Positions 1-64,000 of a DNA stretch of 64,000 bases are shown here, one piece after another. A program made the position numbers and the translations under genes. Each line of letters opens with the position of its first letter. Position 1 is the first letter of the stretch. The stretch covers positions 34,851-98,850 of the forward strand of contig JAQUWY010000002.1 of NCBI GenBank assembly GCA_028692655.1. Reading direction: 5' to 3'. This stretch comes from Candidatus Omnitrophota bacterium. Lineage in GTDB: Bacteria; Omnitrophota; Gorgyraeia; Duberdicusellales; 4484-171. The notes below the pieces were generated by a model that saw nothing but the letters and a program-made list of their open reading frames with translations, was not told the origin of the DNA and searched no databases.

Positions 1-474
1 GCAAAGGATATCCAAGGATGTTTTTTTGTAGGGTTCAATAAAGTCGCGGCTTTTCCTTTTAATGAACTTAGGAATAACCTCAGGGATTCCGGGGCTAAGG
101 TTGTTGTAGCCAAAAATACTATTTTAAAAAGAGTGATCAGCGATTTAGGCTGGGAAGGCTGTGAAGAATTCCTGGCCTCTGAAACCGGAATGGTTTTCGT
201 TCATGACGAGGATATTGTTAAAACCTGCAAAACCCTAGCTGAGTTTTCCAAGGAAACAGAAGCTCTTCAGGTTAAAGGCGGCGTTATAAATAAAAAAGCT
301 ATCAGCGGCGATGAAGTCAACAAGATGGCAAAGATTCCTTCCAGAGACATTCTTCTGGGCATGGCTGTTTCTTCTCTGGCTGCTCCGTTAACGGGTTTTC
401 TTTCCAGTTTAAATCAGATAATTTTGAAATTTGTTTGGGCTATAGAAGAGATTAAAAAAACAAAAAGCAAGTAA
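1..474 (+). CDS. rplJ: 50S ribosomal protein L10, 5'-truncated at window edge
   Basis: Frame 1 is open from base 1 ([45 protein letters not shown]...) and continues into the listed ORF 133..474. L10-like sequence lies immediately upstream of rplL. Confidence 0.8.
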
Positions 475-496
475 TGGTTGCGAAGAGGAGGTATTT

Positions 497-874
497 ATGT
501 CTAAGGTAGAAGACGTTTTGAAGGTAGTTGAAGAGATGACAGTCTTAGAGCTCTCTGAACTGGTAAAAGCCTGTGAGGAAAAGTTTGGCGTAACTGCCAG
601 TGCCCCTATGGTCGCGGCTGCCGGAGTTGGAGGCGCAGCTGCTGCTGAAGAAGTAGAAGAGAAGACTTCTTTTACGGTAGTTCTTACCAATGCCGGTTCC
701 AATAAAATAGGCGTAATTAAAGAAGTACGAGCCGTAACTGATTTAGGCCTTAAAGAAGCTAAAGATTTAGTTGATTCAGCACCGAAACCCGTCAAAGAAA
801 ATGTAACTAAAGAAGAAGCTGAAGAAATGAAAAAGAAACTTGAAGCCGTTGGAGCTGCTGTTGAGTTGAAATAA
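497..874 (+). CDS. rplL: 50S ribosomal protein L7/L12
   Basis: 125 aa with [32 protein letters not shown], an Ala/Glu-rich hinge, and C-terminal KEAKDLV...[25 protein letters not shown] upstream. Confidence 0.95.
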
Positions 875-995
875 ATATCAATAGGCGTGAAAGCGCAAGC
901 CAGAGCCAACAAGCAGGTGGATATACCTTGTTTGACACGGCCTGTATGTTAAATTCCTTACAATCCGTACAAGCGGAACCAATAGGAGGATAATT

Positions 996-3900
996 TTGAA
1001 GAGAGCGAAAAAACTGTCCTTTGCAAAGATTACAAAGGCTTTCTCTATGCCCAATCTTCTTGATCACCAGCTTGGTTCTTACAGGGAATTTTTACAGGCA
1101 AATGTAGTACCGGAAAAGCGCAAGAATATAGGGCTTCAGGAAATTCTAAATGAAGTTTTTCCTATGGAGAGCCCGGACAAGCAGTATCGTTTAGAGTTTA
1201 TTTCTTACGGTTTGAGCCGGCCGCGATATAGTGTTGAAGAATGTAAAAGGCGTTCTCAAACTTACGCTGCTCCCTTAAGGGTCCGCTTACGCTTGATTGA
1301 TCCTGCCAGAGACATTAAAGAACAGGAAATATACCTGGGTGATATACCGCTTATTACTGAATCAGCGTCTTTTATCATTAATGGTGACGAGAGGGCTATC
1401 ATAAGCCAGCTGCAGCGTTCTCCCGGAGTTTTTTTTGAAGAGGAGGCGCATCCTACGGGAAAAAGGATGTATTTCGCCAGAATTATACCTTACCGGGGCT
1501 ATTGGCTGGAGTTCAGGACAGACATAAACGATACACTCACCGCGATTGTCGACCGGCGTAAAACATTTCCCGCTACACAGATTTTAAGAATATTGGGACT
1601 CGCCAAAAATGACGATATCTATGCTCAGTTTTCCGATAAACCTTATCCTGAAATAGTAAATACCGTTAAAAAAGATTCCACAACAACCAGGGAAGAATCG
1701 TATCTTGATTTTTATAAAAAGATGCGTCCTACTGAGCCGATTACTTTGGAAGCTGCCAAAGAAGTTTTTCGGAGGATGTTTCTTGATCCACGCAGATATG
1801 ATTTAGGTAAAGTCGGTAGGTATTTAATTAACAAAAAACTCGCTATGGATACAAGCCTTAGCAAACGCACCTTGGATTTGGCAAGTACTGTCGAGATAAT
1901 AAAGGTATTGCTAAAGGTTAAAGCAGGTAAGCGAAATACTGACGATATAGACCATCTCGCTAACCGCAGGGTTAAATTGATTGGAGAATTGCTTCAACAT
2001 CAGATTAGAGTTGGTTTGTTGAGAGTGGAACGTACTTTTATGGAAAGGTATTCTCTTATAGCTACCAATGACTTTTCCATTCAGCACCTTATAAATTCAC
2101 GGGCTTTTTCTACACAGGTTCAGGACTTTTTTGCCCGTTCGCCCCTTTCGCAGTTTATGGATCAAACAAACCCTTTGGCTGAAATAACGCATAAACGCAG
2201 GCTTTCAGCAATGGGCCCGGGAGGTTTATCCCGGGAAAGAGCCGGCTTTGAAGTTCGTGACGTTCATCCTACTCATTATGGCAAAATATGCCCGATAGAG
2301 ACTCCCGAAGGAGCTAATATCGGTTTGCTTTCTTCCTTGACTACTTATTCTCGGATCAATCCTTTAGGATTTCTTACCACACCTTATCGCAGGGTTGAAG
2401 CAGGTAAAGTTTTAGACAAGGTCGATTATCTTGTCGGAGATGAAGAGGAAAATAAAGTTATAGCCCAGATATCTTCCAATGTGGACTCCGACGGAACGAT
2501 AAAGGACAAAGAAATTTATGCCCGCCATAAAGGGAAATTTCCCAAAGTAAAACCTAAAGATATTGAATACATGGATATATCTCCTCAGCAGATTATTTCT
2601 GTTTCAGTAAGTATGATACCTTTTCTTGAGCATGATGATGCCAACCGCGCACTTATGGGTTCTAATATGCAGAGGCAAGCGGTTCCTTTGATGTTTCCTG
2701 AGTCTCCGCTTGTAGGAACCGGCATTGAGGAGAAAGTTGCCCGGGATGCAGGGGTTATGGTGATCGCCAAAGAAACCGGAAAAGTTTCCGAGGTGGATGC
2801 TGCTTTAGTAAAGGTAGATAATTTTGTTTACTCTCTTAAAAAGTTTGTCCGCTCTAACGCTGATACGGCCGTTAACCAGAGGCCGCTGGTTAAAAAAGGC
2901 GATGATATTAAAAAAGGAACTATTTTAGCCGATGGTATGGCTACTCAGGGCGGAGAGTTATCTTTGGGCACGAATATACTTGTGGCATTTTTACCCTGGA
3001 GAGGCTATAACTTTGAAGATGCGATTATAATAAATGAGAGGCTTGTAAGAGACGATGTGTTGACCTCTTTACATATCGAGAAATTTGAAGTTGAAGCTAG
3101 GGAAACTCGCTTGGGTAATGAAGATGTTACCCGGGATATACCTAACGTGGGAGAAGAGGCCCTGAGCAACCTTGATGAGAACGGGATAATTCGTGTAGGA
3201 GCTGAAGTTATACCTGATGATATTCTGGTTGGAAGAGTTACCCCTAAAACCGAAAAAGAACTTTCTCCCGAAGAAAGGCTCCTTCGGGCTATATTCGGAG
3301 AGAAGGCAGCTGATGTTAAAGATACATCCTTGCGTGTTCCGCCGGGGGTCAACGGTGTAGTGACAGACGTGGAAGTCTTTCAGCGAAAAGATAAAGGCCG
3401 CCGTTCTAAAAAAGAAAAAACTGAAGAAATCAAGAGAACTAAAGAAATAGAAAGGTATTATGAAGAAGAGAAAGAAATCTTAGAACGTAAAAAAATCCGC
3501 CGTTTAGCCGCGGTTTTAGGAAAAAGTGAAAGTAAAGTCAAGTTATCCGATTGTGAAGATCATGAAGAAGCCAGGGCTATTTTGAATATTTACGACGAAA
3601 GGCTAAGTGAGCTGGCTATAGAACGTGAATTAGAAATTGCTAAGATAAAAAAAGGTGACGAGCTTCCAGCGGGAGTCCTAAAGCGTGTGGTTGTTTTTGT
3701 GGCGATGAAGAGGAAGATATCCGCCGGAGATAAGCTTTCCGGGCGCCACGGGAATAAAGGAGTGATTTCAAAAATTTTGCCCCAGGAAGATATGCCGTTT
3801 TTAGAAGACGGCACACCCATAGACCTCCTGCTGAATCCCTTAGGAGTTCCTTCCAGAATGAATGTTGGACAGCTTTTGGAGATGCATCTTGGCTGGGCAG

Positions 3901-4412
3901 CCAAAAAACTCGGTATACGCATAGCTTCTCCTGTTTTTGACGGAGCAAAAGAAGAAGACTTAAAGAATCTTTTTGTCGAAGCCGGGCTTCCTGCAGGCGG
4001 TAAAGTAGCAGTTTACGATGGATATACCGGGAAATCTTTTGAACAAAAAGCCGGTGTTGGCTACATGTATATAATGAAACTGGTTCATATGGTAGAAGAT
4101 AAAATGCATGCTCGTGCCATAGGGCCTTATTCTTTGATTACCCAGCAGCCTTTGGGAGGCAAAGCTCAGTTTGGCGGACAGCGTTTTGGAGAAATGGAAG
4201 TTTGGGCGCTTGAGGCTTATGGTGCTGCCTTTGCTTTGCAGGAAATGCTTACCGTTAAGAGCGATGATGTGGAAGGGCGTACGCGGATCTTTGAAGCAAT
4301 TGTCCGGGGAGAACAGAAATTCAGGCCTTCGGTTCCGGAATCTTTTAATGTTTTAGTAAAAGAATTGCAGGGACTTTGCCTTGATGTGAGGGCAGAAAAG
4401 GAGAGCAAATGA
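996..4412 (+). CDS. rpoB: DNA-directed RNA polymerase beta subunit
   Basis: 1138 aa. TTG start with AGGAGGA RBS at 984-990. Conserved RpoB blocks (rifampicin-region GPGGLSRERAGFEVRDVHPTHYGKICPIETPEG; C-terminal NVGQLLEMHLGWAA). Overlaps rpoC by 4 nt (ATGA). Confidence 0.97.
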   Translation: MKRAKKLSFAKITKAFSMPNLLDHQLGSYREFLQANVVPEKRKNIGLQEILNEVFPMESPDKQYRLEFISYGLSRPRYSVEECKRRSQTYAAPLRVRLRLIDPARDIKEQEIYLGDIPLITESASFIINGDERAIISQLQRSPGVFFEEEAHPTGKRMYFARIIPYRGYWLEFRTDINDTLTAIVDRRKTFPATQILRILGLAKNDDIYAQFSDKPYPEIVNTVKKDSTTTREESYLDFYKKMRPTEPITLEAAKEVFRRMFLDPRRYDLGKVGRYLINKKLAMDTSLSKRTLDLASTVEIIKVLLKVKAGKRNTDDIDHLANRRVKLIGELLQHQIRVGLLRVERTFMERYSLIATNDFSIQHLINSRAFSTQVQDFFARSPLSQFMDQTNPLAEITHKRRLSAMGPGGLSRERAGFEVRDVHPTHYGKICPIETPEGANIGLLSSLTTYSRINPLGFLTTPYRRVEAGKVLDKVDYLVGDEEENKVIAQISSNVDSDGTIKDKEIYARHKGKFPKVKPKDIEYMDISPQQIISVSVSMIPFLEHDDANRALMGSNMQRQAVPLMFPESPLVGTGIEEKVARDAGVMVIAKETGKVSEVDAALVKVDNFVYSLKKFVRSNADTAVNQRPLVKKGDDIKKGTILADGMATQGGELSLGTNILVAFLPWRGYNFEDAIIINERLVRDDVLTSLHIEKFEVEARETRLGNEDVTRDIPNVGEEALSNLDENGIIRVGAEVIPDDILVGRVTPKTEKELSPEERLLRAIFGEKAADVKDTSLRVPPGVNGVVTDVEVFQRKDKGRRSKKEKTEEIKRTKEIERYYEEEKEILERKKIRRLAAVLGKSESKVKLSDCEDHEEARAILNIYDERLSELAIERELEIAKIKKGDELPAGVLKRVVVFVAMKRKISAGDKLSGRHGNKGVISKILPQEDMPFLEDGTPIDLLLNPLGVPSRMNVGQLLEMHLGWAAKKLGIRIASPVFDGAKEEDLKNLFVEAGLPAGGKVAVYDGYTGKSFEQKAGVGYMYIMKLVHMVEDKMHARAIGPYSLITQQPLGGKAQFGGQRFGEMEVWALEAYGAAFALQEMLTVKSDDVEGRTRIFEAIVRGEQKFRPSVPESFNVLVKELQGLCLDVRAEKESK

Positions 4413-7400
4413 TAGAAGATGTCGCTTTTTTTGACCGCATAACCATCAAGCTTGCCTCACCGGAAGTTATTAAGAGTTGGTCCTCGGGTGAAGTTAAAAA
4501 AGCCGAAACCCTTAATTACAGGACTCTTAAGCCCGAAAAAGATGGACTTTTCTGTGAAAGAATCTTTGGCCCGGCTAAAGACTGGGAGTGTCATTGCGGT
4601 AAACTTAAAGGTATAAAATTTAAAGGGACAAAATGTGACCGTTGCGGAGTCGAAGTCCTGCATTCTTCGGTTCGCCGCCAAAGAATGGGTATTATAGATT
4701 TAGCTGCGCCGGTTACGCATATATGGTTTTTTAAAGTACTTCCTTCCCGTATCGGAGCCATCCTTGATTTGAGCATAAAACAGCTTGAAAAAATTATCTA
4801 TTATGAAGAATATATTGTTCTTGATCCCGGGACATCCGGTTTTAAAAAGATGCAGCTTCTTAACGAGGCTGAATACAGGAAAGGGCTCGAACAGCATAAA
4901 AACGAATTTAAAGTCGGCATAGGCGCTGAAGCGATAAAAGAACTTCTTAAAGAAATTGACCTGAATAAATTAAGTAAGGCTGTTCGCAAAGCCATCGAGA
5001 AAGGAAAAGTCGGGGTAAATAAAAGACTGCTTAAAAGGCTGAAAATCGTAGAGGACTTGCGCCGTTCCGGAAATAAACCTGAATGGCTGGTGTTAGACTA
5101 TCTTCCGGTTATTCCCCCAGATTTGCGCCCTTTAGTACCGCTGGAAGGCGGACGTTTCGCGTCTTCTGATTTAAATGACCTTTACCGCAGGGTAATCAAC
5201 CGAAACAACCGTTTAAAAAAACTAATTTCCTTAGGGGCTCCCGACATAATTATTCGCAATGAAAAGAGGATGCTGCAGGAAGCGGTTGACGCTGTTTTGG
5301 AGAATGGCCGCCATGGCCGGCCGGTAATGGGGCCTCAGAATAGGCCGCTTAAAAGTTTGTCCGACATGCTTAAAGGAAAACAGGGCCGGTTCAGACAGAA
5401 TCTTTTAGGAAAGCGTGTGGATTATTCCGGAAGAAGCGTTATCGTAGTGGGCCCTGAACTTAAACTGCATCAGTGCGGTATTCCTAAGCAGATGGCTCTG
5501 GAGTTGGTTAACCCCTTTATTATAAAAAAATTAAGAGAAAAAGGCTTTGTTCATACTATAAAAGGTGCCCGTCGAATGGTGGAAAGAGCCAGAGTGGAAG
5601 TTTGGGATATTCTTGAAGGCGTAATAGAGGGCCATCCTGTTTTGCTAAACCGCGCTCCTACCTTGCATAGGCTAAGTATACAGGCTTTTTATCCGGTTTT
5701 GGTAGAGGGAAAAGCTATAAAGTTGCATCCTTTGGTTTGTGCAGCTTTTAATGCTGATTTTGATGGCGACCAGATGGCGGTACATTTGCCTTTATCTTTA
5801 GAGGCTCAGTCAGAAGCTCGGATAATAATGCTATCGGTTAATAATATTTTTTCTCCTTCTGACGGGCGTCCGGTTATCGCGCCTAGCCAGGATATGATAG
5901 TCGGCTGCCGCTACCTTACGCTTGATAAGGACAAAGTTGCCGGTGAAGGCATAACTTTTTCGAATGTTAACGAAGTGGTAACGGCTTATCAGGACGAAGA
6001 AGTCCAGCTTCATGCAAAAATTAAACTTCGCATTAATGAAGAGGGAAAAAATAAGATAATAGAGACTACTGTGGGCAGAGTTATGTTTAACCGTATCCTT
6101 CCCGACGGTTTTGGTTTTGTAAATGAATGCCTCGATAAAAAGAAAGTTTCAGAAATTATAAGTGACTGTTATAAAAGGTTTGGGCATAGCGAAGTTATTA
6201 GCCTGTTGGATAAGATAAAAGACCTGGGCTTTGAATATGCTACTTTAGGCGGCATAAGTATAGCTATGGATGATTTAGAGATACCAGAGAAGAAACAAGG
6301 TTGTATCGATGAGGCAAACGGAGAGTTGGCGAAGGTAGAAGACCAATATAAAAAAGGTATTATAACTGAGCGTGAGCGCCACAATAAAATTATCGATGTC
6401 TGGACCAGAACCACCGATAAGGTATCAGAGCTGGTATTCAAAAATATGGATAAGCATAACCCTATTTTTATGATGGCTGATTCCGGCGCCCGGGGTTCTA
6501 AGCTGCAGGTAAGGCAGCTTGCCGGAATGCGCGGGCTTATGGCAAAACCTTCAGGTGAAATTATTGAAATACCGATTACTTCCAATTTTAAAGAAGGCCT
6601 TACTGTGATCGAATTTTTTAACTCTACTCATGGTGCTCGTAAGGGTTTGGCTGACACAGCTCTTAAAACAGCCGATGCCGGATATCTTACCCGCCGTTTG
6701 GTAGATGTGGCCCAGGAAGTTATTATTATCGAAGATGACTGCGGGACAGTTAACGGCATAACCGTTTCTGAAATAGTTGAGGGTGAAGATGTGGTGGTAT
6801 CTCTTAAGGAAAGAATTGTCGGCCGCGTAGGTTTGGATAATATTGTAGATGTAGTCAGCGATGAGTTGATTGTTAAAGCCGGAGAGGAAATCACCGAAGA
6901 GAAGGCTGATAAGATAGAACGCCTGGGACTTGAAAAAATAAGGATCAGAAGCGTGTTGACCTGTGAGTCCGAGAGGGGAGTTTGTATTAAATGCTATGGC
7001 AAGAATCTTGCTTCACGTAAACTTGTTGAAATAGGAGAAGCCGTAGGTGTTATAGCGGCCCAGTCTATAGGAGAGCCCGGAACTCAGCTTACCATGAGAA
7101 CTTTTCATATTGGAGGTACTGCTTCAAGAGTTGCCGAAAGGGCTTTTATCAAGGCACGAGAAAAAGGCACGATAAGGTATCACGGTTTAAAAGTTGTTTC
7201 TAAGGGTAAGAATTTTGTTGTTCTTAACCGTAACGGTATGGTCAGCATTAATGATGAAAGAGGTATGGAGTTGCAAAGAAATCCGGTTCCCCAGGGTGCC
7301 ACCATGATTGTTGCGGATCAAGGAGAGGCGGAAAAAGATAAAGTTTTTGTCCGTTGGGACCCTTACTCTTCGCCTATCCTGGCTGAAGTGAGCGGTAAAA

Positions 7401-8380
7401 TAAAATATGAAGACATCATTGATAAGATAACTATACAGGAAGAGATGAACCTAGTTACCGGTAGAAAAGAGAGGGTGGTTGTAGAATTTAAAGGTGACTA
7501 TCATCCCCAGATACTGATACTTTCTGATAAAGAAGAAGTTTTGGGTATTTATCCGCTGCCTACAGGTGCTCATATTATGCTTGAAGAAGGCGCAAGCGTT
7601 GAATCGGGAGATGTAATCGCTAAGACACCGCGTTTAGTCGCAAAAACAAGGGATATTACCGGTGGTTTGCCTAGGGTAGCTGAGTTATTCGAAGCCCGCC
7701 GGCCAAAGAATCCAGCTGTTATCAGCGAAATAGACGGGTTTATAGAATTTGCCGAAAGCGGCGGTGAACGTAAAGTTATTGTTCACAGTCCTACCGGGAT
7801 GCAGAGAGAATACCTTATACCGCCCGGTGCGCATCCTATTGTTTACCGGGGTGATCAAGTTGTGGCTGGACAACAGCTCACTGAAGGCCCGATAGTTTTG
7901 CAGGATATACTAAGAGTTTGTGGCGATAAAGTTTTGCAGGAACACTTGGTGAACGAAATTCAGGAGATTTACCGTCTTCAGGGAGTTAGGATAAACGATA
8001 AACATATAGAAGTTATTATCCGTGAAATGCTGAAGAAAGTGAAAATTGTGGATGCCGGTGACAGTGAATTTTTACCGGGCGAAGCCGTAGATAAATGGGA
8101 TTTCCGTAAAGAAAATGAACGGATAATTAAGAAAGACGGCAAGCCTGCGACTGCTTCTCCTTTTCTTTTAGGTATTACCAAAGCTTCTTTAAGCACTAAG
8201 AGCTTTATATCGGCGGCTAGCTTCCAGGAAACTACCAGAATCCTGGCTGATGCGGCGATTGCCGGAAAAGTAGATAATCTTCAGGGGCTTAAAGAAAATG
8301 TTATTGTGGGGCATCTTATACCGGCAGGGACGGGATTAAAACGATACAGAGAAGTTGAGGTGGAAAAATGCCAACAGTAG
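4409..8380 (+). CDS. rpoC: DNA-directed RNA polymerase beta' subunit
   Basis: 1323 aa. N-terminal Zn-binding CHCGKLKG...CDRCGVEV and the catalytic NADFDGDQM motif. Synteny after rpoB. Confidence 0.97.
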
Positions 8381-8742
8381 TTCAGTTGATAAGGAAACCT
8401 AGGATTCTTAAGAAGAAAAAAGGTAAATCGCCAGCGCTTAAAGGCTGTCCTCAAAGGCGGGGAGTTTGTGTCCAGGTAAAGACTATGACTCCAAAGAAGC
8501 CGAATTCAGCTTTGAGAAAAATAGCTAGGGTGAGGCTCACTAACGGTGAAGAAGTTACGGCCTATATTCCAGGTGAAGGCCATAATCTACAGGAACATTC
8601 AATAACTCTTGTACGTGGCGGAAGAGTAAAAGATTTGCCGGGAGTCAGGTATCATATCGTAAGAGGCACTCTCGATTGCCAGGGCGTGCAGAATCGTAAA
8701 CGTTCACGCTCCAAATACGGAGCTAAGCGGCCTAAGGCATAA
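8368..8742 (+). CDS. rpsL: 30S ribosomal protein S12
   Basis: [12 protein letters not shown]...[10 protein letters not shown]... is diagnostic of S12. 124 aa. Confidence 0.97.
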
Positions 8743-8766
8743 TCTGATAGAAGAGGAGGAAGTAAA

Positions 8767-9234
8767 GTGAGAAGGAGAAGGGCACCAAAAAGAAAAATAA
8801 ATCCAGACCCGAAATACAACTCTACCGTAATCGGGAATTTGGTTAATACTATCATGACCAGCGGGAAAAAAAGTGTTGCACAAAAAATAATTTACAATGC
8901 TTTTGACATTGTGCAGGAGAAGCTTAAGGAAGACCCGGTTAAGGTTTTTTACGCCGCTTTAGATAACGTCAGGCCGAGAATGTCAGTTAAACCAAGGCGT
9001 ATAGGAGGAGCTACTTATCAAGTTCCCTTGGAAGTGCCCAAAGACAAAGGTATGACTATGGCTATACGCTGGATAAAGGACTTTTCTTTGAAAAAAAAAG
9101 GAAAACCCATGAAAGTTAAATTAGCCGAGGAGATAGTGTCGGCTTATAAAAAAGAAGGTTCAGCAATAAAGAAAAGGGATGATACCCATAAAATGGCCGA
9201 AGCCAACAGGGCTTTCGCGCATTTCAGGTACTAA
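8767..9234 (+). CDS. rpsG: 30S ribosomal protein S7
   Basis: 155 aa, GTG start. S7 family blocks (KKSVAQKIIYNAFD, RPRMSVKPRRIGGATYQVP). str-operon synteny. Confidence 0.93.
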   Translation: MRRRRAPKRKINPDPKYNSTVIGNLVNTIMTSGKKSVAQKIIYNAFDIVQEKLKEDPVKVFYAALDNVRPRMSVKPRRIGGATYQVPLEVPKDKGMTMAIRWIKDFSLKKKGKPMKVKLAEEIVSAYKKEGSAIKKRDDTHKMAEANRAFAHFRY

Positions 9235-9268
9235 AATTGTTTAAACAGCAAGAGGGTGGGTATTAAAA

Positions 9269-11353
9269 GTGAGCATCGCAGCTATTATGGTTAAAAAAAG
9301 CGGTTTAGAACTTACAAGAAATATTGGCTTCATAGCGCATATTGACGCCGGCAAGACTACTACTACCGAAAGGATATTGTTTTATGCTGGGCGTACCTAC
9401 AAAGTAGGAGAAGTACATGAGGGAACAGCTATAACCGATTGGATGGCTCAGGAAAAAGAAAGAGGCATCACCATAACCAGTGCGGCTACTTATTGCCAGT
9501 GGCGCGGCTGCCACATTAATATAATTGATACTCCCGGCCACATTGATTTTACGGTTGAAGTGGAAAGGTCACTAAAAGTTTTAGACGGGGTCGTGGTAAT
9601 TTTTTGCGGAGTCGGCGGGGTAGAGCCTCAGTCAGAAACTGTATGGCGTCAGGCTGATAAATATAAAGTTCCTAGAATAGCTTTTATAAATAAAATGGAC
9701 CGTCAAGGGGTTGACTTTGACAGCGTTGTGGATGAAATGCGGGAAAAACTACAGTTAGTTATTGCTCCGGTTCAAATGCCAATTTATAAAGATGATGAAT
9801 TTTTAGGCATTGTGGACCTGGTAAAGATGAAGGCTTTTTATTATGAGGGTGAGTTTGGAGATAAGGTGGTTGAGAAGGCTGTGCCTGAGGAGTCAAATTC
9901 TGAGGCTATTCAGAAGCGTGACAAGCTTATAGAAAAGCTGGCCGAATTGGACGATGAGCTGATGACAAAAGTTATAGAAGGCCAGGATATAGGAGGAAAG
10001 GATATAGCCCCGGTCATACGAAAACATGTATTAGCAAACAAATTCGTTCCGGTGCTTTGCGGTTCATCCTTGAAAAATAAAGGTATTCAGCAGCTTTTGG
10101 ATGCTGTTTGCGACTATTTGCCTTCTCCTCTTGAGGCAGCTCAGGTCAGCGGGATAGACGTACGTGACAACCAGCAAAGGAGCCTGGAAATTTCAGAAAA
10201 CGCTCATTTTTGCGGGTTGTGCTTTAAGGTCTTTACTGATTCTTTTGTGGGAAAATTGTTTTATACCAGGATATATTCCGGAAAAGTGAAGACATCTACG
10301 TTCATTTACAACTCTACAAAACAGGAAAAGGAAAAAGTTACCAAAATCCTTCGCATGCACGCTAATCATCAGGAGATAGTTAATGAAGCTAAAGCCGGAG
10401 ATATAGTGTGCTTGGTAGGTTTAAAATCTACTACTACCGGAGATACTCTCTGTGATGGCAAAAATTCGCTTATTTTGGAAGAAATAAAATTTCCTTTACC
10501 GGTAGTTTCTCTGGCTATCGAGCCCAAAACAAAGGCTGACCAGGAGAAACTTTTTGATGCCTTGAGAAAACTTGCTGATGAAGATCCGTCTTTTAAAGTT
10601 TCTTATAACCGTGAAACCGGCCAAAATATAATTTCCGGAATGGGGCAGCTGCATCTTGAGATTATGGTCGACAGGCTTATTAGGGAATTTAATGTTGTGG
10701 CTAAAATTGGCAAACCCCAGGTTGCTTATAAAGAAACTATTACCCGTAAGGTTGAAGCTGTGGGTAAATTCATTCAGCAAACAGGCGGCCGGGGCCAGTA
10801 CGGACATGTGGTAATTCTAATGGAGCCCTTAGATAAAGGCCGAGGCATTATTTTTGAAAATAAAATAAAGTCAGGGGCTATACCCAAAGAATATATACCG
10901 GCTGTCCGTGAAGGAATCAACGAAGCTTCAGAAAGCGGCATTTTAGGAGGGTATCCGGTAGTTGATTTGAAAATAACGCTTATAGATGGGTCATACCATG
11001 AAGTAGATTCATCAGAACTCAGCTTCAAAGTAGCAGGGGAGATGGCCGTTAAAGAGGGTTTGCGTAAAGCAAACCCGGCTGTACTTGAACCGATAATGGA
11101 CTTAGAAGTCGTTACGCCCAATGAGTATGTAAGCCAAGTCATAGGGGACTTGAACGGACGGCGCGGTAAGATTTCTTCGGTAAAAGAAAGAAAAAGCCTG
11201 CGTATTGTTAAGGCTGATGTGCCTTTGGCAGAAGTTTTTAACTACGCAGACGCATTAAGAAACTTGACACAAGGCCGTGCGTCTTATACAATAGAGCCTT
11301 CGTATTACGAGAAAGTTTCTCAAGAGTTGTTAACAAAAATACTGGGAGTGTAA
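9269..11353 (+). CDS. fusA: elongation factor G
   Basis: 694 aa, GTG start. G-domain motifs [18 protein letters not shown]. Position between rpsG and tuf. Confidence 0.96.
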
Positions 11354-11413
11354 CTGGAGTATTGACTTAATTTCGATAATAATTCGGAATGGTCTTATCA
11401 AAGGAGGTGTGAT

Positions 11414-12616
11414 ATGGGAAAGGAAAAGTTTGTCAGAACAAAACCCCATCTTAACATTGGAACTATCGGACACGTAGATCATGGAAAAACTACGCTTACT
11501 GCCGCGATTACGAGTGTTTTGGCTGCTACTGGAAAGGCCAAAGCATTGAAGTTTGACGAGATAGACAAAGCTCCTGAAGAGAGAGAAAGAGGGGTTACGA
11601 TACAGATAACTCACGTTGAATATGAGACTGATAGCCGTCATTACGCCCATATTGATTGCCCGGGCCATGCTGACTATATTAAAAATATGATTACCGGTGC
11701 CGCTCAAATGGACGGCGCTATATTGGTTGTAGCTGCTACTGACGGCCCTATGCCTCAGACTCGTGAGCACATACTTTTAGCCAGACAGGTAAATGTTCCG
11801 GCAATTGTTGTGTTTGTTAATAAAGTTGACGCTATGGAAGATACAGAACTGGTAGATTTAGTAGAGGAAGAGGTTCGCGATCTTCTCACGAAATATGAGT
11901 TTCCCGGAAAAGACATACCTATAGTAAGAGGTTCGGCTCTCAAGGCGCTTGAATGCGGTTGCGGCAAGCCGGAATGTGCGGTTTGTAAGCCTATCCTAGA
12001 TTTGATGAAAGCGGTTGATGATTATATACCTACACCAAAAAGAGATGTAGATAAGCCTTTTCTTATGGCGGTTGAAGATGTTTTTTCGATTTCCGGAAGA
12101 GGAACGGTTGTTACCGGAAGAATTGAGAGAGGAAAGGTGAAGGTGGGTGAAGAAATCGAAATGGTAGGCATCCGTCCTGAGATAAAAAAGACAGTTGTTA
12201 CCGGAGTTGAAATGTTCCGCAAGCTTCTTGATGAAGGCCAAGCCGGCGATAACGTAGGCTTGCTCCTGCGGGGTATAGAAAAGGATGACGTAGAGAGGGG
12301 TATGGTTATGGCTAAGTCCGGCTCTATCACCCCCCACAAAAAATTCAAAACTCAAGTTTACGCTCTTAAAAAAGAAGAGGGCGGAAGGCATACGCCATTT
12401 TTTAGCGGTTACAGGCCGCAGTTCTACTTCCGTACGACAGACGTTACCGGAACGTGCAAGCTCCCTCAAGGGGTAGAAATGGTTATGCCTGGCGATAACG
12501 TAGAGTTAGAGGTTGAACTTATACAACCGGTGGCTGCTGAAAAGGAATTGCGTTTTGCTATACGTGAAGGCGGCAGAACAGTGGGTGCAGGAGTAATTAC
12601 AGAGATTATTGCGTAA
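11414..12616 (+). CDS. tuf: elongation factor Tu, with a 4-Cys insertion in domain 1
   Basis: 400 aa. [27 protein letters not shown] motifs and a GGAGG RBS. Carries an unusual [13 protein letters not shown] insertion (nt 11954-11986). Confidence 0.97.
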
Positions 12617-12634
12617 GTTTTGAATCGAATTTCA

Positions 12635-12690
12635 GGCGCTTCCTTGCGGAAGCTTGGATAAGAGGCCGCAAGGAAGCGTTTAGAGTTAAA
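12635..12690 (+). terminator. stem-loop plus U-rich tract downstream of tuf (partial terminator or attenuator)
   Basis: Perfect inverted repeat GGCGCTTCCTTGCGG (12635-12649) / CCGCAAGGAAGCG (12666-12678), followed by TTTAGAGTT. Lies in the 78-bp tuf-rpsJ spacer. Confidence 0.4.
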
Positions 12691-12694
12691 TAGT

Positions 12695-13003
12695 ATGTTA
12701 AAATTAAGGATAAAATTAAAGGCATTTGATCATAGGTTGTTGGATCAGTCTGCTCAGGAAATAGCCGAAGTAGCTCTGCGTACTGGCGCCAGGGTAAATG
12801 GCCCGGTGCCTATGCCGACTAAAAAAAAGGTTTATACGGTCAACCGCTCAACGAACATTGACAAGAAATCGCGTGAGCAGTTTATGCTGGCTGTTCATAA
12901 GCGCATTATTGACCTGGATAATCCTACGTCTAAGACCATTGATGCTTTACGGAAACTTAACCTGCCTGCCGGCGTTAACGTAGAAATAAAGCAGGAAGTT
13001 TAA
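12695..13003 (+). CDS. rpsJ: 30S ribosomal protein S10
   Basis: 102 aa. [15 protein letters not shown] motif typical of S10. Confidence 0.95.
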
Positions 13004-13125
13004 ATATACAGATTCCGCAGATTTTTACGCGAAATATGCGGAGAATATGATATTTGCTGCACTATCGTTATTAACTGTATGAAGTGCCGGCAATAAGGGT
13101 TTGACAATACTACTTAAGGAATAAA

Positions 13126-13926
13126 ATGATTAAGGAAATTTACGGAAAAAAAATCGGAATGACTCAAGTGTTTGATGAAGCCGGAAATATGCTGGCAACT
13201 ACCCTTATTGAGGTGGAGCCTGTTTATGCTTTGGAAAAAGTAGATTATCCTAGCGGGACAAAGTTGAAAATTGGCTGCTTCCCAATAAATGCGCTTAAGG
13301 CTTCCAAAGTAAAAAAGCCGGTTCAAGGGTATTTTAAAAAGTTGGGAGTCGATTTTTATAAATACATAAAGGAGGTTGCTCCGGAAGAAGGAACCGATTT
13401 GTCTTTTAAGTTAAAACCGGAGAATGAGCCTCAAGGAGAGGCTAAGGCTGCTCCAAAAGAATCTTCGGATGAAGAAAAGATTGCTAAGGAAGCAAATGCC
13501 AAAGATCCAAATTCTGAAAGCCAGCTTTTAGAGCAGGAAAAAGAGGCCAAAATGGCAAAAGATGAGCCAAACAAGGTGTCTGATCCCAGGAAAATAGGCA
13601 TAGAGATATTTAAGGAAGGAGATATCGTCGATATAAGGGCCAAAACCAAAGGTAAGGGGTTTGCCGGAGGAATGAAACGCTATGGCTGGGCTGGCCAGCC
13701 TGGTTCACACGGTTCAACTACTCACAGACGTATTGGTTCGACTGGTTCTTCAGCTTATCCTTCCAGAATAATTAAAGGCTTGCATATGCCGGGGCATATG
13801 GGGGATTGTTTCAGGACCGTTAAAAAACTTAAGGTTCTAAGTGTTGATAAAGAGAAGAACATTCTTTTTGTTAGTGGTTGTGTCCCGGGGAGCCGGGGCG
13901 CTGTGGTAAAAATAATAAAAGTTTAA
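13126..13926 (+). CDS. rplC: 50S ribosomal protein L3, with ~60-aa Glu/Lys-rich insertion
   Basis: 266 aa. The N-terminus GKKIGMTQVFDEAGN and the C-terminal FAGGMKRYGWAGQPGSHGST...GHMG block are L3. The central segment nt ~13380-13590 is a low-complexity acidic/lysine insertion. Confidence 0.93.
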   Translation: MIKEIYGKKIGMTQVFDEAGNMLATTLIEVEPVYALEKVDYPSGTKLKIGCFPINALKASKVKKPVQGYFKKLGVDFYKYIKEVAPEEGTDLSFKLKPENEPQGEAKAAPKESSDEEKIAKEANAKDPNSESQLLEQEKEAKMAKDEPNKVSDPRKIGIEIFKEGDIVDIRAKTKGKGFAGGMKRYGWAGQPGSHGSTTHRRIGSTGSSAYPSRIIKGLHMPGHMGDCFRTVKKLKVLSVDKEKNILFVSGCVPGSRGAVVKIIKV

Positions 13927-13949
13927 TAAGTATTTATTCAGGATTGTAT

Positions 13950-14627
13950 ATGGTTGAAAAGAAAGCAAAAGAAAAATCAAAAAAGAGCCCAAGCCTTACC
14001 TTAAGCGTTTTAAACGATAAAGGCAAGGCTGTTGAGAAGATAAACCTTGATAAAGAGGTTTTTGACGGCAAAGTCAGCTTAGCCCTCATACATCAAGCAG
14101 TAGTCGCTTATCAGGCAAACCAACGTAAAGGATTGGCTTCTACAAAGACAAAGGGAGAAGTCAGTGGTGGAGGCCGCAAGCCCTGGCGCCAAAAAGGCAC
14201 CGGCCGGGCGCGGTTTGGATCTTCACGTAATCCGGTATGGAGAGGGGGAGGGACAGCTTTTGGCCCCAAACCGCATTCTTTCTACAAAGAACTTCCCAGG
14301 AAGATGAAAACGCTGGCTTTGAAAAGTGCTTTGAATGAAAAATTAAATACAAGCAGCATTGTTGTGATGGATGAAATAAATCTTAAAACTCACAAGACCA
14401 AAGGTTTTGTCGAGATCGTAAACAATATAAAATTAGATGGTAAAAAAACGAGATTTGTTGTTGAAAATCTGGAAAATAATATTAAAATAGCTTCTCGTAA
14501 TATCAAAAAAGCATTATTGATAAAAGCCAATGATATTTGCACGGTAGAGGCGGTTGACTGTGAGTATTTAGTTTTTACAAAAGGAGCTTTGCGAGTTGCT
14601 GAAGAGAGGATTAAAAAGTGTCTGTAG
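13950..14627 (+). CDS. rplD: 50S ribosomal protein L4
   Basis: Start refined to ATG 13950 (MVEKKAKEKS...). The L4 signature GGGRKPWRQKGTGRARFGSSRNPVWRGGGTAFGPKP is present. The listed ORF start 13878 overlaps rplC and is rejected. Confidence 0.9.
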   Translation: MVEKKAKEKSKKSPSLTLSVLNDKGKAVEKINLDKEVFDGKVSLALIHQAVVAYQANQRKGLASTKTKGEVSGGGRKPWRQKGTGRARFGSSRNPVWRGGGTAFGPKPHSFYKELPRKMKTLALKSALNEKLNTSSIVVMDEINLKTHKTKGFVEIVNNIKLDGKKTRFVVENLENNIKIASRNIKKALLIKANDICTVEAVDCEYLVFTKGALRVAEERIKKCL

Positions 14628-14908
14628 TAAAAAGTGTTTATTCAATAATAAAATCACCTTTAGTTACTGAAAAACTCACTAAGGATGCCGGCTATCGTAA
14701 GTATGGGTTCTGGGTGGATAGAGATTCAAATAAGGTTGAGATTAAAAAAGCGATAGAAAGGATCTACAAGGTCAAAGTCGATAAAATCTCGTCGATAATG
14801 GTAAAAGGCAAGATGAAAAGGCTACGTTCCAATCAGGCTGGAAAAACAACTTCCTGGAAAAAAGCTGTCGTTACGTTGAGAGAAGGTTTTGAAATAAAAC
14901 TTACTTAA
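14618..14908 (+). CDS. rplW: 50S ribosomal protein L23
   Basis: 96 aa. Sits between rplD and rplB. L23-like (IKSPLVTEK..., KVEIKKAIERIYKVKV). Confidence 0.9.
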   Translation: MSVVKSVYSIIKSPLVTEKLTKDAGYRKYGFWVDRDSNKVEIKKAIERIYKVKVDKISSIMVKGKMKRLRSNQAGKTTSWKKAVVTLREGFEIKLT

Positions 14909-14920
14909 GGGGCAATTATT

Positions 14921-15760
14921 ATGGGGATAAAAAGATTTAGACCGACAACACCATCTTTAAGGTTCAAGGCTATATCGAATTTTTCTGAAGTTACCAAATC
15001 GAGCCCCGAGAAGTCTTTATTAGCCCCTTTAAAGAAAACCGGGGGTAGAAATAATAACGGCCGTGTAACCATGCGCCATAGGGGCGGTGGCAGTAAAAGA
15101 AAGTATCGTCTCATAGATTTTAGGCGGGACAAATTCGATGTCGAGGGCAGGGTTATAGCTATAGAATATGATCCTAATAGGAGCGCGCGTATTGCTCTGG
15201 TTGAGTATCCTGATAAAGAAAGGCGTTACATAATCTGGCCCGATAAACTTAAAGTGGGCGATAGTGTAACCAGTGCTTCCAATGCACAGATAGATATTCG
15301 TCCCGGAAATACCATGCGCCTGGAGCATATGCCTATGGGCACTTTTGTTCATAATATAGAGTTAATTCCTGGTAAAGGCGGAATTTTGGTCAGAAGTGCC
15401 GGCAGTTGGGCGCAGCTTATGGCTAAAGAAAAAGGATTTGCTCAGTTGCGGATGCCTTCAAGCGAAATAAGGATGATTAAACTTGAATGCTTAGCTACTG
15501 TGGGCCAAGTTGGTTTAATAGAGCATTCTTCTTTTGTGCATGGCAAAGCCGGGCGTCTTCGTTGGCTGGGGCGGCGTTCTAAGGTTAGGGGTGTTGCCAT
15601 GAATCCAATAGACCATCCGCACGGAGGTGGTGAAGGCAAAGCCGGCCAGGGCAATCCTCATCCGGTTACTCCTTGGGGTAAGCCTACCAAGGGTGCTAAA
15701 ACTCGTAAGCCTAAAAAAATTGGCAGTAAACATATTATAAAGAGGAGATCCAAGAAATGA
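14921..15760 (+). CDS. rplB: 50S ribosomal protein L2
   Basis: 279 aa. [14 protein letters not shown] start and the HPHGGGEGK motif. Confidence 0.96.
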
Positions 15761-16044
15761 GCCGTTCTCTTAAAAAAGGCCCTTTTATTAATCCAAAGCT
15801 GTTGAAGAAGGTTGAACGGGCTAAATCTTCAGGAGACAGAAAAGCTATAAGGACCTGGTCGCGCAGCTCTATGGTTGTTCCGGAATTTGTAGGATTTACT
15901 TTCGCAGTTCATGACGGGAAAAAACACGTTCCGGTTTTTGTTACTGAGGGTATGGTTGGCCACCGTTTGGGAGAATTTGTTTCGACTCGGACATTCCGTC
16001 AGCATGGTGGCATAAAAGCTAAAAAGGCAATACAGAAAAAATAA
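15757..16044 (+). CDS. rpsS: 30S ribosomal protein S19
   Basis: 95 aa. [10 protein letters not shown]...[10 protein letters not shown]...GHRLGEF is classic S19. Confidence 0.96.
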
Positions 16045-16126
16045 TGTTGCGTATCTTTAGCATGGTAGGCTATTGAATTATAAAAAACGCGACACTCGAT
16101 ACGCATAACTTGATGCTAAAAAGAGA

Positions 16127-16486
16127 ATGAAAATGATAGCAAAAGCAGAAGGAAAATATATAAGAATATCGCCGACTAAAGTTAGGCCGGTTATTGCTTT
16201 GGTTAAGGACCAGAAGGCGGCTCAATCTTTATCGAAGCTAGGCCTAATAAATAAAAAAGGGGCATATTACCTTGCTAAGGTTCTAAAATCGGCCATGGCT
16301 AATGCTAAAAATAAAGGTTATCAGGAGCAGGATCTGGTTATCTCTAAGGTAATCGCTAATCCCGGCCCGGTTTTAAAGCGTTACCGAGCTGCATCTTTTG
16401 GAAGAGCTTCGATGATACGGAAAAGGACATCTCATATCTTAATTGAGTTGGATACACCGAATAAATTAATCGAGGGCGTAAAATAA
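16127..16486 (+). CDS. rplV: 50S ribosomal protein L22
   Basis: 119 aa. A+G-rich region upstream of the ATG. L22 family by synteny and sequence (ISPTKVRPVIALVKDQ). Confidence 0.9.
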   Translation: MKMIAKAEGKYIRISPTKVRPVIALVKDQKAAQSLSKLGLINKKGAYYLAKVLKSAMANAKNKGYQEQDLVISKVIANPGPVLKRYRAASFGRASMIRKRTSHILIELDTPNKLIEGVK

Positions 16487-16495
16487 GGTAGGTTT

Positions 16496-17167
16496 ATGGG
16501 ACAAAAAGTTCATCCATACATTTTGAGAATAGGTTTTGGTAAAGATTGGCTTTCTAAGTGGTTTACTTTTAAGAAAAGAGAATACGCTGATTTTCTAGAA
16601 GAAGACCTGCGGGTAAGAGAGTGCATAAAGGAAAGTTACCCCAAAGGTTCGATAGCTGCCATTATAGTAGAAAGAGTTTCTTCCGGAGCTATACGTATTC
16701 GAATAAAAACTTCTCGCCCCGGAGTTATTATCGGCCGAAGAGGCCAAGATATAGAAAGTGTTAAGCAAAAACTTTCCAAATTGGCTAAAAAAGAAATAAT
16801 GGTTGATGTGGAAGAGGTGCTTGAGCCGGCTCTCCAGGCCCAATTGGTTGCTGAATTAATAGCTTTTCAGTTGCTTAAACGGGTAAATTTCCGCCGGGCG
16901 ATGAAGAGAGCTATACAACAAGCCACGTCTATAGGCGGCGAAGGGATAAAAATACGCTGCGCTGGGCGTTTGGGCGGAGTTGAAATAGCCCGTAAGGAGT
17001 CCTATAAATACGGTAAAGTGCCCTTGCAGACTTTTAGGGCAGATATTGACTATGGTTTCTCAGTAGCTAAAACTACTTATGGAACAATAGGTGTTAAAGT
17101 TTGGATTTATCGCGGGGAGAAAAAACTCGGTAGTTATTTGATTCAAGAGCCCCGTAAGGAAAATTAA
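16496..17167 (+). CDS. rpsC: 30S ribosomal protein S3
   Basis: 223 aa. MGQKVHPYILRIG start and the KH domain block. Confidence 0.95.
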   Translation: MGQKVHPYILRIGFGKDWLSKWFTFKKREYADFLEEDLRVRECIKESYPKGSIAAIIVERVSSGAIRIRIKTSRPGVIIGRRGQDIESVKQKLSKLAKKEIMVDVEEVLEPALQAQLVAELIAFQLLKRVNFRRAMKRAIQQATSIGGEGIKIRCAGRLGGVEIARKESYKYGKVPLQTFRADIDYGFSVAKTTYGTIGVKVWIYRGEKKLGSYLIQEPRKEN

Positions 17168-17169
17168 TC

Positions 17170-17580
17170 ATGTTGTTGCCTAAGAGAGTTAAATATAGAA
17201 AAATGCAGCGTGGAAGGCGCAAAGGCCTTGCGGTCAGCGGTTCTACAGTTTGCTTTGGGGAATATGGTATTAAAGCTTTAGGCCCGGGATGGCTTAAGAA
17301 TAATCAGATTGAGACAGTCAGGATTATACTCACTCGCAGGCTTCGCCGAGGCGGAAAATTATGGATAAGGATTTTCCCTGATAAACCGTTCACTAAGAAG
17401 CCGGCCGAATCCCGTCAGGGCAAAGGTAAAGGCGAAGTGGAAGGCTGGGTAGCAGTGATAAGGCGGGGTAGAGTTTTATTTGAATTAGGCGGTATACCCG
17501 AGGATTACGCCAGGGCATCATTCAGGCTCGTTGCGTACAAATTACCATTTAAGACTATGTTTGTTACAAGAAAAAAATAG
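17170..17580 (+). CDS. rplP: 50S ribosomal protein L16
   Basis: 136 aa. MLLPKRVKYRKMQRGR is diagnostic of L16. Confidence 0.95.
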   Translation: MLLPKRVKYRKMQRGRRKGLAVSGSTVCFGEYGIKALGPGWLKNNQIETVRIILTRRLRRGGKLWIRIFPDKPFTKKPAESRQGKGKGEVEGWVAVIRRGRVLFELGGIPEDYARASFRLVAYKLPFKTMFVTRKK

Positions 17581-17596
17581 ATAAATAGGGATTTTC

Positions 17597-17800
17597 ATGA
17601 AGATAAAAGATTTAAGAGGATTATCAAATCAAGAGCTAGAAGACAAGCTGGAAGGGTTGAACAAGCAACTTATGGAGTTGCAATTTAAACGCAGGAGCAA
17701 TGTCGAGAAACCTCATCTTTTCAAAAAAGTCAAAAAGGGTATTGCCCGCATTTTGACGGCAATGGCTGAAAACAAAGGAGCTCGAAGTGGGAAAGAATAA
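17597..17800 (+). CDS. rpmC: 50S ribosomal protein L29
   Basis: 67 aa. Helical, with LRGLSNQELEDKLEGLNKQLMELQFKRRSN. Confidence 0.9.
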   Translation: MKIKDLRGLSNQELEDKLEGLNKQLMELQFKRRSNVEKPHLFKKVKKGIARILTAMAENKGARSGKE

Positions 17801-18026
17801 AATTCTAGAAGGCATAGTAGTCTCAGACAAAATGGATAAGACCGCTACTGTTTTGGTAAAAGAAAAAGTTTCTCATCAACTCTATAAAAAATCTACGGTA
17901 AATCGCAAGAAGTACAAAGCTCATGATAAAGACAACAAAGCAAAAGTGGGTGATAGGGTAAAGATAATCGAAGCAAGGCCTTATTCTAAAGATAAACGCT
18001 TTAAATTGCTGGAGATAGTAAAATGA
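17787..18026 (+). CDS. rpsQ: 30S ribosomal protein S17
   Basis: 79 aa. [16 protein letters not shown] and the following basic stretch ([16 protein letters not shown]) are S17-like. Confidence 0.92.
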
Positions 18027-18388
18027 TTTATATAAGAAGCAGGCTGGATGTAGCTGATAATAGTGGAGCTCGTAAAGTGGCTTTTATCGGTGTAATAGGA
18101 AAGAAAAATAAAAGTCACGCTAACATAGGAGATGTTATTACAGCCAGCGTAAAAGAAGCTATTCCTAATGCTGCCGTAAAGAAAGGTGAAGTTGTCAGGG
18201 CTGTTGTAGTCAGGACACATTTTCCTATCAAGCGCAAAGACGGATTAGCCGTCAGGTTTGATAAAAACGCCTGTGTAATTATAGATAAACAGGGAAACCC
18301 AAGGGCTACCAGGGTTTTTGGGCCTATTGCTCGTGAATTAAGAGATAATTTTAGCAAGATCTTGTCGTTAGCTCCGGAAGTTGTATAA
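18023..18388 (+). CDS. rplN: 50S ribosomal protein L14
   Basis: 121 aa. [18 protein letters not shown] is diagnostic of L14. Confidence 0.95.
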
Positions 18389-18397
18389 AGGAAAATA

Positions 18398-18712
18398 ATG
18401 AAGTCAAAAATAAAAAAAGGCGATAAAGTAAAAGTCCTTTCGGGAAAAGAAAAGGGCAAATCCGGGAAAGTGCTAGGGGTGCTCTCGGGGCGTGGTTCTG
18501 TGGTTATAGAAGGAGTTAATCTAATAAAAAAACATATGCGCCGGCGCTCAGAGAGCGAGCCGGGCGGAGTTAAGGAAATACCGTCTCCAATAAGGGTTTC
18601 AAAATTATCCCTTGTGTGTCCTGGCTGCGGCCAGGCGACTCGTTTAGGCGTTAAGATTTTAGAGGATAAGACTAAAGTAAGGATTTGCAGAAAATGTCAG
18701 AAAACGATTTAA
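18398..18712 (+). CDS. rplX: 50S ribosomal protein L24
   Basis: 104 aa. [20 protein letters not shown] contains a KOW motif. Has a C-terminal CxxC...CxxC tail. Confidence 0.92.
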
Positions 18713-19263
18713 ACAAGAACAGTAAGCCGCGGCTTAAAGAGGCGTATTACGAAAACATTTTACCGGAATTAGCTAAAACGCTTGGTTGCAGCAACAAACT
18801 TGAAGTGCCCAGGCTGGTAAAAATTGTTGTAAATATGGGTGTGGGTGTAGCTACGACTGATGCTAAGATAGCTGAGAAAGCAGCCCAAGAACTGGCTATG
18901 ATAACAGGGCAAAAAGCCAAGATATGCCGGGCCCGTAAACCCATATCTAATTTTAAACTGCGAAAAGGTTTACCTATAGGCTGTTGTGTGACTTTACGTA
19001 AAAATATGATGTATGAATTTTTAGATAGGTTAATAAGTATAGCTATTCCCCGTATCCGTGATTTTCGGGGATTTTCTCAAAATTCTTTTGACGGAAGAGG
19101 GAATTATACCTTCGGTTTATTGGAGCAAAATATATTTCCTGAAGTAAATATCGATAAAGTTTCTAGAACTCAAGGCATGAATATTAGTATTCATACCAGC
19201 GCTTTGACAGATGAAGCTGCGCGGGAGCTTTTGGATGCGTTTGGTTTTCCTTTTAGAAAATAA
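18694..19263 (+). CDS. rplE: 50S ribosomal protein L5
   Basis: The second in-frame ATG (18694, [16 protein letters not shown]...) is preferred over the listed 18685. L5 family ([19 protein letters not shown]). Confidence 0.9.
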
Positions 19264-19285
19264 ATAAAGTATTTAGGGAGGGACA

Positions 19286-19480
19286 ATGGCGACTACGGCA
19301 AAAATTGAAAAATGGAAGCGAGAAAGAATTAAGCCGAAGTTTTCTACCCGGCGTAAAAATAGGTGCCGTCTTTGCGGCCGGCCTCGCGGCTACATAAGGG
19401 ATTTTGAACTTTGCCGAATATGCTTTCGCCAACTTGCCTGGCAAGGGCTTATACCCGGGGTTAAGAAGGCTAGCTGGTAA
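19286..19480 (+). CDS. rpsN: 30S ribosomal protein S14, type Z (zinc-binding)
   Basis: 64 aa. [10 protein letters not shown]...CRICFR supplies a C4 zinc motif. GGGAGGG RBS. Confidence 0.93.
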
Positions 19481-19571
19481 AACACAGATTATCACAGATA
19501 TAGGCGAAAGCGCCTGTCAGTAAATGCAGATGGTCACAGATTAAAAAATCTGTGTAACAATTGGAGAAAAA

Positions 19572-19967
19572 ATGAGCAGAACAGATTTAATTAGCGATGT
19601 TTTTACTATAATAAGGAATGCTTCCCGGGCAAAAATGGAGGACACTTATATTCCTCATTCTAAAATTGTAAACAGGATTTGTGAAATTCTCAAGGATGAG
19701 GGCTACATCGAGAACTGTAAAGAAGTTGACCTCCAAGGCCAGAAGAAAATACGTATTTATTTAAAATATGACGGCAGAAAAAGCGTTATAAGCCAGATAC
19801 AGAAAGTTTCAACTCCAGGCAAACGTGTTTATGTTAAGCGTGGCAGTGTGCCTGCAGTTTTACGCGGCCACGGAATTGCGATCATTTCGACTTCTGCAGG
19901 TGTATTTACTGACAAACAAGCCAGGGAAAAAGGCGTGGGCGGAGAATTGATAGGTAAAATTTGGTAA
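19572..19967 (+). CDS. rpsH: 30S ribosomal protein S8
   Basis: 131 aa. SDVFTIIRNA and the GGEL.G motif. Confidence 0.94.
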   Translation: MSRTDLISDVFTIIRNASRAKMEDTYIPHSKIVNRICEILKDEGYIENCKEVDLQGQKKIRIYLKYDGRKSVISQIQKVSTPGKRVYVKRGSVPAVLRGHGIAIISTSAGVFTDKQAREKGVGGELIGKIW

Positions 19968-20015
19968 TTTCTTCGCTTAAAAAATAAAGTTAGTTTTAGT
20001 AAATTGGAGAAAAGG

Positions 20016-20555
20016 ATGTCAAGGATAGGTAAAGAACCTATAGCAGTTCCTAAAGAAATTAAAGTTAAGATAGAGGCAGGAACCCTGCTGGTTGAAAGTT
20101 CCAAGGGTAAGCTGAGCTTAGCTATTCCTTCGGGTATTAGCCTGGAAAGCAAAGATGGTTTTTTGAATGTGTCCAGGGCCGAAGATACGAAATTTCTAAG
20201 AAGTATCCATGGCACTATACGGATGTTAGCAAGCAATATGGTGGAGGGGCTTTCTAAAGGGTTTAAGAAAGAATTGGATATTATAGGAGTGGGTTATAAG
20301 GCTCAGATGAAAGGAAAGAGCCTTATTCTAAACATCGGTTTCTCGCACCCCGTGGATATGCCCGTTCCAGAAGGCCTTAAGGTTTCTACTCCGGCGCCTA
20401 CGAAGATAACCGTTGAGGGCGCGGATAAACAAATGGTGGGTGAGTTTGCCGCTAAGGTAAGGCGGTGGTATCCGCCTGAACCTTACAAAGGCAAAGGTAT
20501 AAGGTATACAGGTGAGGAAGTCAGGAAAAAATTAGGGAAAGCGTTAGCAAAATGA
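20016..20555 (+). CDS. rplF: 50S ribosomal protein L6
   Basis: Start refined to ATG 20016 (MSRIGKEPI...), which has a GGAG RBS 8 nt upstream. L6 family. Confidence 0.92.
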   Translation: MSRIGKEPIAVPKEIKVKIEAGTLLVESSKGKLSLAIPSGISLESKDGFLNVSRAEDTKFLRSIHGTIRMLASNMVEGLSKGFKKELDIIGVGYKAQMKGKSLILNIGFSHPVDMPVPEGLKVSTPAPTKITVEGADKQMVGEFAAKVRRWYPPEPYKGKGIRYTGEEVRKKLGKALAK

Positions 20556-20905
20556 AAAAAATAGGAAGACTCCGAAGGCATAAACGAATCACTAAGAAGC
20601 TTAAGGGCACCTCTATGAGGCCGCGCCTGGTTGTTTTTAGAAGTAAGAAAAATATCTACGCCCAGGTTATCGACGATTCTATGTCTAAAGTGATTGCAGG
20701 CTGTTCTACTTTAAGCAAGGAATTTAAATCTAAAGCCTTGAAGGCAAGCGGTAAAGAAGCCGCCAAAGAAATAGGAAGATCTATTGCTCAGAAGTCATTA
20801 GACTTGGGAATTAAGTCTGTGTCTTTTGACAGAGGTGGATATTTATATCACGGAAGAGTTGAAAGCTTAGCCCAGGGAGCTAAAGAAGGAGGTTTGAAAT
20901 TTTGA
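20552..20905 (+). CDS. rplR: 50S ribosomal protein L18
   Basis: 117 aa. [19 protein letters not shown] and [12 protein letters not shown]. Confidence 0.93.
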
Positions 20906-21438
20906 ACGGCAAGGATAAAAAAACCTCAGGTTCTACGGATAGAAACCATTCTAGAGATAAAAAGCAATCGTCACGGAATGATTCTCGTAAAGATACTGGC
21001 GACAGAGATCAGGCTTTTATTGAAAAAGTTTTATTTATTAACCGGACAACAAAAGTAACTAAAGGCGGGAAGAACCTAGGGTTTGCCGCTTTAGTTGTAG
21101 TAGGTGACGGCCAAACCAGCGCTGGCTATGCTTTAGGCAAGGCGAATGAGGTAGCTGACGCTATACGTAAGGGCATAAACCGGGCGAAAAAAGAAGTAAC
21201 TGTGGTTAAAAAACAAGGAACTACTATACCACATCAGATAGTAGGAAAGTTTGGTGCAGTGGAAGTACTGCTTAAGCCGGCTTCCAAAGGCACTGGTGTT
21301 ATTGCCTCTTCTCCGGTAAGAGCGATATGTGAATGCGCCGGGATAAAGGATATCCTAACTAAAAATATCGGAAATTCCACCAATCAGATCAATGTAGTCA
21401 AAGCTACATTCGAAGGCTTGAGCAAACTAAAAGGATAA
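20902..21438 (+). CDS. rpsE: 30S ribosomal protein S5, with low-complexity N-terminal extension
   Basis: 178 aa. The S5 core ([24 protein letters not shown]) is preceded by a ~45-aa S/R/D/K-rich extension. Confidence 0.92.
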
Positions 21439-21439
21439 T

Positions 21440-21895
21440 ATGGATTTATCGAATATAAAAGTAAGAGTAAAAAATAAAGGCCCTAAGCGGGTAGGCAGGG
21501 GTACTGGTTCTGGTCTCGGGAAAACATCCGGGCGCGGCCATAAAGGAGCCGGCCAAAGAAAAGGCAAAGTCCTGCCTTATATTGGTTTTCGCGGCGGCAA
21601 CCTTCCTTTAGCAAGAAAATTGCCTAAACGAGGTTTTAATCCTCCCAAAAGAAAGATTTACCAGATAGTAAATTTAATAGATATTCAAGATAAGCTTGCG
21701 GACGTTTCAGACATTACTCCTGTGGAGCTTGAGAAAGCCGGTTTGATAAAAAGCAAGATAAAACCGATAAAGATTCTTGCTTCTGCCAAGGGAGATTTTA
21801 CGTTGAAAATATTCTGTAAGGCAGATAAGTTTTCGGTAAAAGCTAAAGAGATTATAGAAGCTGCAGGAGGAAAGACGGAGTGTTTGAGTCGGTAA
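21440..21895 (+). CDS. rplO: 50S ribosomal protein L15
   Basis: 151 aa. Gly/Arg-rich N-terminus (GRGTGSGLGKTSGRGHKG). Directly follows rpsE with no rpmD between them. Confidence 0.92.
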   Translation: MDLSNIKVRVKNKGPKRVGRGTGSGLGKTSGRGHKGAGQRKGKVLPYIGFRGGNLPLARKLPKRGFNPPKRKIYQIVNLIDIQDKLADVSDITPVELEKAGLIKSKIKPIKILASAKGDFTLKIFCKADKFSVKAKEIIEAAGGKTECLSR

Positions 21896-23235
21896 CTAAT
21901 ATATTCAAAGTCCGGGAACTTAAACGGAAAATCTTTGTTACGCTTTCCTTGCTGATTGTGTATCGTGCTGGTTGTTTTATACCTACAGCGGGAGTTAATA
22001 CTTTTGCTCTTTCTCAGTTTTTTGATAAGATTGCCAAAACTCAGGGCCAGACACTTTTGGGAATGGTTAACCTATTTACTGGAGGAGCCCTGACGAGACT
22101 GAGTATTTTTGCTTTAGGAATAATGCCTTATATTTCAGCCTCGATTATTATGCAGCTTCTGACTGCGGTTGTTCCAGCCTTGGAGCGTATTGCCAAGGAG
22201 GGTAAGGCAGGGTATGAGAAAATAAACCAATATACCCGCTACTTGACATTTGCGCTTTGTGCGATACAAGGTTTTTTCATTTCTAGCTGGCTGTCCAATG
22301 AAAACAATTTCCAAGGTATACAAGTTGTGGCTAACCCAGGGATATTGTTTACATTTACGACAATCATAACACTTACAGCCGGAACTATTTTTATAATGTG
22401 GCTGGGAGAACAAATTCAGGAAAGAGGAATCGGCAATGGGATTTCAATAATTATCACCGCAAGTATTATATCGAGAATTCCTTCGTCAGTGTATCAGTTG
22501 TGGATACTTTATTCTCCCTTTGATGCCGCTAAGCGGCAGATATCTACACCGGTTGTTTTATTCTTGATAATATTATGGTTCTTAATGGTTATGGCGGTCG
22601 TTCTTTTTACGCAAGCTCAAAGAAGGGTGCCGATACAGTACGGAAGAAGAGTGGTGGGACGCAGGATTCACGGCGGGCAAAGTACATATCTGCCTATAAA
22701 AGTAGATATGTCCGGAGTTATAGCTATTATTTTTGCCAGCAGTGTGCTTGCATTCCCAGCGACAATCTCCATGTTCTTGCCGCGAACGGTAAAATTATTC
22801 GCGTTTATGCAGAATATAACCCAACAGAGAGGGATTTGGTACAACTTGATATATGTCGGGTTGATTATGTTTTTTATGTATTTTTATACGGCTATGGTTT
22901 TTAATCCTTTGGAAATATCTAACAATCTTAAGAAATACGGGGGGTTTATTCCGGGGATACGCCCGGGAAAACCAACTGCTAATTATCTTGATTTTGTAGC
23001 TACCAGAATTGTTTTTATTGGAGCGGTTTACATAGGTGCTATTGCTATTTTTCCTAATTTTGTCATGTATATGTTCAGAGTGCCTTCTTATGCCCTGGCT
23101 TCTTTGTTTGGAGGGACTACTCTTTTGATTATGGTCGGTGTAGTTTTGGATACAATGAAACAGATTGAAGGGCAATTATTGATTCGTCATTATGATGGTT
23201 TTATCAAAGGCGGAACGCTGAAAGGAAGAAAATAA
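21880..23235 (+). CDS. secY: preprotein translocase SecY
   Basis: 451 aa polytopic membrane protein. Conserved SecY blocks (ALGIMPYISASIIMQLL; GEQIQERGIGNGISIII). Confidence 0.95.
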   Translation: MFESVTNIFKVRELKRKIFVTLSLLIVYRAGCFIPTAGVNTFALSQFFDKIAKTQGQTLLGMVNLFTGGALTRLSIFALGIMPYISASIIMQLLTAVVPALERIAKEGKAGYEKINQYTRYLTFALCAIQGFFISSWLSNENNFQGIQVVANPGILFTFTTIITLTAGTIFIMWLGEQIQERGIGNGISIIITASIISRIPSSVYQLWILYSPFDAAKRQISTPVVLFLIILWFLMVMAVVLFTQAQRRVPIQYGRRVVGRRIHGGQSTYLPIKVDMSGVIAIIFASSVLAFPATISMFLPRTVKLFAFMQNITQQRGIWYNLIYVGLIMFFMYFYTAMVFNPLEISNNLKKYGGFIPGIRPGKPTANYLDFVATRIVFIGAVYIGAIAIFPNFVMYMFRVPSYALASLFGGTTLLIMVGVVLDTMKQIEGQLLIRHYDGFIKGGTLKGRK

Positions 23236-23238
23236 AAG

Positions 23239-23877
23239 ATGAAAGATGATATAAAAATAATTCTTTTCGGAGCTCCAGGCTCAGGCAAGGGAACTCAAGC
23301 TGTGGTCTTAGCACAGCGTTTGGGCATAAAAAGAATTTCTCTGGGCGATATATTACGTGATGAAGTGAAGAAGCAAACCTCCCTTGGTTTAGAAGTTAAA
23401 GGATATATGGAAAAGGGATTGCTCGTTCCCGATGAACTGGTTTCTAGAGTCATAGAAGAAAACATTGACCGTCAGGGATTTATTCTCGATGGTTACCCAC
23501 GCACTCTCAACCAAGCTAAAGCCTTGGATGAGATTTTAGGTAAACATAGCATAGATATTGATGCTTTCGTTGTTTTAGATGTCGATGAAGAAACGGTTAT
23601 TAACCGTCTTTCTAAAAGAAGGGTATGTAAGGCTTGTGGAGCTGTTTATCATTTAATCAATATGCCTTCTAAGGTTGAAGGTGTGTGTGATGTTTGCGGC
23701 GGAGAGCTTATACAGCGTAAAGATGATAATATGGAAGTAATCAAAAAACGCTGGGAGGTTTTCAATAAAGAAAATAAGCCTCTCCTTGACTTTTATCAGG
23801 AGAAAGGAAAGGTTTTTTCCTTGGATGGCCGTAAAGACAAAGATGAGGTCTTTGAGCAGTTAGCTAAAGAGTTATAA
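23239..23877 (+). CDS. adk: adenylate kinase, zinc-lid type
   Basis: 212 aa. P-loop GAPGSGKGTQA. LID has CKACG...CDVCGG. Confidence 0.95.
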   Translation: MKDDIKIILFGAPGSGKGTQAVVLAQRLGIKRISLGDILRDEVKKQTSLGLEVKGYMEKGLLVPDELVSRVIEENIDRQGFILDGYPRTLNQAKALDEILGKHSIDIDAFVVLDVDEETVINRLSKRRVCKACGAVYHLINMPSKVEGVCDVCGGELIQRKDDNMEVIKKRWEVFNKENKPLLDFYQEKGKVFSLDGRKDKDEVFEQLAKEL

Positions 23878-24627
23878 ATGCCTAAGCCTTTAACCCAAGA
23901 TGAACTTGTAACTATGCGTAAGGCGGGCGTGGTTGCGTCAGCTATTTTGAAAAAAATCGGCCGCTTTGTTAAACCCGGTGTTACCACTAAGGAAATTGAG
24001 TTTTTTTTTGACCGGGAACTTGCTAAACATAAAGGCATGGCCGCGGCGTTTAAAGGATTTATGGGGTATCCCGCGAGTTGTTGCATCTCGGTTAATGAGG
24101 AAGTTATCCACGGTATCCCTTGCGAGAACAGAGTTCTTGAAAACGGCGATCTGGTCAGCGTGGATATTGGTATAGAGTATAAAGGCCTTTTCGTTGATAC
24201 TGCCTGCACTTATGGTGTGGGGAAATTGGCAGGCAAAGCCAGACAGTTGCGAGAAACAACGTTATGTTCTTTGAATAAAGGTATAAAAGCCGCCAGAGCC
24301 GGGGCAACTATCGGTGATATTGGTTTTGCAGTTCAAGATACTGTTGAACGCAAAGGTTTTTCGGTAATAAGGCGCTTTGTGGGCCATGGGATAGGAAGGA
24401 GCTTACATTTGCCACCTGAGGTGCCTAATTTTGGCCAGAAACATCAGGGAGAAAAATTGCTGGAAGGCTACGCCATAGCAATTGAGCCTATGGTTTGTGA
24501 AGGCGGTTTTGATGTAGAAATTTTGGAAGATGGTTGGACCGCCAGGACAAAAGACGGTTTACTGTCGGCTCATTTTGAGCACACTGTAGCTGTTACTAAA
24601 AAAGGGCCGTGGGTACTAACACAGTAA
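23878..24627 (+). CDS. map: methionine aminopeptidase type I
   Basis: 249 aa with the pita-bread fold metal ligands (VDIGIEYKG..D; HGIGRSLHLPPEVPNF; EPMV). Confidence 0.93.
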   Translation: MPKPLTQDELVTMRKAGVVASAILKKIGRFVKPGVTTKEIEFFFDRELAKHKGMAAAFKGFMGYPASCCISVNEEVIHGIPCENRVLENGDLVSVDIGIEYKGLFVDTACTYGVGKLAGKARQLRETTLCSLNKGIKAARAGATIGDIGFAVQDTVERKGFSVIRRFVGHGIGRSLHLPPEVPNFGQKHQGEKLLEGYAIAIEPMVCEGGFDVEILEDGWTARTKDGLLSAHFEHTVAVTKKGPWVLTQ

Positions 24628-24713
24628 GATAAGAATAGCGGTTGTGGGTTTATGGTAATTGAGAACCCCAAGAGAAACTAAAAATTTTTAGTTGTGAGCC
24701 TAAAAGTGAAATT

Positions 24714-24932
24714 ATGGCAAAAGAAAGTTTAATTGAAGTCGAAGGGGAGATAGTAGAAACACTGCCGAATGCTATGTTTCGGGTAAAATTGGACAATGGC
24801 CATATAGCTCTTGCGCATGTTTCAGGTAAAATGCGTATGCATTTTATCAGGATTTTACCCGGGGATAGAGTTAAACTTGAATTATCCCCCTATGATTTAT
24901 CTAGGGGCAGGATAACATACAGGCAAAAATAG
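24714..24932 (+). CDS. infA: translation initiation factor IF-1
   Basis: 72 aa. [29 protein letters not shown] is an S1-like fold. Confidence 0.95.
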
Positions 24933-24973
24933 GTTTCTTAACCGGTATCCTGAACCCTTTAGAGGAAAATAAA

Positions 24974-25087
24974 ATGAAAGTAAAAGCTTCAGTCAAAAAA
25001 ATTTGTGACAAATGCAAAATAATCAAAAGAAAAAGAGTTACTAGGGTTATTTGCAAGAATCCTAAGCACAAGCAGCGTCAGGGGTAA
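24974..25087 (+). CDS. rpmJ: 50S ribosomal protein L36
   Basis: Absent from the ORF track because it is under 60 aa. [37 protein letters not shown] (37 aa) carries the L36 C-x2-C-x12-C-x4-H zinc ribbon. RBS AGAGGAAAA. Confidence 0.92.
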
Positions 25088-25120
25088 CCCTAATCTGCAA
25101 TAAAAAAAGAGGAGATTAGA

Positions 25121-25489
25121 ATGCCAAGGATTTTCGGTGTAGACATTCCTAAAAATAAAAAGATTAGAATAGCCTTGCAGTATATATACGGCATAGGGCC
25201 TAAGAAATCTCTACAGGTTTTAAAGGCTAACGGTATTGATCCTGAAAAAAGAGCTTCTGAATTGAGCGATGAAGAGGTTTCTCAGGTTGCTTCTTTTGTT
25301 CAATCTAGTTTTCGGGTTGAGGGAGAGCTGCGTAGAGAAATTTCTCAGAATATAAGAAGGCTTGTCGAAATAAGTTCTTACCGAGGTTCGCGTCACAAAA
25401 AAGGCCTCCCTGTCAGAGGCCAGAGAACACGCTGTAATGCCCGGACACGTAAAGGCCCGAAGCCAAGGGTGGGGGGAATCAAGAGATAA
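25121..25489 (+). CDS. rpsM: 30S ribosomal protein S13
   Basis: 122 aa. PRIFGVDIPKNKKI and a C-terminal basic tail. Confidence 0.94.
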   Translation: MPRIFGVDIPKNKKIRIALQYIYGIGPKKSLQVLKANGIDPEKRASELSDEEVSQVASFVQSSFRVEGELRREISQNIRRLVEISSYRGSRHKKGLPVRGQRTRCNARTRKGPKPRVGGIKR

Positions 25490-25537
25490 ACTTTGTTTTA
25501 ATGCAAAGAGATAGAAGTTTTGAAATAAGGAGATCTA

Positions 25538-25930
25538 ATGGTTAAGAAAAAAAGAAAGGAAAAAAGAAAAAAGATACAACTATCTTCAACTATCGGGGTG
25601 GCTCACATAAAAGCCACTTTTAACAATACTATAATTTCTATCAGTGATCTAAAAGGCAATGTCCTTGCCTGGGCTTCAGCAGGCGGCGTAGGCTTTAAAG
25701 GGGCAAAAAAGTCGACTCCTTATGCCGCCCAAATGGCTTCCTTAAGCGTGGCCAGGCAGGTTAAAGATATGGGTTTAAGTGAGGTTGAGGTCCTGGTTAA
25801 AGGGCCGGGGCCGGGAAGAGAATCTGCTATACGTTCCCTGCAGTCAGCGGGTTTAAGTGTAAAGAAGATAAAAGATATAACACCGGTTCCGCATAACGGT
25901 TGCCGTCCTAAAAAGAAAAGACGAGTTTAA
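25538..25930 (+). CDS. rpsK: 30S ribosomal protein S11
   Basis: 130 aa. [21 protein letters not shown] and the C-terminal [15 protein letters not shown]. Confidence 0.95.
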
Positions 25931-25958
25931 AAGGCCAATAAAAATAAAGAGGTAGAGA

Positions 25959-26591
25959 ATGGGTAGATATGTAGAAGCAAAATGCAGGCTGTGCCGGCGG
26001 GCCGGTATGAAATTATTTCTAAAAGGTAATCGCTGTGCGACAGAAAAATGTTCTTTCGCCAAGAGGCCGACTCCTCCTGGAGTACACGGAGCCAGAAGAA
26101 ATGCTAAACCGACTTATTATGCTTTGCAGTTGAGAGAAAAGCAGAAGGTAAAGCGTATGTACGGTATGCTTGAAAGGCAATTTAAACGTTTTTTTGTAAT
26201 TGCCAACCGGACGAAAGGAGCCACTGGAAGGACGCTTATCCAACTTTTGGAAAGAAGGCTCGATAATGTTATTTTTAGATCCTTATTTGCTGTTTCCCGT
26301 AATCAGGCTAGGCAGTTTGTCAATCATGGCCTGGTGTTTGTCGATGGCAAACGCGTCAATATACCTTCTTATATCGTGAAAGAAAGTCAAGCTATTGAAG
26401 TTAAAGCTACTGAAAAACAAAAGCAGATTATAAAAGAGAACATTGAAGCCAGTATAAAAGAACGCAGTGTCCCTACCTGGTTGAAGGTAGAAAAAGATTC
26501 TCTTGGGGTCAACGTAATTCGTTTGCCTGAGAAAGAAGACCTTATTATATCGGTTGATGAACAGCTGATAGTGGAACTTTACTCAAAATAA
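25959..26591 (+). CDS. rpsD: 30S ribosomal protein S4
   Basis: 210 aa. MGRYVEAKCRLCRR (zinc-finger type), then an S4 domain. Confidence 0.94.
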   Translation: MGRYVEAKCRLCRRAGMKLFLKGNRCATEKCSFAKRPTPPGVHGARRNAKPTYYALQLREKQKVKRMYGMLERQFKRFFVIANRTKGATGRTLIQLLERRLDNVIFRSLFAVSRNQARQFVNHGLVFVDGKRVNIPSYIVKESQAIEVKATEKQKQIIKENIEASIKERSVPTWLKVEKDSLGVNVIRLPEKEDLIISVDEQLIVELYSK

Positions 26592-26691
26592 TAGAGTTGA
26601 AGATTTCAAACATTTTTTGTTTACACTCGGAATTAATTTGATTTGTAATTTTTTTAGAAAAATTACAAGCTTCATTTAAGGAGGTAAAAAG

Positions 26692-27681
26692 ATGGGAATA
26701 ACTTGGCGAGATTTTCAGTTTCCTAAGCGGGCAACAGTAGAACAGGAAACTTATAGCCCAAATTATGGAAAAATTATTGCCGAACCTCTGGAAAGAGGTT
26801 ACGGGGTTACTTTGGGAAATGCTTTGCGGCGGGTTCTTCTCTCTTCAATTGAAGGTGCTGCAGTTACCTCTATCAGGGTTGAAGGGGTGTCCCATGAGTT
26901 TTCAACTATCGAAGGAGTCTTAGAAGATGTCCCTGAAATCATTTTGAATATTAAAAATCTGGTTCTACGTTCTTACTCCCGTTCACCTAAAAAAATATAC
27001 ATAAAGGCCCAAGGTGAGAAAGAAGTTACCGCTAAAGATGTAGTTACTGATGAGACCATAGAAGTTATTAATCCTGATTTACATATTGCTACCATAACTA
27101 ATAGCAAAATAAAACTTGAGATAGAGATGGAAGTCGGCAGAGGCAGAGGGTTTGTTCCGGCTGAGGCCAACAAACGCGAAGGTATGCCGATAGGAGTTAT
27201 TCCCATTGACTCTATATTTACTCCTGTAAGCCGCGTGGCTTTTAAGGTTGAAAATACCCGGGTGGGTAAAAGAACCGATTACGATAAGCTCATTCTGGAG
27301 ATATTTACCAATGCCAGTATTGAGCCGAAAGAAGCTTTGATTTATGCGGCCAAGGTTCTTAGTAAACATCTTGAACTATTCTTTACTTTGGGAGAGCTGC
27401 CTGAAGAGGAGTATGAAGAATTGACTCCGGAAGAATCCGCTTTATATGAAAAGCTAAGGATACCCGTTTCGGAACTTGAGCTGTCTGTCCGTAGCAGTAA
27501 TTGCCTTAGAGAAGCCAACATTAAGACTTTGGCGGAATTGGTTGAAAAAACCGAACCAGAGATACTTGCCTATCGCAACTTCGGTAAAAAATCTTTGAAT
27601 GAGGTTTCGGCACTACTGAAAACTATGGGGCTTTCTTTTGGCATGAAGATTGATAAAAGCAAATTGACAGGGATATCATGA
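26692..27681 (+). CDS. rpoA: DNA-directed RNA polymerase alpha subunit
   Basis: 329 aa. NTD GYGVTLGNALRRVLLSS. The CTD is identifiable (ELSVRSSNCLREANI). Confidence 0.95.
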   Translation: MGITWRDFQFPKRATVEQETYSPNYGKIIAEPLERGYGVTLGNALRRVLLSSIEGAAVTSIRVEGVSHEFSTIEGVLEDVPEIILNIKNLVLRSYSRSPKKIYIKAQGEKEVTAKDVVTDETIEVINPDLHIATITNSKIKLEIEMEVGRGRGFVPAEANKREGMPIGVIPIDSIFTPVSRVAFKVENTRVGKRTDYDKLILEIFTNASIEPKEALIYAAKVLSKHLELFFTLGELPEEEYEELTPEESALYEKLRIPVSELELSVRSSNCLREANIKTLAELVEKTEPEILAYRNFGKKSLNEVSALLKTMGLSFGMKIDKSKLTGIS

Positions 27682-28193
27682 GACACAGAAAAAAAAGTGA
27701 AAAATTATCACGTTCTTGTTCACAACGCAAAGCATTGGTTAGATCACTGCTTAGGGCTGTAGTTATAAACGAAAGAATAATTACTACAACTTCTAAAGCG
27801 AAGTATCTCAGAGGCCGGACTGATGAGCTGATTACTTTAGCCAAGAAGGCTTCTCTTTCGGCTAAGCGGTCTGCTTACCGCTTGCTTCAGGATCACAAAT
27901 TAGTAACCAGGTTATTCGAGGTCCTGGGGCCTAAGTATAAAAGCGTGCAGGGAGGCTATACTCGTGTTTTAAATCTGGGGCCGCGTAAGGGCGATGGAGC
28001 TAATCTCTCTATATTGGAATTTACCAAGATGACTCCTAAAGCTAAGCCGTTACAGGACAAACAAAGCTCTAAACACTCTAAAATTTCGGAGAAATCTCAG
28101 GTTAAAAAAGCCCCCAAAAAAGAAGTTAAGCCTAAAAAAGGCATAATGTCGGGAATGAAGAAGATTTTTAAAAAGGAAAGAGATTCCCTTTGA
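27678..28193 (+). CDS. rplQ: 50S ribosomal protein L17, with Lys-rich C-terminal extension
   Basis: 171 aa. MRHRKKSEKLSRS start. L17 core plus a ~50-aa K-rich tail. Confidence 0.92.
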   Translation: MRHRKKSEKLSRSCSQRKALVRSLLRAVVINERIITTTSKAKYLRGRTDELITLAKKASLSAKRSAYRLLQDHKLVTRLFEVLGPKYKSVQGGYTRVLNLGPRKGDGANLSILEFTKMTPKAKPLQDKQSSKHSKISEKSQVKKAPKKEVKPKKGIMSGMKKIFKKERDSL

Positions 28194-28296
28194 TATTATT
28201 TTATCGAGGTTTCCAAAGCCTCGAAGAGTAAAGGCTTTACCAGGCAAAACTTAAACTCCATTTGCTTTGTCTGGTATTTAATGTGTATAATTAGCT

Positions 28297-29451
28297 ATGA
28301 TAAATCCGCTGGTTTCTTCTCTTAATAAGTCAGCTACATTAAAGATTACCGCTTTAACAAAAAAACTTATTAGAGATGGCCGCGATGTTGTTAATCTTGC
28401 CGCCGGTGAACCTGATTTTGATACCCCCGAATTTATAAAACAAGCTGCTATCGAAGCCATACGCAAAGGTTTTACCAAATATACTCCTTCAGCCGGAATG
28501 CTTGAACTGAGAGAGGCTATAGCAGGCAAGTGCCGTCAAGAGAATAGCTTTAAAGCGAATTCCGAAAATGTTATTGTTACCAGCGGAGCCAAGTATGCTA
28601 TTTTTGCCGCTATAATTGCTTTAGCTGGAGAGGGGAGTGAGGTTATAGTTCCTTCGCCGTACTGGGTAAGTTATCCGGAAATGATAAAATTATCCGGCAG
28701 CAAAATGGTTCCCTTGGTTTGTCCCAAAGAAAAAGGGTTTAAAATAAATCCCGCAGCCCTTGATAAAGCCATTACCGGTAAAACAAGCCTGCTTATATTA
28801 AATTATCCGGCTAATCCCACAGGGGTTACCTATTCAAAACAGGAACTTGAAGGTATATACGAGGTAGTTAAAAAACGGAAAATCTCCGTTATCAGTGACG
28901 AGATATATGAAGCGCTAGTTTATGACGGCAGAAAACATACCAGCTTTGCTTCTTTCCCGGGAGCTGATGCATTTACTGTTACTGTGGGAGGTTTCTCGAA
29001 AACTTTTTCTATGACCGGATGGCGTATGGGATATTTGGTAGCTCCGGCACAAATGGTTTCCGAGATATCCAAGATTATCGACCATACTACGTCCTGCGCG
29101 TCTTCCATCTCTCAAAAAGGAGCATTAGCCGTTTTTGGTAATACGGAATGGCCGGAATATATAAAAAATGAATTCCAGAAAAGACGGGATTTACTTTGGG
29201 AAGGATTGGCTGCTATACCGGGGCTGCAACCAATAAAAACTCAAGGGACTTTTTATATGTTTTGCGGAGTAAAAGGCACCGGGATGTCTTCAGTTGATTT
29301 TGCCACTCGCCTGTTGGATGAGCAGATGGTTTCATGTATACCGGCGGATTCTTTCAACCAACCGGATTATATCAGATTTAGTTTTTCAACCAGCTTGGAA
29401 CAGATTTCCAAGGGAATAGACAGGATAAAAGCTTTTCTAAAGAAGGCTTGA
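28297..29451 (+). CDS. class I/II pyridoxal-phosphate aminotransferase (aspartate aminotransferase-like)
   Basis: 384 aa. NLAAGEPDFDTPEFIK, SGAKYAIF, and the PLP-lysine context GFSKTFSMTGWRMGY. Confidence 0.85.
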   Translation: MINPLVSSLNKSATLKITALTKKLIRDGRDVVNLAAGEPDFDTPEFIKQAAIEAIRKGFTKYTPSAGMLELREAIAGKCRQENSFKANSENVIVTSGAKYAIFAAIIALAGEGSEVIVPSPYWVSYPEMIKLSGSKMVPLVCPKEKGFKINPAALDKAITGKTSLLILNYPANPTGVTYSKQELEGIYEVVKKRKISVISDEIYEALVYDGRKHTSFASFPGADAFTVTVGGFSKTFSMTGWRMGYLVAPAQMVSEISKIIDHTTSCASSISQKGALAVFGNTEWPEYIKNEFQKRRDLLWEGLAAIPGLQPIKTQGTFYMFCGVKGTGMSSVDFATRLLDEQMVSCIPADSFNQPDYIRFSFSTSLEQISKGIDRIKAFLKKA

Positions 29452-29503
29452 GCCTTTGTTTTCTGAGGCTGGAAAGAATTTTAGAGTAAAGAAAGGGATA
29501 ATA

Positions 29504-30757
29504 ATGGGCAAGACGATAATTGAGAAGATACTCTCTTCTCATTCAGGAAAGAAACTTTCTGCAGATGACGTTGCCATATGCAAAGTTGATTTTTGTTTTT
29601 CTCAGGATGGCACCACTTCTCTGGTTTTAGATAGCATAGTTAAATCCGGACGTAAAATAAATAAACCTAAAAAATATGCTATGTTTATTGATCATAGTAG
29701 CCCTTCTCCTAATATAGGAGTATCTTCTGTGCACTCACGCATGGCTAAGTTTTCCAGAGAAAATGGAAATTGTTTTTATGGGGTAGGCTGCGGAATTTCG
29801 CATCAATTAGCTCTCGAGAAAGGCATAGCTTATCCGGGAGCACTTATTTTGGGAGCGGATTCCCATACTTCGACGGCCGGAGCTTTAGGTGCTGCTGCGT
29901 TTGGGGTGGGTTCGACTGATTTGGCTATAACTTTGACTACTGGTAAAAACTGGTTTAAAGTTCCAAAGACGATCAAGATAATAGTAAATGGCAAGCTTCC
30001 TAAAGGGGTTTACAGTAAGGACGTAATACTGCATATAATCCATACTTTAGGTGCTAACGGAGCCACATATAAATCTGTAGAGTTTTCGGGAGAGACTATA
30101 GCCGGAATGTCTATGGACGCGCGGTTTACTATTACCAATATGACTATTGAATTCGGTGCCAAATGCGGCCTTATGTCAGTGGACAAAAAAGCACAAGGCT
30201 ACCTGAAATCTAGGGGTGTAAAAAAATATAAACCTGTAAATTCAGATTCTAACTGCAATTATGAGAAGATAATCGAAATTGATGTTTCTAAACTTTCACC
30301 GTATGTGGCTAAGCCGCATACGGTTGATAACGGCTCAAGAATAGAAGATGCGGCCGGTACGCCTATAAATCAAGCTTTCCTTGGAACCTGCACTAACGGC
30401 CGAATGGAAGATCTTATCATAGGAGCCAATATTATAAAGGGTAAAAAGGTTCACAAAGACGTAAAACTTTTGGTGGCTCCGGCCTCGCGAGAAATATTTT
30501 TAAAAGCTTTGCGAAAAGGCATACTTGATATTTTTATGGAGGCGGGAGCTTTGATTTTACCGGCCGGATGCGGGCCATGTGTGGGAACTCACCAGGGAGT
30601 TCCGGCTGACGGAGAAACGGTTATTTCTACAGCTAACAGAAACTTTAAGGGCCGTATGGGAAATCCTTCCAGCTTTATATATCTGGCGTCACCGGCGACG
30701 GTGGCCGCTTCGGCCATTAAAGGAAAAATAGCAGATCCTCGTAAGTACATTCGTTAA
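29504..30757 (+). CDS. leuC: aconitase-family dehydratase large subunit (LeuC/HacA archaeal-type, 3-isopropylmalate or homoaconitate dehydratase)
   Basis: Start refined to ATG 29504 (MGKTIIEKILSSH), which has a GAAAGGGA RBS. ~417 aa, with the Fe-S ligand region GTCTNGRMED...ACGPCVG. Partnered with LeuD downstream. Confidence 0.8.
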   Translation: MGKTIIEKILSSHSGKKLSADDVAICKVDFCFSQDGTTSLVLDSIVKSGRKINKPKKYAMFIDHSSPSPNIGVSSVHSRMAKFSRENGNCFYGVGCGISHQLALEKGIAYPGALILGADSHTSTAGALGAAAFGVGSTDLAITLTTGKNWFKVPKTIKIIVNGKLPKGVYSKDVILHIIHTLGANGATYKSVEFSGETIAGMSMDARFTITNMTIEFGAKCGLMSVDKKAQGYLKSRGVKKYKPVNSDSNCNYEKIIEIDVSKLSPYVAKPHTVDNGSRIEDAAGTPINQAFLGTCTNGRMEDLIIGANIIKGKKVHKDVKLLVAPASREIFLKALRKGILDIFMEAGALILPAGCGPCVGTHQGVPADGETVISTANRNFKGRMGNPSSFIYLASPATVAASAIKGKIADPRKYIR

Positions 30758-30805
30758 GTAAGTTGAGCATAAAAAGGAGAATCTCTTATTTATTAAGGAG
30801 GCAGA

Positions 30806-31855
30806 ATGGTTACAATAAACTCTCTTTTAGAGATGACCCAGAAACTAAAAGCTAGTGATTTGCACATCACAGTTAATAATCCTCCGGTGGTCAGGATAGA
30901 CGGAAAGCTTTCTCTGGCAAAACTTCCCGTTTTTACCCAGGAGAGCTCTAAAAACATTATTTACAGCATGCTCAATGATGAACAAAAAGCTATTTTTGAA
31001 CGTGACCGCGAATTAGATTTTTCTTTTGCTCTTCCTAAAATGGACAGGTTTAGAGTTAATGTGCACATACAGAAAGGAAATGTTGAAGCTGCCTTACGCC
31101 GTGTACCCATAGAGATCCCCTCGATTAAAGACTTAGGCTTACCTGATATTGTTTATGATTTTGTAAAGAAGCCAAACGGCTTAGTCCTTGTTACCGGGCC
31201 TACCGGCACTGGGAAAAGTACTACTTTAGCTTCGATGATTGACTACATAAATAGTAAGCGTGAAGAGATGATTATATGTATTGAGGACCCGATTGAGTTT
31301 ATTTACACCAATAAAAAAAGCATTATTAAGCAGAGGGAAGTTTATGCTGATACGCATTCTTTTCCCGAGGCTTTAAAAAGAATCTTGCGCCAGGATCCGG
31401 ATGTTATCGTGGTGGGCGAGATGAGGGATTTAGATACGATTTCAACTACTTTAACTGCTGCTGAAACAGGGCACCTGGTTTTAGCTACGTTACATACGCC
31501 TGATGCTCCTCAGACAGTTCAAAGAATTATCGATGTTTTTCCGCCTCATCAACAAAGGCAGGTAACTGTGCAGCTGGCAGAGTGCCTTCAGGGTGTGCTT
31601 TCGCAGGTTCTGCTGCCCCGGGCAGATTCTGACGGAAGAATTTTGGCTACTGAAGTTATGGTATCTACTCCGGGAATAAGAAATCTTATCAGAGAAAGCG
31701 ATGTAGCCCAGATTCCTTCACTGCTTCAGATGGGTGCCCAATATGGTATGCATACTATGGATAAATGCCTTAAGGACCTTTACAGAAAAAAAATCATCAG
31801 CAAAGATGTAGCCTTAAGCAAAGTAAAGAATGTTGCGGAATTTGAAAGCCTGTAA
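30806..31855 (+). CDS. pilT: type IV pilus retraction ATPase PilT (twitching motility)
   Basis: 349 aa. Walker A GPTGTGKST, Asp box, Walker B, and PilT-specific AHLVLATLHT / GMHTMD motifs. AAGGAGG RBS. Confidence 0.9.
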   Translation: MVTINSLLEMTQKLKASDLHITVNNPPVVRIDGKLSLAKLPVFTQESSKNIIYSMLNDEQKAIFERDRELDFSFALPKMDRFRVNVHIQKGNVEAALRRVPIEIPSIKDLGLPDIVYDFVKKPNGLVLVTGPTGTGKSTTLASMIDYINSKREEMIICIEDPIEFIYTNKKSIIKQREVYADTHSFPEALKRILRQDPDVIVVGEMRDLDTISTTLTAAETGHLVLATLHTPDAPQTVQRIIDVFPPHQQRQVTVQLAECLQGVLSQVLLPRADSDGRILATEVMVSTPGIRNLIRESDVAQIPSLLQMGAQYGMHTMDKCLKDLYRKKIISKDVALSKVKNVAEFESL

Positions 31856-31898
31856 CGTGCGGATTAATGCCGGCTGAAGCAGGGAGATGGAGAGCGAG

Positions 31899-32396
31899 AT
31901 GGTAATCAAAGGCAAGATATTTAAATTTGGGGATAATATAAACACCGATTGGATTATTTCCGGCCGTTACAAATTTTCCATTACAGACATGAAGCAGCTC
32001 TCTCGGTTTCTTTTTGAAGATATTCGTCCCGGGTTTTATGATGAGTTAATTCCAAATCAGTCTATTATTGTAGCAGGAGAAAACTTCGGCATGGGCTCTT
32101 CCCGGGAACAAGCGCCTTGGGTTATTAAAGAGGCAGGAGTTCTTTGCGTGGTGGCGAAAAGTTTTGCCAGGATCTTTTATCGTAATGCTTTTAATATAGG
32201 TTTAGCGCTTATAGAAGCCGACACTTCTTCTTTTAAAGAGGCGAATGAGGCGATTATTGATTTAGATAAAGGCGCTATCGATAGTTCCGGCGCCATAATC
32301 AGGTTTAAAGCTTGGGATAATTTTAGAAAAGATTTGGTTAATTGCGGCGGAGTTATAAAGTACTTGGAAAAATATAAAGATTTTAAGGTTGGATAA
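31899..32396 (+). CDS. leuD: 3-isopropylmalate/homoaconitate dehydratase small subunit
   Basis: Start taken at ATG 31899 ([20 protein letters not shown]). LeuD swivel-domain motifs ([14 protein letters not shown]). Confidence 0.82.
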
Positions 32397-32398
32397 TT

Positions 32399-33490
32399 AT
32401 GGGATATAAAGTAACGTTATTACCGGGAGACGGCATAGGGCCGGAAGTAACAGAGGCTGCAGTTGCTTGTTTAGAGGCTTTGGGCCTTGATATTGAATGG
32501 GAGCGCAAACCTGCCGGGGAAAGTGCTCTTGGGAAATACGGTTCATTGTTGCCGGAAGAAACCATTGAGGCTATATCAAGGAATAAAGTAGCCCTGAAAG
32601 GGCCGATTACCACCCCTGTGGGAGGAGGGTTTCGTTCAATCAATGTAGCGATACGTCAGTTATTTAATTTATATGTTTGTCTTAGGCCTATAAAGTCTTT
32701 TAATATTCCCGGAGCCTTGTATAAAGACATTGATATGGTAATTGTGCGGGAAAATACAGAAGATCTTTATGCGGGAGTGGAATTTGCCGCCGAAACACCT
32801 GAAGCAGATGCGATAATCGAAAAAATAAATGAATTATCAAAGAAGAAAGTGCGCCGGGGGAGTGCTATATCTATAAAACCAATGTCGGCTTTTGCCTGTG
32901 AAAGAATAGCCAGGTTTGCTTTTGAGTATGCCCTAAAAAATAAACGCAGGAAAGTGACTTGTGTCCATAAAGCCAATATAATGAAATATACGGACGGCTT
33001 ATTTATGAAAAGTTTTTATGAGGCAGCAAAAAAATTTGAAGGCAAAATCATTGCCCAAGATTGCATTGTTGATAATTTATCTATGCAGCTTGTCAGGCAC
33101 CCGCAAAATTTTGACGTTCTGCTCCTGCCTAATCTTTATGGAGATATAATTTCTGATTTAGGGGCAGGGCTTGTAGGCGGATTAGGGCTGACAGCCGGGG
33201 CTAATATAGGAGACCAGATAGCTGTATTTGAACCTACCCATGGTAGTGCTCCCAAATATGCCGGAAAAAATAAAGTCAATCCTGCAGCGACAATTCTTTC
33301 AGCGGCTCTCATGGTTGAATTTTTAGGTGAGAAAGAAAAAGCGAAAATTCTTTGGCAGGCTGTTAAGGATGTAGTTGAGGCCGGAGAGTCCGTTACTTAT
33401 GACTTGAAAGCTGACCGCAATGATCCTTTGGCTGTAGGTACTAAAGAGATTACCAAAGCTATTATTTCAAGAATTAAAGAACTTTGCTAA
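32399..33490 (+). CDS. isopropylmalate/isocitrate dehydrogenase family beta-decarboxylating dehydrogenase (LeuB-like)
   Basis: 363 aa. LLPGDGIGPEV, NLYVCLRP, and the ENTEDLYAG motifs. Substrate (IPM, homoisocitrate or isocitrate) cannot be decided from sequence alone. Confidence 0.85.
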   Translation: MGYKVTLLPGDGIGPEVTEAAVACLEALGLDIEWERKPAGESALGKYGSLLPEETIEAISRNKVALKGPITTPVGGGFRSINVAIRQLFNLYVCLRPIKSFNIPGALYKDIDMVIVRENTEDLYAGVEFAAETPEADAIIEKINELSKKKVRRGSAISIKPMSAFACERIARFAFEYALKNKRRKVTCVHKANIMKYTDGLFMKSFYEAAKKFEGKIIAQDCIVDNLSMQLVRHPQNFDVLLLPNLYGDIISDLGAGLVGGLGLTAGANIGDQIAVFEPTHGSAPKYAGKNKVNPAATILSAALMVEFLGEKEKAKILWQAVKDVVEAGESVTYDLKADRNDPLAVGTKEITKAIISRIKELC

Positions 33491-33500
33491 GTTAAAAGAT

Positions 33501-34418
33501 ATGGTTAAAAAAGTTTCTATAATAGGAGCCGGCGCAGTTGGCTCAACGTTGGCTTACAATCTTCTCAATCGCCTGAAATTGCAAGAGCTTGTTTTGATAG
33601 ATATTTATCCGGGGCTTGCCTGCGGAATTGCGCTGGATTTAGAAGATACCCGGGGAATATTAAATTTTTCTACCAATATAATCGGCAGCGAGAATTATTC
33701 AGACATAAAGGGTTCGGATATTGTAGTATTAACTGCCGGAGTTGCCCGCAAGCAGGGCATGAGCCGGGCTGATCTTTTTAAAACTAACTCTAAAGTCGCC
33801 GTTGAAGCTTCTCGGCAGATAAAGAAGCTCGCAGCATCAGCCATAGTTATTACCGTTACCAACCCTTTGGATGTCATAACTTGTATTGTTAATCGTCAGA
33901 CTAAATTTGACCGTAAGCGAGTTATTGGCATGGGGGCGTTGCTTGATACCAGCCGGCTTCTTAATATTATTTATAAATCATGCAGGATACTGCCTTCGAG
34001 CGTAGATGCTTTTGTTTACGGTTTGCACAATAAAGATATGATTGTTTCTACCGCAAAGATGAGTATTAAAGGCCAGAAACTCGATAAGTTTATGTCAAAG
34101 CAGTCTATTAGCCAGGTGCCTCAAAAGGTGCAGTTAAGAGGCGCTGAAATTGTAAAGAACCTAAAGACCAGGAGCGCTAGTTTTGCTCCGGCTTTGTCCT
34201 GTTCGGTTCTCATTGAAGCCATAGCTTTTGATAAAAGTGAGATTATGCCGGTTTCTGTATTACTCAGTGGTGAATATGGCCTTAAGGGGGTTTGCATGGG
34301 GGTTCCTTGTGTAATTAACGCTAAGGGCGCTGATTCGATAATAGAAATGCCCCTTAGCGCCGGTGAAAAGAAGGCGATAATAAAAGTTAATAAATTTTTC
34401 CAGGAATGTATGATTTAG
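33501..34418 (+). CDS. L-lactate/malate dehydrogenase family NAD-dependent dehydrogenase
   Basis: 305 aa. N-terminal Rossmann IIGAGAVGSTLAY and the LDH/MDH family core. Confidence 0.85.
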   Translation: MVKKVSIIGAGAVGSTLAYNLLNRLKLQELVLIDIYPGLACGIALDLEDTRGILNFSTNIIGSENYSDIKGSDIVVLTAGVARKQGMSRADLFKTNSKVAVEASRQIKKLAASAIVITVTNPLDVITCIVNRQTKFDRKRVIGMGALLDTSRLLNIIYKSCRILPSSVDAFVYGLHNKDMIVSTAKMSIKGQKLDKFMSKQSISQVPQKVQLRGAEIVKNLKTRSASFAPALSCSVLIEAIAFDKSEIMPVSVLLSGEYGLKGVCMGVPCVINAKGADSIIEMPLSAGEKKAIIKVNKFFQECMI

Positions 34419-35638
34419 CTATAATCGGTGCTGGAGCTGCTGGTATAGAGAGTGCAAAAGCGGCTCTTGCCGGCGGCCTAAAAGTTTTACTGGTTGAACA
34501 AAGCCAGGCTTCTTTCGGAGGGACCTGCCTTAACCAGGGATGCATACCCGCGAAATTTTTCCTGAACTCTGTTAAATCCAATCAAACTTGGGATAAGATA
34601 TTCCCGCGTCAATCAGAGATCATTACTTCAATAAAAGAGCCTCTCGTAAAATCTTTACAGGCCGGCGGCCTAGATATTGTCTGGGGTAAAGCAAAATTTT
34701 TTAGCCCCAAAGTTTTAGATGTAGAAGGCATCAAATATGAAGCCGCTAACGTTATAGTTGCCAGCGGTTCTCTTCCCAGGGAAGTTCTCAAACACCCCAA
34801 GGCGATATTTGCACAGGATTTGTTTTCCCGTAAAGAAATACCCGAAAGCTTTCTTATAATAGGAGCCGGTTATATCGGTATCGAGTTTGCCAGTTTGCTC
34901 AAAGGATTAAACAAGAAAGTGCACGTTATAGAAAAAGAAGAAGCTATCTTGCCGTCTTTTGACAGTTTATTGGTAAAGCGCCTTCGGGCGATATTGAACC
35001 GGCAGGGAATTACAATCGAGACCTGCAAAGATTTTTCTCAGTGCGGCATGGATGGCTTTGACATGGCAGTTATTGCTGCCGGCCGATGCCCTAATACTAC
35101 AAGCCTTGGCCTTGAAGAGGCTGGTATAGAAGTTGATTCCCGGGGCTGGGTTAAGACTAATAGCAGCCTCGAGACTAATGTTGCCGGGGTGTATGCTTGT
35201 GGGGATGTGACAGGAAAAAAAATGCTTGCCTATACTGCTCAGCGCCAGGCAGGTATTTGTGTAAATAACATTCTGGGGCTTAAAAAGAAAGAGGATTACA
35301 AGGGTGTTCCGGAATGTGTATTTTCGGTTCCTTCCATGGCTCAAGTAGGAGTGTTGCCTCAGGATGCAGCAAAACTTAATATAAAACACCAGATTTTTAA
35401 GTCAAATTTTTTAAAATTTTCTTCCGCTTACGTGCAAGAGGATAAAGACGGCTTTATCGAGATAGTCGCTGATACCAAAGGAAAAATAATCGGAGCCGGA
35501 ATAATTTCCAAGGCAGCAGCTGAATTGATAAGCCTGTTATCTTTGTGCGTGCTTAATGAGATTGACGTAAAAAAATTAAGGAGCTCTCTTTTTATCCACC
35601 CAACCCTTTCAGAAATTATTCCTCAGGTATTGCTTTGA
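34406..35638 (+). CDS. class I pyridine nucleotide-disulfide oxidoreductase (compact dihydrolipoamide dehydrogenase/E3-like)
   Basis: 410 aa. FAD GxGxxG (IIGAGAAG), redox-active GGTCLNQGCIPAK disulfide, a second Rossmann domain, and C-terminal HPTLSE His-Glu motif. Confidence 0.8.
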   Translation: MYDLAIIGAGAAGIESAKAALAGGLKVLLVEQSQASFGGTCLNQGCIPAKFFLNSVKSNQTWDKIFPRQSEIITSIKEPLVKSLQAGGLDIVWGKAKFFSPKVLDVEGIKYEAANVIVASGSLPREVLKHPKAIFAQDLFSRKEIPESFLIIGAGYIGIEFASLLKGLNKKVHVIEKEEAILPSFDSLLVKRLRAILNRQGITIETCKDFSQCGMDGFDMAVIAAGRCPNTTSLGLEEAGIEVDSRGWVKTNSSLETNVAGVYACGDVTGKKMLAYTAQRQAGICVNNILGLKKKEDYKGVPECVFSVPSMAQVGVLPQDAAKLNIKHQIFKSNFLKFSSAYVQEDKDGFIEIVADTKGKIIGAGIISKAAAELISLLSLCVLNEIDVKKLRSSLFIHPTLSEIIPQVLL

Positions 35639-35645
35639 ATAAACC

Positions 35646-35680
35646 CTGTTAAAAAACTTCGTTCTTTAACAGTTTGAGTT
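35646..35680 (+). terminator. weak hairpin after E3-like gene
   Basis: CTGTTAAA (35646-35653) pairs with TTTAACAG (35665-35672), followed by TTT. Not a strong terminator. Confidence 0.3.
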
Positions 35681-35788
35681 GATGACGGCTTTAAGAGGCA
35701 ATAACCGCCGATTAAAATTTGTGGTTTTTTCTAACGGGGTAAATAAAAAAGTTGTCATAAGATTTTTTTTTTGCTAAAATAGCGTTCA

Positions 35789-36508
35789 ATGAAGTTGAAG
35801 CTGTTTCTTTTAGTCTTGCTATTAATGCCGCTTTGTTCCTTCTCAGCGGTAAAAGACGAGTATTTAGTTGGTTTAGGCAATACCTATCTGGACAAAGGCA
35901 TGCTGGATAAGGCTAGGCTTGAATTCACTCAGGCTCTCTCGGCCAATCCTTCTAACCAGGAGGCAAAAGCCGCTCTGGAAGGTATGCCGGAGATACCTAA
36001 AGAGGAAGGCCTTATAAGTAGTTTTAGTTTTTTGGGCGGTTTTATAGAGGAAGAAAATAAATATGAGGATCATTACAAGGGAATACCGCTGTTTTTTTCT
36101 TTTGGTTTTGACGCTAAACCTTTCTTTTCTAAAATAGGCCTGCATACTAAAGGCAGGCTTGAATTTGTTCTGGAGCCTTTTGTTAATGCTATGTTTGAAC
36201 CCAAAGCAAACGTGGAGCTTGGTTCGAATTTTCTTATAGAATACGCTTTTCCCTTAACTAAAAAGTTTCAGCCTTATATAAAAGGCGGGCTGGGAGTTGC
36301 CTGGATGAGCCAGCATATAGAGGAGCAGGCTACTCAGTATAATTTTCTTCCCCAAGGAGCTTTGGGGTTTCACTACCTGATAAAGGATAATGTTGCTCTG
36401 AGTTGTGAATTTCGCCACCGGCACCTTTCCAATGCCGGGATAAAGGATCCCAATAAAGGCGTTGATGCCAGCTTATATCTGGCAGGATTTACCTTTTATT
36501 TCAAATGA
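35789..36508 (+). CDS. pagL: outer-membrane lipid A 3-O-deacylase (PagL-like) with TPR-like N-terminal extension
   Basis: Signal peptide MKLKLFLLVLLLMPLCSFSA. The C-terminal half aligns by eye to P. aeruginosa PagL: GGLGVAWMS resembles EAGIGVAAFS, and HRHLSNAGIKDPNKGVD resembles HYSNAGLKQPNDGIE (catalytic His/Ser). The N-terminal ~70 aa is TPR-like. Confidence 0.55.
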   Translation: MKLKLFLLVLLLMPLCSFSAVKDEYLVGLGNTYLDKGMLDKARLEFTQALSANPSNQEAKAALEGMPEIPKEEGLISSFSFLGGFIEEENKYEDHYKGIPLFFSFGFDAKPFFSKIGLHTKGRLEFVLEPFVNAMFEPKANVELGSNFLIEYAFPLTKKFQPYIKGGLGVAWMSQHIEEQATQYNFLPQGALGFHYLIKDNVALSCEFRHRHLSNAGIKDPNKGVDASLYLAGFTFYFK

Positions 36509-36975
36509 TCAGAAAAGCACATATAGATGATTGCGAACAGATTTATAATCTGATCAACACGTCTGCCAATGAAGGCAAGCTCTTGAAGCGCTCGTTGAAT
36601 CATATCTATGAACATCTAAGAGACTTTTGGGTCTATGTTGAAAGAGGTAAGGTGATTGCTTGTTGCGGCCTGGGCATTGTGGGCTGGCAGGGTTTAGGGG
36701 AAATAAAATCCCTGGCGGTTAAGAAGAAATTTCAAAAAAAAGGTATAGGGTTGCAGCTTGTTAAAAAATGTATTGAAGAAGCCTCCGTTTTAAAGTTGAG
36801 CGGGGTATTCGCGCTTACTTTTGTGCCCGGCTTCTTTAGAAAATTAAAATTCAAGGCAATAAACAGGGATAAGTTACCTCATAAAATATGGAGTGATTGC
36901 GTGCATTGTATTTATTTTCCCGATTGCCGCGAGGAAGCGGTATTTTTGAAGTTATCTGCATCTAAGGATACTTAA
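36505..36975 (+). CDS. GNAT family N-acetyltransferase
   Basis: 156 aa. Acetyl-CoA binding motif A (FQKKGIGLQLV). Overlaps the upstream gene by 4 nt. Confidence 0.75.
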   Translation: MIRKAHIDDCEQIYNLINTSANEGKLLKRSLNHIYEHLRDFWVYVERGKVIACCGLGIVGWQGLGEIKSLAVKKKFQKKGIGLQLVKKCIEEASVLKLSGVFALTFVPGFFRKLKFKAINRDKLPHKIWSDCVHCIYFPDCREEAVFLKLSASKDT

Positions 36976-36999
36976 TTAAAAAATTGAAGGAGGCTGATT

Positions 37000-38163
37000 A
37001 TGTTTTTAGTTGATTACCCTCTTACGGAAGAGCAGAAAATGCTAAGAGAGCTTTGCCGGCAAATAGCCGAAGAAAAAATACGCCCTTTTTCCCGTGAGCT
37101 CGATGAGAAGGAGGAGTTTCCTTCTGAGATAATAAAGACTCTGGGGAAATCTGACTTATTTTCTTTGTGTATACCCCAGAATTACGGCGGCATGGGCAGC
37201 GGGCTGATGGATTTATGTATTGCCACTGAAGAAATTTCCCGGGTTGACGGAGGGGTGGCTACTTCTTATGCCGCTTCCTTTTTGGGTATGTTTCCCATAC
37301 TGCTTTTCGGCACCGAAGAACAAAAAAAGAAATATCTGCCGGATATAGCTTCCGGAAAAAAATTAACTGCTTTTGCGCTTACAGAACCCGAGGCCGGCTC
37401 AGACGCCTCAGCCGTAAAGACTACCGCGCGCAAGGAAGGCGACTATTATATTTTAAACGGAACAAAGCACTTTATAACCAACGGAGGCGATGCCGAGATT
37501 TATACCGTTATAGCGGTTACCAATAAAGACAAGGGGCCAAGGGGTATCTCCGGATTTATCGTAGAAAAAGGGACACAAGGCTTTAGCTTTGGAAAGAAAG
37601 AAGAAAAGCTGGGCATAAGAGCTTCATCTACGGGAGAGTTGATTTTTAATGAAGTGAAAGTTTCCAAAGATAATATTTTAGGCGGTAAGGAAGGCCTTGG
37701 TTTTATAGCGACCATGAAGACCTTTGACCAATCTCGCCCGGGAGTTGCTGCCCAGGCTGTGGGGATAGCTCAAGGGGCGTTAGAGCTTGCTACCAGATAT
37801 TCCCATCAGCGTGTGCAATTCGGCAAGTCTATAAGTTCATTTCAGGGGATACAATGGATGTTGGCTGATATGGCTACTAAAGTAGAGGCGGCTCGCAGCC
37901 TTGTTTATAGTGTAGCTTCTATGGTAGACAGGGGCAAGAAAGACGTAGGGGCGGCCTCTGCCGCAGCTAAATTGTTTGCTTCGGAGGTAGCCATGGAAGT
38001 AACAACTAACGCGGTGCAAATATATGGCGGTTATGGGTATATGCGTGATTATCCGGTAGAGAAATTTATGCGGGATGCTAAGATAACTCAGATTTACGAG
38101 GGCACGAACCAAATTCAGAAAAGCATTGTCGCTCTTAATCTTATAAAAAAATACGCAAAATAA
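37000..38163 (+). CDS. acyl-CoA dehydrogenase (short/butyryl-chain type)
   Basis: 387 aa. [12 protein letters not shown], the catalytic-base region [32 protein letters not shown], and an AGGAGG RBS. Confidence 0.88.
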
Positions 38164-38191
38164 TAAACCAGAACCTTTCTTAAGGCCATTG

Positions 38192-38234
38192 AATCCCTAA
38201 CTCGTTTTGTGATATAGAGTTAGGGATTTTTTTG
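38192..38234 (+). terminator. rho-independent terminator after acyl-CoA dehydrogenase
   Basis: Perfect 12-bp stem AATCCCTAACTC / GAGTTAGGGATT with a 13-nt loop, followed by a T7 run. Confidence 0.65.
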
Positions 38235-38265
38235 TATAAGGAGCTTCGGGATTTTAATCTCCTGC

Positions 38266-38294
38266 TTGACAATCTTGGCAATTCTGTTGATAAT
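38266..38294 (+). promoter_or_regulatory. sigma70-like promoter upstream of aroK
   Basis: TTGACA (38266-38271), a 17-nt spacer, then GATAAT (38289-38294). About 55 nt upstream of the aroK ATG. Confidence 0.4.
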
Positions 38295-38349
38295 ACTATT
38301 ATTTGTGTCTTAAAAATCCTTTAGAATAGATAACCTTTGTTAAAAGCAT

Positions 38350-38865
38350 ATGAAAAATATATACATAACCGGGTTTATGGGCACAGGAAAGACTACCGTA
38401 GCTTCTATTCTTGCCAGGCGGCTGTCCAAAGATTTCCTGGAAATGGATGAAGTTATAGAGAAGCGCCATGGTAAGAAGATTTCCGAAATCTTTGCCGAAG
38501 AAGGTGAAGAGATTTTTCGTGGCCTTGAGCATAAACTTTTGGAAGAAGTTTCCGGCAAAACAGATCTTTTAGTAAGCTGCGGTGGAGGGCTTATATGCAG
38601 AAAAAATAATTTAAAGCTCCTGAAAGATTCAGGGATAACAGTTTCTCTTAAAGCTTCTCCGGCAATTATTTATGAAAGGGTTAAAAAATATACTCATCGG
38701 CCGCTTCTCGATGTTCCCGATCCGCTTTCCCGTATAAAGGACTTGCTTGCTAAGCGGCAGGTTTATTATGAGCTTGCCGATTATGTTATCGATACTGACG
38801 GCCGCTTGCCTAAAGAAGTAGCCAAAGATATAGAAAATGCCTTAAGAAAAGAAGGCTTATTGTAA
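38350..38865 (+). CDS. aroK: shikimate kinase
   Basis: 171 aa. P-loop GFMGTGKTT and the shikimate kinase fold. Confidence 0.88.
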   Translation: MKNIYITGFMGTGKTTVASILARRLSKDFLEMDEVIEKRHGKKISEIFAEEGEEIFRGLEHKLLEEVSGKTDLLVSCGGGLICRKNNLKLLKDSGITVSLKASPAIIYERVKKYTHRPLLDVPDPLSRIKDLLAKRQVYYELADYVIDTDGRLPKEVAKDIENALRKEGLL

Positions 38866-38914
38866 TGAAACTTTTTGAAATGCGGGGCTAAGATATTGTT
38901 TTAAGTGGCGGGAT

Positions 38915-40006
38915 ATGGTAAGAAAAGGTTTTTTACTGCTCAATTTTTTAGGGCTGAGTTTTAAGAAATACGAAAAAGTTGTTAGTTATTTCGAAGATAT
39001 CGATGAAGTTTTTACCGCCTCTGAAGGAGGCCTTTTAGCAACCGGAGTTTTTACTGAAGCTGACATCAAGAAAATATCCCTTATTAAGCGGGATGGACTC
39101 TTGGAGAAGGAAATAGAGTTGATTGCCGCAGGCGGTTTTGATTGCCTTGATGTGCTGGATAAGGATTATCCGCAACTGCTTAGGCAGATAGATAATCCGC
39201 CTTTAGTCCTTTATGTAAGAGGTGACCGCCGGATTCTCGGCCAAGAGATACTGGCGATTGTGGGCAGCAGGCTTGCTACTGTTTACGGTATTTCTGTGGC
39301 AGAAGAATTTTCCGGGCGGTTGGCTAGTTTAGGTTTTGTAATTGCATCGGGCCTGGCCAGGGGCATAGATACGGCGGCACACAAAGGTGCGCTTTCCGGC
39401 GGTAAGACAATAGCGGTTTTAGGCAGCGGCCTCCTAAGGCTTTACCCTCGGGAAAATGAACGGCTTGCTGAGAATATCAGCCGCAGCGGAGCGATTATTT
39501 CGGAATTTCCTTTAAACACGCCGCCCTTAAAAGAAAATTTTCCCCGGCGCAACAGGGTGGTGAGCGGTATATCAAAAGGTGTGTTAGTGGTAGAAGCAGC
39601 TGTAAAAAGCGGGGCTCTTATAACGGCCCGTTTAGCCCTGGAGCAGAATCGAGAAGTTTTTGCTATACCCGGGAATATCGATTCTTTTTTAAGCCAGGGG
39701 ACTAACAAACTAATTAAAGATGGAGCTTGTTTAGTTGAGAGCTTTGAAGATATTTTAGGAGAGCTGCCGCTTGAGGTTAAAAAAATAGTTTCGCTTACTT
39801 TGTCGGAACTTGGCCCGGGAGAAAGAGAAGTTTTAGATATTATCAGGCACAGGCCTTCGGCGGCTTTGGAAGAAATAGCCCAGGAGAGCGGGTTAAACTA
39901 TTCTTCTTTTGGCCGGATTGTTCTGGATTTGCAGCTCAAAGGCTTAATACGTGAATTTCGCCCGGGTTTTTTTATGAGTACGGCTTTGGGAAAAGAAGTA
40001 TCTTAG
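38915..40006 (+). CDS. dprA: DNA processing protein DprA (Smf)
   Basis: 363 aa. Rossmann-like DprA core (GSRLAT..G; GIDTAAH; LGSGL) and a C-terminal winged-helix domain. Confidence 0.85.
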   Translation: MVRKGFLLLNFLGLSFKKYEKVVSYFEDIDEVFTASEGGLLATGVFTEADIKKISLIKRDGLLEKEIELIAAGGFDCLDVLDKDYPQLLRQIDNPPLVLYVRGDRRILGQEILAIVGSRLATVYGISVAEEFSGRLASLGFVIASGLARGIDTAAHKGALSGGKTIAVLGSGLLRLYPRENERLAENISRSGAIISEFPLNTPPLKENFPRRNRVVSGISKGVLVVEAAVKSGALITARLALEQNREVFAIPGNIDSFLSQGTNKLIKDGACLVESFEDILGELPLEVKKIVSLTLSELGPGEREVLDIIRHRPSAALEEIAQESGLNYSSFGRIVLDLQLKGLIREFRPGFFMSTALGKEVS

Positions 40007-40015
40007 GATAGGCTT

Positions 40016-41977
40016 ATGTCAAAATATTTAGTAATCGTTGAGTCTCCCACTAAAGCAAAAACAATTTCCTCTATACTTGGAAAAGATTACGAGGTGGTTT
40101 CTTCAATGGGCCATGTTGTAGATCTTCCGGCAAGGCGTATATCGGTAGACGTAGACAATGATTTTGAACCGGTTTTTAAAGTTATTCCGGGAAAAGAAAA
40201 GGTAATCCAGCAGCTAAAAAAGAAAGCTAAAAAGAAAGAAATAATTTATCTTGCCACTGACCCCGACCGGGAAGGAGAGGCGATAAGCTGGCACATAAAA
40301 GAGCAATTGGCATCAAAAAAAAATAACTTTCAGCGTGTTGCTTTCCATGAGATTACCGATGAAGCTTTGCACCAGGCTTTCAGGCATCCCGCAAAAATTG
40401 ATATGGATAGAGTAAATTCTCAGATTGCCCGAAGAGTCTTAGACAGGGTGGTTGGGTATAAACTCTCACCCCTCTTATGGAAAAAAATTGTCAGGGGCCT
40501 TTCGGCCGGAAGAGTGCAATCTATTGCGTTAAAGTTTATAGTAGAGAGAGAAAAAGAAATAACGGCCTTTACGCCTAAAACTACCTTTTCTATAGAAGCG
40601 AAATTCAAATATAACAATCAAATTTTTAGAGCGGTCTTAACTAAGCATAAAGGCAAAAAAATAATTTTTGATGATAAAAATAAAACTCTTGAGTGCATTG
40701 AAGATATCCGCCGGGAGTCTTTTTTAGTCAATTCCGTCATTAAAAGGGAGAGTTTGCGTAGGCCGCCGCCGCCGCATATCACCTCTTTACTCCAACAGGA
40801 TTCATTCAGTAAGTTAAGGTTTTCGGCACAAAAGACCATGCTTCTGGCCCAGAAATTATATGAAGGTGTACAGATGGGGGAAAAGATGGTTGGCTTTATA
40901 ACATATATGCGGACTGATTCTTTTCATGTTAACCCGAAAGCGAAGAAGGATGCTAAGGATTTTATCGAACAGCGCTTTGGAGAAGAATATGTGGCGCAAA
41001 AAGAATATCGTCATAAGAAGGCGAAAGGAGCTCAGCTGGCTCATGAGGCAATACGCCCAACAAGCATTTTCCGCAGCCCTGAGGATGTGCGGGACTTTAT
41101 TTCTGATGATGAATTACGTCTTTATGAATTAATCTGGAGAAGGTTTACCGCTGCTTTTATGAAAGAAGCCCGCTATGAAAGTACCCGGGTGCAAATAAAT
41201 TCCAAACACACAGAATTTCAGGCTAACGGGAAAAAACTTCTTTTTCCCGGATATCTTAAAGCTTTGGAAGAGGTGCAAGAAGAGAGCGTTTTACCGGTAT
41301 TAGCCAAGGGCGCGGTGGTTGAGCTGGAATCGCTGGAGGCAGTTGAACATATCAGTAAGCCGCCTTTTCGCTATAATGACGCTTCTTTAGTGCGTTTATT
41401 GGAAGAGAAAGGTATTGGCCGGCCTTCGACCTATGCGCCGATAATCTACACGCTTATAAAACGCCACTATATACGTAAAGATAAGAGGGCATTTGTTCCA
41501 ACGGATTTGGGTATTAAAGTGAGTGACCTTCTAGTTTCTTTTTTCCCTAAAGTCATGGATGAAGGTTTTACCGCTTCTATGGAAGAAAAACTCGATGAAG
41601 TCGAAAAAGGAAAGGCCGAGTGGAATAAACTTTTACATGATTTTTATCCTTCTTTTTCCAAGAGTGTTGAACTGACTATGCTTAAAGCTAAGAAGGAGTT
41701 TGATTTTTCCGAAAAAACATGCCCTCAATGCAAGGGCAGGCTGGTGGTAAAGTGGTCAAGGAAGGGCAGGTTCCTAAGCTGTGAACATTTTCCTACCTGC
41801 AAATATGCTGAAAGTATAACTACGGGGATTATTTGCCCGGGCTGCCGAAAAGGAGAGCTTATTGAGCGAAGAAACCGGCGGGGCCAGAACTTTTATGGTT
41901 GCAGCAAATTCCCGGAATGTACTTATACTTCCCGCAGCCTTCCTGATGACAGCAAAGAAGCAGAAGCTGAAGCTTGA
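40016..41977 (+). CDS. topA: DNA topoisomerase I with C-terminal C4 zinc ribbons
   Basis: 653 aa. TOPRIM LVIVESPTKAKTI. Active-site Tyr region plus two or three CxxC...CxxC zinc fingers at the C-terminus. Confidence 0.93.
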   Translation: MSKYLVIVESPTKAKTISSILGKDYEVVSSMGHVVDLPARRISVDVDNDFEPVFKVIPGKEKVIQQLKKKAKKKEIIYLATDPDREGEAISWHIKEQLASKKNNFQRVAFHEITDEALHQAFRHPAKIDMDRVNSQIARRVLDRVVGYKLSPLLWKKIVRGLSAGRVQSIALKFIVEREKEITAFTPKTTFSIEAKFKYNNQIFRAVLTKHKGKKIIFDDKNKTLECIEDIRRESFLVNSVIKRESLRRPPPPHITSLLQQDSFSKLRFSAQKTMLLAQKLYEGVQMGEKMVGFITYMRTDSFHVNPKAKKDAKDFIEQRFGEEYVAQKEYRHKKAKGAQLAHEAIRPTSIFRSPEDVRDFISDDELRLYELIWRRFTAAFMKEARYESTRVQINSKHTEFQANGKKLLFPGYLKALEEVQEESVLPVLAKGAVVELESLEAVEHISKPPFRYNDASLVRLLEEKGIGRPSTYAPIIYTLIKRHYIRKDKRAFVPTDLGIKVSDLLVSFFPKVMDEGFTASMEEKLDEVEKGKAEWNKLLHDFYPSFSKSVELTMLKAKKEFDFSEKTCPQCKGRLVVKWSRKGRFLSCEHFPTCKYAESITTGIICPGCRKGELIERRNRRGQNFYGCSKFPECTYTSRSLPDDSKEAEAEA

Positions 41978-42023
41978 TAATTTTCCGAAACCAAATATTG
42001 CAAAAATATAAACCCATCAAAAT

Positions 42024-42905
42024 ATGATTCCATTTTCTCATTATATTGATAAGTTTATAAACTATATAGCTGTAGAAAAAAATTATTCTCCGTATACCGC
42101 TGTATACTATAGAGCTGATTTAAAAAAACTCGAAGATTTTCTTAATTCCCGCAGTGTTACGGATATCCAGAACATAGATTATTTTATTTTAAGAAAATTT
42201 TTAAGTGTATTGAATGAAGAACAAATCAAGAAACGCACCGTTTCCCGGAAAATTTCAACTTTTAAAAGTTTTTTCAAGTTTCTCATGCGTGAAAGTATTA
42301 TAAAAAGTAATCCTGCTGCTTCTTTGTTGTATCCACGTATGGAAAAGCCTTTGCCGAAGTTTTTAACAGAAAACGAGGTAAAGAAAATCCTAGATATGCC
42401 GACAGGTGAAGGCCTTTTGCAGTTAAGAGATAAGGCTATAATGGAATTTCTTTATTCTACCGGGGCCAGGGTTTCCGAAATGGTTTCTCTTAAGGCAGAA
42501 GAAGTAGATTTAATCGGAGGTATCGTTAAGGTTAAAGGCAAAGGAAGGAAAGAGCGGCTTCTGCCGTTGGGAGAACCGGCGATTCTTTCTATTAAGAGAT
42601 ATCTGGATAAACGTAATGATACTAATAGGGCGCTTTTTATTAATAAAAGAGGCGGAGCTTTGACTGACAGGGGAGTGCGCAATATTATTGATAAATATAT
42701 TTCTAAGACTGCTTTGTTGCTTAAAGCATCACCGCATACTTTTAGACATTCTTTTGCAACGCACCTCCTGAATCGTGGAGCTGACTTGCGTAGCGTGCAA
42801 GAACTCCTGGGACATTCCAGTATAGCTACAACCCAAGTCTATACTCATTTGACTATAGATTCCTTGAAGAATGTGTATCAAAAAGCCCATCCTCGTGCTA
42901 AGTAA
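42024..42905 (+). CDS. xerC: tyrosine site-specific recombinase XerC/XerD
   Basis: 293 aa. Catalytic residues R...HxxR...Y (RHSFATHLL, GHSSIATTQVYTHL). Conserved dprA-topA-xer neighbourhood. Confidence 0.85.
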   Translation: MIPFSHYIDKFINYIAVEKNYSPYTAVYYRADLKKLEDFLNSRSVTDIQNIDYFILRKFLSVLNEEQIKKRTVSRKISTFKSFFKFLMRESIIKSNPAASLLYPRMEKPLPKFLTENEVKKILDMPTGEGLLQLRDKAIMEFLYSTGARVSEMVSLKAEEVDLIGGIVKVKGKGRKERLLPLGEPAILSIKRYLDKRNDTNRALFINKRGGALTDRGVRNIIDKYISKTALLLKASPHTFRHSFATHLLNRGADLRSVQELLGHSSIATTQVYTHLTIDSLKNVYQKAHPRAK

Positions 42906-42938
42906 GGGTTACAGAAATAAAGATATAGGTATTGAATT

Positions 42939-44273
42939 ATGCTGATGTTTTCCATTATGTATGAAGTATTTTGTGAGATTGCCCGGGCCCTGGCATGGGT
43001 TGTTTACGATAGTGTTTTCTTGCTGGTGTTGTTTGCATACCTGCCGTTCTATTTCCACCGCAATAAGATAACTTTTTCGGCGCTTAAGGAAAAACTAGGA
43101 TTCTTTGATTGTCCAGGGCAGGCTGAATCTGTCTGGATACAGGTGGTAAGCGTGGGGGAAGTTAATATGATATCTAACTTTATTCAGCGCCTGCGCAAAG
43201 ACTACGATTATCGTATAGTAATAACCACTACAACTTTAACCGGAAATAAAGTCGCTAAAGAGAAATATTCCCACTATGCCCAGGTGATGTTTTTTCCTTT
43301 TGATGTTTCCTGGATATTGAAAAAGATTGTCGCAAAAATAAATCCGGCAATGTTTGTAGCCGTTGAAACTGAAATTTGGCCGAATCTTTTCCGTTATCTT
43401 TACAAGCAAGAGGTGCCAATAGTGATTATTAACGGAAGAATATCAGACCAAGCTTTTGATAGATACCGTTATATAAAGCCGTTAACTAAAAAAATACTTA
43501 ATTTATGCGATGGGATTGGAGTCCAAAACTCGCTTTATGAGGAACGCTTCCTGTACCTAGGCGCTCCGGCGCAGAAGCTTGTAATAAGCGGGAACATGAA
43601 ATTTGAAGGTGTATCTTTTGATGAAGAAAAGATGAAACAGTTCCGGAACACATATGAGCCGATGATAAAAAAATCCGGCAATTTACTTTTTGTTTGCGGC
43701 TGTACTCATGAGCCGGAAGAAGAGTTGATAGTTGATGTGTATAAACAAATATACAAGATCTATCCTGAACTTAAGCTTATCATTGCGCCTCGTCATCCTG
43801 AACGGGTTCCTGAAGTGGAGAGGATCCTTTCTTCCAGAGGGTTCTTACCGCGCCGCTTAATGAGCCAGGAAAGGTTGTTTGATAAAGAAAATGATATAGG
43901 TGTTATTGATGGGGTGGGCCAGCTTGTATATTTTTACAATATGGCTGATTTTTGTTTTGTAGGCGGTAGTTTTTCTGATGACGGAGGCCATAATATATTA
44001 GAGCCCATATTCTTTTTGAAACCCGTTATTTTTGGGCCGCATATGGAAAATTTTCCTGATATAGAAAAATTGGTGCTTAAGGAAGAAGCCGGATTGAAAG
44101 TGTATAGTAGCCGGGAACTGAAGGATAAGATTATAAGCCTAATCAAGGATGAAACTTTACGGAAGAATCTCAGTGACAAATGCCTTAAGGTATTTAACGA
44201 AGAAAGAAAGGATTTGGAGAATAATTTTAAAATAATAAATAACTTATTGAGCCGGGCCCGGAAAAATGCTTAA
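42939..44273 (+). CDS. waaA: 3-deoxy-D-manno-octulosonic acid (Kdo) transferase
   Basis: 444 aa with an N-terminal TM helix. Strong block-by-block similarity to E. coli WaaA (VSVGEV; ETEIWPNL; APRHPER; VGGSF..GGHN). Confidence 0.9.
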   Translation: MLMFSIMYEVFCEIARALAWVVYDSVFLLVLFAYLPFYFHRNKITFSALKEKLGFFDCPGQAESVWIQVVSVGEVNMISNFIQRLRKDYDYRIVITTTTLTGNKVAKEKYSHYAQVMFFPFDVSWILKKIVAKINPAMFVAVETEIWPNLFRYLYKQEVPIVIINGRISDQAFDRYRYIKPLTKKILNLCDGIGVQNSLYEERFLYLGAPAQKLVISGNMKFEGVSFDEEKMKQFRNTYEPMIKKSGNLLFVCGCTHEPEEELIVDVYKQIYKIYPELKLIIAPRHPERVPEVERILSSRGFLPRRLMSQERLFDKENDIGVIDGVGQLVYFYNMADFCFVGGSFSDDGGHNILEPIFFLKPVIFGPHMENFPDIEKLVLKEEAGLKVYSSRELKDKIISLIKDETLRKNLSDKCLKVFNEERKDLENNFKIINNLLSRARKNA

Positions 44274-45288
44274 ATTAAAAAGATGGTATCTGGAATTTAT
44301 TGAAAAGAGAGACAGAAATATTTACGAAAAGGCTCTGTATGGCTTTTTTTATCTTATTTCGTTATTTTACGGCAGGATTATTTATCTTAGGAACTTCTTT
44401 TACGATAAAGGCTTCATTTCTGTGTATCAGTCTAAAGCAAAAGTTATAAGCGTTGGCAACATCTCTTGGGCGGGTTCCGGAAAGACAACCCTCGCGGCTT
44501 TTCTCTATAAGAAGCTTTCTTCAACTCATTCTACCGCAATTTTACGCAGGGGCTACGGCAGGGATGAAGGAGAACTTCTCAAAGAGGTAACGGATTCGGT
44601 GTTTTCCTCTCCCAGCAGGAGTGATTTAGCAAAAAAACTCGGAAATAAATTTGACCTTTTTATTCTAGACGATGCCTTTCAACATCGCAAGCTGGCTAGA
44701 GATATTAACATAGTGGTTATGGCTGCCAGAGAATTTAAAGCCGGATTCAGGCTTATTCCGGCGTCTTTCTTTCGGGAACCAATAAATAGTTTAAGCCGGG
44801 CCGATATTGTTGTTTTGAATTATAGCGATGAAGCCGGCAATATATCTTCAATTAAAAAAAGTCTCCAAAGCCGGTTTCCCGGATTAAAAGTTTATCTTTC
44901 GAATTATCAGGTTTCAGGCTATAACGGCTTATCGGGAGAATCTTATCCGGCTGCTTTTCTAATGGGAAAAAGAGTAGCGGCATTAACCGCCATAGGCTAT
45001 CCGAAAGGCTTTTTTAATAAATTAAAAAGCGCCGGGGTTTCTGTTAAGCGTGAGATTACTTACCCAGATCACTATGAGCTGGGAGAGAGCGAATTTCGCA
45101 AATTGGAAAGTGAACTTCTGTCTTCGGGAATAAAAACACTGGTTATTACCGGCAAGGACAAATATCATATTCCCGAATCAGTTTCAGGCCTTGATATCTT
45201 CATAATGAACGTAGATTTAGTAATAGAGGCTGAAGAAGATTTTCTAAAGCAGGTAGATTCGGTTATTTCGGGAGGAAAGGATGTATAA
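44266..45288 (+). CDS. lpxK: tetraacyldisaccharide 4'-kinase
   Basis: 340 aa. ISVGNISWAGSGKTTL P-loop in the LpxK context. Overlaps waaA by 8 nt. Confidence 0.88.
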   Translation: MLKLKRWYLEFIEKRDRNIYEKALYGFFYLISLFYGRIIYLRNFFYDKGFISVYQSKAKVISVGNISWAGSGKTTLAAFLYKKLSSTHSTAILRRGYGRDEGELLKEVTDSVFSSPSRSDLAKKLGNKFDLFILDDAFQHRKLARDINIVVMAAREFKAGFRLIPASFFREPINSLSRADIVVLNYSDEAGNISSIKKSLQSRFPGLKVYLSNYQVSGYNGLSGESYPAAFLMGKRVAALTAIGYPKGFFNKLKSAGVSVKREITYPDHYELGESEFRKLESELLSSGIKTLVITGKDKYHIPESVSGLDIFIMNVDLVIEAEEDFLKQVDSVISGGKDV

Positions 45289-47086
45289 ATTAGCCAATAC
45301 CATCAGATATTTTCTCTTAAAGCTCCCTTTAAGTTTTTCCTTATTTTTGGGATATCTGCTGGGATTTTTGTTCTACTTTAATTTTCACCGCCGAAGGATA
45401 GCTTTTAAAAATGTTAAAATGGCCTTTCCTGCTAAGACCAGCCGTGAAGCTCTTCGTATCGTTCGCAGGAGTTCCTATAATTTGGGGTTAAGTATAGTGG
45501 AGTGCTTGATCGCGCCCCGGATATACCAGAATATTACCATAAAGGGTGAAGAAAACATTGAGGATAACGGTGGTATTTTCGTTGGTATACATTCTGGCAA
45601 CTGGGAGGTAGTTATCTCTGCTTTTTCACAGAGGCATAAAATAGCTGTTTTTGCAAACTCTCAAAAGAATAAAAGCCTGGATGGTTTTCTAAACGAATTA
45701 CGCAAGCAGGGAGAAATCAGGGTCTGTCTTACCATAAAAGAACTAATAAACTGCCTTAAAGATAACTACCTTGTAGGGGTGGTGATAGATCACGGAGCGG
45801 AAAAAGATGCTCTTATGGTTGAGTTTTTTTCTCATTTGGTGCCTACACCCAAAGGAGCAGTTTATCTAGCTAAAAAGTTTAATAAACCCATATATACAAA
45901 CTTTTCTTTTAGGACTAAAAGATTTTCCCATTGCAGCTTGATTGGCAAACCAATATATCCAGAGGGTAAAGAAGAGAGCCAAATCCTGCGCCAGCTCAAT
46001 TCCATATACGAAAAATACTTAACAGATAATCCCTGGGAGTATTTTTGGTATTATAAACGTTTTAAACACAAACGGGACCGCGATGTTATTGTTTTAAACG
46101 ATAAAAGGCCGGGGCATTTCAAACAGGCGCTGTCTCTGGTTAAGTTCCTCTCAACGAAAGGTTACGAGCTGCGGGTTAAAATAATTGAAGTCAATTACCG
46201 TAATCGTTTCAGCCGTATCCTTGCCGATATTTTGGCATTTTTGAGCCCGCAAAGCCTTTTGTTTTCCTCCCGGATGCTTTCCTGGCTAATGGATAAAAAA
46301 ACTTTTGATCAGCTTGACAGGATGCATGCAGATATAGTTGTAAGTGCGGGAAGTTTCATGGCTCCGGTTAATCGCCTTGTCTCTTCTTATGCTGGAGCTA
46401 AATCTGCTGTAGTGTTAAGGCCTAATGTCTGCCTGCGTAAGTTTGACTTGGTAGTTATTCCCGAGCATGACCGGGTGTATGCTCCTAACGTGGTCAATGT
46501 AAAAGGTGCCCTTTTTTATCCCGAAGGCACAGAAGAGAAAGGGGCCAAATGCAGGGACTACTTTAATTTAAGCAGCCACAAAAAAACGGCTTTGTTTATT
46601 GGGGGGCCTTTGGGAGATAAAAAAGAATTCTTAAGAAAGCTCAAAGATTTTATTCCTTCCTTTAAAAAATTTCTCCAGAGAGAAAACTGCAAGCTTCTTC
46701 TCAGCACTTCCCGCAGGACTCCCGTTGAAGCCGAAGACTATCTTGAGAAAGAATTTTCCGGATTTTTCGATACGGAAGCTCTGGTTATTGCTAATAGGAA
46801 TAACCAGGATTTTGTTTTTGAAGGGTTTATCTCTTTGTCGCAATATGTTTTTGTTAGCAGCGAGAGCATTTCCATGATTTCCGAAGCGGCATCGTTGAAT
46901 AAGGCCTGCGTATGCGTTTCGTTTGTCAGTGAGGACGATAAACGCAAGGTTTTTCTTAAGTCGCTGGAGGAAGAAATAACTTTCCTTGATGAACCCTATG
47001 ATATAAAATCTATAGAGCCCAAGGATTCTTCTATATTTGAGCACAATTTGAAAGTTTTAGAGAAACCTTTAAATAGGCTTTTTTAA
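45281..47086 (+). CDS. fusion protein: LpxL/HtrB-family lipid A late acyltransferase (N-term, to ~46070) plus ELM1/DUF1022-like GT-B-like domain (C-term)
   Basis: 601 aa. The N-terminal half has the HX4E acyltransferase motif (HSGNWE) and the LpxL-family layout. The C-terminal half begins VLNDKRPGHFKQALSL, which resembles the D-G-k-p-G-h-e-n-Q consensus of the mitochondrial-fission-ELM1/DUF1022 family. Confidence 0.7.
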   Translation: MYKLANTIRYFLLKLPLSFSLFLGYLLGFLFYFNFHRRRIAFKNVKMAFPAKTSREALRIVRRSSYNLGLSIVECLIAPRIYQNITIKGEENIEDNGGIFVGIHSGNWEVVISAFSQRHKIAVFANSQKNKSLDGFLNELRKQGEIRVCLTIKELINCLKDNYLVGVVIDHGAEKDALMVEFFSHLVPTPKGAVYLAKKFNKPIYTNFSFRTKRFSHCSLIGKPIYPEGKEESQILRQLNSIYEKYLTDNPWEYFWYYKRFKHKRDRDVIVLNDKRPGHFKQALSLVKFLSTKGYELRVKIIEVNYRNRFSRILADILAFLSPQSLLFSSRMLSWLMDKKTFDQLDRMHADIVVSAGSFMAPVNRLVSSYAGAKSAVVLRPNVCLRKFDLVVIPEHDRVYAPNVVNVKGALFYPEGTEEKGAKCRDYFNLSSHKKTALFIGGPLGDKKEFLRKLKDFIPSFKKFLQRENCKLLLSTSRRTPVEAEDYLEKEFSGFFDTEALVIANRNNQDFVFEGFISLSQYVFVSSESISMISEAASLNKACVCVSFVSEDDKRKVFLKSLEEEITFLDEPYDIKSIEPKDSSIFEHNLKVLEKPLNRLF

Positions 47087-47112
47087 ACTAAGACTAACAG
47101 GAGGTTGTAATT

Positions 47113-49191
47113 TTGAAAGTTATGCAAATACTTCCCCGCATGAATATAGGCGGGATAGAAAGAGGTGTTTTGGACCTGGTCAAGTTTTTTGCCGGCAGCT
47201 CTCATAAAGAGAATTGCGGTGAATCTATTTCTAATATTGTCGTCAGCGGAGGGGGTAACTTAATAGGAGAGCTGGAGAAAGAAGGCATCAAACATTACCA
47301 GTTGCCCGTATATAAAAAATCCCCGAGCCTCTTATTGCTTGTGCCCAAGTTAAAAAAAATTATAGCCGCCGAAGGTATTGATATAGTACATGCCCGTAGC
47401 CGCATGCCGGCGATAGCTGGTTTTTTTGCTTCCCGAAACAGTAAAGCTCAATTTATTACCACTGCTCATGGGGTATATAAAAGTAAAGTGTTCAGTGAAG
47501 TTATGGCCTGGGGCAAGTATGTTATCTGTCCGTCTAAAGTTGTGGCCCGCCACATGAAAAATGCTTTCGGAGTACCGGAGGAAAAAATAGTAATCGTAAA
47601 TCGCTGGGTTGATTTAAGCCGCTTCACTTTCACTGACTATTCCAGGAAGAAAGAAAATAATATTATAGTCAGTATGGGGCGGATTTCTCCCAGTAAAGGC
47701 TATGAACACCTGATACGCGCTTTTAAAAAAATAGTGCGCTTTAATCCTTACCTTAAGCTTCGTATTGTAGGCTCGGCCTCAAAGTCGAAGGGCCGTTATC
47801 TGGAGTATTTAAAAAGCCTGGTTTTCAGGTTTTCCTTGAATTATAACGTGGAATTTTCCGGTTTTCATTACGATGTTGAAAAAATTCTAGATGATGCCAG
47901 AATATTAGTTGCTCCCTCTGTAATTGAGGAGTCATTCGGCAGGGTGGTGATTGAGGCGTTTGCAAGCGGGGTTCCAGTGATAGCTTCTAACATAGGTGGT
48001 TTTAAGGAGATAATTGAGCCTGGCGTGGATGGTTTGCTGGTTGAACCCGGAAATAGCGATGAAATATCAGAAGCCATTCTTAAACTTATCCAAAATCCTG
48101 ATATGGCACAAGCAATGACACTTAAAGCAAGAAAAAAAGTAGAAGCCCGTTACACTATGGAACAGTGCCTTCAAGAAACCGCCAGTGTTTATGACAGGGC
48201 CGTAAAAGATTTACGCATACTGGTTATTAAGATTTCTTCTCTGGGGGACCTTATCCTTTCTTTTCCGTCCTTAAAAGCCCTGCGCCAGAGGTATCCGAAA
48301 GCCAAGATATCTCTTCTTACTTTAAAAAAATATCATTCTTTAATGGAGGAGTGTCCTTATGTTGACGAAATTATTGCACTAACGGATAATTACAAAGCTG
48401 TTCAAGAAATTATGTCCCTCACGCGTCGATTACGGAGAAAGAGCTTTGATTATATTATTGATTTGCAAAACAACCGGGCCTCGCATTTAATTTCTTTTTT
48501 TAGCTTTCCTCTCTGTTCATTCGGTTACTCTCTGCGTTGGGGATTTTTGCTCAGCCGCCGTCTTAAATTTATCCGCAATCAGGACCCCTTAAGCTCTCAG
48601 GAAAAAATACTGGAATTACTTGGGGTTAGGCTCAATGAAAAAAAACTCACTTTTTGGCCGGTTAAAGAAAACGTGTCTTTTAATCTGCCTTCGGGAGATT
48701 TAATCGGCATAGCTGTTTCGGCTTCAGCCAAATGGCATTCAAAGAATTGGCCTCCTGAAAATATAATCAAACTGGGGCAGATAATAGAGCGCCAAATGCC
48801 TTCTTTCAAAATTATTCTTTTGGGTGAAGAATCATCGAAAGATTTGGCCGGTAAGATTGAGTCCTGTTTAGGGCCTTCTGTAGTCAATCTTTGCGGAAAA
48901 ACCACTTTGAGAGAGCTGTCTAGTGTATTGGGTAAACTTAAGCTTTTTATAGCTCCAGATACTGCCACTTTGCATTTGGCTTGTGCTAAGGGAATAAAAA
49001 CCCTTGCTTTATTCGGGCCTACTGATCCCCGGCGGCATACGGTAGAAGATGAGGGGCTTGAAGTATTATACGAAAAGCTCGAATGTTCTTTTTGTTACCG
49101 GGGCCAGTGCCGTTTAGGAAAGGACAGCTTGTGTTTGGAGAAAATATCTCCTCAGAAAGTATTTTCTAAAATCAGAGAAATGATAGCCTGA
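47113..49191 (+). CDS. bifunctional glycosyltransferase: GT4 (N-term, to ~48200) fused to GT9 heptosyltransferase (C-term)
   Basis: 692 aa. TTG start 10 nt after an AGGAGG RBS. The GT4 EX7E motif EESFGRVVIEA is followed by ILVIKISSLGDLILSFPSLKAL (GT9 N-terminal signature) and the GT9 C-terminal LFGPTDP motif. Ends in a 4-Cys motif. Confidence 0.8.
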   Translation: MKVMQILPRMNIGGIERGVLDLVKFFAGSSHKENCGESISNIVVSGGGNLIGELEKEGIKHYQLPVYKKSPSLLLLVPKLKKIIAAEGIDIVHARSRMPAIAGFFASRNSKAQFITTAHGVYKSKVFSEVMAWGKYVICPSKVVARHMKNAFGVPEEKIVIVNRWVDLSRFTFTDYSRKKENNIIVSMGRISPSKGYEHLIRAFKKIVRFNPYLKLRIVGSASKSKGRYLEYLKSLVFRFSLNYNVEFSGFHYDVEKILDDARILVAPSVIEESFGRVVIEAFASGVPVIASNIGGFKEIIEPGVDGLLVEPGNSDEISEAILKLIQNPDMAQAMTLKARKKVEARYTMEQCLQETASVYDRAVKDLRILVIKISSLGDLILSFPSLKALRQRYPKAKISLLTLKKYHSLMEECPYVDEIIALTDNYKAVQEIMSLTRRLRRKSFDYIIDLQNNRASHLISFFSFPLCSFGYSLRWGFLLSRRLKFIRNQDPLSSQEKILELLGVRLNEKKLTFWPVKENVSFNLPSGDLIGIAVSASAKWHSKNWPPENIIKLGQIIERQMPSFKIILLGEESSKDLAGKIESCLGPSVVNLCGKTTLRELSSVLGKLKLFIAPDTATLHLACAKGIKTLALFGPTDPRRHTVEDEGLEVLYEKLECSFCYRGQCRLGKDSLCLEKISPQKVFSKIREMIA

Positions 49192-49267
49192 TTTTATCAG
49201 AGCCAAAGTGTTTATTCCAGTAAACTGACGGAAAGCGGTAGAGTAAGATAAAACAGCTTATAGTATT

Positions 49268-50338
49268 ATGAACATTTTAATTCTAACAACCCACCTTGAT
49301 CCCGGAGGAATTTCCCGTTATGTTATCAATCTGTCCAAGGCTCTCTGCCAGGCTGGCCATAAGGTGTGGGTAGCTTCCGGCGGAGGACAGTGGGAGAAAG
49401 AATTATCTTTTGAAGCGGTTAGTTTTATCCATATACCTATAAAGACGAAGTCGATTTTTAGCCCTAAAATATTTTTTTCCTTCATAAATTTGCGCCGTTT
49501 TTTAAAAGAAAGAAAAATTGATATAATTCATTGTAATACCCGCGTGACGCAGTTGTTGGGATTCTTGTTGTCCAAGCCTGCCGGTGTTCCTTATGTCAGC
49601 GCTTTTCATGGTTTCTATAGGCCGTCGGCAGAAAGAAAACTTTTTCAATTTTCGGGAGCGATGTCAATAGCCGTAAGCAATGCGGTAAGGGAACATATAA
49701 TCAAGGATCTATGGGTTAAACCGGAGAAAGTGCGTGTTGTCTATAACGGGATTGATTTCAAAGATTTCAATACTGCCGAGAGCCAGCGTAAAAGTTGGGG
49801 GTTTAAATCAACGGATTATTTGATAGGCGTTCTGGGCAGGATCTCACGGGAAAAAGGGCATTTCTTAGTTGTTAAAGCCTTGAGCCTTCTGGCGAGAAAA
49901 CACAGCAACATCTATTTGATTATTTCAGGCAGGGGTAAAATGGAAGCAAACCTAAAAGAGCTTATACGAAATAAGTCTTTGGAAGGCAGAGTATTTTTTA
50001 AAGAATCTTCCGCAAATCAGTTCTTAAGCAGTATGGACTCAATTGTCGTTGCGTCCGAAAAAGAAGGCTTTGGATATTCGATTATTGAAGCTTTTAAAAA
50101 GGGAGTGCCGGTTATAGGCTTTAACACGGGAGGAATATCTGAAATTATCCGTAATCGTAGTAACGGCTTATTGTTTTATAGCTACGATGCTCTCTCTTTA
50201 GCCGGAGCAATTGAGGAGATGATGCTTAAAAATAACTTGCGCAGCGTTCTTATTGGTAAGGCCAGGGAAGATGTAGAATTCTTTTCGGCTAAAAGGATGG
50301 CTTTTGATACGGAGAAAGTTTACAGGGAGATAATATAA
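49268..50338 (+). CDS. GT4 family glycosyltransferase
   Basis: 356 aa. EKEGFGYSIIEA (EX7E) and the GT-B fold. Confidence 0.82.
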   Translation: MNILILTTHLDPGGISRYVINLSKALCQAGHKVWVASGGGQWEKELSFEAVSFIHIPIKTKSIFSPKIFFSFINLRRFLKERKIDIIHCNTRVTQLLGFLLSKPAGVPYVSAFHGFYRPSAERKLFQFSGAMSIAVSNAVREHIIKDLWVKPEKVRVVYNGIDFKDFNTAESQRKSWGFKSTDYLIGVLGRISREKGHFLVVKALSLLARKHSNIYLIISGRGKMEANLKELIRNKSLEGRVFFKESSANQFLSSMDSIVVASEKEGFGYSIIEAFKKGVPVIGFNTGGISEIIRNRSNGLLFYSYDALSLAGAIEEMMLKNNLRSVLIGKAREDVEFFSAKRMAFDTEKVYREII

Positions 50339-51105
50339 TGAAAAGAATTTTTCTTTTGTGCGGCGTAATAATTTTAGCCGTTTTTATTTTGTTCGGGGCA
50401 TACTTAAATGCTAATTACGCAACGCCCATACTTGTTTACCACTCTCTTGATGGGAAGAGAGCCGAAAATTATGCCGCGGTGGACATAAAAGTATTCCGGC
50501 GTCAAATGGAGTTTATAAAGAGGAATTCTTATAAAGTTATAAGCCTTGATAGATATTGCCGGTTATTAAGATCGGGGGAAGCTGTGCCAAGAAGAAGCTT
50601 GATTATAACTTTTGATGACGGTTACAAAGACAACCTTGAAGGGATAAAGACTTTAAAGGAATCAGAGTTTCCGGCTACTATTTTTATTATTGTGGATAAA
50701 GTCGGTAAAGAAGGGTATCTTTCTGAGGAAGATATAAAATCTTTTTTGGGCAACTCCCAAATATCTATAGGCTCTCATACTTTAACGCATGCTTATTTGC
50801 CGGGGGCAACGGTTAGTGAGTTAAAAAAAGAAATTGCCTTTTCAAAAGAAATTCTTGAGAAAAATTTTCCTCAAACGGTTTCTGCTATTGCTTATCCTGT
50901 GGGTGGTTTTGACGAAAGGGTTCTTAGGGAGGCCGAAGCTGCAGGATATCTTTGTGCCTGTTCTACTAACCGTGGTTTTTCGAAAAGAATAAATCCTTTT
51001 GCTCTCAGGAGAATAAAGATAACCAACTCTGACGGTGAGTTTAGCCTTTGGGCAAAGTTAAGCGGATTTTATAATGTTTTCCGTAAGCTTAAGAATCCCT
51101 ATTAA
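50338..51105 (+). CDS. polysaccharide deacetylase (NodB-homology, CE4)
   Basis: 255 aa with an N-terminal TM segment. TFDDGY (Asp-Asp) and HTLTH metal/catalytic motifs. Confidence 0.8.
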   Translation: MKRIFLLCGVIILAVFILFGAYLNANYATPILVYHSLDGKRAENYAAVDIKVFRRQMEFIKRNSYKVISLDRYCRLLRSGEAVPRRSLIITFDDGYKDNLEGIKTLKESEFPATIFIIVDKVGKEGYLSEEDIKSFLGNSQISIGSHTLTHAYLPGATVSELKKEIAFSKEILEKNFPQTVSAIAYPVGGFDERVLREAEAAGYLCACSTNRGFSKRINPFALRRIKITNSDGEFSLWAKLSGFYNVFRKLKNPY

Positions 51106-51114
51106 CCAGGAAGT

Positions 51115-52173
51115 ATGGACAAAAAAGAATTAAACAGGTTCCCGCAAAATAAAAGCAAAGATAAACGCATCCTTGTCGTTGGTGTTAATTGGCTGGGGGA
51201 CAGCATAATGACTACCCCGGCATTTAAAGCCTTAAAGCATGTTTATCCTGAATCTTACATAGCAGTAATGACTGTTTCAAGGGTAAAGGAAGTTTTTGAA
51301 GATAATCCCTGTGTGGATGAAGTTATTATTTTTGATGAAAAGACATCACATAAAAGTATTAAAGAAAAAATAAAGTTCATTAAATTCTTAAAAGAGAAAA
51401 AGTTTCAAAAGGCATTCTTGATACACCGCTCTTTTACCAGGGCTCTTATCTGCCGGTTGGCGGCAATTCCTTCCCGGGCAGGCTATCAGAGGCTAAAGAA
51501 TTATTTTATTTTAACTGACAAGGTAGGCTTACCTAAAGAAGGGCTGCATCGTCAGGATTATTATTTAAATCTTTTCAAAAAGTCAGGGATAGCCGTTGAA
51601 AATTCTTTGCCGGAGTTTTTTATACCACCGGGAGTCCTTGATAGAGTTTCCCGGGCTTTAGAATTCTTAAAGAAAGACCATTCCTGCCTGGTGGGAGTTA
51701 ATCCCTCTGCTAATTGGGAACTTAAACGCTGGCCGCCTGAATATTTTTCTGTTCTTTGTGACCGTTTGGTTAAAGGCATGGGGGCGGGTGTTGTTTTTGT
51801 GGGTGGTGAATCTGATGAAAAGATTACAAGGGAGGTAATCGGAAGAATGCGTGAACCGGCCTACAGCCTTTGCGGCAAGACAACCCTTAAGGAGCTAGCC
51901 GCGGTAATAAAAAATATCAGTCTTTTCATTTCAAATGATTCCGGGCCGGCTCATTTGTCTGCTGCTTTAGGGGTGAGTACCCTGGCCTTGTTTGGGCCAA
52001 CCTCACCAAAGATAACTTCACCACGTGGGCGAAGAGTCAGGGTGATTAAGAATGATTGTGGTTGTAAGGTGCCCTGCTATGATTTAAATTGTAAGAATAA
52101 TATTTGTATGCAGAAGATAACTGTTGAGGAAGTGTATTTGGAAGCGAAGAATATGCTGGATAACCTAGTTTAA
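51115..52173 (+). CDS. GT9 ADP-heptose:LPS heptosyltransferase
   Basis: 352 aa. ILVVGVNWLGDSIMTTPAFKALK N-terminal signature, LFGPTSP, and a C-terminal CGC...C...C motif. Confidence 0.82.
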   Translation: MDKKELNRFPQNKSKDKRILVVGVNWLGDSIMTTPAFKALKHVYPESYIAVMTVSRVKEVFEDNPCVDEVIIFDEKTSHKSIKEKIKFIKFLKEKKFQKAFLIHRSFTRALICRLAAIPSRAGYQRLKNYFILTDKVGLPKEGLHRQDYYLNLFKKSGIAVENSLPEFFIPPGVLDRVSRALEFLKKDHSCLVGVNPSANWELKRWPPEYFSVLCDRLVKGMGAGVVFVGGESDEKITREVIGRMREPAYSLCGKTTLKELAAVIKNISLFISNDSGPAHLSAALGVSTLALFGPTSPKITSPRGRRVRVIKNDCGCKVPCYDLNCKNNICMQKITVEEVYLEAKNMLDNLV

Positions 52174-52180
52174 TCCGCTT

Positions 52181-53071
52181 ATGGCTAAAAATATATTAAT
52201 AAATTTTCCCACTAACTTAGGAGATACCATTATGGGCCTTCCGGTATTGGACCGTTTGAAGTCCAATTATCCGCAGGCAAAAATAACTGTTATTGCTTCC
52301 TCAGCTACAAAAGAGTTTCTCTTGGCAAACAATTTTATCGATGAGGTAGTTGTTTTTAATAAGCATTGGACTAATATTCAGAAAATACGTTTTGTTCTGG
52401 GGCTGAGAGGTAAATATGATTTGATGGCAGATTTAAAAAATTCTTTTCTGCCCGTTCTTCTGGGGATAAGCGATCATACACCTTTTTTCAGGAAATTTCC
52501 CCAGGATATGCACTTGAAAGAACGCTATTTGTCTCTGGTCGAGCCAATTGCTCCCGAGGCCCGGAATCTTCACAGCCAATTTATTATAACCGGCGAGAAT
52601 GAGTCTTGCTGGAGGAGAGAAAAAATAGCTAAAGCTGTATTTATTGCCGGTTCTTCTCGTAACCGCTTTAAGAGGTACCCTGCAGATTTATTATGCAAGG
52701 CCATTGAAGAGATAAAAAGCTTTGCCCCGGTAGCGATTTTGGGCCAGCGAGATGAGAGAGAATTTTATCATAGTCTTTTATCTATGCCGGGGGTTATTGA
52801 TTTAGTAGGCAAAACCAGCATGAGCGAAGTGTATTTTTTACTTAAAGAATACGGGCGTTTGCTTATCAGTGTTGACTCTGGGTTGTTGCATTTAGGAAGT
52901 TATCTTAACCTGCCTATTTTGGCACTATTTGGGCCGACTGACCCCTGCCGATACGGCCCCTGGTCTAAACAAAGCGTTGTTTTATGTCCACAAAGCCATA
53001 ATCTTACCGATATATCACCGCAGGAGATAGTTGCTTCAGCCAGGCGTTTATTATCCAATGAAGAAACCTAA
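52181..53071 (+). CDS. GT9 heptosyltransferase family protein (short)
   Basis: 296 aa. ILINFPTNLGDTIMGLPVL and LFGPTDP. Lacks the C-terminal Cys motif. Confidence 0.75.
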   Translation: MAKNILINFPTNLGDTIMGLPVLDRLKSNYPQAKITVIASSATKEFLLANNFIDEVVVFNKHWTNIQKIRFVLGLRGKYDLMADLKNSFLPVLLGISDHTPFFRKFPQDMHLKERYLSLVEPIAPEARNLHSQFIITGENESCWRREKIAKAVFIAGSSRNRFKRYPADLLCKAIEEIKSFAPVAILGQRDEREFYHSLLSMPGVIDLVGKTSMSEVYFLLKEYGRLLISVDSGLLHLGSYLNLPILALFGPTDPCRYGPWSKQSVVLCPQSHNLTDISPQEIVASARRLLSNEET

Positions 53072-54092
53072 ACGCATACTTATTTTACGAACTGATAGGC
53101 TGGGGGACGTTATTCTTTCAACTCCGGCTATCAGGAATTTACGTTTGGCGTATCCTGATGCTCACATTGCTTTTCTTTGCCGGCCATACACCCGTCAGGC
53201 AGTGGAAGGTAATCCTTATTTGGATGAAGTTATAGAGTATGATAAACACGGCAGGCATAAAAGCTTTTCTTCCACTGTAAGATTTTCTTTCTGGCTGAGG
53301 ACAAAAAAGTTTGACTGGGCCGTTGTTTTACACCCCACCAATCGTGCTAATATGATAGTTTTTTTAGCCGGGATTCCCCTGCGTGTTGGGTTCAACCGTA
53401 AAACGGGATATTTACTGAATAAAAGAATTCCTCATAAAAAACAACAAGGAAAAAAACATGAAGTTGAATATACTTTAGATATATTGCGCTATATAGGTGT
53501 GGAGGTAAAGGACAAAGTGCTTTATTTTCCGGTAATTGATAAAGCTCGCAAGGTTGTTGACAAACTTTTTAATTCCAAAGGTGTGGATTCCGGCAAAAAA
53601 CTTCTGGTTATCCATCCTTCAGCGTCTTGTCCGTCTAAGCGCTGGAGCCAGAATAATTTTTCCCGCCTTATAAGGGTTCTCAAGGCTGCTAATCACGATT
53701 TAATAATTGCCGTGATTACCTCCGAAGCTGAGAAAAAATTTGGCAAAAAATTAGTAGAGGAGAATGATGTTGTTGATCTAAGAGGTAAACTCAATCTTGC
53801 AGAATTAGGGGCATTGCTGGAGAGGGCAAGCCTTTTGATATCAAACGATACCGGGCCGGTCCATATAGCTGCCGCTCTAAAAATTCCGGTGATTTCCATA
53901 TTTGGCCGTAATGACCCGGGCCTTTCGCCGTTACGCTGGCGGCCTTTAGGAAAAAACTCTTATTATTTGCATAAAGATGTTGGTTGCAAGAAATGCCTTG
54001 CGCATAATTGCGATAAAAACTTTTTATGCCTGCAATCAATTGCAGTTGAAGAAGTTTTTGAACTGGCCATAAAGTTTCTTAAGTCAAACTAG
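53058..54092 (+). CDS. GT9 ADP-heptose:LPS heptosyltransferase
   Basis: Start refined to ATG 53058 (MKKPKRILILRTDRLGDV). The listed 53031 start gives a 41-nt overlap. IFGRNDP and a C-terminal CKKC...C...C motif. Confidence 0.8.
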   Translation: MKKPKRILILRTDRLGDVILSTPAIRNLRLAYPDAHIAFLCRPYTRQAVEGNPYLDEVIEYDKHGRHKSFSSTVRFSFWLRTKKFDWAVVLHPTNRANMIVFLAGIPLRVGFNRKTGYLLNKRIPHKKQQGKKHEVEYTLDILRYIGVEVKDKVLYFPVIDKARKVVDKLFNSKGVDSGKKLLVIHPSASCPSKRWSQNNFSRLIRVLKAANHDLIIAVITSEAEKKFGKKLVEENDVVDLRGKLNLAELGALLERASLLISNDTGPVHIAAALKIPVISIFGRNDPGLSPLRWRPLGKNSYYLHKDVGCKKCLAHNCDKNFLCLQSIAVEEVFELAIKFLKSN

Positions 54093-54127
54093 CCGCTCAA
54101 TTTTATCAGAAATTTTATATATTTATC

Positions 54128-54155
54128 TTGATAAAAATTTTATATCTGATATCAT
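54128..54155 (+). promoter_or_regulatory. candidate promoter of rex (TTGATA-16-TATCAT) within an AT-rich repeat region
   Basis: TTGATA at 54128-54133 and TATCAT at 54150-54155. The surrounding direct repeat AAATTTTATAT occurs twice, with flanking TCAGA/TCTGA inverted ends. Only 7 nt from the putative GTG start, so the start codon or the promoter call may be off. Confidence 0.25.
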
Positions 54156-54162
54156 AGAGTTT

Positions 54163-54822
54163 GTGAAAAATAGAACGAATATTATTCTTTGCTCAAAAAA
54201 GGCAAAATGTTCGAGTGAAATTATAAAACGGCTCAGCCTTTACTTGCGTAATCTTAAGCGGCTTGAGAAGGAAGGGGTTGAGACAATTTCTTCAGATAAG
54301 ATTACTCAGTTTTTGAATGCCAGTTCAGTGCAGTTTAGAAAAGATCTTTCTTATTTCGGCGGTTTTGGAAAGCCTGGTGTGGGGTATAAAGTTAAGTCAT
54401 TGCTTAAAGAGCTTGAAAATATACTGGGAGTAAATCAGGAGTGGGATATTGCCTTGGTTGGTGCCGGCAGGCTAGGGGGAGCGCTGTCACGCTTTGAAGG
54501 GTTTTCCCGGTTTAATCTGCGGATTGTTTGTGTGTTTGATAACGATAAGAAAGTTATAGGGAAAAAAAGAGGCCAGCTTCTGATCCAGGACGTGAAAGAC
54601 TTAGTAAAAACGGTTGAAAGAAAAAAAATCAGAATTGCTATAATCGCGACCCCTATGGAAGCCGCACAGAGCGTATGTCACGAGCTGACTAAAGCCGGGG
54701 TTAAGGGGATATTAAACTTTTCTCCCTTAGTTCTCAAAGTTCCCAATGGCGTTTGCGTTTCCAATGTTGATATGGCCTGTGAGCTTGAAAGTCTTATTTA
54801 TTTCGCCAAAAGGAAAAGATAA
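54163..54822 (+). CDS. rex: redox-sensing transcriptional repressor Rex
   Basis: 219 aa (GTG start). N-terminal winged helix (IIKRLSLYLRNLKRL, similar to B. subtilis IPQATAKRLPLYYRFLKNL). FRKDLSYFGGFGKPGVGY, then the Rossmann NADH site LVGAGRLGG. Confidence 0.85.
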   Translation: MKNRTNIILCSKKAKCSSEIIKRLSLYLRNLKRLEKEGVETISSDKITQFLNASSVQFRKDLSYFGGFGKPGVGYKVKSLLKELENILGVNQEWDIALVGAGRLGGALSRFEGFSRFNLRIVCVFDNDKKVIGKKRGQLLIQDVKDLVKTVERKKIRIAIIATPMEAAQSVCHELTKAGVKGILNFSPLVLKVPNGVCVSNVDMACELESLIYFAKRKR

Positions 54823-54838
54823 TTAACGGGAGGCAGAC

Positions 54839-55105
54839 ATGATTAAAAAGACTTTGCTCTTGGTTCTTGTAAATGTGCGCAAAGAGTCAGCAGCTAAGGT
54901 GCAAAAGATACTTACCGATTGGGGTTGTATTATAAAAACCCGCTTGGGAATACATGATGGGGTGCTTGATGATTGCACTAATTCAGGACTTATAATCCTT
55001 GAGCTTGTCGGAAGCGATAACCAGGCTCAGGAAATTAACCATAAGCTTAATCTCTTGGCTGGGGTTAAATCTGAGATCGTGGAGCTGCAGTTGCCTAAAG
55101 ATTAA
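54839..55105 (+). CDS. small ACT-like protein, putative [FeFe]-hydrogenase system regulator (TM1266-like)
   Basis: 88 aa with a GGGAGG RBS. Secondary-structure-like pattern of an ACT/NikR-C-terminal fold. Lies between rex and the hydrogenase structural genes. Family assignment is from memory of the TM1266-type family and is not verified. Confidence 0.35.
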   Translation: MIKKTLLLVLVNVRKESAAKVQKILTDWGCIIKTRLGIHDGVLDDCTNSGLIILELVGSDNQAQEINHKLNLLAGVKSEIVELQLPKD

Positions 55106-55134
55106 CCTAAAATAGCAATAAAAGGTACTAAAAG

Positions 55135-55674
55135 ATGAAATATAGCTTAACAAAACACAGGCCGGAGAAGATCAAAGACCGCTTAAGAATAGATAATATT
55201 ATTTCCCGCCATAAAGATACTCCCGGAGAATTATTGAATATCTTGGAAGAAACCCAGATTTTAAGTAAATATAACTATCTTTCTCCCGCTCAGTTGAAGT
55301 ACATAGCCGAAAAAACTTCTTACCCGCTTTCTGTGGTTTACAGCGTAACCACTTTTTATTCTTTTTTTAACCTTAAGCCTCAGGGGGAACATTGTATAAT
55401 TGTCTGCCGGGGTACTGCATGCCATACCAAAGGGTCGCGCCGGATACTGGATTATCTAGAAAGTGTGCTTGATTTTGGCGATGAAAAAATCAATGAAGGA
55501 GAGAAAGTTTTTTTAACTACAAAAGACAAAGTTATTACTATTAAGACTGTTGCTTGTTTTGGCCAGTGCGCTCTTGCGCCTGTGGTTGAAGTAGACGGAA
55601 TCATTCATAGCCGGATGACTGTAGAAAAGATGAAAAAAGTATTGTCAGCTTTAAAAAAGAAGGGCCTTAAATGA
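55135..55674 (+). CDS. NuoE-like [2Fe-2S] thioredoxin-fold subunit of multimeric [FeFe]-hydrogenase (HydC/HndA-like)
   Basis: 179 aa. CRGTACH...C...CFGQCALAP four-Cys pattern of the NuoE/HoxE family. Confidence 0.85.
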   Translation: MKYSLTKHRPEKIKDRLRIDNIISRHKDTPGELLNILEETQILSKYNYLSPAQLKYIAEKTSYPLSVVYSVTTFYSFFNLKPQGEHCIIVCRGTACHTKGSRRILDYLESVLDFGDEKINEGEKVFLTTKDKVITIKTVACFGQCALAPVVEVDGIIHSRMTVEKMKKVLSALKKKGLK

Positions 55675-58600
55675 AAGTGGTTGATATTAAAACCCTTGAA
55701 AAGGTAAAAGCAAAAGGGTTAAAAAAACTCTTTCCTTCTGTGGCTAGGATTACGGTAGGTTTAGGCACCTGCGGTGCCGGCAATAATGCGCAAGGGATTT
55801 ATGATTTTCTTGAAAGATATTTCTCAAAAAAGAAAAAAAGGATTTTTCTCACCAAAACAGGCTGCTTTGGATTTTGTGCTCAAGAACCTTTAGTTACTTT
55901 TAGGGTTCCGGGAAAGCCTCTGCTTATGTTCAGTAAGCTTAATGAGAAGTCCGCGAAACGCATAGCTGATAGCGTTTTACAGGGTGCACCTGATTCCGGT
56001 AATATTTTGTGTAAGATAGAAGAATGGGACCACTTAACTTCAAAATTAAATTATGGCAAAGGGTATCCTGCGATTCCTTCTTGGAAAGAGGTTCCTTTTT
56101 TTAAGAGGCAGAAAAAAATAGTTTTGAGAGACTGCGGGTTGATTAACCCCGATGATATAGAAGAATATTTCGGAGTAGGAGGCTACAGTGCACTTTTTAA
56201 AGTTTTGCATCAGTTTAGCCCTCAGGAGTGTTTGAATGAAGTAAAGGAATCTGGATTGCGTGGCCGGGGAGGAGCAGGCTTTCCGGTTTGGAAAAAATGG
56301 GAGATTCTTAAAAATAAAGTATCCGATAAAAAATATATTGTTTGCAATGCCGATGAAGGCGATCCCGGGGCATATATGAATAGGAACGAGTTGGAAGGTG
56401 ACCCTCATATGATTATAGAGGGTATGGCTATAGCCGGCTTTATTACCGGTTCTCATGAAGGAATCATATATTGCCGTGCAGAATATCCTCTGGCTGTAGA
56501 AAGGCTTCATAATGCCATTGCTCAGGCTAAAAGATACGGTGTTTTAGGCGCAAAGGTACTCGGTTCTGATTTTGATTTTAACCTTCATATTGTTGAGGGG
56601 GCAGGTGCTTTTGTCTGCGGAGAGGAGACCGCCCTCATTGCTTCTATTGAAGGAAAATCCGGACGCCCGAATGTCAGGCCGCCTTTTCCGGCAGAAAAAG
56701 GTATTTGGGGCTATCCTACCAATATAAATAATGTCGAGACCTGGGCTAATATCCCGGTGATTATAGCAAAAGGGGGAAAAGATTTTTCTCTTACGGGAGC
56801 AAAAGGAAACTCCGGCACTAAAGTGTTTTCTTTGGTGGGCAAGGTTAAGAATACCGGTCTGGTTGAGCTTCCTCTGGGCACGAGCCTTCAGACTCTTGTC
56901 TTTGATATCGGCGGAGGCACCGGCACGAATAAAAAAATAAAAGCAGTTCAGACCGGCGGGCCTTCGGGCGGATGCATACCGATGCGCCTCTTTAATACTC
57001 CCATTGATTATGAGTCTCTAACCAATTTAGGCACGATTATGGGTTCGGGAGGCGTAGTGGTTATGGACGAAGATAATTGTATGGTTGATGTTGCCAGATA
57101 TTTTACTGAATTCACTACTGCGGAATCTTGTGGTAAGTGTACTCCCTGCCGAGAGGGTTTAAGCCAGATTTTAAAGATGCTGCAGGATATTGCTGCCGGC
57201 AGGGCTTCGATTGATATTCTGGATAAGGCAAGCGAATTAGGCAGTATAATAAAAGATTCGGCTCTTTGCGGATTAGGCCAGACCGGGCCCAATCCACTTT
57301 TAACCACCCTGAAATATTTTCGGCAGGAATACAAACAGCATATTAAAGATAATTATTGTGATGCGGGAGTCTGTCAGGAAATGTTTTTAGCCCCTTGTGA
57401 AAATAGCTGTCCCTTACATATGAATATACCGGCTTATCTTTCGATGTTTGAAGAAGGAAGGGTAAAAGATGCTTTCGAGTCTATAATCAGGGATAATCCT
57501 TTGCCGGCTTCTATAGGAAGGATTTGCCATTTTCATTGTAAGCTTCGTTGTCGCAGAGAAGATATAGATTCTCCCGTTGCTCAAGGAGAAGTCCACCGCT
57601 ATATAGCGGATGTTCTTCGCGGAACAAAAGAAGAAAAAGAAGTGCTTGATAAGATTTGTAAAGAAAAACTTCCTTTAACCGGGAAAAAAATAGTCATTAT
57701 CGGTGCCGGCCCGGCAGGGCTTACCGCGGCATATTATCTCATACGCTTAGGGCATAAAGTAACTGTTTATGACCGGGCTCATGAGGCCGGCGGGATACTG
57801 CGATGGGGAATTCCGGCATACAGGCTTCCCCGTGATATTTTGAAGCACGAGATAGGTTTTTTGGGTAAATTAGGGGTGAAATTTATTTTTAATAAAAAGA
57901 TTTCTCCTCGCGATATAAAAAGCTTGCAAGAAAAATCTCAGGCGTTAATTATTGCCGCTGGCGCTTACAAAGAAATTTCTCTGAATATACCCGGAGAAGG
58001 CTCAAGCGGCGTATTTTCCGGAAGTAGTTTTCTGGAGAGCATTGCCGGCGGCAGGAAACCGGCAATTGGGAAAAAGGTGGTTATTGTAGGCGGAGGAAAT
58101 GTAGCCATAGATGCTGCCAGGAGTGCTATGCGCCTGGGGGCAAGAGTTACTATAGTTTATCGCCGGCAGGAACCAGATATGCCGGCTAATCACGCTGAAA
58201 TTCTTGAGGCTTATAAAGAAGGCGTAAAGATGTTGTTTATGAGAGCCCCCAAGAGAATAATAGGCTCAGATCCGGACAATAAAGTCAAAGCTATAGAATT
58301 GTCAGTAATGAAACCAGGCCCGTGTGATTCCTCCGGAAGGAAAAAACCTCTGGATACGGGTGAAACTGAAACTTTAGCTTGCGATACAATACTCTTTGCT
58401 ATCGGAGAACGTGTTGATGCTGACTTTGCTGCCGCCTGCGGGCTTGAACTTACGGCTTACAAAACAATAACTGCTGATGAATTCACTTTAGAAACTAATA
58501 TAAAAAAGGTTTATGCGGGAGGAGATATAGTTACCGGCCCGGGGACTGCGGTTGAAGCCATGGCTCAGGGAAAGCGTATGGCAAGAGCTATCGATAAGAA

Positions 58601-58826
58601 TCTGGCTTCTTGTGATAGGTTTGGGCTTCTATATAAAACGTTTGATTACAGTAATCAGGCTCCTTTTAAACCGGCGCCTGCTGCGCGAAGCAAGATAAAA
58701 GTTATGGATTTAAATAAACGTTTAAAAGGTTTCAAAGAGGTTTCTTTTGGCTTAAGTCCTGTTCAGGCAAAAGTAGAGTGCCAACGGTGTTTGCGCTGTG
58801 ATATCAAGGAAATAAGCGGCATCTAA
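55671..58826 (+). CDS. three-module flavoprotein: HndB-like [2Fe-2S] domain + NuoF-like (FMN/NADH, [4Fe-4S]) + GltD-like (FAD/NAD(P)H, 2x[4Fe-4S]) fusion
   Basis: 1051 aa. N-terminal GTCGAG...GCFGFC Trx-like domain. NuoF core [33 protein letters not shown]. From ~nt 57355 a glutamate-synthase-small-subunit-like domain: YCDAGVCQE...C..C Fe-S region, IIGAGPAGLTAAYYL (FAD), VVIVGGGNVAIDAARSA (NAD(P)H). Confidence 0.85.
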   Translation: MKVVDIKTLEKVKAKGLKKLFPSVARITVGLGTCGAGNNAQGIYDFLERYFSKKKKRIFLTKTGCFGFCAQEPLVTFRVPGKPLLMFSKLNEKSAKRIADSVLQGAPDSGNILCKIEEWDHLTSKLNYGKGYPAIPSWKEVPFFKRQKKIVLRDCGLINPDDIEEYFGVGGYSALFKVLHQFSPQECLNEVKESGLRGRGGAGFPVWKKWEILKNKVSDKKYIVCNADEGDPGAYMNRNELEGDPHMIIEGMAIAGFITGSHEGIIYCRAEYPLAVERLHNAIAQAKRYGVLGAKVLGSDFDFNLHIVEGAGAFVCGEETALIASIEGKSGRPNVRPPFPAEKGIWGYPTNINNVETWANIPVIIAKGGKDFSLTGAKGNSGTKVFSLVGKVKNTGLVELPLGTSLQTLVFDIGGGTGTNKKIKAVQTGGPSGGCIPMRLFNTPIDYESLTNLGTIMGSGGVVVMDEDNCMVDVARYFTEFTTAESCGKCTPCREGLSQILKMLQDIAAGRASIDILDKASELGSIIKDSALCGLGQTGPNPLLTTLKYFRQEYKQHIKDNYCDAGVCQEMFLAPCENSCPLHMNIPAYLSMFEEGRVKDAFESIIRDNPLPASIGRICHFHCKLRCRREDIDSPVAQGEVHRYIADVLRGTKEEKEVLDKICKEKLPLTGKKIVIIGAGPAGLTAAYYLIRLGHKVTVYDRAHEAGGILRWGIPAYRLPRDILKHEIGFLGKLGVKFIFNKKISPRDIKSLQEKSQALIIAAGAYKEISLNIPGEGSSGVFSGSSFLESIAGGRKPAIGKKVVIVGGGNVAIDAARSAMRLGARVTIVYRRQEPDMPANHAEILEAYKEGVKMLFMRAPKRIIGSDPDNKVKAIELSVMKPGPCDSSGRKKPLDTGETETLACDTILFAIGERVDADFAAACGLELTAYKTITADEFTLETNIKKVYAGGDIVTGPGTAVEAMAQGKRMARAIDKNLASCDRFGLLYKTFDYSNQAPFKPAPAARSKIKVMDLNKRLKGFKEVSFGLSPVQAKVECQRCLRCDIKEISGI

Positions 58827-58844
58827 ATGTATAGAGGAAATTGT

Positions 58845-60626
58845 ATGGGTAAAAAGACATGCAACGTAAAGATAAACGGAACTAATTGTCAAGCTGAAGA
58901 AGGGATTAATCTTGTAGAAGCTTGCTTGCAGCAGGGAATTATAATTCCGACACTTTGCTACCTCAAGGATCTTAATGAAAGCGGAGCTTGTTCAGTTTGT
59001 TTGGTTGAAGTCAAAGGTGCTAAGACTCTGCTTCGGGCTTGTGTTACTAAGGTTAGAGACGGAATGGAGATATATACTGATACCGAGCGTATCCGGCGGG
59101 CCCGTAAAGTTGTTGTAGAACTTATTCTGGCCAATCATCCCAAAGATTGCCTGGGGTGTGAAAAAAACCAGAATTGTGATCTGCAAAGAATAGCTTATGA
59201 GTTAGGTATTGAAAATATACGTTATCCAAAAACGCGCCAGAAAGATTTCTCTATAGACAACTCATCTCCTTCAATAATAAGAGACCCTAACAAGTGTATT
59301 TTATGTGGAAGATGTATAGAGGTGTGCAGTAAAATTCAAGAAGTTAACGCTATTGATTTTATCAAGCGTGGGCATGCAATGCAGGTTTCGACATTTTTTG
59401 ATGGCGGTTTAGGGAATTCAGAATGTACTAATTGCGGCCAATGTGTGTTGGTCTGCCCTACGGGGGCTTTAGCCGAGAACAACTCTATAGGCGAGGTCTG
59501 GAGAGTTTTAGACGATAAGGAGCAGATAGTAATAGTTCAGACTGCGCCGGCGATAAGAGCGGCAATCGGCGAAGCTTTTGGTTTTAATACAGGGGTTCCG
59601 ACTACCGGAAAATTAGCCGCTTCCCTGCGGCGCTTGGGGTTCTCTAAGATCTTTGATACGCAATTCGCTGCTGACCTCACTATTATCGAAGAAGGTTCGG
59701 AGTTTCTCACAAGATTAAAAAATAATGATAAAATACCGACAATTACGTCTTGTTCTCCCGGTTGGATAAAATTTGGCGAAACTTTTTTCCCGGGAATATT
59801 GGATAATATTTCAACCTGTAAATCACCGCAGCAGATGTTCGGTGCAATAGCTAAGACCTATTATGCTCAAAAGATGAACATTGATCCCAGGAAAATTAAA
59901 ATAATTTCTGTTATGCCCTGCACCGCGAAGAAATTCGAAGCTTTACGCCCGGAAATAAACAGTGCATTTTCTTTCTGGAAAGATAAGCTTGCTCTTAGTA
60001 AAAAAGAATACTTTCCCGATGTTGACTATGTGCTTACGACTCGGGAATTAATCAGGATGATAAAAGAGGCGGGCATTGATTATGCAAATCTTGCCGATGA
60101 AGGATTTGATGACCCTCTGGGGGTTTCTACCGGTGCAGCTACTATATTTGGTGCCAGCGGAGGGGTGATGGAAGCCGCTCTTCGTTCAGCATATTTTTAT
60201 TTAACCGGCACAGAACTTAAGGATATTGAACTGAATGCCGTAAGAGGGCTCTCCGGAATCAAAGAAGCCAGTTTAGAAATAGCCGGAAAAAAGATAAAAG
60301 TTGCGGTTGCCCACGGCCTGGGTAATGCCCGCAAATTAATGCAGCAGGTTGCAAGAGGCGAGAGCCCGTATCATTTTATAGAAATAATGGCTTGTCCCGG
60401 AGGCTGCATCGGCGGAGGCGGCCAACCTTTACCGGTCAATGATGAGATCAGGAAGCTTCGCATAAAAGCGCTTTACCAAGAGGATAGAAGCCTTGCCTAT
60501 CGCCGTTCTCATCAGAACCCGGCTGTTATAAAGCTCTATTCCGAATTTCTTAAAAAACCAAATGGGCACCTTTCTCATAAGCTTCTTCATACGCACTATC
60601 ATAAGCGCCAGCCGGTTAAAATATAA
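58845..60626 (+). CDS. hydA: [FeFe]-hydrogenase catalytic subunit HydA (M3/CpI architecture) with variant L1 motif TSCSPGW
   Basis: Start preferred at ATG 58845 (RBS AGAGGA 7 nt upstream). The alternative is ATG 58827, directly after the upstream stop codon. N-terminal [2Fe-2S] domain, His-ligated cluster HPKDCLGCEKNQNC, and 2x[4Fe-4S] (CILCGRCIEVC; CTNCGQCVLVCP). H-cluster motifs L2 MPCTAKKFE and L3 EIMACPGGCIGGGGQP are present. L1 reads TSCSPGW (nt 59745-59765). Confidence 0.9.
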   Translation: MGKKTCNVKINGTNCQAEEGINLVEACLQQGIIIPTLCYLKDLNESGACSVCLVEVKGAKTLLRACVTKVRDGMEIYTDTERIRRARKVVVELILANHPKDCLGCEKNQNCDLQRIAYELGIENIRYPKTRQKDFSIDNSSPSIIRDPNKCILCGRCIEVCSKIQEVNAIDFIKRGHAMQVSTFFDGGLGNSECTNCGQCVLVCPTGALAENNSIGEVWRVLDDKEQIVIVQTAPAIRAAIGEAFGFNTGVPTTGKLAASLRRLGFSKIFDTQFAADLTIIEEGSEFLTRLKNNDKIPTITSCSPGWIKFGETFFPGILDNISTCKSPQQMFGAIAKTYYAQKMNIDPRKIKIISVMPCTAKKFEALRPEINSAFSFWKDKLALSKKEYFPDVDYVLTTRELIRMIKEAGIDYANLADEGFDDPLGVSTGAATIFGASGGVMEAALRSAYFYLTGTELKDIELNAVRGLSGIKEASLEIAGKKIKVAVAHGLGNARKLMQQVARGESPYHFIEIMACPGGCIGGGGQPLPVNDEIRKLRIKALYQEDRSLAYRRSHQNPAVIKLYSEFLKKPNGHLSHKLLHTHYHKRQPVKI

Positions 60627-60684
60627 CCAGTAATGTTTCATATTGCCAAAAGCCGTCATTTTCTATAAAATAATTAAATATTAT

Positions 60685-60712
60685 TTGACAGGCTCCTTGC
60701 CGGTGATATAAT
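60685..60712 (+). promoter_or_regulatory. sigma70-like promoter of the downstream hnd-type hydrogenase operon
   Basis: TTGACA (60685-60690), a 16-nt spacer, then TGaTATAAT extended -10 (60704-60712). Confidence 0.5.
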
Positions 60713-60728
60713 CGCCTATCACCCAAGA

Positions 60729-60746
60729 TTGTGACAAAATTCACAA
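60729..60746 (+). promoter_or_regulatory. Rex operator
   Basis: TTGTGACAAAATTCACAA is a perfect inverted repeat matching the Rex consensus TTGTGA-N6-TCACAA. It lies ~17 nt downstream of the -10 and 29 nt upstream of the NuoE-like ATG. Confidence 0.65.
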
Positions 60747-60774
60747 ATAATTATAATCATAAATTCATAGCCCT

Positions 60775-61260
60775 ATGGAAGCCAGCAATAATATCAGAAG
60801 TGATAAAGAAATTAAAGACCTGGTTGAGAAATGGAAAGGTGTGGAAGGCAATCTTATTATGATCCTGCATACCATACAGGATGAGTATGGTTATATTCCC
60901 CGCCACGTATCTTTTGAGCTCCAGAAATTGCTTGATATACCTTTAGCCAGGATTTATGAAGTAATAACTTTTTATAATTACTTCAAACTGGAACCGCCGG
61001 GAAAGCATAAGATATCTCTTTGTATGGGTACAGCTTGTTATCTTAAGGGCGGGGTTGACATATTAGGAGAGCTAAAAAGCATACTGCATATAGAACCCGG
61101 CCAGACTACAAAAGACGGGCTATTTACTATTGAACTGGTTAGATGCCTTGGCTGCTGCGGCTTATCACCGGTAATGATGATTGACGGAAAGATTTACGGA
61201 AAACTGTCTCAGGAAAAAATTCCCGAGATTCTAACGCATTATATAGAAGCCGAAAGTTAA
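60775..61260 (+). CDS. hndA: NuoE-like [2Fe-2S] subunit (HndA-like)
   Basis: 161 aa. CMGTACY...C..C...LGCCGLSP NuoE-family Cys pattern. Confidence 0.85.
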   Translation: MEASNNIRSDKEIKDLVEKWKGVEGNLIMILHTIQDEYGYIPRHVSFELQKLLDIPLARIYEVITFYNYFKLEPPGKHKISLCMGTACYLKGGVDILGELKSILHIEPGQTTKDGLFTIELVRCLGCCGLSPVMMIDGKIYGKLSQEKIPEILTHYIEAES

Positions 61261-61281
61261 ATTTTAGAATAAGGCGGGTAA

Positions 61282-61623
61282 ATGGATAAGCTAACTAAAG
61301 ATAATTTTCAAAAAGCTAAAAACGATTCAGTCCAAAAGAAAACTAATTGGATAAAAGTGGGCATGAGCACCTGTGGTATAGCAGCCGGGGCCAGAGAGGT
61401 TTACGATACTTTAACCGAGGAAGTTAAACGCCGTAACCTCAACATTGATATTCTTAAGACTGGGTGTTTAGGCATGTGCTATATTGAACCTCTGGTAGAA
61501 GTTTGTATAGAGGGAGTACCGCATGTTGTCTATGGTAATGTCGATACAAAGGCTGCGTTGGGAATTGTTGATAAACATATTTGCGGCAAGAGAGTTATGA
61601 ATGACCATTTGGTAATAAAGTAA
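61282..61623 (+). CDS. hndB: small thioredoxin-like [2Fe-2S] ferredoxin subunit (HndB-like)
   Basis: 113 aa. STCG...GCLGMC...C Cys pattern. Homologous to the N-terminal domain that is fused to NuoF in the first operon. Confidence 0.7.
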
Positions 61624-61631
61624 TAAAGGCT

Positions 61632-63374
61632 ATGTATAGAAAAACAATATTTATAAAGGATACCGATTCCCAAGGGCTTGACCGCACCAAGGAATTCTAT
61701 AATAAGTTTTTGGAAAACCTGCGCTCGAGAAATCTTCAAAATGACATTCAGGTTGCCAGGGCAGCTGATATCGGTATATATAACCAGGGAATTGTCTTGA
61801 GGGTTTATGGCGAGGACACAATATATGTTCAGCTTAAAGAAACGGATATTGATAATATTATTTCTCTCACCATCGAAAAAAATGAAATTATATCTTCCTT
61901 GCAATATAAGAAAAAAGATAAGCAATTAAGAAGAGTGTTGAGAAACTGCGGGGTTATAAATCCTGACTGTATTGAGGATTATCTTGCTAATGGAGGCTAT
62001 CAAGGGCTTTATAAAGTGTTAACTTCGTTGAAGCCGGAGGAAGTTATTAAAGAGTTAAAAATAAGCGGCTTGCGCGGGCGCGGCGGCGGCGGCTTTCCTA
62101 CCTGGATGAAGTGGGATTTTGCGCTTAAGACAGAATCCGATCAGAAATATATTATTTGTAACGGAGACGAAGGCGATCCCGGGGCTTATATGGACCGTAG
62201 CGTTTTAGAAGGAGACCCTCATTCGGTAATAGAAGGGATGATCATTGCCGGTTATACTATAGGCGCTAGCAAGGGTTATTTTTATATCCGCGCGGAGTAT
62301 CCCCTGGCGATAGAAAGAATTCAAAATGCTATTGACCAGGCCTATTCCAAAGGATTGATAGGCGAAAAGATATTAAACAGCGGTTTTAATTTTGATTTAT
62401 CCATACGCCTTGGTGCCGGAGCCTTTGTTTGCGGTGAGGAAACCGCTCTTATTGCTTCTATTGAGGGCAAACGCGGTACGCCCTTGCCTAGGCCGCCCTA
62501 TCCTTCGGTAAAAGGCTTATGGTCTAAGCCTACAGTTATTAATAATGTAGAAACTTTAGCTAATGTTGCTTATATATTTATTAGGGGAGCAAAAGAATTT
62601 GCTAAACTGGGAACTGAAACTTCCAAAGGAACAAAAGTATTCGCTTTAACCGGAAAAGTAAAAAACTCCGGGTTGATAGAAGTCCCCATGGGAACTACGT
62701 TAAGGGAGATAGTCTTTGATGTTGGCGGAGGAGTTTTAGATAATAAAAATATAAAGGCAGTTCAGACCGGAGGGCCCTCCGGAGGAGTTATCCCTGCCCA
62801 GTATCTGGATACGCCTGTAGATTATGAAAATCTTAGTAAGCTTGGTTCGATAATGGGTTCAGGCGGCATGATTGTTATGGATGAAACTGATTGTATGGTC
62901 GATATAGCAAAGTTTTATTTAGGTTTCTGCGTTGAAGAATCTTGCGGTAAATGCGCACCTTGCAGGATCGGCGGCAGTCAGATGCTTGATATATTAACCC
63001 GCATATCCAAGGGCCAGGCTCAAAACCATGATTTGGAGACGCTAAGCAGGATATCGTTTGCCATGCAAAAAGCTTCTCTTTGCGGTTTAGGCCAAACTGC
63101 CCCCAATCCGGTTGTTTCTACTTTGAAGCATTTTCTTCCGGAATACAAAGAACATACCGAGAATAAACGTTGTCCGGCGGGAAAATGTTTGGATCTTTTA
63201 AGCTATAAGATTATTGACGAAAAATGTAAACGCTGCGGAGCCTGCGTACGGATTTGTCCGGTTAGTGCTATAAGTGGAAACCGCGAACATGGTTACAGTA
63301 TAGACACTCAGAAATGTACAAAATGCGGCCAGTGCATTAGTGTTTGCAAATTTAAAGCGATATCTAAGGAGTGA
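61632..63374 (+). CDS. hndC: NuoF-like NAD(P)H-binding flavoprotein with C-terminal 2x[4Fe-4S] ferredoxin domain (HndC-like)
   Basis: 580 aa. [35 protein letters not shown]-terminal [12 protein letters not shown] / [11 protein letters not shown]. The N-terminal ~110 aa contains no cysteine. Confidence 0.88.
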
Positions 63375-63375
63375 C

Positions 63376-64000
63376 ATGGTAAAAGCGAAAATAAATGGCA
63401 TAGATGTCCAGGTGGCCAGAGGCACCTCTATTCTTACTGCTGCTAAAAAAGTTAATATAAAAATTCCTTCGCTTTGCAAACATCCTGATTTGGACGCTAC
63501 TGCGGCTTGTGGTATATGTATTGTAAAAGTTAAGGGCAGCAAAAAAATGCTGCGTTCGTGCTGCACGCCCTTGGAAGAGGGTATGGATATCATAACCCAC
63601 GATGACGAACTTCAGGATATAAGGCGTACAGTTATTGAGTTAATCTTATCCAACCATCCCGATGAATGCCTTGAATGCGGCCGGAATAATAACTGCGAAC
63701 TTCAAAAATTAGCCGCTGATTTTGGTATTCGCCAACAGCCGTTTAAAGAATTTTTGAGAGACCTTCCTAAAGATGACTCAACAAAAACTATTGTTATTGA
63801 TCCACGTAAATGTATTCAGTGCGGCAGATGTGTGCAGGTTTGCCAGGATATGCAGGATGTTTGGGCCCTTTCTTTCTTAGAGAGAGGGATCGAAACCCGG
63901 ATATCGCCGGCCGGAGACATAAATCTGTCTGAAAGTCCATGCGTGCGTTGCGGCCAGTGTTCAGCTCATTGTCCTACCGGGGCTATCGTTGAATACGATG
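63376..64000 (+). CDS. hndD: [FeFe]-hydrogenase catalytic subunit N-terminal part (HndD-like), 3'-truncated by window end
   Basis: Frame open to the window end. [2Fe-2S] domain (CKHPDLDATAACGICIV...C), HPDECLECGRNNNC, CIQCGRCVQVC, CVRCGQCSAHCPTGA. The H-cluster domain lies beyond the window. Confidence 0.8.
   Translation, partial: MVKAKINGIDVQVARGTSILTAAKKVNIKIPSLCKHPDLDATAACGICIVKVKGSKKMLRSCCTPLEEGMDIITHDDELQDIRRTVIELILSNHPDECLECGRNNNCELQKLAADFGIRQQPFKEFLRDLPKDDSTKTIVIDPRKCIQCGRCVQVCQDMQDVWALSFLERGIETRISPAGDINLSESPCVRCGQCSAHCPTGAIVEYD

Follow-up and report, generated by a model that had tools for sequence, protein, structure and literature searches.

An open reading frame joining an LpxL/LpxM-type acyltransferase to an ELM1/KdoT-family glycosyltransferase in a lipid A-core gene cluster of a Candidatus Omnitrophota bacterium

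The lipid A-core gene cluster of a Candidatus Omnitrophota bacterium contains a gene whose product unites an acyltransferase-like and a glycosyltransferase-like half, raising the questions of whether such a fusion is genuine and which reactions it would carry out. The gene was studied in a window of 64,000 nt, the whole stretch of DNA analysed (GCA_028692655.1, contig JAQUWY010000002.1, positions 34,851-98,850 of the forward strand), and its features are collected in Table 1. The fusion is real and conserved, yet it had gone unreported, and it joins two enzyme types that are already known. As for its function, we favor, with a probability of about 0.6, a membrane-anchored bifunctional enzyme of lipid A-core assembly that would act on Kdo2-lipid IVA, the addition of a third Kdo being the most likely glycosylation. 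To our knowledge, the Omnitrophota have no cultured, tractable member.

According to the ORF listing of the window, the gene starts with ATG and has zero internal stops; it overlaps lpxK by 8 nt, the stop codon of the latter (45286-45288) lying inside the start of the fusion ORF. A protein 100% identical to its product is named 'ELM1/GtrOC1 family putative glycosyltransferase [Candidatus Omnitrophica bacterium]' at NCBI, and the identical protein is also present on independent Logan assemblies. The full-length AF2 model reached a pLDDT of 92.5 and a pTM of 0.89; based on linker lengths and modelled secondary structure, the linker follows the C-terminal W..YKRFK motif of the LpxL domain and precedes strand beta-1 of the GT-B domain. 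Relatives at 13 genome loci (53-86% identity) carry the fusion with its gene order unchanged, and the ORF is unbroken at each locus whose contig spans it. Both domains (PF03279 and PF06258) were found in 268 of the 423 proteins collected, of which 196 are complete and 179 of these have a linker of 5-7 residues. Neighbouring genes of this operon abut or overlap, a setting that can give rise to artefactual fusions, and the earlier note had considered that a frameshift could hide two genes. However, the uninterrupted ORF recurs on independent assemblies, the complete two-domain proteins come from many samples, and neither a stop codon nor an alternative start separates the domains at their junction. 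The fusion is thus far beyond chance or artefact, and the merging of two neighbouring genes by assembly, frameshift or gene calling is effectively refuted.

Table 1. Features of the fusion gene and its neighbours (positions in the window; residues of the fusion protein)
Feature	Position	Strand	Basis
waaA, Kdo transferase, GT30	42939..44273	+	PF04413 E 1.2e-50
lpxK, tetraacyldisaccharide 4'-kinase	44266..45288	+	PF02606 E 1.7e-54
GGAGG ribosome-binding site	45271..45275	+	5 nt before fusion ATG, read from sequence
Fusion ORF, LpxL-like and ELM1/KdoT-like domains	45281..47086	+	601 aa, ORF listing and Pfam
Lipid A secondary acyltransferase domain, LpxL/LpxM-type, residues 10-262	45308..46066	+	PF03279 E 2.4e-32
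N-terminal hydrophobic membrane anchor, residues ~10-33, YFLLKLPLSFSLFLGYLLGFLFYF	45308..45379	+	Kyte-Doolittle; modelled as helix
HX4E dyad H104-S-G-N-W-E109	45590..45607	+	Alignment of LpxL-domain sequences
Inter-domain linker, HKRDRDVI, residues ~263-270	46067..46090	+	About 6 residues
ELM1/GtrOC1/KdoT-family GT-B glycosyltransferase domain, residues 271-601	46091..47083	+	PF06258, AF2, hhalign
N-lobe motif D274-K-R-P-G278-H279-F-K-Q282	46100..46126	+	Counterpart of KdoT S-D8-G-K-A-G-H13-R-S-Q
Helical, partly hydrophobic insertion, ~35-50 residues (~296-345)	46166..46315	+	hhalign gap, AF2 domain model
P394-E-H396-D397 motif	46460..46471	+	Identical to KdoT V-I-P-E-H109-D110
T476-S477-R478-R479-T480, SRRT motif of KdoT family	46706..46720	+	Conservation and KdoT fragment
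C-lobe motif S529-E-S531-I-S-M532-I-S534-E535	46865..46885	+	Strand-loop-helix position in AF2 domain model
GT4-GT9 fusion gene	47113..49191	+	PF00534/PF13439 and PF01075
GT4 gene	49268-50338	+	Pfam
Polysaccharide deacetylase gene	50338-51105	+	Pfam
Three GT9 genes	51115-52173, 52181-53071, 53031-54092	+	Pfam

The N-terminal half had been described as an LpxL-family acyltransferase with an HX4E motif, and this is borne out by several lines of evidence. The Pfam family Lip_A_acyltrans (PF03279) matched over positions 24-294 of its 295-position profile and scored 112.7 bits, the gathering threshold being 22.3. Acinetobacter baumannii LpxM was recovered both in a PDB sequence search (5kn7, E 4e-7) and by Foldseek (5knk/5kn7, E ~1e-14, the value being 1.1e-14, TM(target) 0.63-0.65). 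The dyad is intact, with H104 kept in 224/224 and E109 in 219/224 LpxL-domain sequences, and D170 is present in 249/249. With Kyte-Doolittle means of up to 1.79, the only strongly hydrophobic 19-residue windows lie in the predicted anchor. The best NCBIfam matches are all lipid A lauroyl/myristoyl acyltransferases, and as the 16 matches all fell under their cut-offs (the best, NF006270, with 96.2 vs 248 bits), no equivalog (LpxL, LpxM, LpxP) was assigned and membership holds at the family level, the acyl chain and its position not being assignable. The domain thus shares with LpxL/LpxM the N-terminal anchor, the HX4(D/E) dyad, the fold and the proximity of the gene to waaA and lpxK, whereas the fusion scores far under every equivalog cut-off and adds a 330-residue C-terminal glycosyltransferase domain.

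The earlier note took the C-terminal ~330 aa, beginning VLNDKRPGHFKQALSL, for an ELM1/DUF1022-like domain with a GT-B-like fold. The start corresponds to residue 271 onward, and PF06258 (Mito_fiss_Elm1) matched residues 277-565 (E 4.6e-36, 124.9 bits vs a gathering score of 27), so that both Pfam families expected there were found above cut-off. The AF2 model of the domain (pLDDT 95, pTM 0.90) has two Rossmann-like lobes of alternating strands and helices; Foldseek returned 120 PDB matches at E <= 0.001, the best 50 of which were all generic enzymes of GT-B fold, with TM values of at most 0.56. WaaF (1psw) is a fold-level neighbour (TM 0.51, 13% identity), and Pfam gave no match to GT9 (PF01075) in the fusion protein. 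Four motifs are strongly conserved: D, G and Q of the N-lobe motif are kept in 317/317 sequences and its H in 311/317, H396 in 362/365 and D397 in 363/365, S477 and R479 in 374/374 and R478 in 372/374, and, in the C-lobe motif, M532 in 374/374 and both S529 and E535 in 373/374. By analogy with other GT-B enzymes, the site of this last motif may be where the donor nucleotide binds. The insertion, modelled as helices H39-51, H60-66 and H69-76 of the domain, ranks second in hydrophobicity within the protein; it is present in this clade and missing from Acinetobacter KdoT, as seen in the hhalign gap against the KdoT fragment. PF06258 owes its name to plant ELM1, which participates in mitochondrial fission by recruiting a dynamin-related protein. 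The two share the Pfam family and an inferred GT-B-like fold; however, the function described for the plant protein is non-enzymatic recruitment, whereas the fusion lies in a context devoted wholly to lipid A and core biosynthesis, and no finding points to a recruitment role.

The view that this is a family of unknown function, for which the fusion might offer a clue, is outdated and has been largely pre-empted by the NCBI family name ELM1/GtrOC1 and by the genetics and biochemistry of A. baumannii KdoT (A1S_2903), a member of the ELM1 family. KdoT was assigned in 2024 through genetics and mass spectrometry, the knockout chemotype being Kdo2-lipid A (PMC10936431), and the purified protein was assayed in 2025, when it was shown in vitro to use CMP-Kdo as the donor of KdoIII and Kdo2-lipid IVA as the acceptor (JBC, December 2025; PMC12856342). 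The enzyme favours a tetra-acylated substrate; it requires Kdo2, cannot use lipid IVA and cannot take the place of WaaA on it. Mutagenesis showed a need for R180, the second arginine of the invariant SRRT motif, proposed to contact the Kdo carboxylate and to position the donor, and cellular activity requires GnaT, an enzyme of the GT4 family (PMC12856342). KdoT is very probably GtrOC1 of the OC-locus nomenclature of Kenyon and Hall.

The comparison with KdoT covers N-lobe fragments and three short fragments rebuilt from published primers, the C-lobe being represented by one 11-residue fragment together with the conservation of its motifs. The Acinetobacter KdoT-type N-terminal fragments bear the NCBI name 'ELM1/GtrOC1 family', and one of them (P0382, 149 aa) aligned with the ELM1 profile in hhalign at 99.1% (E 1.7e-18), with ~26% N-lobe identity over 147 columns; a local BLASTP match to KdoT showed 44% over 43 aa. 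The rebuilt KdoT N-terminus, MHIVYVSDGKAGHRSQALG, matches the N-lobe motif of the fusion, the fragment AVIPEHDGIPA covers the PEHD motif, and ILTTSRRTPAE corresponds to LLSTSRRTPVE in the fusion, TSRRTPxE being identical; the primer-derived motifs SDGKAGHRSQAL, VIPEHD and TSRRTP are all close to those of the fusion. Equivalents of D8, H13, H109 and D110 are all present, and in the motif alignment R479 is the counterpart of R180. Both proteins share PF06258, the NCBI family name, the GT-B fold and the motifs SDGKxGHxxQ, (V/I)IPEHD and TSRRTP, a gene located in an LPS core cluster with a GT4 enzyme following or required, and an expected substrate, Kdo2-lipid IVA, made by the enzymes whose genes immediately precede the fusion. 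In contrast, KdoT is a stand-alone protein of ~35 kDa that has no transmembrane helix and associates only peripherally with the membrane (PMC12856342), whereas the fusion domain is joined to an anchored LpxL-type acyltransferase, contains the 35-50-residue helical insertion in its acceptor lobe and belongs to a GT9-rich cluster, GT9-type heptosyltransferases being absent from the published lists of Acinetobacter core glycosyltransferases (PMC4172580; PMC10936431).

The location of the fusion directly 3' of waaA-lpxK, recognized earlier, agrees with the PF04413 and PF02606 matches. The waaA product, which presumably makes the Kdo2-lipid IVA used by the fusion, matched NCBIfam models of lipid IVA Kdo transferases (best E 1.7e-92, 310 bits, under the 438-bit equivalog cut-off), and lpxK exceeded the cut-off of TIGR00682 (148.8 vs 91.95 bits). 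A core-oligosaccharide cluster (49268..54092, +) follows the GT4-GT9 gene, in an order kept wherever a related locus is long enough; overall, waaA-lpxK-fusion-[GT4-GT9]-GT4-deacetylase-GT9 is maintained both at the 13 loci and among more divergent classes of the fusion. The N-terminus of GT4-GT9, MKVMQILPRMNI, resembles that of GnaT, MKVMQLLPELNS, over a short stretch (7/11 identical by BLASTP, 8/12 by eye), and the C-terminal GnaT fragments gave equal scores (33-40 bits) with both GT4s of the window, so that a GnaT orthologue is not singled out. The GT4-GT9 gene is a candidate for a GnaT-like next step, which would parallel the KdoT-GnaT pairing. The cluster encodes five GT9 (heptosyltransferase-like) domains. 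In enterics, O5 of Kdo I carries heptose, whereas Acinetobacter has KdoIII at that site; the core architecture in this bacterium may therefore differ.

A new observation is that in other lineages the ELM1 domain is fused to LpxK (P0243, P0264) or to GT9 (P0339), and that in all contexts inspected the GT4-GT9 gene comes immediately after it. The LpxK and GT9 fusions are rare (3 of 137 new representatives vs 111 LpxL-ELM1, among the best 150 matches), and in a Deltaproteobacteria MAG an ELM1 domain that stands alone is followed by the same genes. LpxK-ELM1 and GT9-ELM1 belong to the same ELM1 clade and, like the neighbouring GT4-GT9, unite genes that follow one another in the operon and serve a single pathway at the membrane surface; their N-terminal partner is a kinase or a heptosyltransferase-like protein, whereas in the fusion studied it is an acyltransferase. 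Since the partners vary and GT4-GT9 is constant, what the fusion supports is that the domain belongs to the pathway and is co-localised with it; it does not speak for a coupling specific to acylation. The earlier note had taken the covalent link as a sign that both domains work on one lipid A-Kdo intermediate; the shared intermediate is consistent, by analogy, with the use of Kdo2-lipid IVA by KdoT (PMC12856342), while a link specific to LpxL does not stand, the domain occurring also with LpxK, with GT9 or alone.

In the reading that we favor, LpxK would make lipid IVA and WaaA, encoded two genes upstream of the fusion, would add Kdo. The N-terminal domain, through H104/E109, would then place a secondary acyl chain on Kdo2-lipid IVA, which is also the substrate of E. 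coli LpxL, and the C-terminal inverting GT-B domain would attach a sugar to the Kdo part of that molecule, still bound to the membrane. The likeliest reaction would use CMP-Kdo to attach a third Kdo, R479 holding the donor in place in the way suggested for the equivalent arginine of KdoT. Elongation of the core might then fall to the GT4 domain of GT4-GT9, the role that GnaT plays after KdoT, and the GT9 enzymes would act next. The 5-7-residue linker would keep the soluble GT-B domain at the membrane, beside the enzyme that shares its substrate.

With respect to the donor, the outer-core loci of A. baumannii hold further PF06258 paralogues (GtrOC14, GtrOC19 and GtrOC22) with other possible specificities (PMC4172580), so that membership of the family does not by itself fix Kdo, and an enzyme of the same architecture and step could transfer another sugar, such as a hexose, a heptose or a uronic acid, with a UDP-, GDP- or ADP-linked donor. 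This alternative, which we regard as rather unlikely, would fit the modest identity to KdoT, the acceptor-lobe insertion and the Foldseek neighbours, which include UDP-/ADP-sugar GT-B enzymes (WaaG, WaaF) and UDP-GlcNAc 2-epimerase and, among the best 50 of 120, neither WaaA nor another CMP-Kdo enzyme. However, TM values that low throughout do not discriminate the donor type, the arginine proposed to touch the Kdo carboxylate belongs to an invariant motif, and a more sequence-divergent Rickettsia homologue still complements the ΔkdoT mutant (PMC12856342). In addition, an operon place right behind waaA-lpxK, together with fusion to LpxK or LpxL, accords with the first reaction after WaaA. Judged from these motifs and this context, the donor sugar is probably Kdo.

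The classical inverting GT-B enzymes in the Raetz pathway are WaaA (GT30), which likewise uses CMP-Kdo, and LpxB (GT19); neither showed a sequence-family match to the ELM1 domain or appeared in the Foldseek best 50. A non-orthologous replacement of LpxB by the ELM1 domain, acting before LpxK, would explain the LpxK-ELM1 fusions and the lack of lpxB in the 64-kb window and in all fetched loci (about 20 kb each), but it is very improbable: absence from loci of that size says little, as lpxB usually lies beside lpxA and lpxD elsewhere in the genome, and Acinetobacter and Rickettsia have KdoT homologues alongside a canonical lpxB. An LpxB/GT19 identity of the C-terminal half, which the first reading had weighed against DUF1022, was rejected, as neither PF02684 (E <= 0.01) nor the NCBIfam LpxB models gave a match; moreover, KdoT needs Kdo2 and is inactive on lipid IVA (PMC12856342). 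It is also improbable, though less so, that only one half is catalytic, the LpxL-like half serving as an anchor or substrate-binding module or the ELM1 half as a scaffold, as suggested for plant ELM1. A fused anchor could help a domain whose relative KdoT is peripheral (PMC12856342), an 'assistive' non-enzymatic role was weighed by the mBio 2024 authors before the biochemistry (PMC10936431), and E109 is substituted in 5/224 sequences. Nevertheless, the catalytic residues H104, D170, R479 and E535 are near-invariant in more than 200 sequences that diverge to below 30% identity, purified KdoT is a true enzyme (PMC12856342), and the partners in LpxK-ELM1 and GT9-ELM1 are pathway enzymes as well.

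The gene that follows waaA (PF04413) and lpxK (PF02606) encodes one protein in which a lipid A late acyltransferase domain is continued by a domain of the ELM1 (DUF1022) family, and the latter very probably has inner-core glycosyltransferase activity towards Kdo2-lipid A species. The first 8 nt of the ORF overlap the 3' end of lpxK, stop codon included, and a GGAGG site precedes the start codon at a distance of 5 nt; the HX4E motif corresponds to H104-SGNW-E109, and the C-terminal half starts at residue 271 with VLNDKRPGHFKQALSL. PF03279 and PF06258 were both matched within this ORF; the earlier note had described an LpxL plus ELM1 two-domain ORF with an HX4E motif placed after waaA-lpxK, and all these factual elements were correct. 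Its statement that the ELM1 family is uncharacterised is out of date, as an enzyme of this family, KdoT, has been purified and assayed (PMC12856342); the two domains come from known families, and a function for the ELM1 family is already in print.

Coordinates of the LpxL-ELM1 fusion, its motifs and other genes in the window and in comparison loci (L-numbers); motif invariance was assessed in 317-374 sequences and the motifs listed are essentially invariant
Feature	Sequence	Position	Strand	Fusion residues	Details
Dehydratase/secretion ATPase genes	window	29456-32396	+		
Aconitase-family dehydratase, large subunit	window	29456-30757	+		LeuC/LeuD-like
PilT/T2SSE-type secretion ATPase	window	30806-31855	+		
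Aconitase-family dehydratase, small subunit	window	31887-32396	+		LeuC/LeuD-like
PagL-like lipid A 3-O-deacylase	window	35789-36508	+		PF09411, E 1.2e-15; N-terminal TPR motif
LpxL-ELM1 fusion	window	45281-47086	+		single 601-aa ORF, ATG start
PF03279 (Lip_A_acyltrans)	window			10-262	E 2.4e-32, far above gathering score
PF06258 (Mito_fiss_Elm1)	window			277-565	E 4.6e-36, far above gathering score
D-x3-G-H-x2-Q	window			D274, G278, H279, Q282	
Acceptor-lobe insertion	window	46166-46315		~296-345	helical, partly hydrophobic, ~35-50 residues
S-x-G	window			S355, G357	
P-E-H-D	window			P394, H396, D397	
G-G	window			G441, G442	
T-S-R-R-T	window			476-480	
S-x-S-M-x-S-E	window			S529, S531, M532, S534, E535	
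GT4-GT9 gene	window	47113-49191	+		
Redox regulator/hydrogenase genes	window	54163-63374	+		
ELM1 paralogue P0189	L016	8001-9077			358 aa, stand-alone
PfkB-family kinase	L025	20585-21944 (PfkB and CTP_transf_3 genes)			
PfkB-family kinase	L021	10955-11944			

In Acinetobacter baumannii the first gene of every outer-core locus encodes a Mito_fiss_Elm1 protein, GtrOC1, which was predicted to be a glycosyltransferase (Kenyon et al. 2014; PMC4172580), and deletion of the ELM1-like gene A1S_2903 produced a Kdo2-lipid A chemotype (VanOtterloo et al., mBio 2024; PMC10936431). Judged by how the genes of the locus are ordered, by PMC11975115 and by the name 'ELM1/GtrOC1 family' given by NCBI to KdoT-like Acinetobacter fragments, A1S_2903 would correspond to GtrOC1. 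The purified A1S_2903 protein, renamed KdoT, transfers KdoIII from CMP-Kdo onto Kdo2-lipid IVA, performs about twofold better on the tetra- than on the hexa-acylated substrate and is inactive on lipid IVA (VanOtterloo, Voss and Trent, JBC, Dec 2025; PMC12856342). It is an inverting GT-B enzyme without an identifiable catalytic base that needs an invariant SRRT motif, the R180K variant being active and R180A and R180Q defective (PMC12856342). In cells KdoT and GnaT (LpsB), a GT4 enzyme that adds GlcNAcA to KdoIII, are co-dependent, and a kdoT mutant is complemented by a Rickettsia homologue; KdoT homologues were reported in Acinetobacter and Rickettsia only, and it was shown that WaaA is not always the source of all inner-core Kdo (PMC12856342). 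In the literature on DUF1022, KdoT or Kdo transferases, and Omnitrophota lipopolysaccharide or lipid A, no description of the LpxL-ELM1 fusion, of its LpxK and GT9 variants or of its constant GT4-GT9 partner was found; databases hold hundreds of LpxL-ELM1 proteins under automatic names, some of them designated 'lauroyl/myristoyl acyltransferase/mitochondrial fission protein ELM1' by JGI.

For direct comparison, fragments of the KdoT coding sequence were taken from the primer table of PMC12856342 and translated. Residues 1-19 of KdoT (MHIVYVSDGKAGHRSQALG) correspond to RDVIVLNDKRPGHFKQALS in the fusion, with the clade consensus ILSDGKxGHLKQSxAL; residues 104-114 (AVIPEHDGIPA) align with VVIPEHDRVYA, and residues 174-184 (ILTTSRRTPAE) with LLSTSRRTPVE. 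From these alignments, D8/H13 of KdoT are equivalent to D274/H279 of the fusion, H109/D110 to H396/D397, and R179/R180 to R478/R479. A search with the concatenated primer-derived fragments of KdoT and GnaT retrieved only partial entries of 51-150 aa, those of KdoT type being from Acinetobacter, and the N-terminus of the NCBI 'ELM1/GtrOC1 family' fragments of this genus matches KdoT. One of them, P0382 (149 aa), matched the ELM1-domain profile with 99.1% probability (E 1.7e-18, 26% identity) in an alignment that begins at the first motif and extends up to the GG motif, the C-lobe of KdoT being compared through the primer fragment only. In this alignment Acinetobacter KdoT lacks the insertion seen in the acceptor lobe of the Omnitrophota clade; this insertion may contact the membrane or serve as an interface to the LpxL domain.

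The ELM1 domain was modelled as two Rossmann-like lobes (pLDDT 95, pTM 0.90), and the top 50 matches listed by Foldseek against the PDB were all generic GT-B enzymes with modest TM scores, including Pseudomonas aeruginosa WaaG, UDP-GlcNAc 2-epimerases (TM 0.55) and heptosyltransferase II (TM 0.51). A profile search of PDB sequences detected no member of the ELM1 family, which is thus without a solved structure. The best Foldseek E-value belonged to T1, an accessory subunit that is GT-B-like and part of the respiratory complex I supercomplex of Tetrahymena (8gym_T1/7tgh_T1/8b6f_A0; 12% identity); T1 was rejected as a family member at the sequence level because the profile search of the PDB gave chance matches only.

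For the N-terminal half, the sole PDB sequence match was A. baumannii LpxM, a lipid A secondary acyltransferase (5kn7, E 4e-7), and LpxM was also the best Foldseek match of the full-length AF2 model (pLDDT 92.5, pTM 0.89), with E 1.1e-14 and TM 0.63-0.65 on target, followed by mycobacterial PatA. In homologous LpxL domains H104 is conserved in 224/224, E109 in 219/224 and D170 in 249/249 sequences. The only strongly hydrophobic stretch of the fusion comprises residues ~10-33, in agreement with the single N-terminal anchor of LpxL and LpxM. All NCBIfam matches were lipid A late acyltransferases and every one scored under its equivalog cut-off, so that the acyl chain and its position are not assignable.

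An identical NCBI protein comes from a Candidatus Omnitrophica MAG, and the same protein is encoded on independent Logan assemblies. Among the GTDB species genomes scanned, 13 loci with 53-86% identity were found, in which the order dprA-topA-xerC-waaA-lpxK-[LpxL-ELM1]-[GT4-GT9]-GT4-deacetylase-GT9-GT9-GT9 is kept to the limit of each contig and every contig that spans the fusion has it as a single intact ORF. An exhaustive comparison of the ELM1-domain profile with 1.84 billion cluster representatives yielded 6,670 family members (E <= 0.001), each representing a 50%-identity cluster, which makes the KdoT family very large; among the best 150 of these, 137 were additional, and 111 of the 137 also carry an LpxL domain. 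Altogether, both domains are present in 268 of the proteins collected, 196 of them complete, and in 179 of the latter the inter-domain linker measures 5-7 residues. Divergent fused classes, P0144 (~30% identity) and a class of ~650 aa (P0290, P0332), share the gene neighbourhood; the entries of the ~650-aa class are without names and would belong to Omnitrophota, judging from an identical aroK-dprA-topA-xerC-waaA-lpxK synteny. The intact ORFs, the fixed linker and the divergent classes in the same neighbourhood indicate that the fusion is ancient and, as far as seen, characteristic of Omnitrophota. The same Omnitrophota-type dprA-topA-xerC-waaA-lpxK-fusion locus was also found in MAGs labelled 'uncultured Planctomycetia' and in one labelled 'Methanosarcinales archaeon' (L003, L005, L007, L008, L013-L015, L012), which points to wrong taxonomic labels or contaminated bins.

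Separate and fused forms both occur, namely LpxL-ELM1, LpxK-ELM1, GT9-ELM1 and stand-alone ELM1. Three top representatives carry another N-terminal partner, LpxK in P0243 and P0264 and GT9 in P0339, and the corresponding gene orders are waaA...[LpxK-ELM1]-[GT4-GT9]-GT4-GT9-GT9-PfkB (L021), [LpxK-ELM1]-[GT4-GT9]-GT4-deacetylase-GT9 (L023) and GT9-[GT9-ELM1]-[GT4-GT9] (L022); a stand-alone ELM1 gene in a Deltaproteobacteria MAG (L018) lies in GT9-ELM1-[GT4-GT9]-GT4-GT9-GT9. The upstream lipid A or core gene, whichever it is, supplies the N-terminal partner, whereas a GT4-GT9 protein of ~690-720 aa directly follows the ELM1 domain whatever its partner (in the window, L018 and L020-L025), and therefore the constant unit consists of the ELM1 domain plus the GT4-GT9 gene after it. 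These fusions are Rosetta-stone evidence for a role of the ELM1 domain in assembling the lipid A-core at the membrane surface. The proposal of the earlier note that the domain acts on the lipid A-Kdo intermediate thus gains support as to the pathway, but the variety of partners (LpxL, LpxK, GT9) shows that the tie to acylation is not specific. The adjacency of ELM1 and GT4 parallels the KdoT/GnaT pairing, and the GT4-GT9 proteins have N-termini (MKVMQILPRMNIGG in the window, MKVLQILPELNIGGVERGT in L023) resembling that of GnaT/LpsB from A. baumannii (MKVMQLLPELNS); C-terminal fragments of GnaT do not tell apart the two GT4s in the window, and this resemblance is only a hint that the GT4 domain may be a GnaT orthologue. 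At the end of homologous LPS clusters stands a PfkB-family kinase gene, whose product may belong to the ADP-heptose pathway, and the cluster of L025 also contains a CTP_transf_3 cytidylyltransferase (KdsB/NeuA-like), which fits the use of a CMP-sugar in the cluster.

Based on this evidence, the fusion would be a single-pass, membrane-anchored bifunctional enzyme whose LpxL-type domain would acylate Kdo2-lipid IVA and whose KdoT-type domain would add a sugar to the Kdo region of this intermediate. The sugar is most likely a third Kdo, with CMP-Kdo as its donor and R479 as the residue used, and the GT4 domain of the next gene, and then the GT9 enzymes, would afterwards extend the core. Both halves would use the WaaA product, and through the fusion a GT-B enzyme that is otherwise peripheral would stay at the membrane. 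The pairing is sensible, as KdoT prefers Kdo2-lipid IVA and Escherichia coli LpxL requires Kdo2. To this mechanism as a whole we assign a probability of about 0.6; Kdo as donor, taken alone, stands at even odds or slightly better.

That the ELM1 domain uses another donor sugar is the rival with most in its favour, albeit unlikely: paralogues of unknown specificity exist, identity to KdoT is low, the acceptor lobe of the Omnitrophota clade carries the insertion and the cluster is rich in GT9 genes. A comparison with Lgt6, the glucosyltransferase that starts the heptose-less core of Moraxella, was dropped. It is improbable that one half of the fusion is non-catalytic, given that catalytic residues are near-invariant in both. 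Still less credible is a substitute for LpxB, against which stand the biochemistry of KdoT and the lack of a GT19 signal in the domain, LpxB being also absent among the top 50 Foldseek PDB matches to its model. A frameshift or assembly artefact, the least probable of all, was rejected because the same ORF is found on independent assemblies and the two-domain proteins include 196 complete ones.

The fusion can no longer serve to unlock an orphan family, and it overturns nothing known; it carries what is known of KdoT into a deep, uncultivated phylum and supports the substrate assignment. A late acyltransferase is hard-wired to ELM1 across this phylum, with LpxK or GT9 as partner elsewhere, and such fusions are independent genomic evidence for ELM1-family enzymes at the Kdo2-lipid IVA stage as well as natural constructs for studying the membrane retention of peripheral core glycosyltransferases. 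The constant GT4 neighbour mirrors the unexplained co-dependence of KdoT and GnaT in cells. It may be speculated, with little confidence, that the fusion and the adjacent GT4-GT9 protein form an ancient, phylum-wide 'inner-core assembly module' of Omnitrophota which couples secondary acylation and the first post-WaaA glycosylation on one polypeptide, the insertion and the 5-7-residue linker forming a shared substrate path from which Kdo2-lipid IVA never leaves the enzyme; the sugar added might differ from Kdo, and this would represent a core chemistry not yet seen.

PF06258 proteins probably have functions beyond the inner core as well, as the stand-alone paralogue P0189 (Omnitrophota MAG GCA_016197155.1) is encoded in an O-antigen-like cluster together with Wzy_C, sugar epimerases/dehydratases, methyltransferases and GT2. 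In the window, the PagL-like gene suggests that this Omnitrophota bacterium remodels lipid A in its outer membrane. The PilT/T2SSE-type ATPase gene is located between the two dehydratase subunit genes, which are followed by an isopropylmalate/isocitrate dehydrogenase gene. Finally, a Rex-like redox regulator, a NuoE-like protein, a NuoF-like/pyridine nucleotide-disulphide oxidoreductase fusion (1051 aa) and a [FeFe]-hydrogenase (599 aa), with second NuoE-like and NuoF-like genes after the latter, are encoded in what looks like an electron-bifurcating hydrogenase cluster.

Follow-up and report, generated by a model that had tools for sequence, protein, structure and literature searches.

Background

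Two multimeric [FeFe]-hydrogenase gene sets of different build, lying in tandem downstream of the gene for the redox sensor Rex, raise the question of whether a bacterium maintains the same enzyme twice or two enzymes with different redox partners. The window analysed here is a 64,000-nucleotide stretch of a Candidatus Omnitrophota metagenome-assembled genome (MAG), and the region concerned, positions 54163-64000, makes up the beginning of a chromosomal hydrogenase supercluster; all genes in it are on the + strand and appear as intact ORFs in the ORF list. In known enzymes of the HydABC/FeFe-Bfu type (T. maritima, A. woodii, T. kivui; PDB 7p5h, 7q4v, 8a6t), which share a three-subunit HydC(NuoE)-HydB(NuoF)-HydA design with the present sets, ferredoxin is reduced at HydB's C-terminal domain, as at that of StnB (PMC10021017, PMC10482914), and the ligands of cluster B2 and a low-potential branch C1-B2-B3 have been described (PMC8880783).

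Results

Set 1 consists of rex, an 88-aa TM1266-fold protein, NuoE, a 1051-aa fusion and HydA; set 2, which has a separate promoter, follows the order HndA-HndB-HndC-HndD, with HndD interrupted by the end of the window (Table 1). Profile searches with Pfam and NCBIfam bore out the gene content and domain calls of the first-pass annotation for both sets, with the start of the last gene corrected to 63376. Of the two gene sets that it describes as complete-looking, the second has a HydA that is incomplete inside the window.

Table 1. Genes and predicted regulatory sites of the tandem hydrogenase locus (window coordinates)
Feature	Position	Strand	Evidence or remark
Promoter-like site 5' of rex	54128..54155	+	TTGATA-N16-TATCAT, extended TG, 10/12 match
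Degenerate Rex-like box, conserved TTGTGAAAA half-site	54161..54178	+	overlaps rex GTG start
rex, redox-sensing transcriptional repressor, 219 aa	54163..54822	+	Pfam Put_DNA-bind_N + CoA_binding
CPF_0552-family protein, 88 aa	54839..55105	+	NCBIfam, AF2, Foldseek
Set 1 HydC/NuoE-like [2Fe-2S] subunit, 179 aa	55135..55674	+	Pfam 2Fe-2S_thioredx 6e-37
Fused flavoprotein, 1051 aa	55671..58826	+	Complex1_51K + NADH_4Fe-4S + Fer4_20 + Pyr_redox_2
HydA-1, [FeFe]-hydrogenase catalytic subunit, 599 aa	58827..60626	+	Fe_hyd_lg_C + Fe_hyd_SSU
Set 2 sigma-70 promoter (predicted)	60685..60712	+	TTGACA-N16-TATAAT, 12/12
Predicted Rex operator TTGTGACAAAATTCACAA	60729..60746	+	1 mismatch to consensus
Set 2 HndA/HydC/NuoE-like [2Fe-2S] subunit, 161 aa	60775..61260	+	Pfam 2Fe-2S_thioredx 4e-47
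Small HndB-like [2Fe-2S] protein, thioredoxin-like, 113 aa	61282..61623	+	weak Pfam 2Fe-2S_thioredx; NCBIfam 2Fe-2S ferredoxin
HndC/HydB/BfuB, NuoF with 2x Fer4, 580 aa	61632..63374	+	Pfam domains, chain alignments
HndD/HydA-2, N-terminal 208 codons (F-domain)	63376..64000	+	ends at window edge

The Rex protein scores 255 bits against an NCBIfam cut-off of 126. The gene behind it, which begins 16 nt past rex with the Shine-Dalgarno sequence GGGAGG, encodes the 88-aa protein, assigned to the NCBIfam family CPF_0552 (96 bits, cut-off 85) with a score of merely 23 bits for the TM1266 equivalog. Its AF2 model (pLDDT 93.4) has a TM1266/ACT-like beta-alpha-beta-beta-alpha-beta fold, for which Foldseek returned 2nzc (TM1266, TM 0.78-0.86) as the best PDB match, followed by PII-like and NikR C-domains. 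The earlier description of an ACT-like protein is borne out, and the protein is a putative small-ligand-binding regulator.

The gene of the fused flavoprotein overlaps the preceding nuoE-like gene by 4 nt. In the fusion, residues 1 to ~135 form, as proposed earlier, an HndB-like thioredoxin-like domain that aligns to the HndB-like protein of set 2 and has the Cys residues in common with it. Residues ~140-572 are a NuoF/HydB core with FMN, NAD(H), B1 [4Fe-4S] and B2/Zn (C470/H557/C563/C568) sites, and residues 573-1051 are an Nfn/Stn-type GltD module with seven conserved Cys for two [4Fe-4S] clusters, the FAD motif GAGPAG and the NADP(H) motifs GGGNVA and YRR, the GxGxxA pattern being read as an NADP(H) signature after PMC7483475. 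The alignment of residues 24-572 to BfuB/HydB chains ends at about position 540 of the latter, short of their ferredoxin-type domain, and residues 573-1046 align to the GltD modules of StnC (8oh5_C), 9bov_A, NfnA (9n5u_A) and NfnI-L (5jca_L). At the junction, C576, the first Cys of the module, lies 8 residues past C568, the last Cys of the B2 site. In the 132 members of the fused family all ligands are invariant and the GxGxxA and YRR motifs are conserved, and the C-terminal Fer4 2x[4Fe-4S] dicluster domain is absent from the fusion as from every one of these members. As judged by sequence alignment, the GltD module stands where the ferredoxin-type 2x[4Fe-4S] domain normally sits in HydB. The accompanying NuoE-like subunit has the CxxxxC...CxxxC ligands.

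HydA-1, with a complete F-domain and H-domain, passes the cut-off of the NCBIfam model '[FeFe] hydrogenase group A6' (860 versus 765 bits), and among PDB entries it matches T. kivui HydA1 (8a6t, 7.7e-190) and A. woodii HydA1 (7q4v) best. Its H-cluster motifs are L1 TSCSPGW, L2 MPCTAKKFE and L3 EIMACPGGCIGGGGQP. In L1 a Ser replaces one Cys ligand of [4Fe-4S]H, a substitution found in 25 of 31 sampled multimeric HydAs and likewise in HydA1 of A. woodii (Ser301; PMC10021017), which is active. Both the group A6 score and the match of L1-L3 to the active A. woodii enzyme identify HydA-1, at the sequence level, as catalytic-type, and the presence of H-cluster motifs in both HydAs agrees with the original reading.

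In the HndC-like protein of set 2, a Cys-less N-terminal domain is followed by the FMN/NAD(H), B1 and B2 sites and, at the C-terminus, by a ferredoxin-type domain with 2x[4Fe-4S]; its alignments to 9bov_B, 7q4v_B and 7t2r_B span the entire protein. An identical Logan contig (L001) continues the HndD/HydA-2 ORF to 358 aa, past L1 (TTCCPSW) and L2 (MPCTSK), and HndD is intact over this readable part; orthologues of 581 aa have L1-L3 intact. Since the match of set 2 to HydABC extends from end to end, with the C-terminal dicluster domain included, and the gene order is that of HndABCD, its domain content marks it as a canonical NAD(H)- and ferredoxin-linked Bfu/Hnd-type enzyme. The same four genes, including a separate small HndB, are found in this order in Desulfovibrio fructosovorans, where the thioredoxin-like domain at the HndC N-terminus also lacks cluster Cys (PMC7483475); set 2 differs in belonging to another phylum and in its predicted control by a Rex operator.

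The promoter assigned to set 2 is the sole 12/12 match in the region, and neither hexamer varies between the window and the related contigs L002, L003 and L004, in contrast to the diverging flanks. The Rex operator, scored against the consensus of PMC6391272, has a chance expectation of 0.02 per window; it would lie at ~+9 to +27 relative to the inferred transcription start, and its position is kept in L002 (with 1 change), L003 and L004. The promoter and Rex box previously attributed to set 2 are supported by these features, but the notion that both sets stand under one redox sensor applies to set 2 only, as no full Rex operator precedes rex and set 1, where only the conserved half-site over the rex start codon is found. 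At this site TTTGTGAAAA is invariant in five loci, with 3-4 mismatches to the full Rex consensus; further upstream, the -10 element of the promoter-like site, for which a promoter function is presumed, is conserved in relatives. Rex can autoregulate (PMC6391272), and the half-site would be a candidate site for this in the present rex, but its conservation may stem from coding constraint alone. The more distant fused loci yielded no full operator either.

The NuoF cores and HydAs of sets 1 and 2 fall into deeply separated clades (46-56% identity), and within each clade the window, L002, L003 and L004 branch congruently, which indicates that both sets are ancient and have been maintained by vertical descent; the trees thus speak against paralogy by recent duplication and for two deep, separately inherited lineages. 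The set 2 HydA clade is specific to Omnitrophota within our sample. The earlier remark that the juxtaposition under one redox sensor is not a textbook arrangement needs qualification: Rex control of [FeFe]-hydrogenases is established in Firmicutes (PMC6391272), and the sets are directly adjacent in the closest relative only. In relatives with 63-67% identity the sets are 4-5 kb apart, with 4-8 unrelated genes (thiM, thiE, GDT1, MTHFR, TPR) between them, and other Omnitrophota have the fused set with no second set nearby. A Margulisiibacteriota MAG again shows the layout of rex, fused set and canonical set. In L087 and L088 the fused set is directly followed by maturase genes (hydF/hydE or hydF/G/E), which also fits a catalytic-type HydA, and NfnAB-like genes lie immediately 5' of it in L086 and L043.

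Discussion

The reading that we consider probable, although with considerable reservation, is that set 1 encodes a ferredoxin-independent HydABC-type enzyme acting on H2, NAD(H) and NADP(H), and set 2 a canonical, Rex-controlled one. The wiring proposed earlier, NAD(P)H versus NADH, needs to be amended: both sets keep the NAD(H)/FMN site, and set 1 has in addition an NADP(H)/FAD module where set 2 retains the ferredoxin-type domain. The sequence does not specify which nucleotide the NuoF site takes, and in T. kivui HydABC it is NADP that is used there (PMC10021017). In set 1, where the flavoprotein is predicted to keep the FMN/NAD(H) site, B1 and the His/Cys B2(Zn) site, electrons would pass from the H-cluster through the HydA clusters and B1 to FMN, and the FMN core would split them between NAD+ at the FMN and a C1-B2 branch that terminates not at ferredoxin but at the FAD/NADP+ of the Nfn/Stn-type module, with its two putative [4Fe-4S] clusters, FAD and NADP(H) site. 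The predicted reaction, 2 H2 + NAD+ + NADP+ = NADH + NADPH + 2 H+, would be reversible and ferredoxin-independent, coupling H2 to NAD(H) and NADP(H), and would be poised near ~100 Pa H2, a pressure that puts H2 between the NAD and NADP couples of the cell. Set 2 would couple H2 to NAD(H) and ferredoxin in the canonical Hnd/HydABC manner. From the gene arrangement, rex, the TM1266-fold gene, hydC1, hydB1::gltD and hydA1 may constitute one tightly packed operon, and set 2 would be driven by its own strong promoter; as the Rex operator lies directly 3' of this promoter, set 2 should be derepressed as NADH/NAD+ rises. What the sequences themselves show is the anatomy of the genes, the conserved cofactor motifs, the conserved operator and the distribution; substrates, direction, stoichiometry, operon and regulatory behaviour we infer.

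Set 1 resembles HydABC in its H-cluster motifs, FMN/NAD(H) site, B1, His/Cys B2(Zn) site and C1, and HydA-1 is nearest to the T. kivui and A. woodii HydA1 proteins, sharing the Ser ligand of the latter; the difference lies in HydB, where a ~480-aa FAD/NADP(H) GltD module occupies the place of the putative ferredoxin-site domain. The definition of the Bfu family included the ferredoxin-type domain IPR017896 (PMC9304861), and set 1 HydB, which lacks it, consequently falls outside the criteria of that survey. Loss of this domain is also what counts against a reading that we regard as unlikely though not negligible, namely that set 1 is still a ferredoxin-dependent bifurcating enzyme, with the GltD module as an extra port and ferredoxin docking at another cluster, in effect a combined HydABC and Nfn machine for H2, NAD(H), NADP(H) and ferredoxin. 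The complete F-domain of HydA-1 is compatible with it, as docking could take place at the F-domain clusters or the N-terminal [2Fe-2S] domain, and the NfnAB-like genes beside the fused set in L086 and L043 imply that those organisms also carry out ferredoxin/NADP exchange near the locus; but the C-terminal domain of HydABC and Stn is the sole one at which ferredoxin reduction is backed by experiment or structure, all 132 family members lack it, and the graft is exactly at its position.

The building blocks of set 1, a NuoE-like subunit, a bifurcating core of NuoF type and a FAD/NADPH module of the NfnB/GltD type, are those of Stn/NfnABC (S. ovata StnABC, 8oh5; T. sibiricus, 9n5u; 9bov), whose modules are the most similar (E 1e-97 to 4e-90) and share a circular permutation that places the RCLxC helix at the C-terminal end. 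There, however, the module is inserted in a NuoG-like BfuA without H-cluster, where it serves for third-substrate input, and BfuB keeps its ferredoxin domain, whereas set 1 carries the module on BfuB, at the place of the ferredoxin domain, and its BfuA is a genuine hydrogenase. With this kinship (E 1e-97 to 1e-85 for the Nfn/Stn type versus 1.7e-51 for GOGAT GltD), the NfnB-like seven conserved Cys and the retained GIPxYRLP Arg, equivalent to R201 of Pf NfnI-L and linked to flavin bifurcation in NfnB, one may suppose that the FAD itself bifurcates in an Nfn-like reaction with protons in place of ferredoxin, reversibly 2 NADPH + NAD+ + H+ = 2 NADP+ + NADH + H2. We hold this to be improbable, given that the module is attached via a single chain with no NfnA-like partner or second exit from the FAD, and that StnC, the most similar solved module, has lost bifurcation and feeds the FMN core only (PMC10482914). 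That GltD passes H2 electrons to a GltB-type subunit for glutamate synthesis seems hardly credible. The module does fall in the GltD/GltA superfamily of Pfam and NCBIfam, and HydDB proposes such a putative role for the GltD-associated HydAs of its [FeFe] group A2 (PMC5037454), but membership in that group requires, immediately downstream of hydA, a GltD-type gene without NuoF, whereas in set 1 GltD is fused to NuoF, lies upstream of hydA and has a NuoE subunit alongside; moreover, the module is far nearer to Stn/Nfn than to GOGAT small subunits, and a gltB-like gene is absent from the window region and from 11 inspected [FeFe]-linked loci.

The spacing of the sets in the 63-67% relatives and the solitary fused sets of other Omnitrophota would also suit redundant isoenzymes brought together by a neutral accident of gene order. 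This we judge very improbable, because the two sets have different cofactor architectures at the ferredoxin/NADP port and unlike promoter and operator arrangements, the lineage has retained both of them with congruent phylogenies, and the same layout reappears in a Margulisiibacteriota MAG. In the Rex regulons of Caldicellulosiruptor, Thermoanaerobacterium and Clostridium, an 18-bp TTGTGAANNNNTTCACAA operator occurs in [FeFe]-hydrogenase promoter regions, and EMSA showed that Rex represses such genes in C. bescii (PMC6391272); the present locus differs in coming from a PVC-group candidate phylum and in having rex inside the putative set 1 operon, with the clear operator before set 2 instead.

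We found no paper describing the dual arrangement, and none on the fused NuoF::GltD diaphorase architecture. This diaphorase is found across many phyla and is widespread in uncultured bacteria. In 10 loci it precedes HydA, in 29 HoxU-HoxY-[NiFe] large subunit, and in 12 a HoxU-like gene alone. As such different genes follow it in different loci, the fused diaphorase is, on the evidence of gene neighbourhoods, a portable module, and the fused set 1, by the literature found, represents an undescribed variant of the HydABC/Bfu-type [FeFe]-hydrogenase.

Gene content and chromosomal setting

The first-pass annotation had described two tandem [FeFe]-hydrogenase gene sets behind rex, and all of its genes were recovered where it had placed them, on the forward strand and as uninterrupted open reading frames, with its domain assignments upheld by searches against Pfam and NCBIfam models. 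The spacing of the genes is operon-like. A gap of 16 nt that includes a GGGAGG Shine-Dalgarno sequence separates rex from the gene for an 88-aa protein, the last 4 nt of the NuoE (NuoE1) gene of set 1 are shared with the fusion gene, which hydA-1 follows without a gap, and the intergenic gaps of set 2 measure 1–21 nt. Positions 996–49191 of the window hold an rpoB-rpoC-fusA-tuf-ribosomal protein-secY-rpoA block followed by topA and the lipopolysaccharide core genes waaA, an lpxL-like gene and several GT9 heptosyltransferase genes, all on the forward strand, neighbors which place the hydrogenase locus in the core chromosome rather than in an island. GC skew is positive throughout the same interval.

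Features of the rex-linked hydrogenase locus, with positions in the window
Feature	Position	Strand	Assigned by
rex	54163-54822	+	Pfam/NCBIfam
88-aa protein	54839-55105	+	Pfam/NCBIfam
NuoE-type [2Fe-2S] protein, set 1	55135-55674	+	Pfam/NCBIfam
1051-aa fusion, set 1: Complex1_51K + NADH_4Fe-4S + Fer4_20 + Pyr_redox_2	55671-58826	+	Pfam/NCBIfam
HydA-1, set 1, 599 aa: Fe_hyd_lg_C + Fe_hyd_SSU	58827-60626	+	Pfam/NCBIfam
NuoE, set 2	60775-61260	+	Pfam/NCBIfam
Small thioredoxin-like protein (HndB-like), set 2	61282-61623	+	Pfam/NCBIfam
NuoF with C-terminal Fer4 dicluster, set 2	61632-63374	+	Pfam/NCBIfam
HydA-like ORF (HndD), set 2	from 63376, past window end	+	ORF reading

A fusion flavoprotein with a GltD module in place of the ferredoxin domain

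Residues 24–572 of the set 1 fusion align with the solved BfuB/HydB chains of the bifurcating Bfu family (9bov_B, 7q4v_B, 7t2r_B), and the alignment ends at about chain position 540 of 597, which is the start of the ferredoxin-type domain in those chains. This C-terminal 2x[4Fe-4S] domain (IPR017896; clusters B3/B4; the putative ferredoxin site), part of the definition of the Bfu family (PMC9304861), is absent from the fusion, which gave no Fer4 dicluster Pfam match and carries a GltD module there instead. Residues 573–1046 align with the NfnB/GltD-type module of StnC (8oh5_C), with 9bov_A, with archaeal NfnA (9n5u_A) and with Pyrococcus furiosus NfnI-L. The fusion retains the FMN motif GRGGAGFP, the NAD(H) loop and the ligands of cluster B1 (C487/C490/C493/C533), and the cysteine ligands for the [2Fe-2S] cluster are present in NuoE1. 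C470, T482, H557, C563 and C568 correspond to the residues of the unusual B2(Zn) site in HydB of A. mobile (Cys438, Cys/Thr476, His525, Cys531, Cys536; PMC8880783), and C576, the first cysteine of the GltD module, lies only 8 residues past C568. Across 132 members of the fusion family the ligands of the FMN/B1/B2 core, where checked, are invariant, as are, in the GltD module, seven cysteines (the number found in NfnB), the GxGxxA and YRR motifs and the arginine of GIPxYRLP. GxGxxA has been read as NADP(H)-specific by the authors of the Stn study (PMC7483475); for the NuoF site, no published NAD/NADP specificity determinants were found in PMC10021017.

Compared with NfnB/GltD, the GltD module (window 57387–58826, fusion residues 573–1051) shows a circular permutation: the helix F.EV..G.....A..EA.RCL.C is C-terminal in the fusion (residues ~1014–1046) and N-terminal in NfnI-L (residues 16–48). 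The same helix (...RCLxC) is also C-terminal in the Stn/NfnABC insert, and this common permutation suggests a common ancestry of both grafts. In HydABC, Stn and NiFe-Bfu the branch that runs from cluster C1 to B2 ends at the ferredoxin-reducing C-terminal domain (PMC8880783, PMC10021017, PMC10482914). From the sequence, we infer that in set 1 this branch would be hard-wired to an FAD/NADP(H) site in place of the ferredoxin domain.

Integrity of the H-clusters

HydA-1 aligns end to end with HydA1 of T. kivui (8a6t, 7.7e-190) and of A. woodii (7q4v), scores 860 bits against the 765-bit cut-off of the NCBIfam family "[FeFe] hydrogenase group A6", and has all three motifs (L1, TSCSPGW; L2, MPCTAKKFE; L3, EIMACPGGCIGGGGQP). 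Its L1 (window 59750–59790) departs from TSCCPxW by a serine in place of one cysteine ligand of [4Fe-4S]H. A dead H-cluster was considered on these grounds and rejected, and the serine is no defect, since A. woodii HydA1 bears the same residue (Ser301), is fully active and has a normal H-cluster signature (PMC10021017), and since the serine form is the majority among the multimeric HydAs sampled in an alignment (25 of 31). The set-2-type HydA clade of Omnitrophota has TTCCPSW at L1.

HndD, of which 208 aa lie within the window, extends to 358 aa on the identical Logan contig L001, covering L1 (TTCCPSW) and L2 (MPCTSK). Its orthologues, which form more than 120 database clusters at 73–84% identity, are about 581 aa long and contain both H-domain Pfam families; L1–L3 are intact in all five that were inspected. 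The gene is complete in both relatives in which the region is readable, and behind it, at L089:9936–11754 and L090:9914–11676, come a bona fide gene of the TM1266 family, hydG and another radical-SAM gene, possibly hydE.

Comparison with known systems

Set 2 belongs to the HydABC/Hnd family (group A3/A6) as an ordinary representative. Its flavoprotein matches BfuB/HydB from end to end, and the match takes in the C-terminal 2x[4Fe-4S] ferredoxin-type domain (9bov_B 7e-215, 7q4v_B, 7t2r_B), and it shares with Hnd the order HndA-HndB-HndC-HndD, a separate HndB, and an HndC that has the FMN, B1 and B2 sites and an N-terminal domain without cysteines (the properties of Hnd and Stn are those given in PMC7483475). 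Set 1 shares with HydABC/FeFe-Bfu the features of HydA, the NuoF core and NuoE, but the C-terminal ferredoxin-type domain of BfuB is missing. In Stn/NfnABC the NuoG-like BfuA lacks an H-cluster and bears an NfnB-type module as an insert, whereas in set 1 the module is carried by the NuoF-like subunit and BfuA is a full HydA. An assignment of set 1 to Stn/NfnABC was thus rejected on the location of the module and the presence of an H-cluster HydA, although the module itself is Stn-like, its permutation included.

Papers on Omnitrophota genomes speak of hydrogenases only in generic terms, as "group A3". Searches of open-access papers and bioRxiv yielded no account of a NuoF/HoxF::GltD hydrogenase, and nothing on a GltD-fused HydB was found in the mSystems Hydrogenedentota paper, in Nobu 2020 or in a rumen paper. 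The fused, putatively NAD(H)/NADP(H)-linked diaphorase (NuoE plus the fusion) that replaces the ferredoxin port is both conserved and widespread, occurs with more than one class of hydrogenase and is apparently undescribed; it is a more valuable result than the tandem layout.

Distribution of the fused diaphorase

A census covered 51 fusion loci in which more than 3 kb of sequence was available downstream. The fusion is followed by HydA in 10, by HoxU-like, HoxY-like and [NiFe] large-subunit genes in 29 (many MAGs of Acidobacteriota, Chloroflexota and Proteobacteria, and others), and by a HoxU-like gene only in 12. The HydA-linked form occurs in Omnitrophota, Margulisiibacteriota, Bacteroidales and some Bacillota, and fused enzymes are frequent among Omnitrophota, Bacteroidales and, in the [NiFe]-linked form, Acidobacteriota of soil and peat. 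Of the 10 HydA-linked loci, 5 have a rex gene upstream, as does the window, against none of the 29 that are [NiFe]-linked. The latter, exemplified by L014:9456–15862 and L056:9459–15950, in effect encode a [NiFe] hydrogenase of the Hox/group-3 type whose diaphorase is HoxF::GltD. No hydrogenase catalytic subunit was found within 10 kb of the stand-alone NuoE-fusion-HoxU trios (L016 and 11 further loci), which could represent a new transhydrogenase-like complex or have a partner encoded elsewhere; the trio of L016 (9440–13912) is flanked by accA, a CAAX protease gene and a methyltransferase gene. The fusions of the loci L050, L053 and L074 cluster with canonical NuoF cores in a neighbor-joining tree without support values, a placement that hints at independent fusion events.

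Origin of the tandem arrangement

The two sets are 39.5% identical in NuoE, 55.7% in the NuoF core and 45.9% in HydA. In neighbor-joining trees, which are rough and without support values, their NuoF cores fall in separate deep clades, as do their HydAs, and within each clade the window and the related loci L002, L003 and L004 branch identically. This combination of deep separation and matching branching indicates that both sets are old residents of the lineage, and a recent duplication is contradicted by the same trees; duplication was one of the origins raised by the first-pass annotation.

The order of lipopolysaccharide genes, rex and set 1 is kept in relatives at 82%, 67% and 63% identity, and set 2 directly adjoins set 1 only in the window and in L002. 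In L003 and L004 it lies 4–5 kb downstream, beyond thiM, thiE, a GDT1-family gene, MTHFR and a TPR gene, an insert that the window and L002 do not have at that position. Both gene sets are widespread, and their juxtaposition in the tandem layout is lineage-specific. The insert spans L003:15093–19105 and L004:15082–20060 in these relatives of 63–67% identity, with two additional Sulf_transp genes in L004; for the 330-aa gene ahead of set 2 in the relatives, a MetV-like reading was rejected in favor of a TPR protein.

A comparable theme of rex, fused set and canonical set recurs in another phylum. In a Margulisiibacteriota MAG (L088:8847–22911), rex, NuoE, fusion, HydA, hydF, hydG and hydE follow one another on one strand and are continued, on the same strand, by an HndB-like gene, NuoF (499 aa), HydA (598 aa) and NuoE, a second set of the canonical type. 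Two loci from other Omnitrophota have no rex: L087 combines the fused set with maturase genes, and L086 combines it with NfnAB-like genes and ackA (acetate kinase). Genes for an NfnA-like (280 aa) and an NfnB-like (466 aa) protein lie directly upstream of the fused set at L086:5907–9421 and, again in other Omnitrophota, at L043:8086–9321.

Regulation and the small protein of set 1

In principle, hydrogenases under Rex control are already known. A TTGACA-N16-TATAAT promoter (60685–60712) ahead of set 2 is the sole 12/12 match within 10 kb, and it is followed by a candidate Rex operator, TTGTGACAAAATTCACAA (60729–60746), that matches the consensus TTGTGAANNNNTTCACAA (PMC6391272) at 17 of 18 positions, with 0.02 such sites expected by chance per window. 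The promoter hexamers and the operator are kept at the same spacing in L002, L003 and L004 while their flanks have diverged, which constitutes a phylogenetic footprint. The predicted operator would lie at about +9 to +27 relative to the inferred transcription start, a position that fits repression. No intrinsic terminator was predicted between the two sets. Conservation upstream of rex is limited to a -10-like TATCAT and a TTTGTGAAAA half-site. The latter extends over the GTG start and may be a weak autoregulatory site or merely reflect coding constraint. Neither a good Rex operator at L088 nor full Rex operators near the distant fused loci L086–L088 were found. While the gene content and coordinates of the first-pass annotation stand, its interpretation is borne out in part: a recent duplication is contradicted, and Rex control is well supported for set 2 by the Rex protein and by an operator conserved in three related loci, and may or may not extend to rex and set 1, which have only the half-site.

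The GTG start of rex lies about 7 nt past the conserved TATCAT (window 54128–54170), which leaves no room for a Shine-Dalgarno sequence and suggests a leaderless mRNA or a mis-called start; hndA (60775) is also without an obvious Shine-Dalgarno sequence.

The 88-aa protein scores above the cut-off of the NCBIfam CPF_0552 family and weakly against the equivalog of TM1266, a putative "iron-only hydrogenase system regulator" (23 versus a cut-off of 60.8), and a sequence search of the PDB gave no match. An AlphaFold2 model built with 64 homologues as input (pLDDT 93.4) has the topology beta-alpha-beta-beta-alpha-beta, and a fold search of the PDB placed TM1266 first (2nzc; TM 0.78–0.86), followed by PII-like SbtB and the NikR regulatory domain; "small ACT-like protein" is a fair description. 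With this protein before set 1 and a TM1266-family gene after set 2 in relatives, two different small proteins of the TM1266 fold belong to the locus. A 790-aa database protein (P0241), in which 15 separate stretches match residues 52–84, the C-terminal third of the 88-aa protein, appears to be an unusual relative in the same family, built of tandem repeats.

Proposed reaction and its alternatives

Set 1 would be a Bfu-type [FeFe]-hydrogenase with three ports, for H2/H+ at HydA, NAD(H) at the FMN and NADP(H) at the fused FAD, and without a dedicated ferredoxin port, the simplest reaction being 2 H2 + NAD+ + NADP+ = NADH + NADPH + 2 H+. Set 2 would be a standard NAD(H)- and ferredoxin-dependent enzyme. 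With the cellular potentials in common use, about -280 mV for NAD and about -380 mV for NADP (PMC9304861), we calculate that the mid-point of -330 mV corresponds to about 100 Pa H2; at environmental H2, hydrogen would therefore take the mid-potential place among the substrates, as Bfu logic demands.

Alternatively, though less probably, set 1 might still use ferredoxin, docking elsewhere than at the domain that the fusion lacks, or the FAD of the GltD module might be an Nfn-like bifurcating flavin, which would be in keeping with the alignment of the module to NfnB. It is improbable that the two sets are redundant: they differ in the domain that follows the NuoF core, and both are retained in the lineage with matching branching. 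A link of set 1 to glutamate synthase, likewise improbable, would agree with the GltD-type family assignment of the module, but the match to true GOGAT small subunits is far poorer (1.7e-51). The corresponding class, HydDB group A2 (PMC5037454), has a GltD/GltA protein without NuoF directly downstream of HydA, whereas set 1 has its GltD within the NuoF fusion, ahead of hydA-1, and the direct downstream neighbor of hydA-1 is the NuoE gene of set 2; on this neighbor rule, the assignment was rejected.

We propose, tentatively and as a reading that may well prove wrong, that NuoE and the (Trx-like)::NuoF::NfnB-type fusion form a widespread, previously unrecognized diaphorase in which NADP(H) replaces ferredoxin at the low-potential port of the Bfu core. 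If so, hydrogenases formed from the fused diaphorase with HydA or with HoxUYH-type [NiFe] subunits would bring H2 into equilibrium with both the NAD and the NADP pool without the use of ferredoxin, and the NuoE-fusion-HoxU trio that stands alone would represent a novel type of transhydrogenase. The mechanism of bifurcation in HydABC/Bfu enzymes and the site of ferredoxin reduction are an active question, and since the proposed ferredoxin-reducing domain is cleanly swapped here for an NADP(H)/FAD module while the other core ligands are invariant, the family offers a ready-made test of the model in which the C-terminal domain is the low-potential exit. Should the predicted reaction hold, it would change the inference of H2 metabolism from metagenomes, where present annotations of such enzymes go no further than "FAD-dependent oxidoreductase", "NuoF" or "group A3". 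Their pairing suggests that the fused enzyme and the Rex-gated canonical one divide the work between redox pools, and in the organism of the window the two enzymes would join the NADH, NADPH and ferredoxin pools via H2.

Follow-up and report, generated by a model that had tools for sequence, protein, structure and literature searches.

Group A3 [FeFe] hydrogenases of the HydABC, or Bfu, type (T. maritima, T. kivui, and A. woodii) are composed of a NuoE-like HydC, a NuoF-like HydB, and HydA, which carries the H-cluster. In a Bfu enzyme, ferredoxin binds to the ferredoxin (Fd)-like domain of BfuB and is reduced via the clusters B3 and B4 (PMC12018979). A Cys/His site of BfuB was reported by Schut et al. 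to be conserved in bifurcating enzymes and absent from non-bifurcating homologues (PMC9304861). The Stn/NfnABC transhydrogenases (S. ovata, C. saccharolyticus, and T. sibiricus) have a BfuB subunit that keeps its Fd domain and a GltD-type module in the A subunit, which is NuoG/FdhF-like and lacks an H-cluster; the FAD of StnC has been shown to be a non-bifurcating, plain electron-input flavin (PMC10482914). The large subunit of the NfnAB/NfnSL enzymes (P. furiosus NfnI and T. maritima Nfn) has a similar fold with two [4Fe-4S] clusters, FAD, and NADPH. Two further systems link glutamate-synthase-type domains to hydrogenases: the putative, glutamate-synthase-linked HydDB enzymes of [FeFe] group A2, in which a GltD-like protein without NuoF is encoded next to the hydrogenase, and the archaeal hybrid [FeFe]/[NiFe] group F complexes, in which HydB has a “glutamate synthase (GltA) domain” (Cell 2024, PMC11216029).

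The window analyzed here is a stretch of 64,000 nt from a Candidatus Omnitrophota bacterium (GCA_028692655.1, contig JAQUWY010000002.1, positions 34,851–98,850 of the forward strand), and all features described below lie on its + strand. It contains an operon with the gene order rex, TM1266-like gene, hydC, hydB::gltD, and hydA. The first gene, rex (54163–54822), encodes an NADH/NAD+ redox-sensing repressor (NCBIfam NF003995, 255 bits; cutoff 126) with Put_DNA-bind_N and CoA_binding domains (Pfam), and is preceded by a promoter-like site (54128–54155; TTGATA-16-TATCAT with an extended −10 TG), which is a consensus match only (10/12). The second gene (54839–55105) encodes a small CPF_0552/TM1266-like protein (NCBIfam NF052672, 96.4 bits; cutoff 85; the Pfam TM1266-like match is weak), a putative member of the iron-only hydrogenase system regulator family. 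HydC (55135–55674) is a NuoE-like subunit with a thioredoxin (Trx)-fold [2Fe-2S] domain (Pfam 2Fe-2S_thioredx, 127 bits); its stop codon overlaps the start of hydB::gltD (55671–58826) by 4 nt, and hydA (58827–60626) starts at the base after the hydB::gltD stop. HydA is a full [FeFe] hydrogenase catalytic subunit (NCBIfam NF040763, 860 bits, cutoff 765; Pfam Fe_hyd_lg_C, 321 bits) that includes 2Fe-2S, NuoG-type 4Fe-4S, 2x4Fe-4S, and H-cluster domains and an SSU-like tail, and its best solved matches, HydA1 of T. kivui and A. woodii, align with it end to end.

A canonical Hnd-type cluster (60775–64000) adjoins this operon downstream and has the layout of HndABCD of the Desulfovibrio fructosovorans type: a NuoE-like gene (60775–61260), a separate HndB-like gene (61282–61623), a gene for a 580-aa HydB paralogue with a C-terminal 2x[4Fe-4S] domain (61632–63374), and a second HydA-like gene, which starts at 63376 and extends past the end of the window. 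The N-terminal Trx-like domain of the paralogue is degenerate and has none of its cysteines. As a NuoE-like gene follows hydA, the published rule, which classifies HydA by the protein encoded downstream, would assign the HydA of the fused operon to neither group A2 nor group A3. A sigma-70 promoter (60685–60712; TTGACA-16-TATAAT, 12/12) precedes the second cluster, and a perfect Rex operator, TTGTGAcaaaatTCACAA (60729–60746), lies between this promoter and hndA2. No other site in the 64 kb matches without a mismatch, and the search 5′ of the hydC/hydB::gltD/hydA operon found no Rex operator. The position of rex at the head of the operon suggests that the operon is under Rex (NADH/NAD+) control.

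The initial annotation had described hydB::gltD as a single 1051-aa polypeptide with two flavins and had named a masked frameshift as a possible error. The open reading frame is uninterrupted from ATG to stop with no frame break, and a protein in NCBI is 100% identical to its product. The best 120 homologues (56%–82% identity, 1024–1058 aa) cover 98%–100% of the query. The fusion is kept in at least 120 protein clusters of 1024–1058 aa, in a second clade of ~1030-aa proteins from Firmicutes (again at least 120 full-length fused clusters; both sets come from independent assemblies), and in ~54 fused loci in genome contigs from many phyla. In addition, the Fer4_20 domain of the C-terminal module is complete only with the C-terminal tail of that module (described below). 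An assembly or frameshift artefact that joins two real genes, hydB and gltD, is thus effectively refuted; nothing was found in its favor.

The fused flavoprotein is composed of an N-terminal Trx-like [2Fe-2S] domain (residues 1–125; 55671–56045), a NuoF/HydB core with the FMN/NADH site and a [4Fe-4S] cluster (residues 140–572; 56088–57386), and a GltD-type module (residues 573–1051; 57387–58826). All 4 Pfam domains anticipated by the initial annotation were found: Complex1_51K (residues 191–362, 151 bits), NADH_4Fe-4S (residues 473–557, 101 bits), Fer4_20 (residues 561–650, 69 bits), and Pyr_redox_2 (residues 673–967, 137 bits). An SLBB domain (residues 386–434) is also present, and the NCBIfam models nuoF_fam (residues 162–558) and the GltD-like PRK12771 and PRK12814 (residues 533–1048) match in the same order. 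The AF2 model of the whole chain (pLDDT 85, pTM 0.79) superposes on NfnB, StnB, and HydB chains with its N-terminal half (target-normalised TM scores 0.83–0.96) and on NfnA, StnC, and NfnL chains with its C-terminal half. One chain with FMN, FAD, two nucleotide sites, and additional [4Fe-4S] clusters, as had been proposed, is therefore upheld at the levels of motif, profile, and fold.

As had been noted, the N-terminal domain resembles the product of the separate HndB-like gene (35% identity over residues 27–105, E 2e-17). The same arrangement is found in solved HydB, NfnB, and StnB chains, whose N-terminal [2Fe-2S] domains are alignable with it, and its fusion to NuoF is thus not unusual. Its residues C34, C65, and C69 are invariant; C114 shows conservation of at least 90% in the clade to which the window protein belongs. 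In the core, the [4Fe-4S] ligands C487, C490, C493, and C533 are invariant in 62 full-length homologues. The auxiliary Cys/His site (C470, H557, C563, and C568) conforms to the published definition for HydABC/Bfu enzymes (H-x5-C-x4-C with a further Cys upstream, termed the “B2” or Zn site; PMC9304861) and is kept in all fused proteins examined. The fused HydB retains the N-terminal [2Fe-2S] domain, FMN/NADH site, [4Fe-4S] cluster, and auxiliary site of the canonical HydB.

The fused protein and the HydB paralogue in the window share 54% identity over residues 108–572 and diverge directly after C568, the last residue of the conserved His-x5-Cys-x4-Cys site. From there, the paralogue leads into Fer4 domains (its residues 525–578), and in the fused protein the GltD module follows. 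Pfam detected no Fer4-type dicluster domain in the fused protein; Fer4_20 and Pyr_redox_2 follow residue 560 instead. Thus, where the canonical HydB ends in a 2x[4Fe-4S] ferredoxin-like domain (IPR017896; B3/B4; the ferredoxin arm), the fused protein lacks this domain and has the GltD module instead. The initial annotation was right that GltD is fused C-terminally to NuoF, but the fusion is not a simple addition, and the breakpoint relative to the canonical paralogue falls at residue 572 (nt 57386) rather than at ~57355. Schut et al. 2022 defined BfuB by InterPro entries and required IPR017896; by that definition, the fused HydB apparently does not qualify as a BfuB. Compared with HndABCD, the HndB-like, NuoF, and GltD parts are in one chain without the Fer4 tail; compared with HydDB of group A2, NuoF and GltD are in one chain with a NuoE partner.

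The GltD-like module has, as had been predicted, its own FAD and NAD(P)H motifs and 2x[4Fe-4S] ligands. The cluster ligands are C576, C580, C619, C623, C627, H642, C1040, and C1043. The FAD Rossmann motif (residues 673–707) contains GAGPAG at 678–683, and the second dinucleotide motif, which persisted on alignment, is an NADP(H) Rossmann motif (residues 800–840) with GGGNVA at 807–812 and Y830-R831-R832. Both motifs are invariant in the 62 full-length homologues and kept in the 53 aligned fused loci, with a single exception at YRR (locus L034). The [4Fe-4S] cysteines, C470/H557/C563/C568, the 7 module cysteines, R718, and YRR are likewise invariant in these close homologues and kept in nearly all 53 loci. 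It is very improbable that the NAD(P)H site is vestigial or regulatory and that the module serves as an Fe-S/FAD conduit or structural scaffold: nothing supports this directly, although degenerate domains do exist nearby (the cysteine-less domain of the paralogue), and the GxGxxA, YRR, and MPA motifs, invariant in the 62 homologues and kept across distant clades, favor a functional nucleotide site.

The module is circularly permuted, as in StnC/NfnA of the Stn/NfnABC transhydrogenases. When its C-terminal tail was moved in front, the Fer4_20 match extended from profile positions 30–109 (72.5 bits) to 2–109 (85.0 bits); residues 1013–1046 of the tail are the displaced “N-terminal” segment. Its 4 closest solved homologues are C. 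saccharolyticus NfnA, T. sibiricus NfnA, S. ovata StnC, and P. furiosus NfnL (5jca_L; E 1.6e-86, target-normalised TM score 0.81), all of which share YRR-x3-(E/D)M in the alignments. NfnABC, StnC, and NfnB are described in the literature as NADPH-binding, and the motif similarity suggests that the FAD site is specific for NADP(H) rather than NAD(H). Structural and sequence comparison with Stn/NfnABC revealed that (i) the N-terminal half of the fused protein is nearest to NfnB and StnB; (ii) the C-terminal half is nearest to the NfnA/StnC module, with the same permutation, cluster cysteines, and FAD and NADPH motifs; (iii) the module is on the B subunit, where it replaces the Fd domain, alongside an A subunit that is a complete HydA; and (iv) the proximal cluster has His642 as its non-Cys ligand, in contrast to Lys170 in StnC. 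A canonical Stn locus among the loci compared (L071) contrasts with the fused arrangement. Compared with NfnAB/NfnSL, the module is permuted, is joined to a NuoF core, and has His where the cluster ligand of Nfn is Glu.

On these grounds, we tentatively propose that hydC, hydB::gltD, and hydA encode a three-subunit HydABC-type hydrogenase in which NADP(H) stands in for ferredoxin and H2 is coupled to both NAD(H) and NADP(H). Electrons would be exchanged among the H-cluster, FMN/NAD(H), and FAD/NADP(H), and NADP(H) would occupy the branch served by ferredoxin in canonical enzymes, with the net reaction NADH + NADPH + 2 H+ <-> 2 H2 + NAD+ + NADP+. In the canonical Bfu enzyme, the template for this route, the mobile [2Fe-2S] of HydC carries electrons from the FMN site to the C-terminal cluster pair of HydB; in the fused enzyme, they would instead be taken up by the cluster pair of the NfnB-like module and handed on to FAD.

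Against the replacement of ferredoxin by NADP(H), the module clusters could, by analogy with the distal cluster of NfnL, dock ferredoxin. Ferredoxin might then still be a substrate, through the distal [4Fe-4S] cluster or another surface, of a combined hydrogenase/Nfn-like enzyme whose FAD possibly bifurcates like that of NfnB. NfnB holds a ferredoxin-binding site and reduces ferredoxin via its two [4Fe-4S] clusters, and one sentence on the archaeal GltA-domain HydB suggests ferredoxin as its likely acceptor (PMC11216029). The FAD-N5 arginine of NfnB has a conserved counterpart in R718; this arginine is also kept in the non-bifurcating StnC and is therefore not discriminating. We regard a ferredoxin-using enzyme of this kind as unlikely, given the similarity of the module to the Stn/NfnABC type, where the FAD is non-bifurcating. 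Furthermore, the operon lacks an NfnA/S-like partner (no gene for the small subunit, with FAD, [2Fe-2S], and an NAD site, was found in 54163–64000), and the position of the proximal Glu ligand of NfnL is occupied by His642 in this protein and by Lys in the other fused clade. For the same reasons, the second, Nfn-like bifurcation site offered in the initial annotation is less likely than its other option, coupling to NADH and NADPH.

We define the fused NuoF::GltD family as chains of ~1010–1090 aa in which a permuted GltD module directly follows the NuoF core, encoded beside a NuoE-like gene; the product of 55671–58826 belongs to it. Its members are named “FAD-dependent oxidoreductase” or “NADH-quinone oxidoreductase subunit F” in databases. 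Loci from Omnitrophota, Margulisiibacteriota, Bacteroidales, and Firmicutes also have the fused gene between hydC and hydA, in that order; this recurrence, together with the hydC/hydB::gltD overlap and the directly adjoining hydA, favors a complex of the three products. Elsewhere, the fused flavoprotein is encoded beside [NiFe] HoxYH or GltB-like enzymes. In one Omnitrophota relative (L083), a standalone nfnAB lies directly upstream; there, ferredoxin could be linked through a separate enzyme, which would agree with the coupling proposed above, or the fused module could have a different job. Our literature search found no biochemistry of the family and, as its only precedent, the passing mention of the GltA-domain HydB of archaeal hybrid hydrogenases (PMC11216029), which presumably belongs to the same family; those complexes differ in having a HydA–HyhS hybrid, HyhL, and HydD.

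The association of the fused flavoprotein with [NiFe] HoxU/Y/H-type clusters (Acidobacteria and others) bears on whether the two nucleotide sites are coupled, as Hox-type enzymes are not regarded as bifurcating. Together with the homologous StnC FAD, a plain electron-input flavin, it would suit an uncoupled dual-cofactor hydrogenase, in which FMN/NADH and FAD/NADPH are independent entry or exit points on one Fe-S wire to the H-cluster and either nucleotide pool can trade electrons with H2. This is possible but rather doubtful: such an enzyme would presumably run as an unrestrained transhydrogenase and do away with the NADH/NADPH disequilibrium, and the Cys/His site reported for bifurcating BfuB is strictly kept in all fused proteins examined.

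The proposed coupling of H2 to NADH and NADPH can be set against cellular redox potentials. In vivo E′ values are ~−280 mV for NAD and ~−380 mV for NADP, compared with −414 mV for H2 (Table 1, PMC9304861). By a Nernst estimate, 1:1 oxidation of NADH and NADPH (mean −330 mV) allows H2 up to ~1e-3 bar, compared with ~3e-5 bar when NADH is the sole donor. H2 evolution from NADH would be driven in part by the more reducing NADPH pool; in the reverse direction, H2 could charge both nucleotide pools. The fused enzyme need not be the main H2 route, because a canonical ferredoxin-type Hnd cluster adjoins it in the same organism.

This conserved and widespread architecture probably links hydrogen metabolism to the NADH and NADPH pools alike. 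More speculatively, and with considerable reserve, the fused family might represent the first Bfu-type enzymes whose low-potential branch ends in a pyridine nucleotide and not in ferredoxin. Such an enzyme would be a ferredoxin-independent hydrogenase, forming H2 from NADH and NADPH by confurcation or reducing NAD+ and NADP+ with H2 by bifurcation. With the same reserve, NuoE with NuoF::GltD might be a portable dual-nucleotide coupling module, which would have been combined in evolution with [FeFe] hydrogenases, with Hox-type [NiFe] hydrogenases, and with GltB-like enzymes.

The ORF at positions 55671–58826 of the forward strand, hydB::gltD, has no interruption and encodes a product of 1051 aa (hereafter the fused protein). 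Pfam models matched in the order Complex1_51K (residues 191–362), SLBB (residues 386–434), NADH_4Fe-4S (residues 473–557), Fer4_20 (residues 561–650), and Pyr_redox_2 (residues 673–967), and the NCBIfam nuoF_fam and GltD-like models covered residues 162–558 and 533–1048, respectively. Residues 27–105 shared 35% identity (E 2e-17) with the product of the separate HndB-like gene at 61282–61623. The initial annotation, which had described Trx-like, NuoF, and GltD parts in one chain, is borne out by these matches. Its concern that a masked frameshift might have made one gene out of two is not, for the following reasons: (i) the ORF is open; (ii) a Candidatus Omnitrophica MAG has a 1051-aa protein of identical sequence, listed at NCBI as “FAD-dependent oxidoreductase”; (iii) the best 120 homologues are 1024–1058 aa long, with identities of 56–82% and query coverage of 98–100%; (iv) a scan of species-representative genomes revealed ~54 loci in which the same fusion is uninterrupted; and (v) the permuted module needs the tail of the chain to complete its Fer4_20 domain (described below). 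A second, equally large and Firmicutes-rich fused clade of ~1030 aa includes the cultured Mobilitalea sibirica.

The unusual part of the fused protein is its C-terminus. The N-terminal Trx-like domain, noted in the initial annotation, can be aligned with the N-terminal [2Fe-2S] domains of the solved HydB, NfnB, and StnB chains and is normal for HydB-type subunits. A 580-aa HydB paralogue (61632–63374) is 54% identical to residues 108–572 of the fused protein. Directly after C568 the 2 proteins part: the paralogue continues into a Fer4 domain with 2 [4Fe-4S] clusters (residues 525–578), whereas in the fused protein the GltD module (residues 573–1051) comes next. In the bifurcating Bfu enzymes, the Fer4 domain of the HydB/NuoF-like subunit BfuB (cluster pair B3/B4) accepts electrons of low potential from the mobile [2Fe-2S] cluster in the NuoE-like subunit and is also the ferredoxin-binding site (PMC12018979). 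From the position of the Fer4 domain in the paralogue and its role in Bfu, we infer that a ferredoxin arm has been swapped for an FAD/NADP(H) arm.

The best solved match of the module is the NfnB-like part of C. saccharolyticus NfnA (9bov_A, E 1e-97); the other top matches are T. sibiricus NfnA (9n5u_A) and S. ovata StnC (8oh5_C), with P. furiosus NfnL next. The tail (residues 1013–1046, ...FKEV...RCLRCD) is co-linear with the ends of the modules in StnC and NfnA and corresponds to the N-terminal segment of the stand-alone NfnL. When this tail was shifted in silico ahead of “APCENSCP” and Pfam Fer4_20 was rerun, the match grew from profile positions 30–109 (72.5 bits) to 2–109 (85.0 bits). The tail alignment and the extended match therefore indicate a circular permutation of the module with respect to NfnB/GltD, like that in Stn/NfnABC. 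The permutation suggests that domains were shuffled between subunits A and B of Bfu-type complexes. Structure prediction of the full chain, proposed in the initial annotation, gave a confident AF2 model (pLDDT 85, pTM 0.79). Foldseek matched the N half of the model to NfnB, StnB, and HydB chains and the C half to NfnA, StnC, and NfnL chains, and retrieved no solved chain spanning both halves.

Across 62 close homologues, the invariant positions comprise C34, C65, and C69 of the N-terminal [2Fe-2S] domain; the NuoF [4Fe-4S] ligands C487, C490, C493, and C533; C470, H557, C563, and C568; and, in the module, C576, C580, C619, C623, C627, C1040, C1043, H642, the FAD motif GAGPAG (residues 678–683), GGGNVA (residues 807–812), and Y830-R831-R832. 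The last 2 motifs constitute the second dinucleotide site, whose presence on alignment had been left to be confirmed. C114, which is at least 90% conserved in the clade of the window, is a candidate fourth ligand of the N-terminal [2Fe-2S] domain. The invariant positions, save 642, also hold in a wider set of 53 fused proteins drawn from distant phyla, with one exception at YRR (L034). The H557-x5-C563-x4-C568 pattern matches H525/C531/C536 of the [NiFe] Bfu hydrogenase, a site reported to be kept in bifurcating BfuB and missing from non-bifurcating homologues (Schut et al., PMC9304861).

Position 642 (nucleotides 57594–57596) varies across loci L001–L053: it is His in the clade of the window, which includes the [FeFe] loci of Omnitrophota and Dysgonomonadaceae, the [NiFe] loci of Acidobacteriota, and a Loki locus, and Lys in the other fused clades. 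H642 aligns with K170 of S. ovata StnC (PMC10482914; the numbering was checked with C114 of StnC, which lands at the published position) and with the Glu ligand of the proximal cluster of P. furiosus NfnL. His, Lys, and Glu may thus represent 3 natural ligand variants of the proximal [4Fe-4S] at a non-cysteine position that is thought to tune the cluster potential. The missing Glu ligand also bears on the option, put forward in the initial annotation, that the module brings an NfnB-like second bifurcating flavin into the hydrogenase; the homologous StnC flavin is non-bifurcating and there is no NfnA/S partner, which makes this option less likely.

The most economical reading of the parts observed and their conservation is that a HydABC-type enzyme would exchange electrons among H2, NAD(H) at the FMN, and NADP(H) at the FAD, and that NADP(H) would take the branch normally used by ferredoxin; the predicted NADPH specificity follows the motif homology of the module. 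The in vivo E′ values are about −280 mV for NAD and about −380 mV for NADP (Table 1, PMC9304861). According to a Nernst estimate, NADH and NADPH as coupled donors would drive H2 to ~1e-3 bar, compared with ~3e-5 bar for NADH alone. A rival explanation is an uncoupled enzyme of dual specificity. In another, ferredoxin is still used via the clusters of the module, as a passing remark on archaeal hybrid hydrogenases suggested (PMC11216029).

The partners of the fused gene were counted in 80 retrieved loci, many of which are on short contigs. In these loci, a NuoE-like gene lies 5′ of the fused gene almost everywhere, and the genes that follow fall into 3 classes: (i) a full [FeFe] HydA in at least 13 loci, and in 3 more with a second HydC/HydB pair between; (ii) HoxU-like, HoxY, and HoxH ([NiFe]) in 9–12 loci, from Bryobacterales and other Acidobacteriota, Anaerolineae, Polyangiaceae, and Balneolales; and (iii) a HoxU-like protein and a GltB-like FMN protein in 6 loci. 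The second class is exemplified by the Bryobacterales locus L007 (8001–13856), where HoxU-like, NiFe small-subunit (Oxidored_q6), and NiFe large-subunit genes come after the fused gene (also L005, L006, L009, L052, and L053). Judged by gene content, such loci encode a [NiFe] hydrogenase of Hox-like type to which a predicted FAD/NADPH module has been added; we found no description of it. The third class is exemplified by L010 of Promethearchaeota archaeon Loki_b31 (5752–16172), with NuoE-like, fused NuoF::GltD, HoxU-like, and 526-aa GltB-like FMN protein (PF01645) genes (also L013, L041, L045, L046, and L049). This unit is flanked by three 416-aa ORFs, of which the 2 scanned are both glutamate dehydrogenase, and the arrangement looks like a glutamate-synthase-like enzyme supplied by the dual-nucleotide module.

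In a rough neighbor-joining distance tree, used for the clustering of partner classes and not for rooting or event counts, the loci grouped by partner, and the window sat with the [FeFe] loci of Omnitrophota and Dysgonomonadaceae, beside the [NiFe] clade of Acidobacteriota and separate from the [FeFe] clade of Firmicutes. The gene order hydC, fused gene, hydA is preserved among close relatives. In a Margulisiibacteriota relative, rex lies 5′ of these genes, and hydF, 2 radical-SAM (HydG/HydE-like) genes, and then a second HydB/HydA pair lie 3′; in a Bacteroidales relative they form a bare three-gene unit. Another Omnitrophota contig (L083, 3907–12916) carries ackA, stand-alone nfnA-like and nfnB-like genes, hydC, hydB::gltD, and hydA, and the adjoining stand-alone Nfn hints at a functional tie via the NADPH pool. 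A suspected variant with a ferredoxin domain between HydB and GltD (L071) was in fact a canonical StnABC with separate genes; L074 had the same appearance from tblastn spacing.

In the window, a promoter-like site (54128–54155, 10/12 consensus match) precedes rex (54163–54822), which heads the first cluster. Between rex and hydC lies a gene for an 88-aa CPF_0552/TM1266-like protein (54839–55105; NF052672, 96 bits, cutoff 85), a putative member of the iron-only hydrogenase system regulator family that is absent in the Margulisiibacteriota and Bacteroidales relatives examined. hydC and hydB::gltD overlap by 4 nt, and hydB::gltD and hydA (58827–60626) abut. At the first H-cluster signature (near residues 306–312), HydA reads TSCSPGW where CpI and the HydA of T. 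kivui have TSCCPxW, which looked like the loss of an H-cluster cysteine. An identical motif occurs in A. woodii HydA1 (7q4v_A), whose structure has been characterised; therefore, TSCSPGW is a natural variant and is not taken as a defect.

Downstream of hydA, a sigma-70 promoter (TTGACA-16-TATAAT, 60685–60712, 12/12) is followed after 17 nt by a perfect Rex operator, TTGTGAcaaaatTCACAA (60729–60746), just 5′ of a canonical Hnd-type cluster that extends beyond the window end. No Rex operator was found within 2 mismatches upstream of the first operon (rex or hydC). The perfect operator at the second hydrogenase cluster, together with rex at the head of the operon of the fused enzyme, fits a redox-valve role. 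The N-terminus of the HydB paralogue in this second cluster (window 61632–61950) is Trx-like and matches a 2Fe-2S ferredoxin model at residues 21–91 (E 2.9e-8). This domain probably has no cluster, because the first ~105 residues contain no cysteine; the HndB-like gene just 5′ has the Cys motif. The genes 5′ of the hydrogenase clusters are LPS-core and housekeeping genes. The LPS-core genes (42939–54092), just 5′ of the clusters, include a Kdo transferase, a lipid A acyltransferase fusion, and GT4/GT9 heptosyltransferase-like genes, and the first ~28 kb may contain rpoBC and the ribosomal-protein operons, as suggested by ORF sizes and order.

Neither biochemical nor structural work on a NuoF::GltD (HydB/HoxF-GltD) fusion was found, and the sole mention found in the literature is one sentence in PMC11216029. 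The fused enzyme is not categorically new, since Stn/NfnABC already provides precedents for all of its parts and for the shuffling principle. To fit the InterPro definition of BfuB, a protein must have a ferredoxin-type 4Fe-4S domain, and the A2/A3 rule of HydDB looks at the gene downstream of HydA; both probably miss or misfile the fused enzyme, so that metagenomic inventories of H2 metabolism may be systematically off for such enzymes. By sequence, the fused family is real, conserved, and widespread, with a predicted function. If NADP(H) does replace ferredoxin on the coupling arm, this would be a new reaction type in flavin/Fe-S-based electron bifurcation, and the swap of a ferredoxin-like domain for a two-electron acceptor would put the current Bfu mechanism to a natural test. 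Models of H2 threshold and redox balance would then shift for many uncultured anaerobes, among them Omnitrophota, Margulisiibacteriota, Bacteroidales, Clostridia, Acidobacteriota, Chloroflexota, and one Lokiarchaeon.
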